Part shown: positions 1-64,000 of the stretch, piece after piece | How positions within the stretch are numbered: the first letter of the stretch is position 1 | How the letters are laid out: every line of letters begins with the position of its first letter | NCBI RefSeq assembly: GCF_964194025.1 | Contig: NC_134474.1 | Span: 19,034,001-19,098,000 of the forward strand | Length of the DNA stretch: 64,000 nucleotides | Direction: 5' to 3' | Origin: Convolutriloba macropyga | Lineage: Eukaryota | Translations under genes and position numbers: made by a program | Notes under the pieces: model-generated | Database searches by the model: none | Told to the model about the DNA's origin: nothing | What the model saw: the letters and a program-made list of their open reading frames with translations, nothing else

Positions 1-2
1 TC

Positions 3-3000
3 ATTCCAAACGAAATCTTTGAAAAAGACAGTGAAGTAATATTAACATCCTCTTTAAGTTAAGTTGCTGAAAATAACATTCTCTACATCTATGTCCTGAA
101 CATTACTGACCACCCAATTACCATAAATAAAGGCGAAGAAATAGCCAAATTTTCATTCTTAACATCAGACCAAGCTGAAAAGTTGTTAGAAGTAGATCCT
201 CAATTAATTAATGTGGCAAAAATGAGCGAAAATTATTTAACAGAAATAAATCAACTAATTCAAGTTACAGACACCCCAAAAAGAAAGGCTCAATCAGCGA
301 AACCAGCACCAAAATATGAAAAACTATGGTTCCCAACGCCTGAAACGTGCCCAGATCCGACAAACTTGTCGCCCTTGCAGAGAGATATCTATGAGCAACT
401 GCTAAAACTGCAAGAAATGGAGAAATTAGATCCAAAGGGTAATAATCAGGATAAAATAACATTTTTGAGCAAGTTTCCGTGGGAAAAATCAGCCCTTAAT
501 GATGAGCAAAAAGCAGTAGTAGGTGAACTACTAGTCGAATTCAGTGATATTTTTGCGAAACACAGATTTGACGTTGGATATAACACAGATTTGAAACTAA
601 AGTTAACTCCAGAAAGAAGCATACCAATTTACGAACAAGGCCCTCCAACGCCCGACCATTTGAGAAATGATTTACAAGTAGAGCTCGCACTAATGCATTA
701 TTACGGACTGATAACAACTTTGTCTCAATCAAGATATAGTAGTCCACTTTTCGCTCAAAGAAAGAATTCAGGAAGACTCAGACTATTAATTGACTTGAGA
801 AAAGTAAACCACTTGTTGAAAAATGACTACGTGAATACCAATTTCCCGATTTCCAATATGAGTGACGCAATAAATTACTTTGCCGGGAAAAAATTGTTCA
901 CAAAACTTGACTGTTCTCAAGCATATCACTGTGTGCAAATGGCAGACGATGTATCAGTGCAACTGCTAGCATTTAACTTTGCTTCGAGAACTTATGCCTA
1001 TAAATGTCTTGCACAAGGATTGAATAAGTCAGTAACAGGATTCAGTTCCTTTATTAGACATTACTTGGACCCATGTTTAGCATCAGGAAACTGTACCCAG
1101 TTTATGGATGATATTGGAAATGCAGTAACAAATTTTGAACAATTGGTACCCTCTTTACGAGAAATTTTTACGTGTATACGTCAATCTGGATTAAAATTGT
1201 CACCCGAAAAGTGCGAAATAGCAACTGACACAATGAAATTTCTTGGAAACAACATCAGTGCAGAAGGAATTTCACCGGAAAAAACGAAAATAACTAAATT
1301 TTTAGATAAATTTAAAATGCCAAAGACAACGAAACAAGTAAAACGATTAATCGGCTTCACGCAATTCTTCCGAAATTACATACCTAACTTAGGTGAAAAA
1401 CTAATGTCATTTTACAAGCTCCTGAAGAAGGATGCAGTAATAGAAACCACAGAAGAACATGTAAAGGCATTAGAAGTAATAAAGAAAGATTTAATGGAAG
1501 CAACAAATGTAACATTGCGATTGCCAAAACCAGGCCTACAGTATGTAATTCTTTGCGATGCTAGTTACTACGGTGCAGGTTTTGTACTAATGGTGGAAGA
1601 CTACGTAAACGAAACAGGAAAGAAAGAAAAGAAAACATACGCTCCCGTATCGTTTGAATCGCATTTGTTTAATGCTACGCAATTAAAGTTCTCAATTTAT
1701 TACAAAGAGTTCCTAGCCTTGTACTATGCGCTGGACTACTTTTCACACTACATTTGGGGATCAAGTAAACAAGTAATTATACTCACTGACAACAAAAGCC
1801 TTACACAATTCTTTCAGTCAAAAGTAATACCGCCATCACTTTGGAACTGTTTAGACAGAATACTTTCCTTTAACATAGTAACTGCTCACATTCCTGAACG
1901 CGCTAATTACGCAGCCGTTTTTCTCTCGCGAATGGAGAATGACAAATCAGCAACAATGTCTTTAAAGTTAGCAGACAGAATTCCAGTTAAAGAAATAGAA
2001 ATTGACACAGAAGCACAAAACCCTGATGTAGAACTAAATGTGTTATTTGATACTGAAGGCCTCGGTGACGAAATAAACGAAGACGAAGTTAACTTTCTTA
2101 AAAAACTAGGAGTTTATGAGGATTACAAAAAGCGACAAAATAATAATCCAATTACAGAAATCCAAGGGCTATTAAAACTTAAACGAAAACACGAAATAAA
2201 TTCAATTGAGTACCCAAATCCATTAGATGAGTTCCCAGACCTTACAGACAACTTAATTAGCCTTAACTTAGCAGATGAGCAGCAAAAAGATGCAGATATT
2301 AGAATAGTAATAAGCTGGATTCAACAAAACAATCAACAACCAGACTTAAAGTATGCTACAACTAACTGAAAAAAGTATTACAAACATTTAAACAGATTAA
2401 TTCTTGAAGGGAATGTCTTATACCGGAATTTTTATGATGATACTGGAAAAGTACTTCATAAACAATTCTGTGTACCTAAGCATTTGTGGAAAGAGACTAT
2501 ATACAGACTCCATAATTCACAAACAGCAGGACATTTAGGCATTAAAGCAACAATTCAGGAATTCAGAAAGCGATTTTATTATCCAGGCTTCACTGAACAT
2601 TTCATTAGCTTCATCAAAAACTGCCTCACTTGTCTTCAATTGAACAGAGTACCGAAAAGCCACATCACACCGAAACTGCAACCAGTCAGTTCACTACAAT
2701 CATATCCAGGAGATATGCTCCAAATTGATTTAGTAGGCCCCCTAAAGTCATCGCAATATAAGTATGTTTTGAGTGCAATAGATGTTTTCACAAAGTACCT
2801 ATTCGCAGTTCCATTAACAAATGGATATGCTGACACAGTAGCCCGAGAACTAGTAAAGGTGTTCTTCCAACACAGCTACATTCCCCAAACGATGCTTAGT
2901 GACTTAGGAACCAATTTTACTTCTGAATTAATGTCAGAATTAGCAAGTTTATTAGAAGTAAAGCTAAAACATGCCTCACTAAAGCACCCTCAGACTATCG

Positions 3001-5012
3001 GAGCAGTAGAACGATCTCACGGACCACTGAAACGAATTCTGAAACTTAATACAGAAGAACAATGGAAAGACTGGCATAAATATGTTCCTCTTGCAACCTT
3101 TATCCATAATACTTCATATCATTCAGCGACAAATTGTGGTCCTTCAACTCTATTCCATGGCAGAGAACCCATAAAACCCCTTGACATACGGTTCTCCAGA
3201 AAAGTAATGGATGCAGTAGCAGTAAATTCCGATTTTGTAAATGAACTGCAAGATGCCATGATGCAAAAGTTTGGAGAAAACAAAGAAAAATTAACAACCG
3301 CATACTTGAAGTACAAAAAGTATTATGATCAAAAAGCATCAGCAAAACCGATTCTGGAGAAATCATTCTGTTTACTTTTAAACCCTAAGCTATTAGAGCA
3401 ATCAACAGTAATAGCTTCCCAAGTTCAGAAATGGCTACCGCTATATAAAGTGGAAAAAGTCCTTACTGATTCTAATTACATCATTCGAAAAGTAAATACG
3501 AATTACACCCAATGTGTTCATCGAAACAGATTGAAACCAATCCAACCAAGTGAAACTCCTGAAGACCTCGAAGTCATCAATCCTGTAAACTTTCATCCTG
3601 ATCCGTCGAGAAGACAACACATGGAACCTGACCTATTTGATAAACATATCCCAGAATTAATCAATGAGCAAGAAACAGAGATACAACAATCCAAGAAAGT
3701 GAAACAAGATCCAGTCAGAGTGACCATAAATGTTCCCCTAGGTGGACCACTAGCAGGACCAGCAGTAGCAGCACCTCCAGCAGCCCCACCGGCCCCACCA
3801 AGGGTAGTAGCACCAGCAGTTAGACCACGAACTGCCCCAGTCCACCTTCCAGTATTTGATTCCTCAAGTTCAGACGAAGCAATCCCAAATTTATTTGATG
3901 AAAATAGCAGTTCAGATGAAAATTTAGCTGACCTAAACCTGGACGCAGAACAAATTGCCCGAATACCAGTTAATCCGTTAATTGCTGACGAAATTAGACA
4001 GCAAGAACCAGAAGTTCGTGTTCCTCTTGTATCATCCTCATCAGACGATGAAATGTTTCTACCATTTCAACAGCCACAACCATCAATAGTACCATTCGAT
4101 ATTGAATCGCCTCCAGAAACGCACGAAGAACAATTTGCTTTAACTGATAGAAAAATAAGAGCCAGACCTTATAACCCAAAACGAAAACCAGAGAAAAGTT
4201 CATTCAAATCAACAGACTACCAACAGCGGAAAAATGTACGCGGATTTAAACGTGACAGAGAAATAATGTTGCATAAAGAAGATAGAACAAACCCTTACCT
4301 AACCAACCGAGTTAGAAGATCAGGCAGTCCTAGACCAAAAAATGCACGTGCCAGACTAGAACAAGAAGAAAAACGCGAAGCAATAAAAGCATCAGCACAA
4401 GCAGCACAACAGTCAACTACCCCAAGTAGAGAGACAAAATTAGATCAAGTAAGAGCTAGCATAGCAAAATATTCAGGGAAAAAGCCCAGCAGTTCAGCAA
4501 ACAAACCAGTAACCAGATCTCAAACAAAAAACTCTTCACCAGGCTCTTCAAATCAAAACTTAAATCACTTTAGTCAAGAAATAAATGCAACTTATCTAAG
4601 TTCACCAACGGATATCTTATACTCTCCACACTCTTTTGCACACTGTATATCAGCAGACCTTGCAATGGCAAAGGGATTAGCCAGACAAGTCAAAAGCTGG
4701 TACCCAGCAGCCCCAAGTGCAATTAGACTTAGATATCCACCTGCTATCGGCTCAGTTTTAATTTACTTCGACCCCATTTCTGAACGTTACATCTTCAGTT
4801 TAGTTACAAAATTCAGACACTACCACAAACCCACTTACGAATCTGTATAAGCAAGTCTTTATGAACTGAGAGAAATAGTAATAGATGCAGAAATTACACA
4901 CTTAAGTCTTCCAAAACTCGCTAGTGGCTATGATAAATTGGATTTTAATATCATTTTTGAGCTTATATGTCAAGTCTTCGACCCTCTACCTATAACCATC
5001 TATATCCATTAG
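3..5012 (+). pseudogene. pol: pol polyprotein (RT, RNase H, integrase, disordered linker, macrodomain) in one frame broken by three premature stops
   Basis: ORFs 183-2369 and 2484-4850 share a frame; in-frame stops at TAA 60-62, TGA 2367-2369 and TAA 4848-4850; natural end TAG 5010-5012. RT motifs RLLIDLRKVN, LDCSQAYH, LAQGL, FMDD (1101-1112). RNase H motifs CDAS, KEFLA, TDNKSL. Integrase H-x6-H...CLTC, IDL, SDLG-x35-E, and a GPY/F-like KWLPLYKV...VHRNRLKP. Confidence 0.95.
4590..5012 (+). other. TARG1/OARD1 (Poa1p-like) macrodomain at the pol C-terminus, split by TAA 4848-4850
   Basis: Translation FAHCISADLAMAKGLARQVK...YIFSLVTKFRHYHKPTYESV*ASL...ITHLSLPKLASGYDKLDF...ITIYIH is colinear with OARD1 motifs LAHCISED.RMG.GIA, YYLITK...HKPTY, LSMPRIGCGLDRL and ITVY. 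Confidence 0.87.
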
Positions 5013-5099
5013 CACGTACAGACCCAGTACAGTCCAGTATTACCCTCCATTAGCCCCAGAAGCCCAACAAGCCTAAGCAACTTAGCCTTAAAGCCCAAA

Positions 5100-8000
5100 A
5101 ATCGCCAAAAATTCGAAAATTTTCGACCTCAAAATCCAGTTATTTTGATATATCTCCAAAACTACTTGTCCGAACCTGGATTAACCTATTGTTCTGAAAA
5201 GCCCTCATCCAGTAGAAGCGATTCCAGCTATAATTGACCCCTCTCGACCCGTTCTAGGTACCCAAAACTTAGCCTAAAATTGACCTTTCCGAAAATCCTA
5301 GGTTCACTTCAGAAAAATAGTCATAAAATTGTGAAAAATGCCCCGATCACCCCAAACTTTTGCGCTGCAGCATTTTTCAAGCCGAGGAACCGACCTGCAA
5401 ATTTTGAATTGATTTGGAGAACTTTAAAAATTGAGTGACGCTGGAGCCCTCAATTTTTGACACTTTTCGAATCCGCTCGAATTCAATGATAACTCCCACA
5501 AAAAACCCCCAATTGACCCATCTTATAGCCCTAGATCATCCTACTGCTCACGCTTGACATCCCAGTACCCAAAAATCCTGTCAAAAATCATTAAAAGTTG
5601 AGTTATGACAAAAATACCGAAACCTATCAAAGTGCGTTAAAATTGATTAAAATGTAGTGTAAATTATATCCCAAAAACATGCCAAAAACTGTCCCAAATG
5701 CCTCCAGCAGCTACCCCCAGCTGCCACCCTCATGGTACAACCTCAAACAACCGTTAAAACCAAATATTTCCAAGTATATGTTGAAAAATGACGAAAAAAC
5801 GAAAATTGCGCTTCTGCTTCAATCCTCCGCTTCAAAAATTTTGTCATTTTATTCTCCACCTGACCCGATAAAAGCCACCTATACCCCCTACAACCCTAGT
5901 GCAACCCACTAGCTTTGTAGCACCATAAAAACCAGTCCCAGCTCATCCCAGTATCAACCATGAAGACTTAACCCAAATAACTCTCAAAACGCCACAATTT
6001 TGTCAGAAAAAATCCAGTTATTTCCCACTAGAGTCAAAAATATTAACATCTGACAAAAATTAACCATACCATCAGCACGCCCATATCTATAGCTCTCAGA
6101 ATATGCACTCCCAGCCCCCTAGTGCCAATATAAGCTGAGAAAAGACTGCCAAAGTAACGAAAGTCACAAAAAATCGAGTGAAATTTCCGAAAAAAGTGAT
6201 CAAACATGCATCTTAATACCCGAATATGGCCAATTTTATTATTAATTCAGTTAGCCCCACTCATGAGCAGTCCAACCATAGCAATATCAATCATTCTGAA
6301 CAAGTTTTTTATAGCCTCATAGCCAATAACCTATCCCCTATCTGAGCCTTTTCAAAAAACCCAGGTTCACTACAGCAAAAACGTTATAACTCGTGAAAAA
6401 ATAGTTGAAACTGCCCAAATTTTTGCGCTGCAGGGTTTTTTGAGCCGATAAAGCGGTTCACCAATTTTGAGCTCAATCGGGGCAATTTAAAAATTGAGTG
6501 ACGCTGGGCCCCTCAATTTTGGAGACTTTTTGAAAATTCACGCACATGTTCATAAAATCCAAAATATTGATTGAAAATCCAATATTATTAGCTTAAAACA
6601 TCCGAATGCTCAAGCTCTACACGCTCATTTTAAAAATATTGAAAATTTTTAAGTAAAATGTTGAAATAATAGCAAAAAACTGAAGCCTACCAAACTCTTC
6701 TCAAATTCGTCAAAACAGAGCCAAATTTAGAATATAAAAATAGTATCAAATAGCCGAATTATGAGCCCATATCCAATATTCAGTCTCCCTAGTAGTTACC
6801 CAAGCCCAATAAACCCACACAACTGCCAGAAATTCATAAATGTTGAAAAAAGTGAAAAAAATCGAAAATTGCAGATATTTTACAAAATTTTGTCCGAAAT
6901 TCTAAAGTGAAAAACTCAATATATTATTGTCAAATAATGCATTAAACTACACCAATAGCTGCCACCAACATAGTACTCACTAGTATGACCCACAATTACT
7001 GTCAAAAATCAATTATCTTCAATCTATGTCAACTTATGTACCAAACTTGACGCTTCATAAGTAAAAATTCAGTACATTTCACAGAAAAACTGGTATAAAA
7101 CCTAAGTTAATCAACTCCAAACCTACCAAATGCTACCTCTGATATTCACAGATATCAGTAACAACAGCTAGCACCTGATTTAGGCCACTAGAGAATCACC
7201 AGACCGACACATGTCTCGAAGAAGCTCAATTAGTGGAAAAATCATGCTTGAAAATTCGCATTTTGGACCCAAAAATCAACGTTATGACCCGATAAATAGC
7301 TTCAAACCCTATAATTCAGTAACATACATTAGTACCAAGCACAGAAAGTACCATTTTAACCATTCAATACCGATAATGTATGAACAGTGACGACTTATTC
7401 AGACCGAAATTTCATGATCCAAAAATAGCCAGGTTCAGATCACGAAAACAATCATAACTTTGCGAAAAATGCTTAAATTGCGCCAAATTTTTGCGCTGCA
7501 GGGTTTTTTGAGCCCCTGAAACGATCTACCAATTTTGAGCCCAATCGGAGCAATTTAAAAATTGAGTGACGCTGGAGCCCTCAATTTTTCGCATTTTTCG
7601 TTTTTTCAGACATCAGTAAAAAAGTTGACCAAAAAGTTTCCAAAAACCTGAATTTTTTGCATAGTGATTCCCCACCGATGTCTAATGAGTGGGCCAAGCC
7701 AAAAAATTTGCCCAAAGTTCAACAAAAATTGAAAAATTCACATATTTGCCACACTAGCCCTGATGCGGAAAAATGACCAAAATTACGAAAAAATTACATG
7801 TGAAAATTAGTACCAAATACTCTTCCAAACCAGTCCAAATTACACACAGGTGCTGCTAACAACCAGGACAAGTATCTAGAACCATTAAAACCAGTCTATG
7901 ATCAATAATTGACAAGTAAATTAAAGGTAATGCCCAAAAATCAAAAAAGTCGTTATGTCACCAAAATTTCACTTTCACAAATATGTCATTATAAAGTCAC

Positions 8001-8100
8001 ACACTGCAATAAAAATGTTACCACATGCTCACACACTTCACAGCTGCTAGTTCAAACAGTCTAAACCAATTAACAAAGCTACAATTGACAAATAATAAGT
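5100..8100. repeat. About three diverged ~1.06-kb tandem units, each with a conserved ~160-bp core ending in a 33-nt hairpin
   Basis: Cores GGTTCA...TTTTGCGCTGCAG...AAAAATTGAGTGACGCTGG(AG/GC)CCCTCAATTTT at about 5301-5458, 6364-6521 and 7432-7589 (hairpin offsets 1063 and 1068). Flanks of copies 1 and 2 also align at offset about 1062 (5537/6599, 5776/6838). Confidence 0.8.
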
Positions 8101-8159
8101 AAAAACTCACCTATAAATGAAACTAAACTACATGATGGATATAATTGCACCGACACTAG

Positions 8160-9644
8160 TCAATTCTCATCGGCGCTATCCTCAGCTACGGTACCACAAC
8201 CACTAGTACAATGACCGGACTGACCCCTTGTCCTAGTAGAACGAGTCACGTACCGCTCAGCATCGTCCAACCTGTTTAAATGTCAATATAATACACAAAA
8301 AGCCTCAAAATTATATGAAAAACACGATAAATCTTCACAAAAACAGTTAAATACTCACTTTGGAAAGTCTACGATTGGCTCACAATGGTACCGATACTCA
8401 TTGTCGATGAATTTCCCGATGCACTGGATCAGTACAGCAGGAGCGGTGGTTTGAGCATTGATAGAATGCCTGTAACACACCCAGCCGCCCCCCATTTCCT
8501 CAGTATACTGCCAATAAATATTGACGTTGCATCCCAGGAAAGAAGCCATGCCGACAAACTAATTAACAAAACCTCAAAGAGTACCTACCTACACATGCAC
8601 ATATCAAAATTAACAGTAATTACAATAAAACTTTACCCAGAACTCGGCCAACGACCCATTATCTTCACTCTCAGCAATCTCATACTCCGACACAAAGTAC
8701 CCTAACTGGTCCTTTACAAGCTCAGAGAATCCAGGCGAACGCATCTTGGCCACAATAGCCAAGCGTAGAGCGCGAACGTTATGCTTGGGAACCTTCTTGT
8801 CTGCAACAAACCAAACAAATGTGAATTAAAGTAATAAACTTAGTAAAAATTGCGACAAAACACAACAAATACCTGACTTCCGACCAGTTAAAGAGCAGTA
8901 GTACAGAGCACTGAGAGCACACAGACCACCAACTTCGGCCCTCACACCAGCCGCACCGAGCCATTTTGGAGTTTTGAATGACACTATGTCCACATGCTCA
9001 GCATAAATGTCATTGTAAAACTCGTACCCCAATTCGGCACACACATTTGCACGAAGATTTGTGCAGTGCACCTCTTTGCCGAACATCTTCTTCACGAAAC
9101 ATGGCACACGCTCACGATTAGATCTAAACAATAAGCATACACCACTTCACAACTAATAAAATACTACAACTACTACACAAACTAAAGAAAAACAAATAAA
9201 AATATAAATAACTATTATAAATATATGCAATTACCTTTCAACAGCGGCCTGCAATCCTCCCATTGACCGTGGAAAGAAGAACCCAGCAGCTTTCAGGCGT
9301 TCGACTTGTGACCTCACACGAGTAATGTGCTTTGCAGAAGCACTAAACCCAACATGAAGCGAAGCCAACTCCTGAGACACCATCTGCTGAGTTGGAATTT
9401 CCTTCTCCTGAACTTGCATCTCGCTGCCCACCTTCACTTCCACTTTGTACATCAACACCTCCCGATGTACAGCCAATTCTGATGTTCCCACGTTCTTTGT
9501 CCCCAGTACCATATGTTCTGCTTTGTCCCGATAAGCTCGTCGCTCCTCAGATGACCGAACAAATGATGGATACATCCATTCAGACTGAGACAACGACTTG
9601 CTTCGCAAGAAAGTCAGAAAATCCTCATACTGGGCAACATCCAT
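8160..9644 (-). CDS. Antisense 5-exon accessory gene, 378 aa, C-terminal half OTU-like cysteine protease (putative deubiquitinase); exons 9644-9235, 9123-8873, 8800-8637, 8558-8359, 8271-8160
   Basis: Four GT-AG introns (111, 72, 78, 87 nt) with T-rich acceptors and matching phases (2,1,0,2) join the exons into one stop-free 1137-nt frame. OTU-like spacing: EVGGLCALSAL...LTG (Cys 8921-8919), ALRLAIVAKM, MASFLGCNVNIY...GWVCY, YHCEP (His 8387-8385). The intron 1 acceptor could instead give an exon start at 9144 (same frame). Confidence 0.75.
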
Positions 9645-10161
9645 GATTCACAATAACTATCTGAAAGTTTCAAAATTGAGTCAAACTAGTTATTAAGCGA
9701 GCAGAAAACTAAAGTGTTAAGTCAAAAATGAACAATCACAGGAATGAAAACACACAAACAGAACAAACTACGCAATAACTGCCAAGGACATTTAAATACC
9801 ATGCTATAATGACCGCTAATAGTTAATAACACATGCCGCAAAACACACAACAACGTTTTGAAGACACAATTACACCCTTCACTAGCATTCACTTATTTAC
9901 TACGCCTCTCTAATTCTTCCTTTTGTCCCCTACTTATATCCTCAACCCCCCCCCCCCCCCACAAAACAAGTCTTGATATATTAATTACTACCATATTACT
10001 AGCACCATGTACGAAGTATATTAGTAGCACCAGTCAATTTTACATGTAAAACTACAATATTACAGTCAGTCCCAATAGTCCTTACACAGTCATATTGATA
10101 TTACTATTACACAATATTACAACTATTAAAATAGTTAAATAAAATAAAAATAAATAATAAG

Positions 10162-10566
10162 TCACACTGAATCTTCCTCGACAGCCTCCCCTGACCTCCC
10201 CACTTCCCTCCTCCTCCTCCTTCGATTTGCCCACACTCCCAACAATCCAGATACTAATGATAATAATAAAAAGAATACTAATATAATAATAATCCACCAC
10301 TCAGTCCCACCCCCACTCCCATTATCAATAACTATATCATCTACTGCTGTCATATTGCACTTTGGATGTTTCAATCTTGACCAGTGAACAGCGTTCCTTC
10401 CAACAAACCTGGTCCCATTCACACAGCACCCAATAATTATGGCAGAAACAGTGATATTAAAGCACATGGTGCAATATTGTGGGCAAAATAATCTGAAAAA
10501 CTCGAAAAAAACATGTAAAGACTGCATAATTCGACCCCCCCAACCACTACCCCCATCATCACACAC
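10162..10566 (-). CDS. Antisense ORF or terminal exon for a small single-pass membrane glycoprotein; 5' end unresolved
   Basis: Cys-rich segment with four N-X-S/T sequons (NIT, NGT, NMT, NGS), then a 24-aa hydrophobic helix WWIIIILVFFLLLSLVSGLLGVWA followed by NRRRRRR. A strong acceptor TTTTTCAG ends at 10493. Confidence 0.5.
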   Translation of the reverse strand: MCDDGGSGWGGRIMQSLHVFFEFFRLFCPQYCTMCFNITVSAIIIGCCVNGTRFVGRNAVHWSRLKHPKCNMTAVDDIVIDNGSGGGTEWWIIIILVFFLLLSLVSGLLGVWANRRRRRREVGRSGEAVEEDSV

Positions 10567-10852
10567 CCATCATTCAACCAAATAACCACACTTCAACATG
10601 TTTAAACACCATATTCAGTAGTAATATCAATAAATACACACATCAGCACACATCACCTAAAAGTAAAGTACACCTGAAATAAACAAACATCACATAAACA
10701 AGTACCATATTGAGAAAACTAGATCTAGAAGCCCGAGTAAAAGTAAATAAATGAGCAAATAAACACCGGAAGACCAAATAGAGCCAGTTGAAACACTCAG
10801 AAGAGCCACATCAGTAGAAGATTGTCCTGAAACATAGTCGATATATTGAAAT

Positions 10853-13765
10853 ATGAAAATGTTACTCACAATTGTGTTGAATCTCTTACTTTTCGGCCCC
10901 ACTTTTAAAACCCCGAATAATACAGAAGCAGCTCTGGATAAAGGCATCATCTTCCATAAAGAAGGAAAGATTCTGATTACCGAAAAGTTCATAAATGTGG
11001 AATTTTTAGTACCGTTTCCTCGCTATAATTTCACTATCAGACAACAAGTAGAGACTCTACTTAATGAACTCTCCAAAAAGTGGATCACGCAATCAGAGTT
11101 TTGCAACTTGACAGACAGCACTACATATTGGAATCAAACAGACGCCTTCAATGTTGATTGGCTTTACACAAGGATACTCAATGAAACAATAGAAGCCGAA
11201 ATTGAAGTCCTTAAATTACGCAACGAGACTGAAAAACTCCTTACCAGAGTCGAAGAAGACCCTCACAATCGACAAAAACGAGCCGCCCCGCTTGCAATCG
11301 CAGCCGCAGTCGCTGGAATTGGACTTTTTGGTCCAGGAATCGCAATGAGTAGCGGAGGATGCGGTGGAATTACAGGAATCTTCGGATCTTGTCAGCGAAC
11401 GTCCCAAAATGCTGAGAACATCGACAGATTAGCCAACAGTTTCAACAGCCTCAATGACTATGTAATGGAAATTGGCGCACAAACTGATGAGAAATTCTTC
11501 CTAGTTGCTGACGAACTTGCAAAGGTTTACAAAGTTCAAAACGAAATGCAAGAAAACCAGAACAGAAACTGGAAACTAGTAGAGGAACAATTTGCAATTG
11601 TAGACCATAATCTGAATGCACTAGCCACCTGTATGGAAATTCAATTATCACAGCAACAATTGAACTTTAACTTTGATACAGCAGCCTCATTACTTCTTAC
11701 TCTTTATGCAGATATTAAAAGTTACAGAGCAGCCTTATATTCTTTTCGAATTAATGTTATAAATGCCATTCCTACTTTGCTTGACAAACGTCTTCCAATC
11801 TCTTTAGTGCCTCGTAAATCTTTGATAAAGATCCTTGATTCAGTCCATGATAGCCAAAAGAACGCCCCAGATCGTCTAACTTTGGCAATACCCATGACTG
11901 ACATACTTTCGTACTACGATGCGAAATTAGTACAAGAGATTTCGACAGTTGAAGACGGACTTTTACTGACATTAGCCATTCCCCTAGCCTCTAGCCAGAC
12001 AGTGTTCGAAGTTTATCGTGCAATAGTAATCCCTATGCCTCAGAAGGACTCCGTAGATGCCTTACGATATGTAATAGAGGGAGAGTACTTAGCAATCTCC
12101 GAAGGACAGATGGAAACCACAGTACTGACGAAAACTCAGTATGACAACTGTCTTGGATCGCCACGATACCGAATCTGCCATGAGACAATGGAAACTAGTA
12201 GAGGAACAATTTGCAATTGTAGACCATAATCTGAATGCACTAGCCACCTGTATGGAAATTCAATTATCACAGCAACAATTGAACTTTAACTTTGATACAG
12301 CAGCCTCATTACTTCTTACTCTTTATGCAGATATTAAAAGTTACAGAGCAGCCTTATATTCTTTTCGAATTAATGTTATAAATGCCATTCCTACTTTGCT
12401 TGACAAACGTCTTCCAATCTCTTTAGTGCCTCGTAAATCTTTGATAAAGATCCTTGATTCAGTCCATGATAGCCAAAAGAACGCCCCAGATCGTCTAACT
12501 TTGGCAATACCCATGACTGACATACTTTCGTACTACGATGCGAAATTAGTACAAGAGATTTCGACAGTTGAAGACGGACTTTTACTGACATTAGCCATTC
12601 CCCTAGCCTCTAGCCAGACAGTGTTCGAAGTTTATCGTGCAATAGTAATCCCTATGCCTCAGAAGGACTCCGTAAATGCCTTACGATATGTAATAGAGGG
12701 AGAGTACTTAGCAATCTCCGAAGGACAGATGGAAACCACAGTACTGACGAAAACTCAGTATGACAACTGTCTTGGATCGCCACGATACCGAATCTGCCAT
12801 GAGACAATGGAAACCCACCTTGGATTCTCCTCGTGTCTAGCAACCTCAAGTTCCATCACACAATCTCAGCATTGAAAGTATGTGATACAGAGAAGGTTGT
12901 GTTACCCAACCCTGAACGAGCACAGAACCTTGGATACGGAATTTGGCTCCTAACATCAGCTTAAAGTGATTATACCCTTAGTGAGATTGGTACGGATGAA
13001 AATGGCCGACACATCAATGTTCCTCACAAAGGTTGTAACATCTGTTTAATCACATTAAAATGTGGACATACAATGTTCAGTGACAACATTAAGGTTCGAG
13101 CTGATTTACAAAGTTGTCAGTACCTTCCAGCAACCAGAATTAATGTTAAATTACCAGATCCACTTGCACACTTAATTGACTCAGTACCTAACATAAACGA
13201 CCTTCCAAAATATGATTCCAGTACTGAAGCAAACCTCGATTTATTGAAGAATGTTATAACTGAATTTATTTACTCGAATAGAAAGTTATCAACAGAGTCA
13301 CTAGATGCTATAGCAAAGCCAATTACCACTGAAATGAAGTTATTTAAACCAGCACTAATTGACAAACTTGAATCTTACGTTCCGATCAAACTTTCTCTCT
13401 CGTTAACAATCATTGTCTTTATCGGAAATCTAGCCCTACATATTCTCTTCATGTTCTTATACCATAAAGTAGCCTTTGTACGACGAATGGTACCGAATTT
13501 CATGAAGCTTAACGGAACCAATGTACCGCTAAACCCAGTAGTTTCCGTACCCAAACATCTGAAAGCAGATGTAGTCACAACTCTAGCCAAACAACTCAAG
13601 CAACCGCCAACAGTCATTTCCCCAGAAGAACTTGGAACCCTCAAACGACAACGACGAAATTCCATGCCTGCAACTTCTACCATATCACTCAATACCATGG
13701 ACCGATTTAACACAGACGATGAACTGGACCACCAAGCTCAGCCCCGAGATGAAAGTATTCTTTAA
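10853..13765 (+). pseudogene. env: env, class I F-type fusion glycoprotein (baculovirus-F/paramyxovirus-F-like architecture), disrupted
   Basis: Signal peptide MKMLLTIVLNLLLFG; furin site RQKR (11270-11281) followed by fusion peptide AAPLAIAAAVAGIGLFGPGIAM; heptad region; Cys-rich CLGSPRYRIC...SSCL...GCNICLITLKCG; TM LSLSLTIIVFIGNLALHILFMFLY; cytoplasmic tail. Lesions are a 619-bp duplication, a frameshift at about 12845 and TAA 12962-12964. Confidence 0.9.
11570..12814 (+). repeat. 619-bp direct tandem duplication inside env
   Basis: 11570-12188 is repeated at 12189-12807. TGGAAAC occurs at 11570, 12189 and 12808. One difference seen (G12056 vs A12675). Confidence 0.95.
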
Positions 13766-14320
13766 GTTCAAGTAAATCTTATATAGTTTGACAAGTATTA
13801 TTCTCTTAACAGTTCAAATATCCCTTCATTCATTAAGTCCTATAAATCAGTGCTCTATCCATGAAAACAACTAGTGCTTTAAACCATTCATTCAACCAGT
13901 ATCCTTCTTATCCTGCTTTTAACAGTTTAGAGCCATTATTCAAAGAAATAACCATGATTATTTCCAGTGCTAATTCAATGTCTCCTCTTAATCTTAACTT
14001 TAAACTTATGTCTTCACTCTTTACTCTGAAATTAGCGCACTTTCACATCTTTAACGTTCCTTCAAATCCTTAATCTTGTCTTAACTTTCCTCACCTTAAT
14101 CTATATCTAAATTTGTCTCAACTTAAACTTTGTTCCTCCTAACTTCATTAATTGTCTTTAACTTAAATGCTTTCGTTCCTAACACTTTTCTAAGAAAACA
14201 TAAATTGGGTGGCTCCAACAAAAATATTTTTATAACCTCATACTCGTGCAGATTATATGTTTTATAGAAAAATTGTAAAACCCCAGTTCTTTCACTAAAA
14301 TTTTCATGGAAAATTTTCAT

Positions 14321-14332
14321 AAAGTCGGGTAG
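14321..14332 (+). promoter_or_regulatory. Candidate polypurine tract
   Basis: AAAGTCGGGTAG directly precedes TGTCACG. It is purine-rich but imperfect. Confidence 0.4.
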
Positions 14333-15197
14333 TGTCACGCCCCTATTTCGTTCCTTATAGTTTCGTGATGATATTCCTTAAATATCCATAAATAAGTGCT
14401 ATAAATTAGTTCATATTCAGTTAGTTTCAAGGCCACGTATAGCCAGTATTTCCATCTAGGCCTGTAACCCCGAATTTGTTTATGTTTATGAAAAACAACC
14501 GCAGATTGACAGGTTTTACTAGCAAACACTTCAAGTGCCTAAAAGCCTCAATATTTACTTTTTTGAGTTTCTTGATGATAAATTCACATAATCAGTAAAT
14601 AACTTCATGAGAGATTATGTACTTGGTGAAGTAATTATTCTGATAAAGTAGGTGCTAATACGGAATTGTATATGTACTGAACAAACACCAAGAGACGTAC
14701 AAAAGCCGGAAATCGCCCTACTTGAAATTCAGTAAATATTTGCGAAGGACCAATACAACTCAAGGCACAATCTTGCGGAACCCACTATCACCAGAACACC
14801 GGAGAACCAGCCTAAAAATCAGTTGCCTATCAACTCATAAAACTTGATAAAACTTGAGAAACTTCTTGTTAAAATTATTAAACAATTCTTGCTAAAATAA
14901 TTAAAGATTGAACTGGAAATTCTCTTGAAAACCGCCAAGTTTGATAAACTAAGTTACAGATGAAATATCGACTAACTTAACACTAAAATGCAAGGCAAAC
15001 TAGTGGATATATCACGCATCTGAACCGCTCAATAAAAGGCTATTATTAGCTAATTTTATTCAAAATATATCTGCTAAAAATCGCACTGTGAAACACCAAA
15101 ATAAGTCCTTGTAAAATGCCAATTATTCAAGTAAATTACTTCTAATATAAACCTCAATAGCACCACGAGGAACACTATTAAAAATCAGTGCGTAACA
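14333..15197 (+). repeat. Candidate 3' LTR (865 bp)
   Basis: Starts TGTCACGCCC and ends GTGCGTAACA (8/10 inverted match, TG...CA), with AATAAA at 15031. The 5' LTR is outside the window, so the call cannot be confirmed by pairing. Confidence 0.7.
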
Positions 15198-16687
15198 TGA
15201 GGTAATATGCTTTTTTCATGACTAGAATACAATGCATTCCTGTATTTTTTTACAGCTTCTTTGTCTTTTTTTCTCTCGTTTTCAAAATGTATAATAAAGG
15301 GCCGTGTACACCATCCGGCAACAATGGACGTAGGTCTGAAAATAGGGGATGATGAGTAGCACTTAGCCGGATGCTGTACTCCAAGCTGTTCCCCTCCAGA
15401 CAGTGTAAAGACGGCCCAGTCACAAAAATAACTAACAAGTGGAGAGGATAATGAAGGAATAATATATCATGACCAAAATAATGAAGGAATAATGCATCGT
15501 GACCAAAATGGAAGTATTTATTAGAAAAGAAATTATCAATTAGGATCAGATTTGGAAAAATTTGAGTGTCTTGAATAAGTATAAGATTGAATTGACAACT
15601 CAAATTGTTTTTGTTGCTATCTATATTCTACAGGACTGAAGTGCATTTCGTATCTATTCGACAATCTACCGAATGTTATATTTGGTATCAGGACTAATTT
15701 GGCGTTTAATTAATATTCTGCTTTAACTTTGCTGTAAGACAACTTTGGGTCTTTGCAGTAATAGAAAAGTGAGTAAAGACATTTAACTCTTAAATTTGAA
15801 TACACTTTGACAAATTAAGTTGATCGTGTTGATATAATCGACCTTATTGCTCATTTTTGAGGTGAGTGTTCAGTTGCTAGGATAAATTAACATGATTTCA
15901 AAACGGCCACTATTTGATCAGGTTCTGTCAGCGAAGAGAGGAAACTGGAAGACTGCGAGAATGGAACAACGAAGGAATATTTTGATAAAAAGTTTGCAGT
16001 ATCGAACACTTTTGGTGGCGAAACTTTTGATAGCTACTGTTACACAGATGACCTATACATTGTAAAGTGTTGTCTTGAAGATTGGATGGGTGATAGTGCA
16101 TCTGTCATTACCAGCTACACGATCAATGAGCTGTGAGTTTATTGCTGTTGCTTCTGTGTAATTTGCGTGCGTAACAGCTATCGAAATTGCATGATGCGCT
16201 TGAATGCTAAAACGTTTCTGGCATGATTAACTTAAAGGGCGAAGAGCAGAGTACTGAAATACGTATTAGTATTGATTAATTACTATCCGACGAAGATTGC
16301 AGCAATTCCTTAAGTACTAAATTTCTCTTTAAAGCAATTTTTTCTGGATTGATTCCTTAACTGACCAAAATGACTTTTCGTCCTGAAAAACGAGATGAGC
16401 TGGTTTAAGTCTCAATGCATTAAATCCCTATGCAACTCTCTTAGAGATTAAGCGAGCTCTTAGTGTACGGTTCATAAAAACTTCTCTGATTAAAAAAATT
16501 TACAAAAAAATGATTAAGGTACACAATATAGACAGGCATTCCCCTAAATGAGCTGATGAGAAGAAAAAGGAGTATTCAAAGACATAGTTACCTCGGGTTG
16601 AACGGCAAAATTTTCATATTGCTTCAAAATGTTAGCTTCTTTAAAAACAGTTCTAATGTAAAAGCTATAATGAGTCAAATTGAACAA

Positions 16688-16720
16688 GAACCAATTGTAA
16701 TTTGCCTTACAGAAACTTAA
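16688..16720 (+). pseudogene. LINE APE-endonuclease motif remnant
   Basis: Translates as EPIVICLTET*, matching the DIICLTETW motif. Probably the same element as the RT remnant at 18.8-19.35 kb. Confidence 0.5.
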
Positions 16721-17983
16721 ATAACGAACAATTTAAAAAAAGCAAGTGTTTTGGGTTGGAAAACGAATTTGCAATTTAAAAATCTGCTAATGAGTAAAAA
16801 CGGGGTAGTGAAAAAGGTATTACCAAAAAAGTATTTATGAAGCATTTTTCGATGAAGGATCAATGTATTTGTTGTTTAAAATTTTTAGTGCGTTGATTCC
16901 AAGACAGTAAACATTTTATTATGCATTGGCACTGGCTTTTCCCAGTAATTTAGGTCCAGCAGGCAGGAATCGAAAATTAATAATCATCATAATTCATGGC
17001 TTTATCTTGACATCAAGCAGAGAGCCTTTTTATATACCCATTTTTTTTGTTTAATAAAAACAATTAGAATAGATCATTGAAGCAGTCTTGGAGAGCCGAA
17101 TTACTATCTATCTAATTCACTATGATCACAAAAACTAACTTTTACAAAAAGCCTTAATTTTTTTTGGTTTTGAGATGTTTTGCAAATTATATAATTTAAT
17201 CAAATCCAAAAATAAAACAAAAACTTTTGCAAACCTCATTTTATGGGAAGCTGAGATTTCTCGAAAATCATCAAAATTAATTGAGCTATTCAAAATTAAT
17301 AACATAAACTTTTTTTTACAAACACCTCAACTTTTGGGGTTTCCAAAAACCTTGATTTTTTTGAAAATCATCTAAGCTAATCGAAAAATGTTTCAGGTTT
17401 TTTGGATTTTTCAAAAATGTTCGAAATCTCTGTTTGAGAAATCATTCGAACAATCATCCACTTTGCAACAAAAATTCCTAAGCATTGGAACGTGCAACCG
17501 GCCAATCACGAGGGGCGGAGAAGTAGCTCTTCTTTTGGCCAAAGAGTATCAATTAACAACAATTAAAACTTCAAGAATCAATGAAAAAATTTCTAACAGC
17601 AAATAGTTTCTCTAACAAACATGCTTTTCTTATAACGGTTTTTCTAGAAGGCTCCAAAAGCAGATATGCCCACATTCCAGCCGTTTTTTTGTCGAAAATC
17701 TCTTTTTCTTAGGACCAAAAAAAATCTGTTAGATTTCTCAAACATGATAAGTTGTTTACAAATGGAAAATTTTTTAACATTAATCAGTTCCCTGAGCCCA
17801 AATCTAACATCAAAGACAAGCGAGCATACCAGAACAACAATTGGAACCTGTTAATTAGAACTACAAAATAATCATGAGATACAACAATCATGATAGTTTT
17901 TGTCTGTGCTGTTCCGTTACAGTCCAGTCTCAAGTTTAACTTGAAGAGTTCTCTGTTTTTCAGTGACGCATTTTTTTTAATGA

Positions 17984-18499
17984 TTAATAGCCGCCCTCAT
18001 CTTCTCAGCCGGCTATTATAGCGCTCCTATTTTTTTACTTCGTCGAATAAAAAAATGTTTCCCTTTACCTCATTTTGCCGCCTTTTCAACATTTTGCGTG
18101 AAATCTTTTTGACTTCTCTAGGCTAGTTTCTCTCTTCTTTCATTCTGCTAAAAGTGATTTTGAAAATCAGTTGCTCAGCAAAGCAATTCAAAATGAACAG
18201 AGTTAGTACAAAAATGGATGTCAGAAATAGAAAGCCCAATTTTAGATGCCCGCTATTTGAACGTCGTTCCTATAAGTCTTATTTACCATCTCTAATGCTT
18301 ATTGTTATTGATAGTAGCCCCTGTAGCCTCTCTCTAAGAAACAGAAGTATGTTCAACTACGAAATGCCATCAAAATAAATCGGACTTAAAAATGTTTTTG
18401 TACAAAAATCTTTTTTTTTCAATGTCTCTTCTTTCAATCCCAATCATGCTTATTGGAATCAACGGCGGCTATTTTCCGGCAATCTGCCGGGTATGTTTT
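17984..18499 (+). mobile_element. Helentron-type non-autonomous element (HINE), family GGCGGCTATT
   Basis: 5' AATAGCCGCC (17986-17995) is inverted at 3' GGCGGCTATT (18464-18473), followed by hairpin CCGGCA-ATC-TGCCGG and GTATGTTTT, with T runs at both ends. Confidence 0.7.
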
Positions 18500-18779
18500 G
18501 CTTGCTTTAACAAAAAGCTGACACAAAATTCCGTTTTCCACGTCAGAGATGAGAGGGCAAAACAATGATGAGAAAACAGTAAATCGTGTGGTCAGTTCTT
18601 CTGTTTTGAAGCCTATAGAAAATGATGAAGTAGTTCGAAAATGATCAAGTAGTGTTCGAAAAAGTTGTGATTATATGGGTTTAGCTAACCATCTGCTTAA
18701 AACAATTGATCCTGTCATATGTTGTCTCACAAACATTAATTAAAAAATCGTATATGAAACTCAGCATAGCAAAAGCTTG

Positions 18780-19350
18780 AAAGTATCAAATGTTCCGCTA
18801 ATATTTTAAAAAGGAGATACAATGGAGGCAAAAAATTATCAAATCAAGAATACTGTCATTTCTGCAAATTTCAAACAATACGGCTTTTGAGTAAGAGATC
18901 AACCGTTGATGCATTAACAGAAGTGCTAGAAAATATAATGAAATTAAAAGAGAAAAATTTTGTAGCCATTGTGCTTTGCTTTACCTCTCAAAAGCCTTCG
19001 ATATTGTTGATTACAACATATTGTTGGACAAATACTTCCAATATGTCTCAAAAGGCAACATTTTGAAAATAACAGTCTTAAAGATAAAAGTCTTATCTTG
19101 ACTATCGAGAAATATTTGCTCTGCACAAAGTATAGAACTCTTCATGGAAAAAAATTGTCTCCCAAGGATCAGTAGTTGGACCCCTTCTACGATATCGTGG
19201 AAATAAATCAGAAATTACTGGTACAGTAAAATTTTACTAAGTGCTGATGACACAGATATGTTTGGTAATTATTTGCAAACCGACCATACAAATGATATCA
19301 AAGCAGTTTTCAGTTGGTTAGAGAGTAACAAATTGACACTTAATATTCAT
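18780..19350 (+). pseudogene. Decayed non-LTR (CR1/L2-group) reverse transcriptase fragment
   Basis: Ordered motifs in shifted frames: QYGF (about 18876), LSKAFDIVDYNILLDK (about 18985-19032), SQGSVVGPLL (19160-19189), ADDT (19243-19254) and WLESNKLTLN. Confidence 0.8.
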
Positions 19351-21786
19351 ATGAGTAAAAGTTATATGACCATAAGGTGGAAGGGGGATGGATCCGAAAA
19401 GAGTTATCAAAATTCGAGAAAGACGTGGACATGGCTGGCTTGAAACCTCTGCATTGATGCCTGTATAAAACGATAATGTCATTTTGAGTGCTGCAAAATT
19501 CACGATGGCTTCATTTTGCCTAAAGTACGGTATAGCCAATTATGTGTGTAAATTTTGCAAATAATGTGTGTGTCACATTGGATCGCGGTTGGGTCAGGTA
19601 ACCAAAAATTAGGAGCACCAGAAAGCCTAAATTACATTATCTCTTGATTTAAAGTAATTGAAAGTCATTTCGGGTCTGTTTATCTATCTACTGTTTATTC
19701 GTCAATTCAATTCATTTGAACCTCAAAATTATAAGAGGACTGAAGAAAGACGTCTGAAAATTAAGGGCGTCACTTTATTTCGCGTTGTTATTTTGACTTT
19801 CAAATGAACGACCTGTGACCAATTAAAAAGAACTAATTTGGCGAATGATCATTATCTGATAGAGTTTTCAAAGACCAATAATTTTAATCTTCGAAATATT
19901 TTGTCTAGTTCTGAACCTTTGTCTAGTTGAATTTTCGCCATTAAGTGCACCACCAACTAACTGCAGGACCATTAACGTGATCATGATTTATGCATTAGTT
20001 AATTGCAGTTCACAAAACCATTTGCTCATTAGGTTATAGAGCAAGAATGATAATGCCAAACGGACAACAGGTTAGTTATGCTGATCGAATAAAGATTGAA
20101 TAAAGTTGTGCTGCTTTTGTGTGCAAATTATCTTCCTAATGTTTGTAGCATCTCCAATCGCTCGTGTCTTTCTCTCCGCTTTTAGGCATATTAACGCAGA
20201 TCCATCCCAAATTTAATAATTTGTAATGCATCAAAAATTGTCCCCATTGAAAGGTGGATGGGCTAGGAGGGATTATTATTCCCTGGGTATTGTTCTCCTA
20301 TTCAAACCGAATATCTGTGTTATACAACTCCCATGTCGGTTTTTGTGACCCCATTCAGTTTTTCCTCCTCCCCCCCCCCCCCCCCAAAAAAAAAAAAAAC
20401 AATAAGCAAGTTAATCAATTGAATTACTTTAGACAGAGATCGCTTGGATTTTGATATCTTTACAAGTTTACTCAATTCCATTTTTGATAGCCATTTTGCA
20501 AATTTTCAACAGAATTCAAAGGAGTGTTAAGGTGTGCTAAGATGTGATTTCTGCTTTCTGCTATGACGTTTTCAACAGAACAAATTTGACGACTTTTACC
20601 ATGAGGGTCATAGAAAGTCATCATTGTTGTCATTGGGGGTCATAAACAGTAACGGAGGAGCATTTATTTTGTTGAGGGTCATGGAAGATGTATGACCACT
20701 AAGGTGGGGGGGGGGGTGTGGAGCTGTTCAGAATGGATCAGAATTTTCTATGGGGTGTAATTAGGAAGTATGATAACTCGATTACGAAATTTAATGACAA
20801 TTGTAATCGATATTAGGTTTTTGTAGTTTTTCAAACCCGATATGATTCAGTGAGGTTAGGAACAGTTTTCGAATAATTTTGGGTTCATTTTGGGATGCTA
20901 CTCCAGAGCTCCTTGTTCAGAAAAGTTTTTAAACTATTTCTGTTTTTGGTTTTGCGTCTTGTTAATTGCACTGTACACCCTTCCCCCAATCTACCTCCAA
21001 ATACCTATCCCTAAACCTACATACCTTCCACCTCCCCCCACCCCCAACTCCTAACAACCCTCAACCCCACACCTACTTACGGCCCTCCACACCCACCCAC
21101 ATTTTAAACTAAAACTTGGTCTTTTTCAACTATATTTTACTTTGTTTTTATTTCTTTTTTGATGGTTCTGAAAGAGGTAGGGTTACTTTTATTGCACGAA
21201 TCTTCGAGTCGTTTCCTGTTCTCTATTGGCTATAATTTTTATTCGATTTTTCTTGACCGATATTCCTTGACCGATTGTTTTTGACTTCGTCCTCAGAAAC
21301 GAGATAAACAGGTAATCCCGGAGGGCACTAAGTTCTCTTGGAGCCTTTAGATAGACTCTAAGCATGCAGTTTACCGAAACTTTTTGTGAGACGAAATCAT
21401 ATGTGAAGGGCGTTTCTTAGAGATTGGCAGCTCCCCCTCCCTACCACCCCCCCCCCCCCCCCCCACTTCAACCGCCCCTCCCCCTCTTCAACCTCAATCC
21501 CCACACCCTGCATATCGTTCAACTCGGCAGTCATTTGAAATCAATTCGCTAGACTTAAGTCGGTTATTTTTACAGTTCTTGTTCTGTTCTTGTTCTAGTT
21601 CTTGGTCTTGTGAACTATCATATTCTCAAACTGCAGTTTCTGCTGTTCCAATGGTAAACGATATATATTTCTTCGGCTTTATAATTTTCGATACAGTTTC
21701 AGAGTTTGCAGTTTTTATAGTTTGATAGTTTTCGATTATTATTTGTAAAGTGACAGCTGGGGCTATTATTGGCCTTCTCTTGGTTT

Positions 21787-22146
21787 TTAATTGCTCTTGA
21801 ACCAAGTTTAATGCAATTAGTGTAAACGTGTTGGTCTTTTTAAGGCAATTTTTTCGCTTGACCATTTTGCGCTTTTCTTCTAGAACATTCTTTAACTTCT
21901 CAAGTGACGTTTTCACGCTTTCGTTCTTTATTTTTGAGTGATCTCAATTGCTCTCACATTGAAGCAAAGCTTGTTGCTAATAGAAAATCTGTTACAGCAT
22001 AGCAAAATCAAGGGACTGATAGCCGAGTGGTCAGTGCATCTGGTTATGGATTGGGAGGTCAGTGGTTCGAATCCCGGCGATTCAAATCTTTTTCTTCCCG
22101 CCTGTCGTTCGAGAGCAATTCTTCCGACATTAGTCGGTTTATGTTT
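21787..22146 (+). mobile_element. HINE, family GAGAGCAATT, with an internal tRNA-like cassette
   Basis: 5' AATTGCTCT and 3' AGAGCAATT plus hairpin CCGAC-ATTA-GTCGG and TTTATGTTT. Internal A box TAGCCGAGTGG (22020) and B box GGTTCGAATCC (22064). Homologous copies at 54812-55166 and 61088-61442. Confidence 0.7.
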
Positions 22147-23337
22147 TATTTCGTCAAGAATTTTGTTACGACAATTTGACGTAACAATCAGTTCATGCAA
22201 TTTCAACTGAAATGCGTGCTTGACGTCATTTTTTGCTCTAATTGGAGTTTTTTGTTCGCGTGATCAAGTTTTTGGTCACTGCTAACATACCTCACTCTCA
22301 AAAATGACTTTTTCACTCGGAAATTGACTTTTTTTTACTTTTATTCAAAAAGATAGGGTCATGTGAGTTCGCGTCACTTTAATTGAAGGTTATTTGAGAG
22401 CTGCTAATCGAAACAGCAATAAGTTAATCGGGTTATTAATCAAACTATAACATCCCAGCGTTTAATGAAAAGAGGTTTCTTTTTGGTTTGATTCTTTTTC
22501 TATCTTTTTGAGACCGCAGAGCTACGAAGCTATTGCGGCTATTTTCTGGCAATCTGCCAGCTATGTTTAATTTATTGTTCGATTTTAAATGCATCGATTG
22601 CCAAATGCTACTAGTATCTCGAGTCATGATTTAAAAGGCTCAAAATTCCGTTAGCGTTCATTGTCGAAATTGAAGGAACCATAACATTGATAATTTGGGC
22701 CCAATGTTACTTCATGACTGAAATAAGCAGTTGATTTATGCTGCTGTTCTTTTGCTGTTGTTATTTCTCATTACCATTCTCTTTTTCAAAATTACCTTTT
22801 AAGGTCTGATATGCGTTGACACATAACTGTGCAAATTGACCTATTGAAGTAAATTTTAGACGAAGTTACTTATTAGCAAAGGCTGTGTAATCATTTTAAT
22901 TTTTCGAAGCCTTTTTGTGTGCAAAAAAGTTTAGATATTGCTGTATTTCGTCAGCCTTGTCAACAAAAGTCTCAGAATCCAAAAGTCGATCTGCGATGGA
23001 TAAATGAGTTTGATGGCCTTTGTCCAACTTAAAATTAAAAAACTTTTGGAGCATAATGAGGTCCAAGTTTTACACGTAATTATGGAGTTCATGGAATTTT
23101 TTGACAATCTCAAAATGATAGCTCTGTAATATATTGCTGTTTTGTATTGAATTTTATCGCCAATCCTGAGATACCGTAACTCATAAAGTTCAGAGCTCTG
23201 GGGATTTGTATTCCTTTTTATTACTCAATATCTCAACTCCCAATTAACGGTTTTCTTTGATATTTCATCACCGGTTGTAATTTGGATTCTTTTCCGTTTT
23301 TAACCCCACACCCTTGCCTTCCCTTGTATATTATGCA

Positions 23338-23463
23338 TCTCCATTTATAGAGTGCATACCATTATATAGTAAATCATGATGTGGTAATATCGCACGTGAG
23401 CGTGGGGTGCAAACATGCACCTAATATAAATTGGGACGGGGCAGACCCGTGCGTTGTGTCTAG
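23338..23463 (+). mobile_element. Miniature canonical Helitron
   Basis: 3' hairpin ACGGG-GCAGA-CCCGT (23436-23450) is followed 9 nt later by CTAG|T. The candidate A|TC 5' end at 23338 is less certain. Confidence 0.5.
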
Positions 23464-24970
23464 TACTTTTGAGTTGTCACTGGTATGTAACGAAATTAAC
23501 AACTGCGTGAGTTAATACTAAGTACTAATACTAACGTGTTTCAACTTGCATCAGAGCACTGCCAATAAACGCCATTTACTTCAGATTTGAAATGGGACAT
23601 CAAAATGCGCGCATTATTCTTTATCAGTCTTGTAAAAATTGGAGCTATAGATGAGTGGGTCTCCTTTGAGATTCGCTACAGTGTGAAATGAATTAATTGT
23701 GTGGAATTTAGGGATAACCATGTTTTGTGGACTGATGATTATGCGGATGTGTCAATGTAAGTAAACTAACTCACCTGTTTGTTTCGACAAGCTCCATGAC
23801 TTGATCTGATTGTTGAACTCCGTTTTGTCATTGTCTATTGTACTCCACTAACATAATGAGATGTGTCATACCTGTTTGAGTTTGAGACCAAAATTCCTTT
23901 TTCGAGGCACCATTGCGTAGTGTTATTTTGACATGGCAATGATTTTGCCAACTACAATTCAAAAAGATCTGGTGCAAATGGCAAAAGTACCAAAGTTTAG
24001 ATTTTTCATATCAGCCAAGAGATGGTGAAATATATTTATTGTTTCTGATTAACAAGATGATCTGGGCAGAAGGATTACAGCATAATTTTTATAGAAGAAT
24101 AAACGACTCATTTATCAGATTGTGGGCAAAATTGGATTGGATTGGACGAATTGGACTGATATGTGAACCCCTGCACCACTAAAAGCATCAAATGAGTGTT
24201 TAAACACTAATCTCTATCTATTTCAGTGGATATATTTGAAAATTTGTAAATTGAAAATGATGCAACAAAACAGATTTGGATTAAGTCAGAATTGTTCAGG
24301 ACTACCAACTCTTTCAATTTGTAAAGAAATCAATAATCAAGCTTTGACGCCTTTTCTCTTGTTTACTGACAAATTAGTGGTAAGTTTAAATCAGTTTTTG
24401 TCAATTTTATATCTCTCAGAATGTGAATTAGGCAAAAATCTTTTTCAAAAAGTATGTTTGGCGTCCTAACAGATTTCTTTAAGACTTTTTGCTTCCACCC
24501 GCATTTCAATTTCAATTTAGTACTGTCTAATTCTCAATTTCATTAAAAAGTAGTTCGGAAAGCTCTTTCTTCAGTTTAGTGAACTGATCATGTGAAAACC
24601 TATTTCAACCCAATCTTATTTTGCTGAAGTTCCAATTTTGTCATTTATTCTTTATAATATATTGTATCTTTACTGCCTTCATTTGTTGTAAGTTTTTGGT
24701 TCAAAAAGTTGATATTTTGAAAAGTGACGCATATTGTGTGCTTTTTCAGTGCGGCAAGTTAGGAGGTATAATGAACAACTTAAGGGGGTGTGTTAGAGTA
24801 TGCACTCTAGTAAGTAAGTAAGTTGTGATCATAAGCTGGAGCTTGAAGTGATAGCTCAATTTATGAGTGCATAGTAAGACTGTTTCAATGTAGACCAGAT
24901 GGCTTAGACGAGAGCATGCAAGTGCAAACAATTATGAGATTGTGGGCTCGCAACCCACAGAGGTTCCGAA

Positions 24971-25370
24971 CTTTACTCTCACTATAACTGTGTTGACATG
25001 GAATCAACATAACGAGCTAGTAGTTGCTCTAATACTTTCAAGGGTGTAAAAGGTTTTGAGGATAACCATTTTGGCATTGATACAAAATTTCTTTGTTCAA
25101 AGTTCATCTCGAATGGTTGAGTTTTTTTCACCAAATCACTGCTTATTTTAAAACTACAGCTTTTTGTATATGGTTTAAAGTTTTCAAGTATAACTCCAAA
25201 TTTTACTCTCACTATAATGATGTTGACGCAGAATCAACATAAGGAGCTAGTAAAGCTCTAATAGGATATGGGCGCAGCATAGTGGTCTTACCAGAAGTTG
25301 GAAGTGAGTAGATATGATGCACAATTTACGGAGCTAACCAAATCACTGCATATTTCAAAACTACAGCTTT
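24971..25370. repeat. Imperfect ~230-bp direct repeat
   Basis: TTTACTCTCACTATAA..TGTTGAC...GAATCAACATAA.GAGCTAGTA at about 24972 and 25202; CCAAATCACTGC...AAAACTACAGCTTT at about 25131 and 25338. Confidence 0.6.
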
Positions 25371-26003
25371 GTGTTTTATGTGGTGTAAAATTTTCTAAAA
25401 TTAGTTTTTTTTGTGAGAGGTAATTTTTGGAGTTTCGGAATTGAGCAGTTTTCCAATTGCTTATGCAAAACTATGGTATCTAATGTTCTCACTGTTCAAA
25501 TATTGGATCTGGTTCAGTTTTCTAAGTTGAATTTGGTTGCTGTCATTTTAGCACATTTCGTCTGTATCTGATGAGACGATTTTTAATTCAAAATAGTTTT
25601 CATCTTTCTAGGAAGCGTAAAATATGTAATTTGGCCTACTGTCGGATATATTTCCCAACAGGCGCCATGCTTATATCTGAAAACTTTAAACGTGGTAGAC
25701 ACAGAGTTCTGTTGAACGATAAGTTAGCAATCTTTAACACACTAATGAGCATAAATACACGCACGAATTTGGAAGCACTTTTCTGGAAAATGTTGAACAG
25801 AAGTATTTGTAACTGGAAATGGCAATGCTCTGGAGATTACTAATATTTCCTTCTGATCTTTTCTCGAAAAATTTTCAATACTTTTTGTGTCACATTTTAG
25901 GAGCAAATTAAGTTTAGGGCCCTCCAATCTTCAATTTTCTGATGATTTTCGGGAGGTTAAACTATTCTACTTTTATCATAGCTTTTGTGTATTTTTTTAC
26001 TAG

Positions 26004-29000
26004 CTCTCCAAACCGTAGATCTGCTCCGGCAACCTGGACCCCCATATCTTTCACTGGCAACTCATCAATTAGCCGTGATGGCAGATGTGTGCTATTTACT
26101 GAGCCGCTATCTGGAAACAAATGCGAGATCCAAATATTCTACGCCAAAAAGAGTTTGGGTGAAAGATTGCCAGATAGAAACAAAGTACCGAGCTTGGATT
26201 CCGATTCTGCTAAACTGGCCAAGTACATTTACCCCGACGACCTTTACTCGTGTAAGTAACAGCAAAAATTATTATTCAAATGCAGTGGTGCTAATATAGA
26301 TGATAAAAATAAATCGGACAATTTAAGAGAGAATTGGTATCGAGTTTAAGAGTGCTGGCTGCGTTGAGATGAGATTTTTTCTATATCGACCTGGCTGTGT
26401 ATCAAAATTCATAAAAGATGGCCAATTGTTGTGCACGATTAAAGTTGCCTGTACAATTTTCAGTTCAATATAGTCAATACAGAACCTAAAATTGAAGTAT
26501 TGTTGTTCCGATTTCATATTTGATGCCATTCCATCGCGGTCACTGTCATTCCGTTTCTGACCGCTTTGTTCTCATGTACTTAATTGGTCTCATTCAAAAA
26601 CTGTAGCCTGTATTTGTATCAAGATGGACATTTTTCTCAGTCACTTGAGTCATCTCTGGAAGATGTAGCTTGTCAAACAATTCAGCAAGCACTTGGGAGA
26701 GAGAGAGAGAGAGAGAGAGAGAAATACCTCTTTTTTGGGTTGTTTACAGCTGAAATTTTGAACTGATTAGCTTCAGAACAAGCGTAATAAACATCTAAAT
26801 AAAACTGTCGATTGTAGGCCTCTTAGTATGCTTATTGACTGTTTGGTTACATTACATGAGGTTACATTACCGATTCCGCGGACGTCAGTAGTTATTTTTT
26901 GGAGTAAATTTGCAACCTGGAGATGTAAGTAGCCCTTTCATTTGTTTTCCAGTCCACTACAACATTGACAAGGATAATGAGCTTTCATCAATTAGGAGAT
27001 CAGGGAACATTGTCAACATCACAGTGAGAACCCCTGAGTTCCATCCACTGATAACATCAAGCTCTCGATCTCAATGGCAGATGTGCTACTGTGTCATCTC
27101 AATCAACGTGCAAAACAGCGAACCAGTAAAACAGGTATTATCAATGCAACTCATTAAGAAAAATCTCCGATAGTCTCTAAATGATCTTTTTATAGCTGCG
27201 AAGCTGTAAGTTGGCGTAGCTGTATTGCTGTTCCTCTTTAAAAGCAGTTGTCAGCCTCTCAACGGCTATTATTTATGCAGGGGTTCTCCTTTTTTACGAT
27301 TCAAAGAATTTGAATTGTATTGGGGCGCTGTCTTTTTAAGACTCGAAGGCGTCTTCTGGTTTTCTGTTTTTTTGATAAGTGAGCGAACAGGAAAACCGGA
27401 AGTGCAGGGAGTGAATAAAGTTTGTAAAAGTTGTTTCAGCGAACAAATTTGAAGAGCGGAGAAATGAGAGTGGTTCTTTTGTTCATTCCTTCTTTTGAAC
27501 CAAAGAGAGAAACGCAGGTATGAAAAATTTGTTCGCTGATCGAGAAAATTTTTTTGACATGGGGTTCAAGCTATTTTTTGTTTTTTGAAACTTCTATGTT
27601 GTCTTAAAGATTATTTCAGACTAAAATTATCATTTTCGTTCCGGGTTCCTTTGAAAGCGTTTCGGAAGTTTTTGGTAATTACGGGGAGTTTTACGCTAAT
27701 TTTACGATTATTTGTTACCATGTTTTTTCCTCTGAATATTTGACAGAAAATGGGGAAAGTTGTTTCAATTTTTCATAATTTCTGACTTTTTTCGCTTTAT
27801 TTCAAAATTACAGATTTTTAATGCTTATTTTGCGTTTTCCAAATTTGTAAGAAGTTGTTTCGAAGGCTTCAAATATTGTTTGCTCTTTGTCTTTGCGCTT
27901 GTGCAAATCGAAAGCGTAATTGAATTTTGGTTGATTGATTTTTTTGGTTTAAGTTTTTAGTTTAATTTTCTTTCGCTTCAATTGAGGTAGTCTTTCCTCT
28001 TCTCTGAGGCTCACTGCCATCAGAAATTGTACATTGTAATTAGATATTGTACATTATTCGACAGGCTGCTTTTCGGCAAAGACATCTTCGAGTCGTTTCC
28101 GGAATTCTTCTGGCTATGTTTATTTTGAGACCTGTTCACACATTTTCATTATTTTTGAAGTCAAATTGGTGTAGTGATTTTGGCCACAAAACAGGAAGTG
28201 GAGCAAAAAAGCGAGTGGTTATGCGACTTGACCTTTTTTTGCTCTAATTTTGTAGTTGAGTGAGAAAGCGGTGAATGAACAAAAATTTGCTTTCTCGCTA
28301 GTGGTGTTTTGCTCACATGCGGCATTTTCGCTTCGATTTTTACTGTTTTTTCAATTGTTTGCTGGGATTTTTTTTCCAAACGGTGTCTTCAATCAAGTAA
28401 TAGTACATTCTAGTTTTTTGTTTTTTATATTGAAAGTTCTTTGAATTGTAGGTAAGGACTTGCCCTGCTATGTTTTTTAATTCGCTTTATCTTTTGATCA
28501 CGTTTTTCGTTCTACGTAAGTCACAATTTTCACGCTTGGCTTCTGGTTTACTTCACTCACTGTTTCAACTGAATGGATTTTAATTTTATTCGCGTATTGA
28601 ATAACGTAACGTGGAGAAAAATGTCAAAGTAAAAAGAGCAAATTCAAAAGAAACGGGATAAACATAGAAAGCCTGGTCATAAGTTCGAGCGCATTAGGTT
28701 ATCAAAGTTCATTAAAGTGATTGCTACCTGGCATTAGTGTTATGCTTAATAGCGTTTATTTTAGATGCTTACTCGAGTGTATTTTTAGAATTTAACCGAA
28801 TATGCAGAATTTACACACCAACTTAGGTCACTTTGACACTTAGAAAAATTCTGTCTATTTCTATCGCCTAATTTTTTCTCAATCCCAATGTGCGCAAGCG
28901 GGCCAACAGCGGCTATTTTTTGGCAATTTGCCGGCAATGCTTTTATGATTCAAACAATTTGTATTGTTTTGGTTCGCTGTCTTTTTACGACTCAAGTGTC

Positions 29001-32000
29001 TTTTTGTAATCAATTTTTAGAGTGAGTTTTGTAATTCGGAGTGAGTTTTGAAGCTGGAAATAAAACGCGTGAAAAATATTTCGAGTGCTTTGATTGTTAA
29101 AAATTGAAGAGTGGAGGGGAAAGAGTGTTATTTTTTTGTGTTCATACCATTGTTTTCAAGAGAGCACGCAATTGAGGTGTGAGAACATTTCTGTAAGCGA
29201 GCAAATTTTTTTTTGTTCATGTGCGTTTTTTAAGCCATTTTTTCAATTTCTTTGTTTGAGAAGTTTAATGATGATGTTTTTTTTTAGTTTTAGGGTTGTT
29301 TTGATCTTGGTATAAATGATTCTGGTGATTAACATGAATTTAAAGCTAATTTTTAGGTTAAGCTGATTTTTTAATTTTAAGCTGATTTTTAGGCATATTT
29401 TAGCCCTTTTTTGCATTGTTTTCTTGTACTGCTTTTAGTAGGATATAAAACGGTGTTTATGGTTTGCGGAGTTTTAAAATACCAATTGAGTACAGTTTTG
29501 TTGATTTAAAACATTTTGTTGAGAACTTGACAAAATTAAGAAATTTATGAGTTCTTAATTTTCTTTAACATTTTCCTTTTCGGTTTTTCTGCAATTTTGG
29601 CCAAGTTTTTATCCAATATTACTTGCCTGATGTTGTATTTTAATTCTCTATCTTTTAAAAAGATTTTTTTGCTATATGTGCCATTGTATAATGAAAAGTT
29701 CAGTATCTAGTTTCTTTTATTTCAAGTTGTTCTTTTTTGTCATGAATTGAAAAGGTTTTTGATTCTCATGATCAGTGTTTGTAAGAACTTGAAGAACTGT
29801 GAAGAAGTTATTTTTTTTTCTTCGTTTCCTGAATTATTCGGTTGTGACGAGTCGTTTCTGGAAGTATTCCGGTTATTCTTTATCGATATTTTCTGAAGTT
29901 TATTTAATACAGGATGTAATAGTCAATACCGCACGTGAAAACTAAGATTTTATGTGAAACTGCTGAAAGGGAAGTGCGTGAAAACAAAGTGTTTAGGTCA
30001 AATTCTGTTAAAGAATCTGGAAGCGTAGAGGTAAGAGAGAATGATGTAATGATCGTGCCGCATTTTTTAGAGATCGAGAAAAGGTGTTAAAAAAATTTTG
30101 ATACGGCATCGAAACATTTTAGTTAGTGCGGCTTTTTTTAATCAGTTTTGTTAGTTTTCTTATTTTTTCTGTAATTCTACTGAACTGTTTTGACAAGTAA
30201 TTACACGTTTGGGAGCATTTTGTACATCTCAATCATGTGTTACGGTTTTATATGCTATCAATATTTGTGATTGCTTTGTTTTAGACGCTTCTAGAAGCTG
30301 TTTTTTTGTTGTTCATGTTTTATAGTGTCTAGATTAGTGTTTTTGTTTGAAACGAGGTTTTTGTTCGCTTTCATGGTTTTTAATTTGTTAATATTGTTTT
30401 AAGTTTCTTTTAGGTGAAGAACGCAGGATAATTTTAAACATTCTCATTGTTACTAAGTGAAAACAAATAAAGGTTTGACGTCCCATATTTTTAAAAAATA
30501 AACTAATCAAATCTTCTGTTTTATTGTAGTTTTTACTTCTGGCTCATGTTACTCATTTTTAAAGTTTTCAGTGCGTTCAATTGTCATTTGGGTACTCAAT
30601 AAATAAGCAGGAACTGATTTCTAAATGGTGTTGTGAATAGTTGTTGAGGCTTTGCTTTTTTGTCGAATATATTTAAAAATTTTGACAGGTTTCTTAGGTT
30701 TTGTCCTTTATTTTTTTTCGCAACCCTGGTTTTATCTTTTTTTGAGATGGACCGTTTGTTATGTTTTTAATTTCATATGTTGATCGCTGTTTAATCATAC
30801 CAGACAATTTGTCATAATCAATGATTTTGAGTCTAATGCTTTATTGAAAAGAAAGTTTTTTTCTTGTTTGCTTTATCCCTGATGATTTGTTTCCTTTGTT
30901 TTTTGTTTCCAATTGAGTGGAGCGAGTTTTTTGTTCATATGCATGATTAAATTTTTTGTCACACTTGACTTACCTCACTCACAAAAATGACTTCCGGACT
31001 TTGAAATTGACTTTTGGTTACTTTAATTCAAGTCAATTGGTTGTGTGTCACTCTAAATGAAGGTTAATTGAGAGCAGCTAATAGAGGCAGCAAAAATTTA
31101 CACTGATTTTTAATCGAAATAACATATCAGCCTTCAATGAAAAGACGAAATTTTTTGGTCTGTCTTTTTTACTGTTTATTTGGGACTGCAGATCTACGAA
31201 GCAATTGCGACTATTTTCTGGCAATGTGCCAGCTATGTTTTAATTGCTCTCAAACGAAGTTTGTAGCAATTATATTAGTCCTGTCGGTCTTTTTTAGTAC
31301 TATTTTTCGCTTGACTGATTTTCGTCTGACGCATTTGACTTCTCGTCCTTAAAAAAACATGATAAACAGGTAGCGCTCAGTGGGCGTTTATTGCTCTTAG
31401 AGCTTTTCAGCTCTTGTATGAACTCAAACTGTTTTGGAGACTTTTTGAGTGAAGAGTGGTTCTTGGAGGTTGAAGACCCCTCCATTGTTGCCCCCAACCC
31501 CTCGAGGTTACACCCCATCCCACTGTTGCCCCCATCTCAGCCCCGGTGCACCCCTCCCCTCCATCGTGTCTAGCTACTGACGAACAACCCCTCGCTAAAA
31601 ACACGCAATTTTATGCTAATCTGCACAATTTTTTTTCAATTTTTGAAATTTTTTGGTTTTTTTTATTTTTATTTTCCCTGCGTGTCGAGCAAGCCACTCT
31701 AGGGTTTTATAGTAGGTTAGTGCATAGTTTCTAGTGTTAATGGATTGGTTTCAACATTTTCACTTCACGAATTGGAACATTTTTTGACAAGTTTTGCATT
31801 TTTTTTTCAATTTTTTTTTACTTTTATAGTCATCATTCAGGTTTTTTGAGCCCCCGGATCAGAGAACCTTTGTTGGGATTTGATATTAAGTTACTGGAGA
31901 ATTTAGCCATGTTTTAATTTTCAACTTTTTTAATATCACAGGTTTGAGCAATTTTTTTAGTAGAACTTGCAATTTTTTTAAGAATTTTTGAAATTCGATG

Positions 32001-32587
32001 TCATTTTTAGGTTTCTCCACCCTGAAGAGTCACAGAACTTCCTCTAGGGTTTGATAATATATAACTGCATAGTTTTAAAAGTATTGGAGTTTTTTTCAAG
32101 ATTTAAATATCACGAATTTAAGCAAAATATTTTTTTCAAGTCTTTGAATTTTTTCCTGCACCGGGGCCTTGGGACTTCCTTATAAGGAAGCTATTCTAGA
32201 GTTTTGTAATAGGTTACTGCATAGTTTCTAGTGTTGATGGAATGATTTCAACGTTTTCACATCACGAATATGAGCCTTTTTCGGACAAATTCTGCATTTT
32301 TTTTAACTTTTAAAAGTTTNNNNNNNNNNNNNNNNNNNNNNNNNNNNNNNNNNNNNNNNNNNNNNNNNNNNNNNNNNNNNNNNNNNNNNNNNNNNNNNNN
32401 NNNNNNNNNNNNNNNNNNNNNNNNNNNNNNNNNNNNNNNNNNNNNNNNNNNNNNNNNNNNNNNNNNNNNNNNNNNNNNNNNNNNNNNNNNNNNNNNNNNN
32501 NNNNNNNNNNNNNNNNNNNNNNNNNNNNNNNNNNNNNNNNNNNNNNNNNNNNNNNNNNNNNNCTCGTTCACGTTTTATCTCTTTCCC

Positions 32588-32627
<40 letters not shown>

Positions 32628-35600
32628 TTGATGCCGCACTTCAGCTGCTGTTATGTCGCGTAATCTTATCATCTATTATCCTCATTAACGCTGAGTTATA
32701 GTAGAAATTTTTTTATCATAAATGACCTAACAAGCACTTTTTAGGAAATTATTGTTAATCGCTCTCAAAAGCACTTTGTAGCAAATATATTAATCCTGTC
32801 TGTCTTTTATGCAATTTTTTGTTTGACCGATTTTTCGTCTGACCCATTTGACTTTAGTTTTCAGAAACGGAAAAAGAGGTAGCGCCCAGTGGGCATTAAG
32901 TTCTGTTAAAGCCTTTCAGTCCGCTAGTCTTCAAGTATGCGATTCACAGAAAATGTTTTGGAGACTTATACTTATGGCGTGAAGGGCGGTTCTTTGATCC
33001 CACACCCCCATCCATCGCCTTCACATCAGTCCCGCAATCCACTTTTGCACCCTCGCTTTGGTGCACCCCCACTGCACTCACCTTACGCCCCTTCAGTTAA
33101 GTTAAAGCTGGCCTCACTAAAACGTTGCTAGCTACTGACGAAGCCAACCGATTGAGAGCAATTCGCCCGACGTTAGTCGGTTATGTTTTAAGATGTTAAC
33201 TGTTTTTTTTGGGATTCTCTTTATATCAGTTCTTTGTGCTGTGACTTATTCTCATTATGGACAGGTCTAATTGTTTGTCTTGTCAGACTCTTTTTGATGA
33301 ACTTGAAGGTTTTTATTCATATCGAACTCCTTAAACAACTTTGATCCTACTCGCTTGAAAAAAGTTTTTTTTTGATCTTGCCGCTTTTTTGTCATTTTGT
33401 TTTGTTATTTAGTCTCATCAATGGTGGGTCCCACGGGGCCATTATTAGGTCTTTTTTTTAGTTAACCCTAATGCTTTCTTTTTGACACAGAAGGTTTTAA
33501 CAACTTTTATGCGACTTTTCAAAAATTGTTGGCGATTTTTTTAATTTTGCGAATTCTTTTTGGTTGCTTTTATTGTTACTTCACTTAGGATCACCAACGA
33601 GATTCTCATTGGCTCTACATCAGGTTGTATTTGAGCCCTCTGTGATGAATCTCATTTAAATCTGGTGAAATATTTCTACTTATAGCTAACATTTTCCACG
33701 ATTTTGACATGTTCTTATAGCTGCGAAGCTGTAAGCTGAGCGTAGCTATATTGCGGTGCTCTTGGTTTTTTACGACTCGAAGAGGAGTATTGGTTTTCTT
33801 GATTTTTTTTTTTAAAGGAAGCATATTTGTTCACGCGGCATTTTGACCTAAAAGCGAAACTGAGAAAAGCTGTCTCGGTGAACAGATTTTCGCTAAGCGG
33901 GAGAAGTTTTTTTGATCATGCGCTTCGTTTAGTGAATGACTTTTTGACTTTGAAAAGTAGTTTTTGACTGAATGGCACATATAGATAACCGTTTTTAGCC
34001 GGTTTTTGGACTAAATGGCCCAATTTTTTTGCTTTTAATTTGGTTTCATATAGCAATAAAGTTTATTCGATACTATATTGAAATGTCAACCTCTGAAATT
34101 GATACCACAGTGTTTTGCAGAGCCTGAGAATGCGTTTCAAATTGAAAATTGGCACATATTTCTTAATTTTATAGTTAATTCGTTAATTCTTGCCTTTTTT
34201 TCTATTAATTTCTTCGTTTTTGGATCTTTTAACCGTCTTTTTTTTTTATCAAAAATCAGTTAATATGGCAACTTCTCTTTGGTAATTCATATACTCAACG
34301 CCTCTTTCTACATCGATGTAATTTTGTTTTATAAAATTTACATATGCTAATCCGATTTTGGTAGTTTTTTCCGATTTTCGTCAGTTTTTTGTTTGTTTTT
34401 TTTTGTTGTAATTGCTAGAAATAGTCTTTTTGTGCAACATGAGGGACTTTAATTTCCTTTCAATAAAAATTCAATCATTTTTTTTGGCGTTAGGTTTTTG
34501 AAAAACATTTAAAACTTTCATAAATGCTGGCTTAAAAGTGTTTTGACCATTTTTTTGCAAAATGTTTCAATTTTTCGTATTTTTGAGTTCTTCTTTTTCC
34601 TATTTTTTGCTCTCTTCAGGAGAATAAATCTTTGTATTGGATGATTAGTTATCTTTTATGTCTTGAAAGCTGAACAATGAAATGTATTCGTTTTTCTTGA
34701 ATTTTTTATTGATTTAAAAATCTAGAATGTTTTTGTTACGGTGTTCTTCACTTTGTGCCCATATTCTTCACATTCAAGTTATTATCTTTCTAACTTTGTC
34801 ATTGCACCTACATTTATTTTCGGTATATTGATTTTTTCAGTTGTTAAAAATGTATGATTTTGGTCAGAAAATGCTTTTTAGATTTTCGTCATTTCTTTGG
34901 TTTGCATTTGATTGCATTCAACATAAGGCAGTACTGAGAGTTTGATAGCAAGCCTTTTCCGCAATTTCCACATAAGACTATTAACTGCAACTTTGTTCCG
35001 GCCTTGGTATTAAATCAAAAGATTTTTTTGCCTTTGAATATTCTTCTGCTGCTTATGTCTTTTCTATGATCAATTTAATTTTTGAATTAGAATGAAATCA
35101 TGTTGTTTAGCATTTGTACAACAAGGAACAAGTGTGTGTTGTTTTTTGTCTTAATCGCAGTGATTAGAAGTGTAATTATAGTTGTTTTCTGATTCTTAAA
35201 TTTGAGTTTTCTTTTTTGAAAAGATTTTACTTAGTTTTATTTAACTTAGATTTTTATCTGCCGTTTGCTTTCGCAATCTTTTTCAGATTAAAATCATGAA
35301 TTATTTGAGGGCAGTTGATAGCCTTGTCAGCTTTTTCAGTCTATCACTTTCTTGACCACTTTAATTATTTCGGTTTTTTAACGTTACCAAACGTTTTCAA
35401 TGATATAAAATTTTGCTGCATTTTGTTTCTCTTGGTGACAGTGGTATAAGTTTCACCAATTTTTAGAGCAGACCTGGAGAGGTAGTGAGTTAATGGTTTA
35501 ATACAAAGAGTTGTGGCTTCCGCTGCAATTACAGTTTTGTTAGTGGAATTTTGATGCTTCGAGTCGCTTCCGGAATTCTTCCGGCTATGTTTTTTGTTTC

Positions 35601-38600
35601 GTCGTCTGACGCTCTTTTTTCGTTTTACATTTGTTCACACAGCAAAGCTGAAAAAGTCAAATTTTCTGAATGACTTCTTCCTCTCACTAACGGCATTTGC
35701 GCGCGTGACGTTATTTCTCACTCGCTTTAGCGAAAGTTTTTAGGTTATTTGCGTGATTAGATTTTGATCATACGTGACTTACCACACTCACTAAAATGAT
35801 TTTAGCACTTTAAAGCTTAAGTTTAATTTGAATTTGTTTAAGGTCAAAGGAAATCATATGTGCAGTAAAGGTCCCTAATAAGAGGCTTCTGTGGGATGAA
35901 TTTTAACAGGCTTTATTAATTTATCGCTGAATGTTTTTTAGCCTAGTTTTTTGAGCGGCGTCATTTTTTTTCAATTTAGATCTGTATCTGTTTCTATCTA
36001 TTATATGGCACGCATGACTATTCTTTCGCAGCTATTTCGGCAATCTGCCGGCTAAGTTAAAACTATTGTTGATTTTTTGAGATTTTTGCCTTTTCGAATT
36101 GTTTATATTGTCGTTATGTCGCTCATTCATTTTTGAGAAGTCTCATTTGCTTTATAATTAGGAATTAATGAGTCCACTTACTGGTTTCAGATCACTGCTA
36201 ATATTGACTTTGACTTTTTCGGCATCCAAGATAGTTTCATCCCTTGTGGTCCGTTCAGACAGACGTTATCACATGCTTTTTTGCGCATGTAGCCTTAAAC
36301 TTTTGATTAAATCCAATTAGTTATTCTTTGCATGAAATTCTTTAGCCAAAAGATCAGCTACTTCCAACTTAAATTCTTTGCCAACATTTGTTTTCGAGAG
36401 TTGCTGTAATTTTAGTCGTTTTTCGAGAGTTGCTGTAATTTTAGTCGCTGCCTACATTTGTTGCTATTTTTGTTTCCCAAAGGTTTTCCTTAATTTTGTC
36501 ATATGTTTTCTATTTTTGGATAGTGCGATAGATGTCCGAGAGTTCAAGTTTTAGTTGCTTCTTTCAACGACTTTGATGCCACTTGTTTTCACAGACTTCT
36601 TAAAAACTCACAAATATTTGTTGTTGTCCTTTTATGTCTCTCAGTGGTTTCCTACAAAGTTGGCATTTGCCGCTTTAACTCCCATTGTGCAATAACCTTT
36701 CGAATTTGTTGTTGTTGGACATGAAAACTTCCATAACACTTCCATAAGAACTCCCACAAAAATGTTTTTGCTTTTAATTTCCTGTCCTTGTTCTGTTTCT
36801 TTCGTGGGCTTCTTTGTATAAGATTTGAACCGTCTTGGAACGGTTCTTTAAAGGAGTGTGATTGTATTGTCTTCATTTTGTACATTCCTTTGAATTGTGA
36901 TTCATGTTTTTTATTCTTCGTCTTCGTTGTTTCGTTTCGAAAAAGTCTAAAAAATTTTGAATTACTTCATCTCACGGCGCGTGCGCACGTGACATCGTTT
37001 CTCATTCTCTCTAGAGAAAAATTTAGGTCACTTGTGTGAAATAATTTAAGGTCAAAGGAACTCATATATGTAATAAAGGTACTCTTTAAAAAGGCTTCTG
37101 CGGAGTGAATTTTATCAAGCGTTATTCATTTATCGCTGAATGTTTTTCACATAGCTCTTTGAGCGGCGTCGATAAATTTGGTAGCTATTCCGGCAATCTG
37201 ACGGCTATGTTAGTAAATGATCTCACGAGGTGGAATCATTAGCATTCCAAAACTTTCCGATGAACCAAGTGGTCGAAAAATCTTAAAATCCTTTCTGTTT
37301 CTGAAAGCAAAATCCCACTTGTTACAAGATGCTGGCGAGATTTTGAATCTGCTGATACATATGAAATTACATGTTGAGAACCTTTGTTTTTATCGCCGTA
37401 GTAATTATTGGTCCAACTTGTTTGTGAATGTTTTATCCGTAAAACAGCTTCCCAGTAAACTTGTCTTACTGGTCTTGTTAGCTCAAATTGAAGTTCTTTA
37501 TCGAACTAAAAAGCGGCGAGCAGATGTTGAAATTGAATATAGTATTACAGAATTAATGGTTTATATTGTTGTTATGTCGCTCATTCATTTTTGAGAAGTC
37601 TCATTTGCTTTCTAATTAGGAATTAATGAGTCCACTTACTGGTTTCAGATCACTGCTAATATTGACTTTGACTTTTTCGGCATCCAAGATGGTTTCATCC
37701 CTTGTGGTCCGTTCAGACAGACGTTATCACATGCTTTTTTGCGCTTGTAGCCTTAAACTTTTGAGTAAATCCAATTAGTTATTCTTTGCATGAAATTTTT
37801 TTAGCCAAAAGATCAGCTACTTCCAACTTAAATTCTTTGCCAAAATTTGTTTTCGAGAGTTGCTGTAGTTTTTGTCGCTGCCTACATTTGTTGCTATTTT
37901 TGTTTCCCAAATGTTTTCCTTAATTTTGTCATATGTTATCTATTTTTGGATAGTGCGATAGATGTCCGAGAGTTTTAGCCGTTTTTTGGACTAAATGGCC
38001 CAATTTTTTTGCTTTTAATTTGGTTTCATATAGAAATAAAGTTTATTCGATACTATATTGAAATGTCAACCTCTGAAATTGATACCACAGTGTTTTGCAG
38101 AGCCTGAGAATGCGTTTCAAATTTAAAATTGGCACATATTTCTTGATTTTATAGTTGATTAGTTAATTCTTGGCTTTTTTTCTATTAATTTCTTCGTTTT
38201 TGGATCTTTTAACCGTCTTTTTTTATCAAAAATCAGTTAATATGGCAACTTCTCTTTGATAATTCATATACTCATCGCCTCTTTCTACCTCGATGTAATT
38301 TTGTTTTATAAAATTTACATATGCTAATCCGATTTTGGTAGTTTTTTCCGATTTTCGTCAGTTTTTTGTTTGTTTTTTTTTTGGTTGTAATTGCTAGAAA
38401 TAGTCTTTTTGTGCAACATGAGGGACTTTAATTTCCTTTCAATAAAAATTCAATCATTTTTTTTGGCGTTAGGTTTTTGAAAAACATTTAAAACTTTCAT
38501 AAATGCTGGCTTAAAAGTGTTTTGACCATTTTTTTTGCAAAATGTTTCAATTTTTCGTATTTTTGAGTTCTTCTTTTTCCTATTTTTTGTTCTCTTCAGG

Positions 38601-41600
38601 AGAATAAATCTTTGTATTGGATTATTAGTTATCTTTTATATGTCTTGAAAGCTGAACAATGAAATGTATTCGTTTTTCTTGAATTTTTTATTGGTTTAAA
38701 AATCTAGAATGTGTTTTTGTTACGGTGTTCTTTACATTGTGCCCATATTCTTCACATTCAAGTTATTATCTTTCTAACTTTGTCATGGCACCTACATTTA
38801 TTTTCGGTATATTGATTTTTTCAGTTGTTAAAAATGTATGATTTTGGTCAGAAAATGCTTTTTAGATTTTCGTCATTTCTTTGGTTTGCATTTGATTGCA
38901 TTCAACATAAGGCAGTACTGAGAGTTTGATAGCAAGCCTTTTCCGCAATTTCCACATAAGACTATTTACTGCAACTTTGTTCCGGCCTTGGTATTAAATC
39001 AAAAGATTTTTTTGCCTTTGAATATTCTTCTGCTGCTTATGTCTTTTCTATGATCAATTTAATTTTTGAATTAGAATGAAATCATGTTGTTTAGCATTTG
39101 TACAACAAGGAACAAGTGTGTGTTGTTTTTTGTCTTAATCGCAGTGATTAGAAGTGTAATTATAGTTGTTTTCTGATTCTTAAATTTGAGCTTTCTTTTT
39201 TGAAAAGATTTTACTTTTCTGCCGTTTGCTTTCGCGATCTTTTTCAGATTAAAATCATGAATTATTTGAGGGCAGTTGATAGCCTTGTCAGCTTTTTCAG
39301 TCTATCACTTTCTTGACCACTTTAATTATTTCGGTTTTTTAACGTTACCAAACGTTTTCAATGATATAAAATTTTGCTGCATTTTGTTTCTCTTGGTGAC
39401 AGTGGTATAAGTTTCACCAATTTTTAGAGCAGACCTGGAGAGGTAGTGAGTTAATGGTTTAATACAAAGAGTTGTGGCTTCCGCTGCAATTACAGTTTTG
39501 TTAGTGGAATTTTGATGCTTCGAGTCGCTTCCGGAATTCTTCCGGCTATGTTTTTTGTTTCGTCGTCTGACGCTCTTTTTTCGTTTTACATTTGTTCACA
39601 CAGCAAAGCTGAAAAAGTCAAATTTTCTGAATGACTTCTTCCTCTCACTAACGGCATTTGCGCGCGTGACGTTATTTCTCACTCGCATTTGTTGCTATTT
39701 TTGTTTCCCAAAGGTTTTCCTTAATTTTGTCATATGTTTTCTATTTTTGGATAGTGCGATAGATGTCCGAGAGTTCAAGTTTTAGTTGCTTCTTTCAACG
39801 ACTTTGATGCCACTTGTTTTCACAGACTTCTTAAAAACTCACAAATATTTGTTGTTGTCCTTTTATGTCTCTCAGTGGTTTCCTACAAAGTTGGCATTTG
39901 CCGCTTTAACTCCCATTGTGCAATAACCTTTCGAATTTGTTGTTGTTGGACATGAAAACTTCCATAACACTTCCATAAGAACTCCCACAAAAATGTTTTT
40001 GCTTTTAATTTCCTGTCCTTGTTCTGTTTCTTTCGTGGGCTTCTTTGTATAAGATTTGAACCGTCTTGGAACGGTTCTTTAAAGGAGTGTGATTGTATTG
40101 TCTTCATTTTGTACATTCCTTTGAATTGTGATTCATGTTTTTTATTCTTCGTCTTCGTTGTTTCGTTTCGAAAAAGTCTAAAAAATTTTGAATTACTTCA
40201 TCTCACGGCGCGTGCGCACGTGACATCGTTTCTCATTCTCTCTAGAGAAAAATTTAGGTCACTTGTGTGAAATAATTTAAGGTCAAAGGAACTCATATAT
40301 GTAATAAAGGTACTCTTTAAAAAGGCTTCTGCGGAGTGAATTTTATCAAGCGTTATTCATTTATCGCTGAATGTTTTTCACATAGCTCTTTGAGCGGCGT
40401 CGATAAATTTGGTAGCTATTCCGGCAATCTGACGGCTATGTTAGTAAATGATCTCACGAGGTGGAATCATTAGCATTCCAAAACTTTCCGATGAACCAAG
40501 TGGTCGAAAAATCTTAAAATCCTTTCTGTTTCTGAAAGCAAAATCCCACTTGTTACAAGATGCTGGCGAGATTTTGAATCTGCTGATACATATGAAATTA
40601 CATGTTGAGAACCTTTGTTTTTATCGCCGTAGTAATTATTGGTCCAACTTGTTTGTGAATGTTTTATCCGTAAAACAGCTTCCCAGTAAACTTGTCTTAC
40701 TGGTCTTGTTAGCTCAAATTGAAGTTCTTTATCGAACTAAAAAGCGGCGAGCAGATGTTCAAATTGAATATAGTATTACAGAATTAATGGTTTATATTGT
40801 TGTTATGTCGCTCATTCATTTTTGAGAAGTCTCATTTGCTTTCTAATTAGGAATTAATGAGTCCACTTACTGGTTTCAGATCACGGCTAATATTGACTTT
40901 GACTTTTTCGGCATCCAAGATGGTTTCATCCCTTGTGGTCCGTTCAGACAGACGTTATCACATGCTTTTTTGCGCTTGTAGCCTTAAACTTTTGAGTAAA
41001 TCCAATTAGTTATTCTTTGCATGAAATTTTTTTAGCCAAAAGATCAGCTACTTCCAACTTAAATTCTTTGCCAAAATTTGTTTTCGAGAGTTGCTGTAGT
41101 TTTTGTCGCTGCCTACATTTGTTGCTATTTTTGTTTCCCAAATGTTTTCCTTAATTTTGTCATATGTTATCTATTTTTGGATAGTGCGATAGATGTCCGA
41201 GAGTTTTAGCCGTTTTTTGGACTAAATGGCCCAATTTTTTTGCTTTTAATTTGGTTTCATATAGAAATAAAGTTTATTCGATACTATATTGAAATGTCAA
41301 CCTCTGAAATTGATACCACAGTGTTTTGCAGAGCCTGAGAATGCGTTTCAAATTTAAAATTGGCACATATTTCTTGATTTTATAGTTGATTAGTTAATTC
41401 TTGGCTTTTTTTCTATTAATTTCTTCGTTTTTGGATCTTTTAACCGTCTTTTTTTATCAAAAATCAGTTAATATGGCAACTTCTCTTTGATAATTCATAT
41501 ACTCATCGCCTCTTTCTACCTCGATGTAATTTTGTTTTATAAAATTTACATATGCTAATCCGATTTTGGTAGTTTTTTCCGATTTTCGTCAGTTTTTTGT

Positions 41601-44600
41601 TTGTTTTTTTTTTGGTTGTAATTGCTAGAAATAGTCTTTTTGTGCAACATGAGGGACTTTAATTTCCTTTCAATAAAAATTCAATCATTTTTTTTGGCGT
41701 TAGGTTTTTGAAAAACATTTAAAACTTTCATAAATGCTGGCTTAAAAGTGTTTTGACCATTTTTTTTGCAAAATGTTTCAATTTTTCGTATTTTTGAGTT
41801 CTTCTTTTTCCTATTTTTTGTTCTCTTCAGGAGAATAAATCTTTGTATTGGATTATTAGTTATCTTTTATATGTCTTGAAAGCTGAACAATGAAATGTAT
41901 TCGTTTTTCTTGAATTTTTTATTGGTTTAAAAATCTAGAATGTGTTTTTGTTACGGTGTTCTTTACATTGTGCCCATATTCTTCACATTCAAGTTATTAT
42001 CTTTCTAACTTTGTCATGGCACCTACATTTATTTTCGGTATATTGATTTTTTCAGTTGTTAAAAATGTATGATTTTGGTCAGAAAATGCTTTTTAGATTT
42101 TCGTCATTTCTTTGGTTTGCATTTGATTGCATTCAACATAAGGCAGTACTGAGAGTTTGATAGCAAGCCTTTTCCGCAATTTCCACATAAGACTATTTAC
42201 TGCAACTTTGTTCCGGCCTTGGTATTAAATCAAAAGATTTTTTTGCCTTTGAATATTCTTCTGCTGCTTATGTCTTTTCTATGATCAATTTAATTTTTGA
42301 ATTAGAATGAAATCATGTTGTTTAGCATTTGTACAACAAGGAACAAGTGTGTGTTGTTTTTTGTCTTAATCGCAGTGATTAGAAGTGTAATTATAGTTGT
42401 TTTCTGATTCTTAAATTTGAGCTTTCTTTTTTGAAAAGATTTTACTTTTCTGCCGTTTGCTTTCGCGATCTTTTTCAGATTAAAATCATGAATTATTTGA
42501 GGGCAGTTGATAGCCTTGTCAGCTTTTTCAGTCTATCACTTTCTTGACCACTTTAATTATTTCGGTTTTTTAACGTTACCAAACGTTTTCAATGATATAA
42601 AATTTTGCTGCATTTTGTTTCTCTTGGTGACAGTGGTATAAGTTTCACCAATTTTTAGAGCAGACCTGGAGAGGTAGTGAGTTAATGGTTTAATACAAAG
42701 AGTTGTGGCTTCCGCTGCAATTACAGTTTTGTTAGTGGAATTTTGATGCTTCGAGTCGCTTCCGGAATTCTTCCGGCTATGTTTTTTGTTTCGTCGTCTG
42801 ACGCTCTTTTTTCGTTTTACATTTGTTCACACAGCAAAGCTGAAAAAGTCAAATTTTCTGAATGACTTCTTCCTCTCACTAACGGCATTTGCGCGCGTGA
42901 CGTTATTTCTCACTCGCTTTAGCGAAAGTTTCTAGGTTATTTGCGTGATTACATTTTGATCATACGTGACTTACCGCACTCACTAAAATGATTTTAGCAC
43001 TTTAAAGCTTAAGTTTAATTTGAATTTGTTTAAGGTCAAAGGAAATCATATGTGCAGTAAAGGTCCCTAATAAGAGGCTTCTGTGGGATGAATTTTAACA
43101 GGCTTTATTAATTTATCGCTGAATGTTTTTTAGCCTAGTTTTTTGAGCGGCGTCATTTTTTTTCAATTTAGATCTGTATCTGTTTCTATCTATTATATGG
43201 CACGCATGTCTATTCTTTCGCAGCTATTTCGGCAATCTACCGGCTATGTTAAAACTATTGTTGATTTTTTGAGATTTTCGCCTTTTCGAATTGTCTATAT
43301 TGTCGTTATGTCGCTCATTCATTTTTGAGAAGTCTCATTTGCTTTCTAATTAGGAATTAATGAGTCCACTTACTGGTTTCAGATCACTGCTAATATTGAC
43401 TTTGACTTTTTCGGCATCTAAGATAGTTTCATCCCTTGTGGTCCGTTCAGACAGACGTTATCACATGCTTTTTTGCGCATGTAGCCTTAAACTTTTGATT
43501 AAATCCAATTAGTTATTCTTTGCATGAAATTTTTTTAGCCAAAAGATCAGCTACTTCCAACTTAAATTCTTTGCCAACATTTGTTTTCGAGAGTTGCTGT
43601 AATTTTAGTCGCTGCCTACATTTGTTGCTATTTTTGTTTCCCAAAGGTTTTCCTTAATTTTGTCATATGTTTTCTATTTTTGCATAGTGCGATAGATGTC
43701 CGAGAGTTAAAGTTTTAGTTGCTTCTTTCAACGACTTTGATGCCACTTGTTTTCACAGACTTATTAAAAACTCACAAATATTTGTTGTTGTCCTTTTATG
43801 TCTCTCAGTGGTTTCCTACAAAGTTGGCATTTGCCGCTTTAACTCTCATTGTGCAATAACCTTTCGAATTTGTTGTTGTTGGACATGAAAACTTCCATAA
43901 CACTTCCATAAAAACTCCCACAAAAATGTTTTGCTTTTAATTTCCTGTCCTTGTTCTGTTTCTTTCGTGGGCTTCTTTGTATAAGATTTGAACCGTCTTG
44001 GAACGGTTCTTTAAAGGAGTGTGATTGTATTGTCTTCATTTTGTACATTCCTTTGAATTGTGATTCATGTTTTTTTATTCTTCGTCTTCGTTGTTTCGTT
44101 TCGAAAAAGTCTAAAAAATTTTGAATTACTTCATCTCACGGCGCGTGCGCACGTGACATCGTTTCTCATTCTCTCTAGAGAAAAATTTAGGTCACTTGTG
44201 TGAAATAATTTAAGGTCAAAGGAACTCATATATGTAATAAAGGTACTCTTTAAAAAGGCTTCTGCGGAGTGAATTTTATCAAGCGTTATTCATTTATCGC
44301 GGAATGTTTTTCACATAGCTTTTTGAGCGGCGTCGATAAATTTGGTAGCTATTCCGGCAATTTGACGGCTATGTTAGTAAATGATCTCACGAGGTGGAAT
44401 CATTAGCATTCCAAAACTTTCCGATGAACCAAGTGGTCGAAAAATCTTAAAATCCTTTCTGTTTCTGAAAGCAAAATCCCACTTGTTACAAGATGCTGAC
44501 GAGATTTTGAATCTGCTGATACATATGAAATTACATGTTGAGAACCTTTGTTTTTATCGCCGTAGTAATTATTGGTCCAACTTGTTTGTGAATGTTTTAT

Positions 44601-47600
44601 CCGTAGAACAGCTTCCCAGTAAACTTGTCTTACTGGTCTTGTTAGCTCAAATTGAAGTTCTTTATCGAACTAAAAAGCGGCGAGGAGATATTGAAATTGA
44701 ATATAGTATTACAGAATTAATGGTTTATATTGTTGTTATGTCGCTCATTCATTTTTGAGAAGTCTCATTTGCTTTCTAATTAGGAATTAATGAGTCCACT
44801 TACTGGTTTCAGATCACTGCTAATATTGACTTTGACTTTTTCGGCATCTAAGATAGTTTCATCCCTTGTGGTCCGTTCAGACAGACGTTATCACATGCTG
44901 TTTTGCGCATGTAGCCTTAAACTTTTGATTAAATCCAATTAGTTATTCTTTGCATGAAATTTTTTTAGCCAAAAGATCAGCTACTTCCAACTTAAATTCT
45001 TTGCCAACATTTGTTTTCGAGAGTTGCTGTAATTTTAGTCGTTTTTCGAGAGTTGCTGTAATTTTAGTCGCTGCCTACATTTGTTGCTATTTTTGTTTCC
45101 CAAAGGTTTTCCTGAATTTTGTCATATGTTTTCTATTTTTGGATAGTGCGATAGATGTCCGAGAGTTCAAGTTTTAGTTGCTTCTTTCAACGACTTTGAT
45201 GCCACTTGTTTTCACAGACTTCTTAAAAACTCACAAATATTTGTTGTTGTCCTTTTATGTCTCTCAGTGGTTTCCTACAAAGTTGGCATTTGCCGCTTTA
45301 ACTCCCATTGTGCAATAACCTTTCGAATTTGTTGTTGTTGGACATGAAAACTTCCATAACACTTCCATAAGAACTCCCACAAAAATGTTTTTGCTTTTAA
45401 TTTCCTGTCCTTGTTCTGTTTCTTTCGTGGGCTTCTTTGTATAAGATTTGAACCGTCTTGGAACGGTTCTTTAAAGGAGTGTGATTGTATTGTCTTCATT
45501 TTGTACATTCCTTTGAATTGTGATTCATGTTTTTTATTCTTCGTCTTCGTTGTTTCGTTTCGAAAAAGTCTAAAAAATTTTGAATTACTTCATCTCACGG
45601 CGCGTGCGCACGTGACATCGTTTCTCATTCTCTCTAGAGAAAAATTTAGGTCACTTGTGTGAAATAATTTAAGGTCAAAGGAACTCATATATGTAATAAA
45701 GGTACTCTTTAAAAAGGCTTCTGCGGAGTGAATTTTATCAAGCGTTATTCATTTATCGCTGAATGTTTTTCACATAGCTCTTTGAGCGGCGTCGATAAAT
45801 TTGGCAGCTATTCCGGCAATCTGACGGCTATGTTAGTAAATGATCTCACGAGGTGGAATCATTAGCATTCCAAAACTTTCCGATGAACCAAGTGGTCGAA
45901 AAATCTTAAAATCCTTTCTGTTTCTGAAAGCAAAATCCCACTTGTTACAAGATGCTGGCGAGATTTTGAATCTGCTGATACATATGAAATTACATGTTGA
46001 GAACCTTTGTTTTTATCGCCGTAGTAATTATTGGTCCAACTTGTTTGTGAATGTTTTATCCGTAAAACAGCTTTCCAGTAAACTTGTCTTACTGGTCTTG
46101 TTAGCTCAAATTGAAGTTCTTTATCGAACTAAAAAGCGGCGAGCAGATATTGAAATTGAATGTAGTATTACAGAATTAATTATGTTTAATAGCCGCCGCC
46201 ATCCTCTCAGTCGACTCTTATTGCGCTCTTATTGTAACGACTTGGAGAGGAGTTAGGTAGAACGTGTTTTTTGATAGATTATAATAAGATAGATTGTTGG
46301 TGTGAATTTGAAACAGGAAATGCCACGCTTCAAAAGAACTTGTTTAGGTCACGCTGCATAAAAAATTGAATAAAACTGGCGAGCAGAGAGTCACTGTGTA
46401 AGGATTTTGTTTATGCAACATTTCTGCGGGAAATGTTTGCGGGCTGAATTTTGTTCACGTGGTTTTTGTCCAGTTTAACTTAGTTTACTCAATTCGTTCC
46501 ACTTGGATAGATATATCGTAGATTTACACGGGGTTTTGTAGGTATTCTGTCTATTTTTGGTAGTAAGTGGGCGTTTTGTAGTATATCATTAAGTTTTTAA
46601 GAGCGTTTTCCTTTTCTGCTAGGCGGTGGATTGTTAGTACTGCGCACATTAAACAACCGCTGTTTTCTCACCATTGTGAGAAAATTAAAGATTTCTTGTA
46701 ACCTATTTTTTTAAATTTTTTAGTTATTGGTCTCAATATTCTGCAAAATTTTACAAAATCATCTCAGGATTTTTACCACTTTTCTCAATCTGCTTAAAAA
46801 AGTTTGCCGTGTTTTGGCTGCTTCGTTTCGATTTGGAACTCTTTTAGTTCGTGTCGTCAATCAGTCTTATCAGCTGCATTCTTCATGTTGTTTCCGGAAT
46901 CTTTCACCTACGTTTTTCTTTGCTCAACAAAATGTTTGGCTCTACCCAATTTTCCCTCCTTCGGTGTTTTGCGTAAAATTTCGCTGTTTTTTCTTTGGGA
47001 TATTTTTATGCTACGCTCATTCTGCTCGAAGTGGTTTTTAAGAAGCACTTTCTCAGCAAAGCATCTTCTATGGAGAGAGCTAAAATCGAAAAACAATATC
47101 AAAAATAGAAACAGAATAAACACATAAAGACCACGTATTTAAAAGCCACGTATTTGAACTTTGTTATTATTAGTCATTGTTACAAGGTCGAGTGTTCATT
47201 CGTTTTGATACTAATCCATGTGTTATCTGGTTGAAAAACAGGATTGATCCTAACCGCGTTATCCATTTGAAATAACTAGCACTGTGTCGTCATTTTCTTG
47301 AAACTTTTTTTGTTATTGTTTCAATCCCAATCGGGTTCATGGGAATCAATGGCGGCTATTTTGTGGCAATCTGCCTGGTATATTTTATGGTTTTGATTGA
47401 AGAATAGTAAATGTACCTCCTTATCTTAGATTTAAAAATTGTTCAGTGATTTTCAGTATTTACGTTTTTTTTTGTTTCTCAAGTGCAATGTCAACTCCAA
47501 ATATTCGGGATCTCAAAAGACTCTAGTCAAGGAAGTCAATCAACATGCGCTTCCCCAACACAGACCGTTCAACATATGCGTCGCACTAACTAAAGGTAGC

Positions 47601-48440
47601 TTTGGCTCCTTTAGCTACAGTCGGTTCTGCCAAGTGTTCGAGGAGTCATCGCAAGTTGTTCACACAGATGGCGAAGTTTCGAAGAGTTAGTGCATATCTA
47701 GAGCTGTGTTCTAATTATGATGAGCCGTACTCTCCAGGTTATTTTCCACAAGAAAACTTAGTAGTAATGTTGATGAACGAAAAGTTTTTAATGCTATTTG
47801 CATGCTTTTATTTCTTTAAAAATTGTGGCATTTGCTATTTTGAATTTTCAGAAATCTCTAAATTGATTGTTAGCACCTCCCAGTTGTTAGCTTTTTCTGG
47901 AATTAAAATTTTCAGAAAGAGGGTTTCGACCTATCAGGGACTGTGCAGTATCACGATCGTGACTGATATCTGGCTTAATCGGCTCTGCGTGCAAGCTAAC
48001 GATTATTTTTCCAGCGCGTTTTTGAATCCTTGACTAATATCCGGGAAATGTTTTTTTTGCAGGTCATTAATAGTTTTTTTTTTGTTTAAGAGATCAAGAT
48101 GGTGATGGCTGCGCTCGTGATAGTCTGTATTCTGTTGATTGGAACCCTGGCTCATTTGTCATTGAAAAGGTTAAAGCACTGGCGGAAAAAGCGAGAACGC
48201 TCGCGAAATACACCGGAAGAGGAGAGTGATTATGAAAACCCCAACTACTCCCTTGGTGGTAATCCATGCCAATATTCATCTCGTGTAAGGAAAGCTGATA
48301 TTTTTTTTCAATTTCTTAAATATGGTGGCAAATAATAGCTACAATAACTATAACAAGTTTGAAGTTGTCAGAAGTCAGCAGTGCCAGAATTTACAATACC
48401 AGAGGTTTCTTTAAATAATGCCCAGAAAACAAAATCCTAA
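26004..48440 (+). CDS. Probable host single-pass receptor gene, partial: exons 26004-26251, 26953-27134, 47484-47685, 48091-48284, then either 48372-48440 or the exons at 53.6-56.6 kb
   Basis: AG/GT-bounded open exons with compatible phases (1, 0, 1). They give a Cys-containing, beta-rich ectodomain (FN3-like spacing LPQHRPFNICVAL...S..C), TM MVMAALVIVCILLIGTLAHLSL, a basic stop-transfer KRLKHWRKKR and cytoplasmic DYENP. The 5' exons were not identified. Confidence 0.55.
26697..26722. repeat. (GA)n microsatellite
   Basis: Direct run of GA dinucleotides. Confidence 0.9.
27190..28944 (+). mobile_element. HINE (ATAGCTGCG...GCGGCTAT + hairpin) containing a nested HINE at 27333-28121
   Basis: Outer ends at 27192 and 28909, then TGGCAATTTGCCGG. 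Inner AAGACTCGAAG (27338) pairs with CTTCGAGTCGTT (28086), then CCGGAATTCTTCTGG CTATGTTT. Confidence 0.55.
31690..32319. repeat. Degenerate ~150-175-bp satellite running into an assembly gap
   Basis: TCTAG(G/A)GTTTT..A.TA.GTTA.TGCATAGTTT...TCACGAA recurs at about 31698, 31872, 32043 and 32196. Confidence 0.55.
32320..32562. other. Assembly gap (243 N)
   Basis: Run of N. Confidence 1.
32591..32624. repeat. (CT)n microsatellite
   Basis: Direct run of CT dinucleotides. Confidence 0.9.
32755..33189 (+). mobile_element. HINE, family GAGAGCAATT (C-rich internal variant)
   Basis: AATCGCTCTCAA (32757) pairs with TTGAGAGCAATT (33152), then CCGAC-GTTA-GTCGG and TTATGTTTT. Relatives at 51934-52302 and 58211-58579; partial copies at about 21230-21570 and 31239-31590. 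Confidence 0.7.
33715..36058 (+). mobile_element. HINE (ATAGCTGCGAA / TTCGCAGCTAT) containing a nested HINE at 33766-35592
   Basis: Perfect 11-bp inverted pair at 33717 and 36025, then CGGCA-ATC-TGCCG. Inner CGACTCGAAG (33773) pairs with CTTCGAGTCG (35557), then CCGGAA-TTC-TTCCGG CTATGTTT. Confidence 0.65.
33992..46180. repeat. Scrambled near-identical segmental array A-B-C-D-C-A-c-D-C-A-B-C-D-C-D
   Basis: A (~1.7 kb) at 33992, 37975, 41205. B (~0.37 kb) at 35726, 42917. C (~0.42 kb) at 36100, 37560, 40790, 43292, 44722, with a partial copy at 39686. D (~1.0 kb) at 36540, 39775, 43708, 45167. Repeated near-identical ORF-track entries confirm the D copies. Boundaries are approximate. Confidence 0.85.
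46185..47386 (+). mobile_element. HINE, family GGCGGCTATT (~1.2 kb)
   Basis: AATAGCCGCC (46188) pairs with GGCGGCTATT (47351), then GGCA-ATC-TGCC. Both terminal ~45 nt resemble those of 17984-18499. Confidence 0.65.
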
Positions 48441-49099
48441 CAAAACGTCGCACACGTAAAAATGAAACTTTTGAAACAACTGAAACCTTTACACTCAATC
48501 TTTGATATTGGCTCCTACAACATCAAATGAATTCCATTATATGGCATTGCTGTCATCAACAGCCCATTTATGGGACCTATATGTTGTAACAGCTATATGT
48601 TGTAATACTAATCAGAGTTTTTACTCTCGTACTTCTCAGACTTTTTAATCTCAAACTTTTTTACTTTAACTGTCGAAGTTTGGCAATTAAACGTAGAAGA
48701 ATTACAGATAACAGCTTTTTTCAGAAAAACAAGATGACTAACAATTGTGGAAGGTTTGCATTTACGAATGTTTTTTTTCCTCTGAGTTAACAAAGCGTTT
48801 GTCAATCACATTTGAAAAAAAAAAGCAAAAACGGGGAACACCCAGAGAATCACTGACCTATTTTAGTAACTTTTCACTTTCAGAAGTGTTTGAAAAATAG
48901 CTCCTCAGCCGAATCAATTCAAAATAGCTCCTTAGCCGAACGAAACCAGCTGCTGGCTACAAAATGTGGTTTTTGAACTCGTTGTTCCACATAGAATGCT
49001 TTAGTTAACAGACATCGTTTGTCGACAAATTGATAAAATGAATGTATCAACCGCAATTTTACATCTCAGATGCTTTTCTGTAAAACGTTAAAATTAACC

Positions 49100-49700
49100 G
49101 ATTTGGACCAAAAAGCCGTTCCAAGCATTCACACAAACTACAAAAGGTTAACATTGTCCATTGCACTGTAACATTGTCCATTATGCTGATGACACCCTGA
49201 TTTTTCCCGGAAACTCTCTAGTTCTTTTAAGAGTTTGCTTGAAATGCGGCTAAATATTTTGGCCAAAAACAGTGTCGTTCTGCACTCAAAGCAAAAGATA
49301 CTGCAATAATTTGCGAGAATTTTAAAACATCAATTAGCACAAGATGCAGCCATTAAGTTGGAAGATTATTTAAAATAATCTGAGAAAAGAACTTCAGTGT
49401 CTCCCTTGATCAGAGTTGCAGCTATCAAGGTACAGTGGAAAAAAACCTCTAGCGAAAAATGGCTGGCGGCATTGAAGCATTCCATTCTATAAAAAATTGT
49501 TTCTCAATTGATTCGAGAATAACTTTGATGAATTATTTAGTGCTTAGTCTTGTTAATTAGTGGCTTTTTGCGATGTACCATTAGACGTTCGTAATTTTTT
49601 TAAAAACAAGACTGGAAAAAAATAATTTAAATGGGCATTATTTTCAGGTTTAAACCGAAAGAAATTTGATTACTCATACGATTAGAAATTGAATTATTCG
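49100..49700 (+). pseudogene. Decayed LINE RT 3' fragment
   Basis: IVHYADDTL at 49173-49199. The rest is heavily degraded and the boundaries are approximate. Confidence 0.45.
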
Positions 49701-50812
49701 ACTAGAAGTTGAAAAAAAACATTTGTTCAGACTTTTTTAAGAGAAGAGTTCTGCTTTCCAAACATTGAAGATGCCTATTTTGCCGTACAACCTAAACCAA
49801 TCGGTTTAGCTGCGCGGTCATAGAATTATTTTTCTTGCAATATTATTTTCCATGTGAAAAAATAACGTTCTGTTATGATATAAGCTCTTACTTTTTGTAA
49901 TTTTTTGGGACATAAAAATTTAAAAATGGAGACCTATATCCTGGAGATTCTATAGATTCATTTAGAACTTTGTTCTATCAAATTTTTGGTCAGTTCTGTA
50001 GTAGTTTTCAACATAAACTCCCCTATTGCCAAGTTTCTTTAAATATAATGGAATAATGGTATTTTTTCCTCAAAAATGCGTGAAATTCTCTCTCCGTGGC
50101 TTCAACAAATAGAGAGTCCCGGAAAAGATAATTGAAGCATATCCGAATTTTAGAATTCCTGAATTCTTTGGATTCAGAAATTTGTAATATCAAAAATATC
50201 TCTATAAAATGGCCGAAGTAAACTTCCATGAACTTCCGGTATCATAAAAATTGCAACATGCCTGTTCCGGGCGAAGTTGTGTTAATGAGCAGAATTGCTC
50301 GTAAGTTCCAGTTGTTGATACGCGGTTCTTGATTTAAACTGAAGTTATCATTTATTTCAACAGAATCACCTAACTTATGCTAAGATAAATCAAAAGCAAT
50401 ATTGCAACCCCATTTTTACTTACAAATTTTTTCCTGTCATTTTGTTTCGGCTTCGCCCTTTCTTCTTTATTGTCATCTTTTCCCTCCTTCCGGGTTTTGT
50501 TGTTGTAGAAGAATCTTCCACACTTTCCGATCTGCTTTATACGTTGCAACTTTTTGAGCAAGAAGTTGTTTGTTTCCATCTCTTCAATAGCAACTTTTAT
50601 TTTTGCTGTTTTTCTGCTTTTTGTAACTATTGGTTTAAGAAACCATTTGTGTTTTCTTATATTAGAAGGGCAATTCATCAGAGGGCAATTAATGGATCAA
50701 TGTTACTTACACACTGTTTCTTTTAGAAAAATATCAGTGACTTTTGTTTTGCACGTTATTGTTTTTCTTTTTTGTACTGTTTCTTAGTCTCATAAATGAT
50801 TGGTCTCAATGG

Positions 50813-53800
50813 AGCGTTGTAGAAGCTGTAAATGTAAATTTTCAAGTTATTTTCTTGTGTCATACTACTTTTTCACATTTTATTTTGATTGTTTTAGTCG
50901 TGCCTCGTTTTGAAATCGTTTATTCGTGTGATCACTTAGTCTCATTAATGAAAGTCCTCCTGTTTTCTAATATGGTAGTAATTAACGTTTTGTGATTATA
51001 GTTACTGTTTTTTGTTTCTTTGACACTATCTGTATCTAAAAACTATGGCGCATTTTTCCTTTTTGCGTATCTTTGTTCTTTTTTTCATGTCTCCCTGATT
51101 AATCATCTGACCAATCATAATAATCATGAGGTTAATCATTAATTGTTAGTGAAGGTTAAACAATTGATATAATTTGTTCAATTCCTAGTTGTTTATTTCT
51201 ATGGCGTTGATACAATTTGTTTTTAAAAATTAAAAGCGAAATTTCGCACACTCTTTAGTTTGTTTTGTCCATAAATTTGGTATAATTGTTGGCGGTCGTA
51301 ATCGGTTGCTAAGGGACATGAAGGAATTTAATTTACACTTTGAGTTCTGAGCAGTCGTTTTTTATGATTTTAAAGTGATTTAAAGTATAAAGTGAAAAAT
51401 GGAAGACTTGCCGGTTTATGTTGGTTTTCTTTTGGTTTTGTCCCTTAGTCCTAAAAAACAGGCATTATCATTGGTTTTTAGACGGTTATCCTCAGTTTAT
51501 CGTCTTCAAATTTTAGCTCTTTCTTTCCTTGATTGAGGTACCATTTGTTTCTAGAATCAACAAAAGGAGAAACGAAATCAATAGTATAAACGGGATAGAA
51601 GCCCAATTATAGCTGCCCGCTGCATGTACTTCTTTCTCATGAGTGTTTTTTTTTACCATATCTAATGCTTTCTGGTTTTGTTACCAGGCCCTGTTTCCGC
51701 TTATTGAAAAACCAAAGTATGTCTAACTACAAAATGAAAGCAAAATATTTTTCGTACGAAAATCAGTTATTTTTCTATTCTTCCTAGCCAAATCGTGGTT
51801 GTGGAAATCAGTGGTGGCAATTTTATGGCAGTTTGCGGGATAAGTTTTTGCGAGAGCTGCAGTATTTTTTCAGACCAATGTTTTGCAGCATCTTGAAGAA
51901 CGTGTTAATTGTCCTTCCTTAGTTAACAGATCATTAATTGCTCTCAAACGAAGTTTTTCGCTTGATCAGTTTTTCCTCTGACACATTTGACTTTTCGTCC
52001 GCAAAAACGGGATAAACAGGTAGCGCCCATTGGGCATTAAGTGCTCTTAGAGCCTTTCAGCTCTGTTTCAGCACAAACTGTTTTGGAGACTTATGGTGTG
52101 AAGGGCGGTTCTTATGGTGTGAAGGGGGAGATTGACTCCCCCCACCCACTATTGCCACCCATCAGCCCCCGGTGCACCCCCCGTTGTGCTAACTTACGCG
52201 CCGTCAATTAAGCTAAAGCTAGACTCACTAAACCGTGCCCAGCTATTGACGAAGCCAACCGGTCGTTTGAGATCAGTTCGCCCGACGTTAGTCGGTTGTT
52301 TTAATTTGTTATTAAAAGCAGTAAATGGTTGTTATAAAAACCATGTTGTGAACCTAAGTGAAAAACCATTTATGGTGCGGTTAAAATTGCCAGTTTCCTT
52401 TTGTCGGGTGTTCGGACGGTGATCATTCTAAGACGTATTTTCTTTGCTGATCTTTTTAAGACGTATCTTTCTTAGGCCTATTTTATTTAATGAGCGTCGG
52501 GGGTTGAGATGAGAGTCGTTTTTGTGGGGAGGTGGATCCTTGGCGAAAACAATACTAGGATACTATTCAACCGATATTTTTGCATGCATTGAGTAAAAGT
52601 TATTTGGTTTTAGAATTTTGGCGAATACTAAATAAAACGCTTGAAAACTTTACTTTAAAATCTTTGTCGACACTATAATGCAGTCGAGTGTCCCGATGTA
52701 CAATTTTTGTACGTACAAAAAGCTCGACAAGTTCCATGTAAAATATAATACTTTATGACATTTTTGCATTATTTAAACACTTTAGTCATACCCGGCAGAG
52801 GATTTCGACAAAGTATGATTATTTTTGGGTGAAAGAATAGAGAACGTGCTGATAACGTATCCATTAATTTAATCTAAATACTTATTAAACATTGGACGCG
52901 GAAAGTTTGAGAATATTGAGTTAAAATGGTGTAAACCACTCAACATTCGGGAAAGAAATTAGCTAACTAATTGGTGTATTTTTATAAATTTTTGATGTGC
53001 AGACAAATTTCAGGGACTACATAGCGTCGAGTGGATGTTGAGGTGCTTTTTGCGAGTGTCTCAATTAGTCTTTGTCTAATTTCCTCAAATCTTAACTGAA
53101 AAAATTGTGCCTAATGGATGCAAAAGATTTGTGTGCCTAATCGAAATTTGCCTAATATGCAATGCCCCATTGTTGAAATTGAAAAAATGAGGCCAATGTT
53201 TTACTTTTCATGTCCGTTATCTCTTCCCGGCCACCTCCTTTCTGCTTGGTAAAAAGTTGGGCATACGAGTTTCAGAAACGAGCATATTGCCTTGGCGGAC
53301 CGAATAAGGGCTTTGTTCAACTTTGTTTCTTTTTAATAACTAAGAAAATGATTCAAGTGGTCTGTAAATTTTCTAAGAATAAAACGGTTTTGTTAGAGTC
53401 GGGTCAATTAGTATTTTTTTTCAACAGATTTGCTTTAAAACCTGTGATTTTAGCTGAATCATTAAACGTAACGTTGACACTCTGGTAATATGCCCGCCTA
53501 TGTATCTGATTTCCATCTTTCCTCTTCATCGTTTTGTTAATTTCCTATTACGTTTTATCACAATTCATTGCGTATAATGTATGTATTCCCACAAACCCTC
53601 ACGTTGCTACTTTTAGCCACCAACGTCTGTTGGAGAAGTTCAGGCGACTGTGGTTAATGATGGAGACGAAGCATACAGGAGCAGCAGTGCTAATGGTAGG
53701 ATGACAGCAGGGAAAAATACCCAAAATATACCCAATATTTTCTATTGTTGAAATATATTTGTCGATGAGGTTTATTTTTAGTAAGATTCCACTAACTGAG

Positions 53801-56800
53801 AGCAGCAATGTAACCAATAAGTTTTGATTGTTTTCACCCATCTGCCCGTGTTTCAAGTTTTCCCAGTGTTCCAAGTTTTGCAAACGTATGAAATTTTTTA
53901 CGCTAGTTTTATTCTCTGTGATGTGTACAAAATTTTTTATCCCAAATTACTTTCTTTACCAATCATCCTTATTTGTTTCTGAGCTGTTTCAAACAACGAT
54001 TTTGGGCTAATATTGCACATATAGCCAATTTTGAGATAATTATATTGTCAAGTTTGTCTATCTTTGTCTAGAGAACCACCCTTAGCTCCCAAGAGTTTTC
54101 TTTGTTCTGCTAATTTAGCTAAGATTCAAATGTTGTAACGTTTGCACCCCGTTGCAACAATTTATTGATGAAATGTTTTGTTTTCAGACATCTCAACTTT
54201 TTCTAATTAACTGTTCTCAAACGATGCTTGCTGCAGTTATTTGCGCCATATTGGCGTTTTTTGATGCGGTTGTTAACCTGTTTGATTATGTTAGAACGGG
54301 GAATTAGTAGAATCATTTTGGGACCACTAATAGCCTCAATATTGCTTCGCGGCCTTTTCTCACTCTTTTCCATTTTCTCTTTGCTATTGCTTCAAGTACC
54401 ATTTTCACACTTTATTGCTTCACGTTTAATTTCAAAGTAGAGTGAGAGATAATGGTGTCTGAACAAAAACTCGCTAGTGTTTTTATTTGTTCACATGCGG
54501 CATTTTTACATTGGTTTTACTGTTTTTTTTATTCTTTCTGCTTTTTTCTCAATGGTTTTTCCCAATCAATTCATAGTCCATTCTAGCTCTTGTTGTTTTT
54601 CTTTAGTCAGTAAAAATTCTTTGAATTGTGTCAGGACTTTTTTTCGTTTTTTGTTTTTTTTAATTGTTTTTTAATTCGTTTTAACTTTTGATCACGTTTT
54701 TCGCTTTATATTGGTCATGATTTTCACGTTTGACTCGTGACTAAGCCGGGTCATTAAATCATATTGTATTAGGTTATCAAAGTTTATTAGAGTGATCGCT
54801 AGCTGACATTGTTAATTGCTTTGAACGAAGTTCATAGCAATTATTGTATACGGGAGTCTTTTTATACAAATTTTTTGCTTGACCTTTTAGCGCTTTCCTT
54901 CTAGAACATTCTTTGACTTCCCAAGTGACCTTTTCACACTTTCGTTCTTCGTTTTTGAGTGATCATTTTTGCTCTCGCTCCGGAGTAAAGCTTGTTGCTA
55001 ATATAAAGTTGGTTGCGGCATATCAAATTAAGGGCCAAATAGCACAGTCGGTAGTGCATAGGGTTATTCAGCGGGAGGTCAATGGGTCGAATCCCGGCGG
55101 GTCAAATGTTTTTCCATCCGCCTGTCGTTTAAGAGCAATTCTTCCGACATTAGTCGGTTTATGTTTATTAAGCTTGATAGCTTTCAGTTTAGAAGCTGAG
55201 TTAAGTATAGTTTTAGAATCTAACTGAAACTGCACCAAATTAGAACACTTGTTGACACTTTCGGTCATTTGTCTCTTTCTTTTTCTGCTTCAATCCCGAT
55301 GTGCAGCAAGTGCGTCAACGGCGGCTGTTTTCCAGCAACTTGCCGGCTATGTTTAACTGTTGAAACTGCTAAAACTTTCGTATTTTAAAGTCAACTATTT
55401 CTCGTGTGACTTTTTCTGATTGGCGTTGAAGAATTCAAGCATAGAATAAAACTTTAGTTCAGGGGTTATATGGATGGGCCATCTAAATAATTGCCTCGGT
55501 GGCCATTGATGAGCCACTGATCTTTTCAAAAGCTTTTTGATTCGTTTTTAAATGCGTTTTAATTATTATTAGTGGTCGGTGTTATATGCCGATCAGTTCC
55601 TTTCACTTTCGCGCGGAATTGATTTTAAGTTTGTGCAAGCGTGCTTTTGCTTTGAAATTTAGTTTTGTACCATTATAGGAGACAAAACATGACATTAAGA
55701 TCCAAAGTTGGCAAATCAAGGTGCACATTTTCTACCAAGAGGAACGAAAAAAGTCGACTCTAAAGTTTTTCGTATGGCCTTTCTCGATTTTTTCCCGTGT
55801 CAGCATAATGCACACCATTATTTAAAATAAAACTTTACATGATATTTTTCTCGGTTCATAATAAATTTCACAATTTTTCATATGAAACTAATGAGCTCGA
55901 ATCTGTTTTTACATAGATTTATTTTAGCAGTTGGGAGTGGAGACTACACTAGCAGTGGCTACGATACTCAAATTTCTCCCTCAACATCTGACTATACCTC
56001 TCACACTGCCACTGACAACCAGAGTGAAGATACGACAAACGAAGTGACTACACCATTTTTTTATTCAGATTCAACAAAAATTAGTTAACAAAACTAACTT
56101 TTGTCATAGTTTTTAGTGCAAGGGTTTCGGAACAATAATAAATTCTCTTTTGAGTGATTGGTAAAGCAATCAATCTAATTTCATTGAGAAACTAAATTAA
56201 TGAGTCAAGATTACAATCAATTTCGTATGGAACCCAAACGGAACCGTCGCAACCAGTCATTTTTTTTGGTCATAAATCAGTTGTTTCCCCCCGTTTTGAA
56301 GAAACAGTAATGTTTAATCAATTTTAGTACTACCTAGGCTGTTACTCATCGGTCTTCTGATCTCTTAGGGGGTGATATAAAAATTTTGTTTCAGGGACTT
56401 GCCGAGAATATACACTTTCCGGCCACTGGTGGGGAAAATTTTGTTCATGACTACACAGAACAGCCAGGGTTTGAATTCCAGACCCAGATTATCCGCCATC
56501 AGACAGAGATAAAGTGGGACCTCTGGAAGAACAGGCTGCGCAATTTCTTTTTTGGAGCCACCAGAAGAAATAAGGTCAGTCATGTATTATTGTAATCAAC
56601 TAAGTAGCCTTGCCTTACTGACTATGTTGAGTGCCCTGTTGGTAAAATGCCATTTTCAAATCGCGTTAATGATTATTACCGCATTTTTGTTGTCACCATC
56701 GCGAAGTTATCAAACTCTGAGGCTAAGCTGAATTGTTGAATACTTTACAGAGGGCAATAACAACCGGTTTGTGAAGTTCTTCTCAACTATCGTTGCAATT

Positions 56801-59800
56801 ACAATTGTTGCAAAACTTACGCCTCTGTGTTCCTGATTAGACTTTTTTTGGCCACTTCATCTGATTTTCCGCCATCTTCATATAGCAACTTGGCGCGAAA
56901 AAAAGCCAAGTCATCTGCACGGGACAGAATTTAATGCAATCGCACTAAAAGCGTATCACACCTACACATAGTTAACCTAAAATTGAATGAAACATTGTGG
57001 TTTTTATTTGATAGGAAATATTTGGTCGGATTAAAATGAAAGCCGGATGAAATCAGACGAGGAAATTAATTGATCAATAAGGTTGTAGAAGCGTTGTAGA
57101 AGCTGTAAATGTAAATTTTCAAGTTATTTTCTTGTGTCATACTACTTTTTCACATTTTATTTTGATTGTTTTAGTCGTGCCTCGTTTTGAAATCGTTTAT
57201 TCGTGTGATCACTTAGTCTCATTAATGAAAGTCCTCCTGTTTTCTAATATGGTAGTAATTAACGTTTTGTGATTATAGTTACTGTTTTTTGTTTCTTTGA
57301 CACTATCTGTATCTAAAAACTATGGCGCATTTTTCCTTTTTGCGTATCTTTGTTCTTTTTTTCATGTCTCCCTGATTAATCATCTGACCAATCATAATAA
57401 TCATGAGGTTAATCATTAATTGTTAGTGAAGGTTAAACAATTGATATAATTTGTTCAATTCCTAGTTGTTTATTTCTATGGCGTTGATACAATTTGTTTT
57501 TAAAAATTAAAAGCGAAATTTCGCACACTCTTTAGTTTGTTTTGTCCATAAATTTGGTATAATTGTTGGCGGTCGTAATCGGTTGCTAAGGGACATGAAG
57601 GAATTTAATTTACACTTTGAGTTCTGAGCAGTCGTTTTTTATGATTTTAAAGTGATTTAAAGTATAAAGTGAAAAATGGAAGACTTGCCGGTTTATGTTG
57701 GTTTTCTTTTGGTTTTGTCCCTTAGTCCTAAAAAACAGGCATTATCATTGGTTTTTAGACGGTTATCCTCAGTTTATCGTCTTCAAATTTTAGCTCTTTC
57801 TTTCCTTGATTGAGGTACCATTTGTTTCTAGAATCAACAAAAGGAGAAACGAAATCAATAGTATAAACGGGATAGAAGCCCAATTATAGCTGCCCGCTGC
57901 ATGTACTTCTTTCTCATGAGTGTTTTTTTTTACCATATCTAATGCTTTCTGGTTTTGTTACCAGGCCCTGTTTCCGCTTATTGAAAAACCAAAGTATGTC
58001 TAACTACAAAATGAAAGCAAAATATTTTTCGTACGAAAATCAGTTATTTTTCTATTCTTCCTAGCCAAATCGTGGTTGTGGAAATCAGTGGTGGCAATTT
58101 TATGGCAGTTTGCGGGATAAGTTTTTGCGAGAGCTGCAGTATTTTTTCAGACCAATGTTTTGCAGCATCTTGAAGAACGTGTTAATTGTCCTTCCTTAGT
58201 TAACAGATCATTAATTGCTCTCAAACGAAGTTTTTCGCTTGATCAGTTTTTCCTCTGACACATTTGACTTTTCGTCCGCAAAAACGGGATAAACAGGTAG
58301 CGCCCATTGGGCATTAAGTGCTCTTAGAGCCTTTCAGCTCTGTTTCAGCACAAACTGTTTTGGAGACTTATGGTGTGAAGGGCGGTTCTTATGGTGTGAA
58401 GGGGGAGATTGACTCCCCCCACCCACTATTGCCACCCATCAGCCCCCGGTGCACCCCCCGTTGTGCTAACTTACGCGCCGTCAATTAAGCTAAAGCTAGA
58501 CTCACTAAACCGTGCCCAGCTATTGACGAAGCCAACCGGTCGTTTGAGATCAGTTCGCCCGACGTTAGTCGGTTGTTTTAATTTGTTATTAAAAGCAGTA
58601 AATGGTTGTTATAAAAACCATGTTGTGAACCTAAGTGAAAAACCATTTATGGTGCGGTTAAAATTGCCAGTTTCCTTTTGTCGGGTGTTCGGACGGTGAT
58701 CATTCTAAGACGTATTTTCTTTGCTGATCTTTTTAAGACGTATCTTTCTTAGGCCTATTTTATTTAATGAGCGTCGGGGGTTGAGATGAGAGTCGTTTTT
58801 GTGGGGAGGTGGATCCTTGGCGAAAACAATACTAGGATACTATTCAACCGATATTTTTGCATGCATTGAGTAAAAGTTATTTGGTTTTAGAATTTTGGCC
58901 AATACTAAATAAAACGCTTGAAAACTTTACTTTAAAATCTTTGTCGACACTATAATGCAGTCGAGTGTCCCGATGTACAATTTTTGTACGTACAAAAAGC
59001 TCGACAAGTTCCATGTAAAATATAATACTTTATGACATTTTTGCATTATTTAAACACTTTAGTCATACCCGGCAGAGGATTTCGACAAAGTATGATTATT
59101 TTTGGGTGAAAGAATAGAGAACGTGCTGATAACGTATCCATTAATTTAATCTAAATACTTATTAAACATTGGACGCGGAAAGTTTGAGAATATTGAGTTA
59201 AAATGGTGTAAACCACTCAACATTCGGGAAAGAAATTAGCTAACTAATTGGTGTATTTTTATAAATTTTTGATGTGCAGACAAATTTCAGGGACTACATA
59301 GCGTCGAGTGGATGTTGAGGTGCTTTTTGCGAGTGTCTCAATTAGTCTTTGTCTAATTTCCTCAAATCTTAACTGAAAAAATTGTGCCTAATGGATGCAA
59401 AAGATTTGTGTGCCTAATCGAAATTTGCCTAATATGCAATGCCCCATTGTTGAAATTGAAAAAATGAGGCCAATGTTTTACTTTTCATGTCCGTTATCTC
59501 TTCCCGGCCACCTCCTTTCTGCTTGGTAAAAAGTTGGGCATACGAGTTTCAGAAACGAGCATATTGCCTTGGCGGACCGAATAAGGGCTTTGTTCAACTT
59601 TGTTTCTTTTTAATAACTAAGAAAATGATTCAAGTGGTCTGTAAATTTTCTAAGAATAAAACGGTTTTGTTAGAGTCGGGTCAATTAGTATTTTTTTTCA
59701 ACAGATTTGCTTTAAAACCTGTGATTTTAGCTGAATCATTAAACGTAACGTTGACACTCTGGTAATATGCCCGCCTATGTATCTGATTTCCATCTTTCCT

Positions 59801-62800
59801 CTTCATCGTTTTGTTAATTTCCTATTACGTTTTATCACAATTCATTGCGTATAATGTATGTATTCCCACAAACCCTCACGTTGCTACTTTTAGCCACCAA
59901 CGTCTGTTGGAGAAGTTCAGGCGACTGTGGTTAATGATGGAGACGAAGCATACAGGAGCAGCAGTGCTAATGGTAGGATGACAGCAGGGAAAAATACCCA
60001 AAATATACCCAATATTTTCTATTGTTGAAATATATTTGTCGATGAGGTTTATTTTTAGTAAGATTCCACTAACTGAGAGCAGCAATGTAACCAATAAGTT
60101 TTGATTGTTTTCACCCATCTGCCCGTGTTTCAAGTTTTCCCAGTGTTCCAAGTTTTGCAAACGTATGAAATTTTTTACGCTAGTTTTATTCTCTGTGATG
60201 TGTACAAAATTTTTTATCCCAAATTACTTTCTTTACCAATCATCCTAATTGTTTCTGAGCTGTTTCAAACAACGATTTTGGGCTAATATTGCACATATAG
60301 CCAATTTTGAGATAATTATATTGTCAAGTTTGTCTATCTTTGTCTAGAGAACCACCCTTAGCTCCCAAGAGTTTTCTTTGTTCTGCTAATTTAGCTAAGA
60401 TTCAAATGTTGTAACGTTTGCACCCCGTTGCAACAATTTATTGATGAAATGTTTTGTTTTCAGACATCTCAACTTTTTCTAATTAACTGTTCTCAAACGA
60501 TGCTTGCTGCAGTTATTTGCGCCATATTGGCGTTTTTTGATGCGGTTGTTAACCTGTTTGATTATGTTAGAACGGGGAATTAGTAGAATCATTTTGGGAC
60601 CACTAATAGCCTCAATATTGCTTCGCGGCCTTTTCTCACTCTTTTCCATTTTCTCTTTGCTATTGCTTCAAGTACCATTTTCACACTTTATTGCTTCACG
60701 TTTAATTTCAAAGTAGAGTGAGAGATAATGGTGTCTGAACAAAAACTCGCTAGTGTTTTTATTTGTTCACATGCGGCATTTTTACATTGGTTTTACTGTT
60801 TTTTTTATTCTTTCTGCTTTTTTCTCAATGGTTTTTCCCAATCAATTCATAGTCCATTCTAGCTCTTGTTGTTTTTCTTTAGTCAGTAAAAATTCTTTGA
60901 ATTGTGTCAGGACTTTTTTTCGTTTTTTGTTTTTTTTAATTGTTTTTTAATTCGTTTTAACTTTTGATCACGTTTTTCGCTTTATATTGGTCATGATTTT
61001 CACGTTTGACTCGTGACTAAGCCGGGTCATTAAATCATATTGTATTAGGTTATCAAAGTTTATTAGAGTGATCGCTAGCTGACATTGTTAATTGCTTTGA
61101 ACGAAGTTCATAGCAATTATTGTATACGGGAGTCTTTTTATACAAATTTTTTGCTTGACCTTTTAGCGCTTTCCTTCTAGAACATTCTTTGACTTCCCAA
61201 GTGACCTTTTCACACTTTCGTTCTTCGTTTTTGAGTGATCATTTTTGCTCTCGCTCCGGAGTAAAGCTTGTTGCTAATATAAAGTTGGTTGCGGCATATC
61301 AAATTAAGGGCCAAATAGCACAGTCGGTAGTGCATAGGGTTATTCAGCGGGAGGTCAATGGGTCGAATCCCGGCGGGTCAAATGTTTTTCCATCCGCCTG
61401 TCGTTTAAGAGCAATTCTTCCGACATTAGTCGGTTTATGTTTATTAAGCTTGATAGCTTTCAGTTTAGAAGCTGAGTTAAGTATAGTTTTAGAATCTAAC
61501 TGAAACTGCACCAAATTAGAACACTTGTTGACACTTTCGGTCATTTGTCTCTTTCTTTTTCTGCTTCAATCCCGATGTGCAGCAAGTGCGTCAACGGCGG
61601 CTGTTTTCCAGCAACTTGCCGGCTATGTTTAACTGTTGAAACTGCTAAAACTTTCGTATTTTAAAGTCAACTATTTCTCGTGTGACTTTTTCTGATTGGC
61701 GTTGAAGAATTCAAGCATAGAATAAAACTTTAGTTCAGGGGTTATATGGATGGGCCATCTAAATAATTGCCTCGGTGGCCATTGATGAGCCACTGATCTT
61801 TTCAAAAGCTTTTTGATTCGTTTTTAAATGCGTTTTAATTATTATTAGTGGTCGGTGTTATATGCCGATCAGTTCCTTTCACTTTCGCGCGGAATTGATT
61901 TTAAGTTTGTGCAAGCGTGCTTTTGCTTTGAAATTTAGTTTTGTACCATTATAGGAGACAAAACATGACATTAAGATCCAAAGTTGGCAAATCAAGGTGC
62001 ACATTTTCTACCAAGAGGAACGAAAAAAGTCGACTCTAAAGTTTTTCGTATGGCCTTTCTCGATTTTTTCCCGTGTCAGCATAATGCACACCATTATTTA
62101 AAATAAAACTTTACATGATATTTTTCTCGGTTCATAATAAATTTCACAATTTTTCATATGAAACTAATGAGCTCGAATCTGTTTTTACATAGATTTATTT
62201 TAGCAGTTGGGAGTGGAGACTACACTAGCAGTGGCTACGATACTCAAATTTCTCCCTCAACATCTGACTATACCTCTCACACTGCCACTGACAACCAGAG
62301 TGAAGATACGACAAACGAAGTGACTACACCATTTTTTTATTCAAATTCAACAAAAATTAGTTAACAAAACTAACTTTTGTCATAGTTTTTAGTGCAAGGG
62401 TTTCGGAACAATAATAAATTCTCTTTTGAGTGATTGGTAAAGCAATCAATCTAATTTCATTGAGAAACTAAATTAATGAGTCAAGATTACAATCAATTTC
62501 GTATGGAACCCAAACGGAACCGTCGCAACCAGTCATTTTTTTTGGTCATAAATCAGTTGTTTCCCCCCGTTTTGAAGAAACAGTAATGTTTAATCAATTT
62601 TAGTACTACCTAGGCTGTTACTCATCGGTCTTCTGATCTCTTAGGGGGTGATATAAAAATTTTGTTTCAGGGACTTGCCGAGAATATACACTTTCCGGCC
62701 ACTGGTGGGGAAAATTTTGTTCATGACTACACAGAACAGCCAGGGTTTGAATTCCAGACCCAGATTATCCGCCATCAGACAGAGATAAAGTGGGACCTCT

Positions 62801-63358
62801 GGAAGAACAGGCTGCGCAATTTCTTTTTTGGAGCCACCAGAAGAAATAAGGTCAGTCATGTATTATTGTAATCAACTAAGTAGCCTTGCCTTACTGACTA
62901 TGTTGAGTGCCCTGTTGGTAAAATGCCATTTTCAAATCGCGTTAATGATTATTACCGCATTTTTGTTGTCACCATCGCGAAGTTATCAAACTCTGAGGCT
63001 AAGCTGAATTGTTGAATACTTTACAGAGGGCAATAACAACCGGTTTGTGAAGTTCTTCTCAACTATCGTTGCAATTACAATTGTTGCAAAACTTACGCCT
63101 CTGTGTTCCTGATTAGACTTTTTTTGGCCACTTCATCTGATTTTCCGCCATCTTCATATAGCAACTTGGCGCGAAAAAAAGCCAAGTCATCTGCACGGGA
63201 CAGAATTTAATGCAATCGCACTAAAAGCGTATCACACCTACACATAGTTAACCTAAAATTGAATGAAACATTGTGGTTTTTATTTGATAGGAAATATTTG
63301 GTCGGATTAAAATGAAAGCCGGATGAAATCAGACGAGGAAATTAATTGATCAATAAGG
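50813..63358. repeat. 6.27-kb near-perfect tandem duplication (50813-57082 and 57090-63358)
   Basis: ORF-track entries repeat at offset 6277/6276. Only about three differences were noticed. A 7-nt junction insert lies at 57083-57089. Confidence 0.95.
53617..56574 (+). CDS. Three putative host exons (53617-53695, 55931-56043, 56395-56574) encoding Ser/Thr/Tyr-rich sequence; second copy at 59894-62850
   Basis: AG/GT-bounded with phases 0-1, 1-0 and 0-0: PPTSVGEVQ...SSSAN / VGSGDYTSSGYD...TTNE / GLAENIHFP...RRNK. Phase-compatible with the TM exon ending at 48284. Confidence 0.45.
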
Positions 63359-63780
63359 GTTACATCTGGATAAATAATTTGAAGGTTGAATTTTCGATTG
63401 TTGGGGTTTCGCGCTTATGCGATTTGGGTCAGTTCTTTGCTTAGAATTTGATTTCTCAGCATAATGTATTGCAACGAAAAAATGCAGATGACAAGCCAAG
63501 GTTGTTGCCTGCGCTTGGGAAAGCAATCGAAAATAAAACTTAGGCAGAGTTATAAAGAGGCATCGGATACCCATAACTTGGAAAAAGGAAAATGAAAAAA
63601 AAAGAAAAATTTCACTATCCGATTGAGCAATTTTAAGTCCCTTGCTTAGGATCGTCATATTTAGTTTAGTGGTTTCTATTTATGGTTCTGAAAATGAAGA
63701 AAATCCTATTTTAGGGTTTACTGCAAATGTGTTAACTGGTGCTTACATACGATGTTATAATGATTAATTACGCTCGAACG

Positions 63781-63850
63781 AACCTTATAGCCGAGTGGTT
63801 AATGCTGCAGACTTTCACGCCGGAGGCCGTGGGTTCGAAGTCCTCTCTAG
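63781..63850 (+). pseudogene. tRNA-Glu(TTC)-like pseudogene or Pol III cassette inside a short HINE-like unit (about 63764-63946)
   Basis: A box TAGCCGAGTGG (63788), loop CT-TTC-AC (63812-63818) and B-box-like GGTTCGAAGTCC (63832). The acceptor stem does not pair. Confidence 0.5.
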
Positions 63851-64000
63851 TCTAGTCAGAAATTTACGTTGGCTGAGGCCTCCTCTGAATTCAAGTGCAC
63901 TGGTTGTCGATCGAGATCAGTTTGTCCGGCGCTACTTTTATGTTTAATTGCTCTTGAACGTAGTTCATAGCAATTATTGTAAACGTGTGTGTCTTTTTAC

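Follow-up and report, generated by a model that had tools for sequence, protein, structure and literature searches.

A clade of env-bearing Ty3/Gypsy elements in Convolutriloba macropyga with a pol-borne macrodomain and an antisense slot for OTU-like or JmjC-like genes

In this work we analysed a stretch of 64,000 nucleotides of the Convolutriloba macropyga genome (NC_134474.1, positions 19,034,001 to 19,098,000; hereafter the window) that starts inside a multicopy, env-bearing Ty3/Gypsy element and holds its 3' part. We show that this element belongs to a clade with the layout gag, pol plus macrodomain, antisense cargo gene, antisense small membrane protein and env. What is new here is that the antisense slot occupied by an OTU-like gene in the window copy holds a JmjC-like gene in sister families. 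A literature search for this architecture found no description of it. The best explanation, to which we give an even chance, combines this layout with cargo enzymes that would work in the nucleus and erase host marks. We propose more tentatively, at somewhat less than an even chance, that the elements form an undescribed clade of complex animal metaviruses with an exchangeable reverse-strand eraser cassette, either a spliced OTU deubiquitinase or a JmjC histone demethylase, which together with an integrase-borne TARG1 domain would make up a modular anti-silencing kit against ubiquitin, methylation and ADP-ribose, the macrodomain-plus-OTU pairing having evolved a second time in aphid Gypsy elements.

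The whole element is 19,347 bp long (G000:C7:19029851-19049197), and extends beyond the upstream border of the window, where gag, the protease and the 5' LTR are located; a sequence-only reading of the window, which had described more than 15 kb of an env-bearing Gypsy element lacking gag and the 5' LTR, is borne out. The two LTRs are 865 bp each, have TG...CA ends and are identical at 861 of 865 bases (99.5%). The 3' LTR (14333-15197, forward strand) is followed by the 5-bp target-site duplication TGAGG (15198-15202), present again left of the 5' LTR. The element shows the features of Ty3/Gypsy (Metaviridae), namely the pol order protease-RT-RNase H-integrase, paired TG...CA LTRs, a short target-site duplication and a candidate tRNA primer site, the PBS-like TGGTGACAG common to families A-C. 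Paired LTRs (98.5-99.8%) with 5-bp duplications were found in 6 of 8 siblings tested, and likewise in families B and C, so that the modules lie between paired LTRs in these siblings as in the window copy. The internal region measures 17.6 kb, and sister families have a size of 13.6-14.0 kb. The earlier description of the element as giant does not hold, as this length is below the bar of more than 20 kb for the internal region of giant transposons given in the passages available from Arkhipova and Yushenova (PMC6431247). The window copy is defective: it carries in-frame stops at 2367-2369 and 4848-4850, frame breaks and a 619-bp tandem duplication in env (11564-12195 and 12183-12814), and further breaks in gag-protease. 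A small tree separated the clade from aphid and two other pol proteins.

On the forward strand pol extends from 63 to 5012, with RVT_1, RNase H, Integrase_H2C2 and rve domains. Its RT and RNase H part (63-2369; RVT_1 E 2.5e-21, RT_RNaseH E 2.6e-17) ends at the first of the two stops and is followed by the integrase part (2370-4571; H2C2, rve and p58 C-terminal) with a long low-complexity linker. The C-terminus of pol is a macrodomain (4572-5012, coding 4572-5009) in the same frame as the integrase; this domain contains the second stop. By its alignments it is of the TARG1 type, as human TARG1/OARD1 (4j5q) is its top PDB match (E 4.3e-15, residues 17-145); the Pfam Macro model gave no match. 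Both residues of the TARG1 dyad, Lys and Asp, match up in this alignment, with catalytic Lys84 and the acidic residue 125 aligned under a numbering inferred from spacing. The fusion of a TARG1-type macrodomain to pol, proposed earlier, is thus confirmed. The macrodomain accounts for 150 of 150 scored matches, 10 of them within frames of at least 1,800 aa, and its dN/dS is 0.10 and 0.29. All 12 close copies compared retain the dyad, as does family E, which carries JmjC cargo. The TARG1 motifs (acidic motif) are lost from the macrodomain in sister families B-D, which indicates that removal of ADP-ribose is not common to the whole lineage.

The first antisense gene runs from 9644 to 8355 on the reverse strand in four exons, with GT-AG introns of 111, 72 and 78 nt and 342 aa open. 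Exon 1 (9235-9644; 149 matches) encodes an N-terminal domain with two invariant His in an HHCC-like pattern. Exon 2 (8873-9123) encodes the CxxC end of a putative zinc finger, a linker and the candidate catalytic Cys (codon 8921), which is present in 26 of 31 mapped copies. The helical part of the OTU-like domain is in exon 3 (8637-8800; dN/dS 0.07 and 0.15), and its beta-strands are in exon 4 (8355-8558) together with the candidate catalytic His (codon 8387), present in all 25 mapped copies. GT-AG borders were found in 74 of 82 mapped introns, and only 43 of the 82 have a length divisible by three. In two copies (L010 and L012) introns 2 and 3 diverge by 15-25% and exons 3 and 4 by 3-5%, and the position of the intron-2 donor is identical in the three distant families in which it was printed.

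The C-terminal half of this protein is likely a divergent OTU-like protease, judging from its profile: compared with Pfam-positive host OTU domains it gives an hhalign probability of 91.4 (E 9e-7, score 45, against a maximum of 24.7 in 40 shuffles), with Cys and His in register. No OTU was detected when single exons were scanned directly with Pfam, nor by the PDB sequence search or in the Atlas. In a Foldseek search 32 of the 35 rows listed are OTU or deubiquitinase entries, viral OTUs included, none of them reaching E 0.001 (best 0.053), with a poor AlphaFold model as query (pLDDT 45.6, two introns read through); the top two rows of a VIA fold comparison are Otu2 and OTUD1 (Z 4.3-4.4). The earlier prediction of an antisense OTU-like protease is therefore upheld by the profile match and the conserved Cys and His, the fold matches being weak. 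A comparison of the N-terminal domain with integrase-type H2C2 placed H, H, C and C in register, with a score of 15.0 for a shuffled maximum of 16.6, and the fold search with exon 1 gave no match. The OTU-like domain resembles host OTU domains that lie within ORFs of about 2,500 aa, which may well point to its origin.

This resemblance is also compatible with the view that the antisense gene is a mere passenger, left by a DNA transposon of the Ginger1 or Helitron kind that was nested or captured, and does nothing for the retroelement. Ginger1 transposases have an H2C2 finger, an OTU and introns (PMC2836005), and Helitrons/Helentrons share with them an OTU in a mobile element (PMC6431247); as described in these sources the OTU is fused to the transposase or to RepHel, whereas here it is a separate antisense gene inside an LTR element without a detected DDE core. 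The exons have no rve match and no flanking inverted repeat of at least 25 nt was found, which speaks against Ginger1 identity. Moreover, the antisense gene is under purifying selection, and its place and intron sites are shared by at least four families in which the RT-RNase H region has 61-65% identity to that of the window. The layout, selection and distant-family evidence has already largely refuted the remnant view, which we consider very improbable.

Of 20 divergent loci selected through exon 1, 9 have all modules in order, and 11 of 12 loci from distant families contain RT, integrase, macrodomain, OTU exon 4 and env. The dN/dS ratios, computed pairwise against the window copy and hence not independent, are 0.07-0.37 in every module and show purifying selection on all modules. 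Of the earlier proposal of a complex metavirus lineage erasing two host modifications, the lineage and its module set stand, shared by siblings and under purifying selection, while the erasure of these two modifications does not extend to the whole lineage, given the loss of TARG1 motifs in families B-D and the replacement of OTU by a JmjC-like gene elsewhere.

The region between pol and env (5013-10852, 5.84 kb) contains three repeats and two antisense genes, in agreement with the gap of about 5.8 kb first noticed. It is colinear among siblings, and related families in the genome have it too. With 4300-11200 as query, 21 of 466 candidates were scored, and 10 of 37 matches, counting the self-match, covered the full length at 91-100%, so that the possibility of a private or nested insertion of 5013-10850 finds no support. 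The non-coding spacer (5013-8354) derives from an old triplication and is common to family A copies, while that of sister families is only about 0.9-1.1 kb. Its repeats, spaced by about 1.07 kb, lie at 5273-5469, 6336-6532 and 7404-7600. Stem-loops with 10-bp stems occur in the window copy, in repeat 1 and, as a perfect stem, in repeat 3 (arms 7557-7566 and 7580-7589). The hairpin repeats reported earlier thus exist as repeats and stems, but the stems are not conserved: in divergent copies only 80 of 117 and 57 of 89 cells retain the pairs (middle repeat excluded), and their folding is not better than that of shuffled sequences (z -1.39 to +0.42).

The second antisense gene (10162-10467, reverse strand) encodes a small protein with a four-Cys ectodomain, a conserved CC-x-NG[ST] motif, one TM helix and a basic tail, its start codon position being uncertain in family A. 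The accessory membrane protein that had been predicted is accordingly found as a conserved single-TM ORF (dN/dS 0.16 and 0.20). Like the sORF2/FAST-like proteins of MDG1-group elements (PMC11952523), it has about 100 aa, one TM helix and, in family A, a basic juxtamembrane stretch. The sORF2 candidates described there are sense and selected for N-myristoylation, whereas the protein studied here is Cys-rich, lies on the antisense strand, carries an N-glycan sequon and occurs together with env; its orientation and the lack of the N-myristoylation motif, with an N-terminus that is uncertain in family A, speak against this identity. The adjacent env-like gene (10853-13765, forward strand) matches Baculo_F with an E value of 4.5e-5, below the cut-off, and has no match among PDB sequences; its sequence shows an RQKR site with a hydrophobic stretch behind it, as well as a TM peak. 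It is probably F-type. Env and the small membrane protein are present in every OTU-carrying family.

In other sister families the antisense slot is filled by a JmjC-like gene (107 matches). Among 14 loci fetched with it, the order integrase, macrodomain, JmjC-like cargo, TM ORF, env is preserved in 7, OTU exons are absent from all, and 3 have no pol or env match inside the 9-kb stretch fetched. JmjC dioxygenases are marked by an H-x-D/E...H metal triad together with Thr and Lys for 2-oxoglutarate, and the cargo has this signature: across 12 aligned rows, which share 28-41% identity with the first, T, H-x-E and the distal H never vary and K hardly does. These positions align with host JmjC. Comparison with three host JmjC domains gives a modest profile match (hhalign probability 46, E 2e-4, score 32, shuffled maximum 24); Pfam and PDB gave no matches. 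A clean OTU-versus-JmjC split is rejected by the integrase tree (AU p 0.012) and not rejected by the env tree (p 0.195). These comparisons suggest that the cargo enzymes are exchangeable tools against host control, and the presence of a JmjC-like gene in the same slot points to chromatin.

Under the preferred reading, the cargo would be read from its own reverse-strand transcript, and its introns would outlast retrotransposition because, being antisense to the genomic RNA, they would not be spliced out of it. In the nucleus, the cargo enzymes would act on marks by which the host silences the provirus or labels the integration intermediate: ubiquitin would be taken off by the OTU and lysine methylation by the JmjC-like protein. 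The macrodomain on integrase would remove PARP-made ADP-ribose at the integration site, or only bind it in the degenerate families. The small membrane protein would probably help env, in particle exit or cell-to-cell passage, which is the weakest step. TARG1 changes its localisation upon DNA damage (PMC7050489), and a role during transposition has been proposed for the OTU of Ginger1 and Helitrons (PMC2836005).

A different reading, rather unlikely in our view, is a virus-style counter-defence in which macrodomain and OTU blunt cytoplasmic antiviral signalling, which acts through PARP ADP-ribosylation and ubiquitin chains, while the element passes through an infectious phase that depends on env, as in coronavirus nsp3 or nairovirus OTUs. 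Coronavirus nsp3 carries Mac1 plus PLpro in one polyprotein. The element resembles it in combining a macrodomain with a deubiquitinase-like protease within one genome, and the constant company of env and small membrane protein in OTU-carrying families, the PARP-domain genes of the host (19 matches), the viral OTUs among the fold matches and the independent pairing of the same two domain types in aphid Gypsy elements all agree with such a function. Nevertheless the macrodomain is TARG1-type, whereas coronavirus macrodomains are MacroD-type (PMC7050489), the protease is OTU-like and not PLpro, the two are encoded on opposite strands and not in one polyprotein, and an integrating element is compared with a cytoplasmic RNA virus; the module is therefore not of the nsp3 type, and the analogy drawn at first is loose. 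In addition, the macrodomain is attached to integrase, a nuclear enzyme, and a JmjC-like protein may occupy the OTU slot. A second, unrelated Gypsy in the same genome also carries a macrodomain and has no env match, which indicates that the macrodomain is not tied to env. These properties point more to erasure of chromatin and DNA-damage marks than to immune evasion.

The domains might also be readers or regulators, the macrodomain tethering integrase to ADP-ribosylated chromatin in the manner of a chromodomain, and the antisense proteins being enzyme-derived regulators of element transcription or RNA export. The integrase C-terminal position of the macrodomain, its degeneration in families B-D and the HHCC-like N-terminal domain would fit, as would the GGLC of family A in place of the usual OTU D-x-x-C, the usual Asp being absent. 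In the plant Gypsy elements Grande, RIRE2 and Retand, a conserved antisense ORF with its own promoter lies between pol and the 3' LTR and is considered regulatory (PMC7264820); these ORFs have no assigned protein family there, whereas the gene described here is spliced, enzyme-like, exchangeable and next to env. We nevertheless judge this explanation quite improbable, since families at about 30% identity conserve few residues as well as the catalytic Cys and His, the TARG1 dyad persists in close copies and family E, and the metal ligands of the JmjC-like protein are invariant.

To our knowledge, few animal retrotransposons counter host silencing with enzymes of their own. Related families in one genome that differ mainly by the enzyme in one slot offer a natural comparison of which host marks limit the spread of retroelements, each cargo enzyme being separately assayable, and placement on the opposite strand is a route by which an element that replicates through RNA can retain an intron-containing gene. 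The macro-domain ORFs of fish ERVs are reportedly to be credited to Basta 2009. Fish epsilon-like ERVs have macrodomain ORFs in an env-bearing retroelement, as here, but belong to Retroviridae, and OTU is unmentioned in the passages available from PMC4977317. The element shares gag-pol-env order, LTRs, a tRNA primer site, multicopy state and a probably F-type env with env-carrying metazoan Ty3/Gypsy elements (errantiviruses in the wide sense; PMC13524379), and neither text passages of that work, by Chary and Hayashi, nor a term search of its supplements mention a macrodomain, an OTU or an antisense gene. Its prefilter allowed a pol-env gap of at most 1,000 nt and a region of at most 10 kb, which in some phyla was extended by hand by 3-5 kb, so that an element with a 5.8-kb gap would probably escape it; surveys that demand env near pol would overlook such elements. 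The planarian giant Gypsy Burro (PMC6431247) and an orchid Gypsy with an m6A demethylase (PMC9289625) are further Gypsy elements with domains that modify the host, some of them related to ubiquitin or demethylases; as described there, these are other domains, mostly in the sense polyprotein, and Burro exceeds 30 kb.

The pairing of macrodomain and OTU, for which no description was known at first, recurs in aphid Gypsy elements (records P0024 and P0046-P0060, the named ones from Aphis glycines, A. gossypii and A. craccivora), and what stands of that claim is the absence of the full architecture from the literature searched. A literature search found no description of these aphid elements, which are known from database records. 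Their pol likewise combines a TARG1-type macrodomain and an OTU-like domain (DGNC motif; hhalign probability 75 against host OTUs) in one element, but both are encoded in frame, after the protease and before RT. The RT cores are 23-27% identical to that of the element and the two OTU-like domains show no match to each other (hhalign probability 0.9 on the scale used above), so that the captures look independent.

The element whose 3' part lies in the window is an env-bearing Ty3/Gypsy element of 19,347 bp, 17.6 kb of which is internal. Its LTRs (865 bp, TG...CA) differ from each other at four positions, TGAGG is present at both flanks and a PBS-like TGGTGACAGGAG follows the 5' LTR; this LTR, an aspartic protease and gag-like ORFs are upstream of the window. 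The pol ORFs (RT, RNase H and integrase) occupy 63–2369 and 2370–4850 on the plus strand. This copy is defective: pol has stops at 2367–2369 and 4848–4850, gag-protease is broken, and env is disrupted by frame breaks and by a tandem duplication of 619 bp. The env-like protein, with its signal-like N-terminus and an RQKR site followed by a hydrophobic stretch, is likely F-type; its Pfam match to Baculo_F is weak, below cut-off, and a PDB profile search found no relevant match. Tandem partial repeats of element segments, with periods of about 1.9–5.5 kb, are found at loci L019, L026 and L029 and at G000:C7:63224966-63231239.

The pol–env region belongs to the element. The macrodomain has at least 150 genome matches and exon 1 of antisense gene 1 at least 149. 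All eight siblings whose ends were retrieved have paired LTRs, 98.5–99.8% identical, and six are flanked by a 5-bp target-site duplication (TSD), while one abuts another internal region and one has no TSD. Among 20 divergent loci chosen by exon 1, nine carry integrase, macrodomain, four exons, the small membrane protein gene (TM ORF) and env in this order. Further families, found with a distant relative as query, have an RT–RNase H 61–65% identical to that of the window; RT, integrase, macrodomain, OTU exon 4 and env occur together in 11 of 12 of their loci, and the two elements checked for ends (13.56 and 13.95 kb) are each bounded by LTRs and TSDs of their own and share the start of the PBS. 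Colinear siblings, divergent families and paired LTRs with TSDs rule out a private or nested insertion. The sequence-only reading had the anatomy right. Siblings without 5013–10850, which it named as evidence against itself, were looked for in a genome search with 4300–11200 (21 of 466 candidates scored), in which ten of 37 matches, self included, covered the query end to end. The architecture is real and well supported.

The product of 4572–5009 matches human TARG1/OARD1 over residues 17–145 (PDB, E 4.3e-15). The Lys and Asp aligned with the TARG1 catalytic dyad (PMC7050489) are both present, their numbering being deduced from the 41-residue spacing. Each of 12 close copies retains the whole dyad; in B–D, the sister families that carry an OTU, only its Lys remains. 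The fusion of the macrodomain to pol is real, since frames of at least 1,800 amino acids contain it in 10 of the 150 copies scored.

Antisense gene 1 is composed of four exons on the minus strand (9644–9235, 9123–8873, 8800–8637 and 8558–8355), which form 342 codons with no stop. GT–AG ends are found in 74 of the 82 introns mapped at 32 loci, the lengths of 39 of these 82 are not a multiple of three, and the intron-2 donor is at an identical position in three distant families; these three properties rule out a decayed single ORF. Pairwise against the window copy, dN/dS of the exons is 0.07–0.37, similar to that of integrase (0.18) and env (0.12–0.19). The 1.18-Gb assembly, which was taken to be that of an animal, contains spliceosomal-type introns, as well as PARP, JmjC and OTU genes. 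Four runs made up of contigs extend across the introns of antisense gene 1 with no joint there, a result that bears neither way on expression. The antisense genes would be read from their own transcript, and introns would persist because these genes face against the genomic RNA.

Pfam, PDB and Atlas searches with antisense gene 1 named no protein family. Atlas returned no usable match for its product, PDB profile searches with the OTU and N-terminal parts no relevant match, and none of 241 candidates matched when exon 1 was compared with longer proteins; HMMER, with a sibling ORF that includes introns as query against 1.84 billion representatives, gave 20 matches, all to short unannotated relatives. 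A five-family profile of exons 2–4 aligned by hhalign with six Pfam-positive host OTU domains over 119 columns (probability 91.4, score 45 versus a shuffled maximum of 24.7), with Cys and His in register, and the four best hmmsearch matches of the exon 2–4 profile in a small decoy set were host OTU domains. The AlphaFold model is poor (pLDDT 45.6) and was built with two introns read through; for this low-confidence model, 32 of the 35 Foldseek rows listed are OTU or deubiquitinase entries, with a best E of 0.053, and the top two VIA matches, over exon 4, are Otu2 (Z 4.4, rmsd 4.1, 62 aligned) and OTUD1 (Z 4.3, rmsd 3.2, 63 aligned). It is very probable that the product has an OTU fold. The candidate catalytic Cys is kept in 26 of 31 mapped copies, the His in all 25 mapped for it.

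The N-terminal part of this protein contains two invariant His followed by a CxxC; 12 of 12 close copies have the whole set, the window copy only part of it. OTU domains are already known in Ginger1 (PMC2836005) and Helitrons. The N-terminal part has no significant likeness to integrase H2C2 domains and a fold search with its model (pLDDT 63) gave generic helical matches only, so that a Ginger1-like origin is only a lead. Pfam OTU domains are also present at loci L034–L039, several of them clustered (e.g. G000:C10:43.2-43.6 Mb, C4:51.2 Mb), in ORFs whose length reaches about 2,500 amino acids; judging from size only, these are probably Helitron-type proteins, and they are a possible source of the OTU-like cargo.

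Antisense gene 2, the TM ORF (10467–10162, minus strand), encodes a protein with four Cys in its ectodomain, a single TM helix and a basic tail; its dN/dS is 0.16–0.20 (pairwise against the window). Families B, C and E have homologues with the CC-x-NG[ST] motif in the corresponding position, and those of B and C have a signal-peptide-like start. At L012 (G000:C1:44552900-44559790) the TM ORF is 38% diverged from that of the window, its neighbours 2–6%, a divergence that suggests exchange of the TM ORF between subfamilies. The spacer, much shorter in families B–D, contains three cores of about 190 nt, 74–81% alike and spaced by 1.07 kb, and an old triplication is the most plausible reading of it. 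Conserved RNA hairpins are not supported: the stems are real in the window copy, but fold no better than shuffles, and divergent copies do not preserve them. The best-kept word of all three repeats (5426–5458, ~6489–6521 and 7557–7589) in divergent copies is GTGACG, which resembles a CRE/ATF half-site and may be regulatory.

Comparison of families indicates that the pol–env slot of the antisense cargo gene is exchangeable. Family E, located via long ORFs with Pfam Macro matches, has an integrase 67% identical to that of the window, a canonical macrodomain, a TM ORF and env, and its slot holds a different antisense gene, with no OTU exons. This cargo (the P0074 family) has 107 genome matches and occupies the OTU slot at L072:3904-5070 (+), L074, L084, L085, L087–L090 and L095. 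The layout is full in seven of the 14 loci retrieved, while four have pol nearby and an incomplete set, and three have no pol or env match within 9 kb. These three (L082, L083 and L086) have open ORFs and could belong to a different carrier element, be free copies or have been co-opted by the host. In twelve members, 28–41% identical to the first, T, H-x-E and a distal H are invariant and K is nearly so, which is the JmjC pattern. Aligned with three host JmjC domains by hhalign, the cargo reaches a probability of 46 and a score of 32, versus a shuffled maximum of 24; it has no match in Pfam or PDB, and metagenome scans with it and with RT found none. From these residues and alignments, the slot cargo of the sister families is probably JmjC-like. 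P0074 carries a basic, NLS-like stretch close to its end. The integrase of the window's family is 69–75% identical to that of seven JmjC-cargo loci versus 59–64% for the other OTU families, and a clean OTU/JmjC split is rejected by the integrase tree (AU p 0.012, 13 rows, unrooted) and not by the env tree (p 0.195, 10 rows, three loci left out). These identities and tree tests make cargo exchange or pol recombination likely.

What these proteins might do together allows several readings. We give about an even chance to a nuclear role, in which the cargo enzymes and the integrase-borne macrodomain would erase silencing and damage marks; it is favoured because chromatin and DNA breaks are where ubiquitin, lysine methylation and ADP-ribose come together, and because the macrodomain is on the integrase. 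The immune antagonism proposed earlier by analogy with coronavirus nsp3 keeps its place as one of these readings, ranked below nuclear erasure, and we regard it as rather unlikely; that the proteins read marks non-catalytically seems more doubtful still.

Individual components have precedents: macrodomains in fish ERVs (PMC4977317), antisense ORFs in plant Gypsy elements (PMC7264820) and accessory domains in Burro (PMC6431247). The portions available of a large survey of env-carrying Gypsy elements (PMC13524379), supplements included, mention no macrodomain, OTU or antisense module, and its prefilter probably drops an element of the window type. Nothing closer appears in the accessible parts of 10.1101/2021.11.30.470311, PMC5408684 and PMC11952523. 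A description of the layout was not found in the open-access literature; it may already be annotated in Repbase, Dfam, GyDB or subscription journals.

In aphid Gypsy pol proteins (P0024, P0046–P0060), the interval from protease to RT contains a TARG1 macrodomain and a domain with a DGNC motif. The latter aligns with host OTUs with an hhalign probability of 75, versus 0.9 with the window's OTU and 0.2 with four close copies; a PDB profile search with this OTU-like part found no relevant match. The RT cores of the aphid elements and the window are 23–27% identical, and the macrodomain–OTU pairing probably arose twice. The second pairing supports a functional logic but ends the uniqueness of the combination that the first reading had seen. 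In other pol proteins the macrodomain precedes integrase (P0061, Sipha flava) or follows it (P0062). At L073:2181-7454 (-) and L075, an unrelated Gypsy of this genome (RT 23–24% identical to the window, no env match) carries a Pfam Macro domain ahead of its RT, a second case of macrodomain capture here; a 131-aa antisense ORF lies at L073:1204-1596.

The window also contains other repeats. At 33993–45829, a complex array unrelated to the element has near-identical segments at spacings of about 1.4–4.0 kb, many of them 97–100% alike. A near-perfect tandem duplication at 50813–61631 (period ~6,276 bp) is either recent or an assembly artefact. A dispersed 71-nt repeat family, 61–85% alike, is found at 18429–18499 and at seven further sites as far as 61631.

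Follow-up and report, generated by a model that had tools for sequence, protein, structure and literature searches.

TARG1 removes ADP-ribose from acidic residues, phosphate ends and bases (PMC7050489; PMC9411070; bioRxiv 10.64898/2026.03.31.715305), using a catalytic pair formed by Lys84 and Asp125 (PMC9411070; bioRxiv 10.64898/2026.03.31.715305). Uracil-linked ADP-ribose was removed by TARG1 alone among four hydrolases assayed, and TARG1 binds RNA via a basic surface in which three basic residues are implicated (both bioRxiv 10.64898/2026.03.31.715305). DarG, a bacterial macrodomain of the same class, strips base-linked ADP-ribose from DNA (PMC9411070). A link between ADP-ribosylation and retrotransposon silencing has been published for L1, where SIRT6 modifies KAP1 (PMC4695847). 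Retroelements are also known to capture enzymes: dUTPases occupy variable pol positions in retroviruses and in bdelloid and basidiomycete LTR retrotransposons (PMC5408684).

LTR retroelements with a macrodomain are already known: according to a review (PMC4977317, citing Basta et al. 2009), macro domain proteins are encoded by some fish epsilon-like endogenous retroviruses (ERVs). None of the papers listed in our full-text literature searches describes a TARG1-type domain in a Ty3/gypsy element. The word 'macro' is absent from the main text of a survey of env-bearing elements (PMC13524379), and the places viewed in its supplement are species names. The consulted part of a further preprint (bioRxiv 10.1101/2021.11.30.470311) describes chromo and PHD fusions, not TARG1-type domains. 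Automatic annotations already label some of the proteins matched below as macro or O-acetyl-ADP-ribose deacetylase.

The domain described here lies in a 64,000-nucleotide stretch (the window) of the Convolutriloba macropyga genome, which was searched as an assembly of 1.18 Gb in which 15 contigs measure 49-89 Mb. The window opens inside the pol gene of a Ty3/gypsy element that bears an env and spans about 19 kb; all of its features are given on the forward strand. Pfam and sibling loci place protease, reverse transcriptase (RT), RNase H and integrase after gag in the order of the Ty3/gypsy type. The pol spacer, RT, RNase H and bridge occupy 63-2369 (Pfam RVT_1 E 2.5e-21, RT_RNaseH E 2.6e-17), and in the window copy this first pol piece is closed by an in-frame TGA at 2367-2369. 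The integrase-frame ORF (2370-4850) begins with the integrase itself (2370-3560), comprising an HHCC zinc finger, a core and a C-terminal domain (Pfam Integrase_H2C2, rve, Integrase_p58_C). This is followed by a linker of 343 codons (3561-4589) and by the macrodomain with the pol stop (4590-5012), that is, 140 codons at 4590-5009 and a TAG at 5010-5012. A spacer of 5.8 kb that belongs to the element and contains three diverged repeats at intervals of about 1.07 kb (5013-10849) leads to an env-like gene (10850-13765). This gene is in three pieces in the window copy and has a basic furin-type site, a hydrophobic fusion-peptide-like stretch and a late hydrophobic segment. A purine tract, the 3' LTR (14333-15197, TG...CA) and a 5-bp target-site duplication (15198-15202) complete the element at 14321-15202.

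The 5' LTR lies 4.1 kb upstream of the window (L031:5851-6715), as do gag and the protease (locus L031), and a TGG-starting primer-binding-like site is found downstream of it. The two LTRs are 865 bp long, 99.5% identical and bounded by the 5-bp duplication; such duplications were present at 11/11 insertions for which both flanks were available. Six sibling pairs of loci showed the same layout. Their gag reaches 424 codons, the pol that overlaps it has about 1930, and after a long spacer comes an env-like ORF that reaches 765 codons and has a furin-type site. Their pol contains protease, RT, RNase H, integrase, linker and macrodomain, and overlaps gag in a different frame. The element may count as an 'errantivirus', a name applied operationally to env-bearing Ty3/gypsy elements (PMC13524379); it has a third ORF and a furin-type site, and its Baculo_F match (E 0.0014) is below cut-off. 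The window copy is dead, with interruptions in gag, pol and env, and since it is broken at 2367-2369 and upstream it is unable to make the macrodomain. Its env additionally contains a 619-bp tandem duplication at 11564-12801 (99% identical).

Two other observations concern the surrounding DNA. The pol-env spacer (5013-10849) diverges less among copies (p 0.066 over 5013-6500 and mostly 0.02-0.07 beyond) than the synonymous sites of pol (0.13-0.27) and has no 150-codon ORF shared by the six siblings. Its low divergence suggests a constrained RNA or DNA function. Further along, window positions 33990-45830 and 50813-63400 hold complex near-identical repeats (spacings of 1430, 1459 and 3231 bp) and a 6.3-kb duplication, which are unrelated to the macrodomain.

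An earlier note on this DNA had named the domain as TARG1/OARD1-type from the letters alone. With an X at the broken codon, 4590-5009 matched human TARG1/C6orf130 over nearly its full length in a PDB search (E 2.2e-15 to 4.8e-15), with DarG following at E 0.002-0.003, and it also matched PHROG 335 (E 4.6e-19). Pfam gave no match to the domain in the window at E 0.1; we ascribe this blank to a limit of sensitivity and do not read it as a refutation. AlphaFold2, supplied with an 86-row alignment of TARG1-like homologues, produced a model with pLDDT 95.7 and pTM 0.90. When this model was submitted to Foldseek, ranks 1-8 were occupied by TARG1 (TM 0.83-0.89) and ranks 9-11 by DarG. The lysine of the VTK motif (4809-4811) and the aspartate of GYD (4932-4934) aligned with those of TARG1 ITK and GLD, as had been claimed, making them the equivalents of the nucleophile Lys84 and of Asp125, and the dyad is spaced by 41 residues in both proteins. 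Sequence and predicted structure together confirm a TARG1/OARD1-type macrodomain with the catalytic Lys/Asp pair, for which catalysis is predicted. Gly29 and Gly113 are invariant across seven families, and the neighbouring glycines of the phosphate-binding loops are altered compared with TARG1. Two of the three basic residues implicated in RNA binding by TARG1 have basic counterparts (Arg76 and Lys116), in a patch that is variable in the other families.

In the window copy the domain is interrupted at its codon 87 by a premature TAA (4848-4850). Reading through this stop, as the note had proposed, gave 140 codons in the frame of the integrase that end at the pol stop. The genome contained at least 150 matches to the domain at 80-100% identity among 925 candidates; 115 of the best 150 had no stop inside the domain, and 10 of these 150 were within open frames of at least 1800 codons. 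Among copies picked by their macrodomain (53 loci, of which 5 duplicates were dropped), position 4848 was a sense codon in all 47 other distinct copies and the terminal pol stop was common to 47/48. To avoid picking on the domain itself, we used a second, overlapping set consisting of the 30 best integrase matches. The domain was present in 30/30 of these (one partial), 4848 was a sense codon in 29/29 siblings, two copies had a stop elsewhere, and the catalytic Lys and Asp were each kept in 29/30, the exception for Asp being a gap. Pairwise pN/pS for the domain in this set was 0.17 (codon bootstrap 0.11-0.26); integrase gave 0.06-0.08 and the linker 0.23, the pairs not being independent. A previous value of 0.11 was set aside and superseded, because the copies had been chosen on the domain itself and the value was biased low. 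The macrodomain is under purifying selection in this gypsy family, and among the copies examined only the window's dead copy has the stop at 4848.

Two family copies (L119 and L120) have internal tandem triplications with a 1.9-kb unit covering window positions 4005-5970, including the macrodomain. That contig C14 gave no matches is accounted for by its length of 353 kb.

The Pro/Ser/Glu/Arg-rich linker is, from its composition, probably disordered. It is under coding constraint (the pN/pS of 0.23) despite poor conservation between families, where its mean identity is 23%. Near its end, about 11 residues upstream of the macrodomain, is the sequence LNHF (4560-4571), which conforms to a motif [ILVM][NHQ]x[ILVFMA]. 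In 14/15 related rows this motif preceded the domain by at most 25 residues (mostly 8-12), whereas 7/120 other linker windows contained it; it was kept in 30/30 integrase-picked copies. Over the same distance before the domain it was present in 8/40 unrelated TARG1-like proteins and in 2/17 other retroelement-linked ones. Across 18 aligned pols the motif fell at 15 shared sites. Four of these are junctions with poorly conserved flanks, namely the protease end, the region after RNase H, the integrase start and the region before the macrodomain; the others lie inside domains or spacers, and the motif is loose. Protease sites in Ty1 have mainly Val or Ile at P2 and P2' and hydrophilic residues at P1 and P1', for example TIN*NV (PMC6952103), a comparison that is an analogy only because Ty1 is a copia element. 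Motif and analogy point to a likely candidate protease cut between the integrase linker and the macrodomain.

Pol also ends with the domain in four or more other families of the same genome (RT about 80% and integrase about 70% identical), and in one of them the catalytic Asp is replaced by His. Mean identity across seven families was 39% for the domain, 78% for RT and, as given above, far lower for the linker. Twenty domain positions are invariant across these families, including Ser21, Asp23, Gly29, Thr73, Lys74, Pro108, Gly113 and Asp115. When 68 pol relatives were collected via their integrase, eight had the domain with both catalytic residues and one had a truncated domain. Twelve had a degenerate fold of full length in which one or both catalytic residues were lost (hhalign probability 96-99.8% for nine and 70% for three, compared with at most 11% for ten control tails). 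Ten had tails of 306-487 residues in which no macrodomain was found, and the remaining 37 end too early or were unscored. Neither a Pfam macrodomain nor a chromodomain (PF00385) was listed for any of the 68. A quick-search integrase tree of 51 rows put the intact domains of this lineage into a single subclade; degenerate ones surrounded it and also occupied the deepest branch. The simplest reading of this pattern would be an old capture followed by repeated decay and loss, which counts against a strictly required enzyme. Since 12 relatives have lost catalytic residues and 10 have long tails without the domain, this lineage can dispense with catalysis.

The position of the domain within pol proved to be free. 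Searching for longer proteins with a profile, we obtained 88 matches, of which 76 were new and 35 of these had a pol landmark. Of the 35, 14 place it downstream of integrase, 11 have it between RNase H and integrase, and in the other 10 it separates protease from RT; the catalytic Lys was read in 34/35 and the Asp in 33/35. They include proteins from the sawfly Athalia rosae and the beetle Carabus. ERV-type proteins of fish (Danio aesculapii, Triplophysa, Puntigrus and Misgurnus) carry their TARG1-type domain downstream of integrase, retain its Lys and Asp, and have the retroviral RNase H PF00075. In one protein (P0282) integrase, chromodomain and macrodomain follow in a row. An earlier search had given beetle elements (Aromia, Molorchus), P0076, one domain before RT and one upstream of the protease (P0118). 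In four beetle-type gypsy proteins (P0067, P0071, P0082 and P0168, three of them named from Aromia moschata) a CCCH zinc finger follows the post-integrase macrodomain. In P0025 the macrodomain is followed by a stretch with a cysteine motif, which we take to be OTU-like, and then by RT. Outside retroelements, many of the proteins among P0272-P0299 are ATP-dependent DNA ligases bearing a TARG1-type domain, one of them from Tigriopus californicus, and the domain is also fused to XPG, SLOG and NADAR domains.

The same genome has a second gypsy lineage of two families (L128:3983-9676 and L130:3943-9552) in which the domain lies between the protease region and RT with Lys and Asp present. The RT of this lineage is only 23-26% identical to that of the window, making it an unrelated gypsy lineage; families D and E, which had no continuous stretch, were omitted from the RT tree. 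For a 156-row set a quick tree was used, with four rows dropped for short coverage. The L128/L130 domain groups with that of the window lineage without firm support, which hints at a possible exchange of modules between elements. A single clade of all post-integrase domains (16 rows versus 34) was rejected (p-AU 0.003), and we conclude that the post-integrase position was reached more than once. The recurrent use of TARG1-type domains across LTR retroelements is apparently a wider and undescribed pattern.

The earlier note had also suggested capture of the domain from the host's OARD1. An uninterrupted, stand-alone OARD1-like ORF with a basic C-terminal tail is present in the genome (L161:1336-1980, G000 C2), its 1.5-kb flanks gave no retroelement match, and it is probably the host TARG1. 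This gene is 26% identical to the window domain and is not its neighbour in the tree, so that a recent capture is unsupported. Grouping the window domain with host OARD1 was not rejected (p-AU 0.06), nor was grouping with the fish ERV domains (p-AU 0.27).

What might such a domain do for the element? The interpretation we favour, with moderate confidence, is that of a hydrolase carried in the particle, probably cut free, that removes host-placed ADP-ribose from the RNA, cDNA or proteins of the element, in line with the counter to PARP defence that the earlier note had suggested. The macrodomain would be made as part of Gag-Pol, as the overlap of gag and pol in different frames would allow, and Gag-Pol would carry it into the particle. 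There the element protease would free a protein of about 150 residues from the integrase linker. Acting in the particle or the cytoplasm, this protein could remove ADP-ribose placed by PARP-family enzymes on element RNA bases, single-stranded cDNA, cDNA ends and acidic protein residues, which if left in place would hinder reverse transcription or integration. It would resemble the dUTPases of retroviruses, mobile helper enzymes that are indifferent to their location in pol. Counting for a hydrolase are the fold and dyad, the selection, the invariant residues, the free position, the cleavage-like motif, the basic residues and the host's PARPs, for which the genome gave 19 PARP-domain matches. 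Counting against it are the 12 degenerate relatives, the family with His, the altered loop glycines, the looseness of the motif and the variability of the basic patch. The avoidance of chromosome ends by the copies, described below, is a further point that a free enzyme leaves unexplained.

Extended to other elements, the proposal becomes considerably more tentative. TARG1-type macrodomains may be a recurrent, protease-released accessory enzyme of animal LTR retroelements (several Ty3/gypsy lineages and fish ERVs) that clears genomic RNA or single-stranded cDNA of base-linked ADP-ribose. Their presence could then betray an undescribed PARP-based defence of invertebrates against retrotransposons.

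The earlier note had placed the domain where chromoviruses carry a chromodomain and raised the possibility that it guides integration. The fusion after integrase is real and selected. The chromodomain analogy is weak; some 340 low-complexity residues and the cleavage-like motif lie between integrase and the domain. As a tether, the domain would stay on integrase, read ADP-ribosylated chromatin or breaks and thereby bias insertion. Its place after integrase at the pol end, seen in five or more of the families of this genome and in many relatives, is what such a role would call for, and the degenerate versions that retain the fold without catalysis are compatible with it. Copies of the family are also depleted near chromosome ends: the outer fifth of the chromosome halves contained 7/130 family copies, compared with 26 expected and with 29/124 for the family whose domain lies between protease and RT (KS p 3.5e-5). 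This depletion may equally stem from integrase itself, from copy age or from removal by selection. The domain also occurs at three other positions in pol, and once beside a chromodomain (P0282), it is preceded by the cleavage-like motif, and a retained catalytic dyad would be expected to erase the very mark to be held. The eleven target duplications are all different and the flanks share almost no repeat; a target-sequence preference hinted at by two similar sites was gone with 11 insertions. Guided integration is accordingly poorly supported and we consider it unlikely. Because unrelated elements carry the domain at different places, protection from ADP-ribose tags is more likely than the steering of insertion.

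Two further readings appear improbable to a similar extent. In one, the enzyme would help repair and not counter a defence, removing PARP marks at the gapped integration intermediate and so letting host repair run to completion. TARG1 does go to DNA damage and reverses ADP-ribose on the end phosphates of nucleic acids (PMC7050489), and many of our matches join a cellular TARG1-type domain to an ATP-dependent DNA ligase. The host, on the other hand, has its own stand-alone TARG1-like gene, and in pol the domain lies far from integrase as often as behind it. In the other, the domain would bind RNA, scaffold the particle or sense ADP-ribose or PAR, with catalysis being incidental. The 12 relatives that have a full-length fold without an intact dyad, including the deepest branch of the integrase tree, agree with this, as does the binding of RNA by TARG1 via its basic surface (bioRxiv 10.64898/2026.03.31.715305). 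It is opposed by the inclusion of Lys and Asp among only 20 invariant positions in seven families and by their retention in nearly all of the distant retroelement matches (34/35 and 33/35). Finally, that the domain is a captured host exon carried as a neutral passenger without benefit is very improbable: it is lost or degenerate in many sister lineages, but the pN/pS of 0.17 largely refutes this idea, as do the 115 of the best 150 matches that lack a stop in the domain and the repeated retention in unrelated elements.

Returning to the hydrolase, the independent retention of the TARG1 fold and catalytic pair in many retroelement polyproteins would mark ADP-ribosylation as a pressure on reverse-transcribing elements. 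If this is true, a PARP defence of invertebrates would parallel DarT/DarG in bacteria and the viral macrodomains that act against interferon-induced PARPs. These elements also bear on the physiological purpose of base-linked ADP-ribose on animal RNA and DNA. Retroelement macrodomains offer small natural candidate enzymes, with the degenerate relatives as natural controls. They also occupy a blind spot of annotation, since Pfam misses the domain in the window and has no macrodomain entry for any of the 68 pol relatives.

Compared with known systems, the window domain is closest to human TARG1/OARD1/C6orf130 (ALC1-like class; PDB 4J5S, 2L8R), with which it shares the fold (TM 0.83-0.89) at about 30% identity, the motifs HCIS-x-D, the ITK/VTK lysine, KPTY and Gly-x-Asp with its Asp, and the dyad spacing of 41 residues. 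Unlike TARG1 it is a module of a retroelement polyprotein known from sequence and model, and several of its loop glycines are changed (MAKG for MGAG and ASGYD for GCGLD). The DarG antitoxin macrodomain (PDB 5M31, 5M3I) belongs to the same class and has the catalytic Lys, but is only about 20% identical, lacks the Asp and functions in a bacterial toxin-antitoxin setting. The fish epsilon-like ERVs resemble the window element in having a TARG1-type domain with Lys and Asp after integrase, and we infer that the fish proteins matched here are the elements of Basta et al. 2009. They differ in their retroviral RNase H PF00075, whereas the window element is Ty3/gypsy with RT_RNaseH only. The chromodomain of chromoviruses and of some env-bearing Ty3/gypsy elements is likewise an extra domain C-terminal to integrase (PMC13524379), but it is a reader and not an enzyme, and the window domain sits behind a long linker and a cleavage-like motif. 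Pfam detected no chromodomain in the window. The dUTPases, with their unrelated fold and chemistry, offer an analogy of use only, being, like the TARG1-type domain, a captured nucleotide-handling enzyme found at variable positions in pol.

Follow-up and report, generated by a model that had tools for sequence, protein, structure and literature searches.

A predicted five-exon antisense gene for an OTU-like protease between pol and env of a Ty3/gypsy element of Convolutriloba macropyga

The Retroelement and Its Genes

The window, a stretch of 64,000 nucleotides of the C. macropyga genome, holds most of a Ty3/gypsy element of about 19.3 kb with an antisense gene situated between its pol and env. 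Reverse transcriptase (RT), RNase H, and integrase follow in this order between two LTRs, as expected of the Ty3/gypsy type, and an exact 5-bp target duplication is present in five of the seven copies examined. The genome contains Wnt genes, as expected of an animal host. The sense-strand features are as follows:

63..5012, plus strand: pol, with RT, RNase H, and integrase (Pfam), then a TARG1-like macrodomain; begins upstream of the window
10853..13765, plus strand: env, F-type-like, broken in the window copy
14333..15197, plus strand: 3′ LTR, TG..CA, after the polypurine tract

The 5′ LTR lies about 4.1 kb upstream of the window and is 99.5% identical to the 3′ LTR, and the insertion has a 5-bp target duplication. 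In the window copy pol is interrupted by in-frame stops at 2367-2369 and 4848-4850, the latter within the TARG1/OARD1-like macrodomain with which pol ends (4560-5012, plus strand; E 4e-15 against the human protein). The env matches the Pfam family Baculo_F with an E of 0.0014, which is below the cut-off; the env ORFs of related elements are 774-800 aa long. The window copy of env carries a tandem duplication (11564-12195 and 12183-12814) absent from the six other copies compared.

This duplication, 632 bp within 11564-12814, is one of several near-perfect ones in the window, the others being a 3.2-kb/1.4-kb array (33993-46180) and a 6.27-kb tandem pair of 99.9% identity (50813-63358). Such duplications, frequent in the fetched loci too, may be real or products of assembly. 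Tandem arrays whose units comprise a decayed env and the antisense cassette were seen at G000:C1:38.54-38.59 Mb and G000:C11:44.71-44.73 Mb. The spacer between pol and env also contains three dispersed copies of a non-coding 170-190 bp repeat (5284-5471, 6347-6534, and 7418-7600), 74-81% alike and present in other copies of the element; an Rfam search of 4800-10900 gave no matches.

Structure of the Antisense Gene

The coding frame of the antisense gene runs from the ATG at 9644 to the TGA at 8162-8160 of the minus strand. The preliminary description had placed four GT-AG introns exclusively on the strand opposite to pol and env; they are indeed found there, reading CT..AC on the pol/env strand, and their removal joins five exons (9644-8160) into one stop-free frame of 378 codons:

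9235..9644, minus strand: coding exon 1, with the two conserved His of a His-His-CxxC pattern
9124..9234, minus strand: intron 1, phase 2, 111 nt; same position and phase in 8/9 distant loci
8873..9123, minus strand: coding exon 2, with the CxxC and then the start of the OTU-like domain; candidate catalytic Cys codon at 8921-8919
8801..8872, minus strand: intron 2, phase 1, 72 nt; at most two codons off, in the same phase, in 7/9 distant loci
8637..8800, minus strand: coding exon 3, helical part of the OTU-like domain
8559..8636, minus strand: intron 3, phase 0, 78 nt; same position and phase in 8/9 distant loci
8359..8558, minus strand: coding exon 4, strands of the OTU-like domain; candidate catalytic His codon at 8387-8385; pN/pS 0.14
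8272..8358, minus strand: intron 4, phase 2, 87 nt
8160..8271, minus strand: coding exon 5, a short tail under weak constraint; pN/pS 0.77, interval 0.31-2.61

The GC content of the introns is 22-28%, versus 47-53% in the exons. Under a single set of rules, the longest spliced frame amounts to 342 codons on the minus strand versus 106 on the plus strand, and the maximum reached in 200 dinucleotide shuffles is 229 codons; the figure of 342 falls short of 378 because the search rules rejected the acceptor of intron 4. In 28 of the 29 other close copies, exon 2 is 9 nt longer than in the window copy.

The intron map is shared by distant relatives. A spliced aligner that was not supplied with intron positions placed introns at codon 137 in phase 2 (8/9 loci), at about codon 224 in phase 1 (7/9), and at codon 278 in phase 0 (8/9); the nine loci represent six families with 24-34% protein identity, one further locus, H, having been left out for its internal duplication. 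At the place of intron 4, T-rich stretches were noticed in the distant families by eye only. The last exon of these families, following the probable fourth intron, encodes short basic tails such as KRLR (also by eye), which could be nuclear localisation signals.

The additional minus-strand splice signals listed in the preliminary description, i.e., TTTCAG ending at 9661, AG/GTGAGT at 8110, and TTTCAG ending at 10493, are all present. The word GT[AG]AG is equally minus-skewed in pol, env, and the spacer (10 versus 0-1 in each), and since this skew runs along the whole element, minus-strand donor-like words are no evidence by themselves and count only where they are conserved. The sequence comparisons indicate that the antisense gene is real, conserved, and probably spliced. 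In four runs with contig sets of genome size, none of the five joints within 8050-9950 coincided with an intron, a result that does not bear on expression.

Intron Retention and Selection among Copies

Copies of the gene are numerous, the counts being lower bounds: at least 42 matches in a DNA search and at least 149 in a search with exon 1. That the introns survive retrotransposition, as had been proposed, is borne out by 30 close copies, which have lost none of their 120 introns and keep 236 of 240 splice dinucleotides; the length of 27 of the 120 introns is not divisible by three. No intronless copy was found: among the at least 149 exon-1 matches, none has an open frame above 218 aa. The check on young copies gave the same answer: homologous introns are present in copies of other families whose LTRs are 99-100% identical. 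Introns are retained in new insertions, then, and the step by which they are retained would be an RNA one.

The spliced frame is open in 22 of the 30 close copies. Its pN/pS is 0.27 (0.20-0.39), and the values for the shifted frames are 1.20 and 1.43 and for the introns 1.11; the plus-strand frame that mirrors the ratio of the antisense gene contains 14 stops. When variants are divided by class, pN/pS is 0.22 for the shared and 0.58 for the single-copy ones, a difference that would fit selection during replication of the element, relaxed after insertion. Comparison of seven moderately diverged copies gives an identity of 80-90% for the intact exons 2-4 and of mostly 59-76% for the introns.

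The Product as a Probable OTU-like Protease

The product is likely a cysteine protease of the OTU family that would strip ubiquitin from proteins, as judged from sequence profiles and modelled folds. OTU-like motifs can be recognised in it by eye. A profile of the antisense proteins that includes the distant families was compared with one built from six OTU domains found by Pfam in the same genome; the match extends over 160 columns, i.e., the whole domain, with a probability of 96.9%, an E of 1.8e-10, and a score of 69 versus at most 18 in 40 shuffles. The close copies alone score 17.8, which is not significant, with shuffles reaching 19.7. Pfam OTU (PF02338) gave no match on intron-containing or single-exon input, and searches of PDB sequences returned nothing relevant to the product.

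The candidate catalytic residues are in register with those of OTU domains, a Glu or Asn standing two residues after the His. Among the close copies the Cys is kept in 30/30 and the His in 29/30; across families they are found in 9/10 and 10/11 alignment rows, respectively. OTU enzymes usually carry an Asp three residues before the catalytic Cys, and this residue is not kept in the antisense product. The structure models are weak (pLDDT 46 and 57, with two introns read in), and the first fold gave nothing significant. With the model of pLDDT 57, all 37 of the 37 rows listed by Foldseek are deubiquitinases, 36 of them named as OTU-family (best E 0.013), and the top seven rows from VIA are OTU proteins with a Z of 4.1-5.2, the best of which, 5.2, is rated common by the tool itself. 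The fold scores are weak alone; it is the agreement of profile and fold that would carry the OTU reading.

An unlikely alternative is that the OTU fold has been kept by a protein that is no deubiquitinase, e.g., an inactive ubiquitin binder or a protease acting on a protein of the element. The great divergence of the product from known OTUs, its lack of a Pfam match, and the missing Asp speak for it, but across the families, whose identity is 24-34%, few residues are as well kept as the Cys and His. A deubiquitinating protease is the reading retained below.

Linkage to the Element and the Question of Origin

Homologues of the gene adjoin pol and/or env, antisense to them, in 40 of the 41 other loci fetched for it (6/6, 10/10, 4/5, 10/10, and 10/10 in five sets). 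The exception, C13:14.12 Mb, comprises decayed pieces of the cassette with neither pol nor env in the 10 kb fetched. A cassette with inverted repeats of its own, living outside the LTR element, was the alternative envisaged at the outset; no terminal inverted repeats flank the cassette, the longest inverted match in the spacer being 18 bp and away from the cassette ends, and among the fetched loci only the decayed pieces lie apart from pol and env. In being antisense, downstream of pol, conserved, and present in most copies, the gene agrees with an antisense additional ORF (aORF-3R).

A divergent database fragment, P0029, led to further families in the same genome, in which the in-frame parts of pol are 41-67% identical. 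In a set of ten of these loci every one has paired LTRs, with 99-100% identity in five of the ten, and some of the elements have uninterrupted gag, pol, and env frames. The RT and antisense-protein distances are correlated (Mantel rho 0.61, 0/2000 permutations, 17 loci, one of the 18 having been dropped for short coverage), which fits inheritance of the gene with the element; as kin share history, the correlation is not a proof of co-evolution. Outside the genome, exon 1 has no homologues at an E of 0.01, other searches gave 29 and 39 matches, all of them short pieces of 44-177 aa resembling single exons, and an Atlas search produced no usable match.

That the cassette is a mere passenger, of no use to the element, is highly improbable. 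Many env-bearing elements do without it, as such a reading would have it, but it is kept across families as divergent in pol as those above, and the purifying selection, stronger on shared variants, largely refutes it.

The gene could, on the other hand, be the remnant of an intron-bearing DNA transposon of the Ginger1 type, inserted backwards and deprived of its DDE core, an origin that is possible though doubtful and that is compatible with the gene being an accessory antisense OTU gene. By the published account, Ginger1 transposases combine a YPYY motif and an H2C2 finger with an OTU or Ulp1 domain at the C-terminus, and their genes contain 0-4 introns (PMC2836005); in the present product a His-His-CxxC pattern precedes the OTU-like domain. 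By eye this exon-1 pattern recalls the zinc finger of integrases, but the profile scores of the N-terminal part against integrase zinc fingers are within the shuffle range. Also against this origin, the exons give no rve match, so that a DDE core is missing, as are the GPY/F motif and terminal inverted repeats, and the OTU references tested came solely from long, Helitron-like frames of the same genome. A Helitron, which would be recognised by a Rep-helicase gene or Helitron termini and by copies outside the LTR element, is not indicated, 40/41 loci being beside pol and/or env. OTU domains were also seen inside open frames of about 2500 aa at L076, L077, and L078 (G000 C4, C2, and C10), which by inference are probably Helitrons.

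Antisense Expression and Upstream Signals

Several features around the protease gene bear on its expression:

8105..8110, minus strand: donor-like GTGAGT, 49 nt after the stop; in 29/30 close copies and in 5/11 diverged copies covering the site
9661..9892, minus strand: probable 5′ leader intron, donor 9892 and acceptor 9661, enclosing TATTTAAA at 9798-9791
10162..10467, minus strand: small membrane gene of 101 aa; hydrophobic segment, basic tail; pN/pS 0.47
10820..10838, minus strand: acceptor-like TGTTTCAG near the env start; in 25/30 close and 7/8 diverged copies

The acceptor at 9661 lies 16 nt before the ATG and is present in 30/30 close copies, while the GT of the donor at 9892 is found in 28/30 close and 7/8 diverged copies; a second donor near 9937 occurs in 7/8 diverged copies. 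A TATA candidate at 9938 was rejected, as a donor-like GT stands there in 7/8 diverged copies. The acceptor at 10493 is situated 25 nt before the ATG of the small membrane gene, similar versions of which are present in six of the seven families inspected. Two distant families that were viewed lack this gene. Diversity among the close copies is 0.16 in the membrane gene, 0.14 at the env start, and 0.02-0.04 in the protease exons.

The arrangement recurs among families: 6/7 have an acceptor 5-23 nt ahead of the ATG of the protease gene and 6/6 have one before the small membrane gene, and several show a short exon with one or two donors and, near the env start, an acceptor. The start of the antisense RNA is therefore probably in env or the 3′ LTR. 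The TGTTTCAG site likewise suggests a start further upstream, although it may instead serve the plus strand. Downstream of the gene, the GTGAGT at 8110 is a probable donor of an intron in the 3′ UTR; no acceptor matching it was found.

The preliminary description had taken TATTTAAA at 9798-9791 for a candidate TATA box, and the gene to have a promoter belonging to itself. The word is present, but a promoter at this place is not borne out, the word falling inside the probable leader intron 9892-9661. That the same gene is driven by a separate promoter immediately before it, at 9798 or close by, is accordingly quite unlikely. The word is kept in 28/30 close and 4/8 diverged copies, within a fairly conserved block, and gene23 of the maize element Grande is reported to have an antisense promoter of its own (PMC7264820). 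However, TATTTAAA is enclosed by a conserved donor and acceptor, of which the latter needs a donor upstream. Counting both strands, the window contains the word 12 times. Moreover, the placing of an acceptor shortly before the start codon in six of seven families argues against such a promoter, and two distant families have no TATA-like word at all and only 136-151 nt from the upstream gene to the start codon.

A further explanation, less probable still, is an operon-like antisense RNA from which spliced-leader trans-splicing, acting at the TTTCAG acceptors, would release the single messages. Acceptors do stand just before both start codons, with intergenic gaps of 136-212 nt in three families, a layout that recalls the operons of nematodes and tunicates, but several families have strong cis donors some 50 nt upstream of the acceptor of the membrane gene. 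Conventional cis-splicing of a longer antisense transcript is the reading followed here.

As regards the packaged strand, strong donor words in nine elements number 26 on the plus strand versus 55 expected from base composition and 66 versus 88 on the minus strand, which hints, if modestly, that splice sites are avoided on the packaged strand. A poly(A) conflict as the cause of the antisense orientation found no support in hexamer counts, AATAAA being common on the plus strand (9-34 per element).

A Proposed Exchangeable Slot between pol and env

The place between pol and env was surveyed in 20 loci picked by their env, none of them previously found through the protease gene. Exons of the protease gene were found in 0/20. 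In nine of the 20 elements pol abuts env, so that not all env-bearing elements need the cassette, and in four a similar small membrane gene is followed by a JmjC-like gene; the remaining loci comprise one with JmjC-like motifs (by eye), four with other antisense frames, and two that are unclear. The JmjC-like genes are located as follows:

L171:7342-8269, minus strand: JmjC-like gene, antisense in the element, behind the membrane gene
L175:1231-2605, plus strand: JmjC-like gene, antisense in the element, behind the membrane gene
L176:1241-2637, plus strand: JmjC-like gene, antisense in the element, behind the membrane gene
L178:1270-2547, plus strand: JmjC-like gene, antisense in the element, behind the membrane gene

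In three of the four, taking out a single GT-AG intron turns a frame of 76-86 codons into one of 263-279; the remaining gene is broken. The HxD...H motif, which in the cupin domain of JmjC dioxygenases supplies the iron ligands, is visible in the product, which matches KDM7 with an E of 1.8e-4 and the Pfam JmjC domain with an E of 0.002-0.006, below the cut-off. Long pol-env spacers with antisense frames were also seen at L177:6668-7324 (minus strand), L166:2398-4376 (plus strand), and L167:1754-2851 (plus strand); among these frames one is JmjC-like by motif, and a frame of 252-256 aa and a basic one of 104 aa have no Pfam match.

In a midpoint-rooted integrase tree of 28 elements (two of the 30 were dropped for short coverage), the JmjC carriers are placed among the OTU carriers in a clade with 99% support, which suggests that the cargo may have been replaced in place. 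The antisense orientation may have been selected as a means of keeping introns, or it may only have permitted the survival of an intron-bearing gene that had come in as DNA; that one slot has accepted two different intron-bearing cargoes favours the idea that it tolerates such genes as a rule. It can be speculated further that the pol-env spacer is an exchangeable antisense slot whose OTU or JmjC enzymes, together with the macrodomain of pol, erase marks of silencing or destruction, a proposal that should be held only tentatively. If true, a fixed leader and membrane gene precede intron-bearing enzymes taken from DNA, and the host marks erased are ubiquitin, methyl, and ADP-ribose.

Proposed Mechanism

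Taken as a whole, a predicted five-exon antisense gene for an accessory OTU protease in an env-bearing Ty3/gypsy lineage is a reasonably probable explanation of the locus. By established logic, splicing of the packaged RNA passes over introns that lie antisense in it; the spliceosome would leave them, and reverse transcription would copy them into new insertions. The protease gene would be read only from the integrated DNA, within a longer antisense transcript, which, to judge from the conserved acceptors and donors, would start in env or the 3′ LTR and be spliced to either the small membrane gene or the protease gene. The slot behind the membrane gene would be exchangeable, with some sister elements holding the one-intron JmjC-like gene instead. 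The most probable job of the product would be counter-defence, i.e., removal of host marks from the proteins or chromatin of the element, which is the weakest step of the proposal.

Such an arrangement would offer RNA-replicating elements a route to keep unprocessed, intron-bearing genes, and spliced antisense genes of this kind are missed by ORF annotation of the sense strand.

Comparison with Known Systems

HBZ of HTLV-1 is a spliced antisense product; unlike the present gene, it overlaps other viral genes and is no enzyme. An antisense promoter is known in HTLV-1 (PMC7264820). Antisense RNAs from the 3′ LTR of Arabidopsis copia elements are, by the published account, multi-exon and made from integrated DNA, as proposed here, but they are non-coding (10.1101/2024.04.02.587720).

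The closest parallels in position are the aORF-3R genes that plant Ty3/gypsy elements carry between pol and the 3′ LTR, e.g., Grande gene23, RIRE2, Retand, and PvRetro13 (PMC7264820). According to that review, they are likewise antisense, downstream of pol, and kept in most copies, and they are expressed from DNA; they are without known function, and the review's account of them describes no introns, while calling for a search for spliced antisense transcripts (PMC7264820). The present gene differs in having an animal host, an env in its element, four predicted introns, and a probable enzyme fold. In fungi, brtn is an additional antisense gene after pol in the Boty-like gypsy elements of Botrytis and Sclerotinia (PMC7264820, PMC8365987), conserved, like the present gene, in related elements; as described there, these elements have no env and brtn has no known function.

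The metazoan errantiviruses resemble the window element in their gag-pol-env order, LTRs, and many young copies, and probably in an F-type-like env, and neither 'antisense' nor 'OTU' occurs in the main text describing them (PMC13524379). OTU domains encoded by transposons, as is likely here, have been reported in Ginger1, the genes of which have introns (PMC2836005), and in Helitrons (PMC6431247); both are DNA elements in which the OTU domain forms part of a transposase or Rep-helicase protein, whereas here it would be a separate gene of an RNA-replicating element. A captured enzyme as an accessory gene is exemplified by the m6A demethylase ORF of orchid Ty3/gypsy elements (PMC9289625), and accessory cargo differing among families, as in the present slot, by the ORF3 of bdelloid elements (PMC5408684), neither cargo being described as antisense or intron-bearing in these accounts.

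A search of titles and abstract openings, mostly exclusive of subscription papers and Repbase reports, found no intron-bearing antisense coding gene between pol and env of an animal element, and a literature search for an LTR retrotransposon with an OTU domain and deubiquitinase gave no match. Antisense extra genes after pol were thus already known from plant and fungal elements, mostly without known function; what is likely new here is the likely enzyme identity of such a gene and the exchangeable slot that it occupies. The probable enzyme fold, together with an intron map that is old and stable and with a second cargo in the same slot, makes the function of the antisense extra gene testable.
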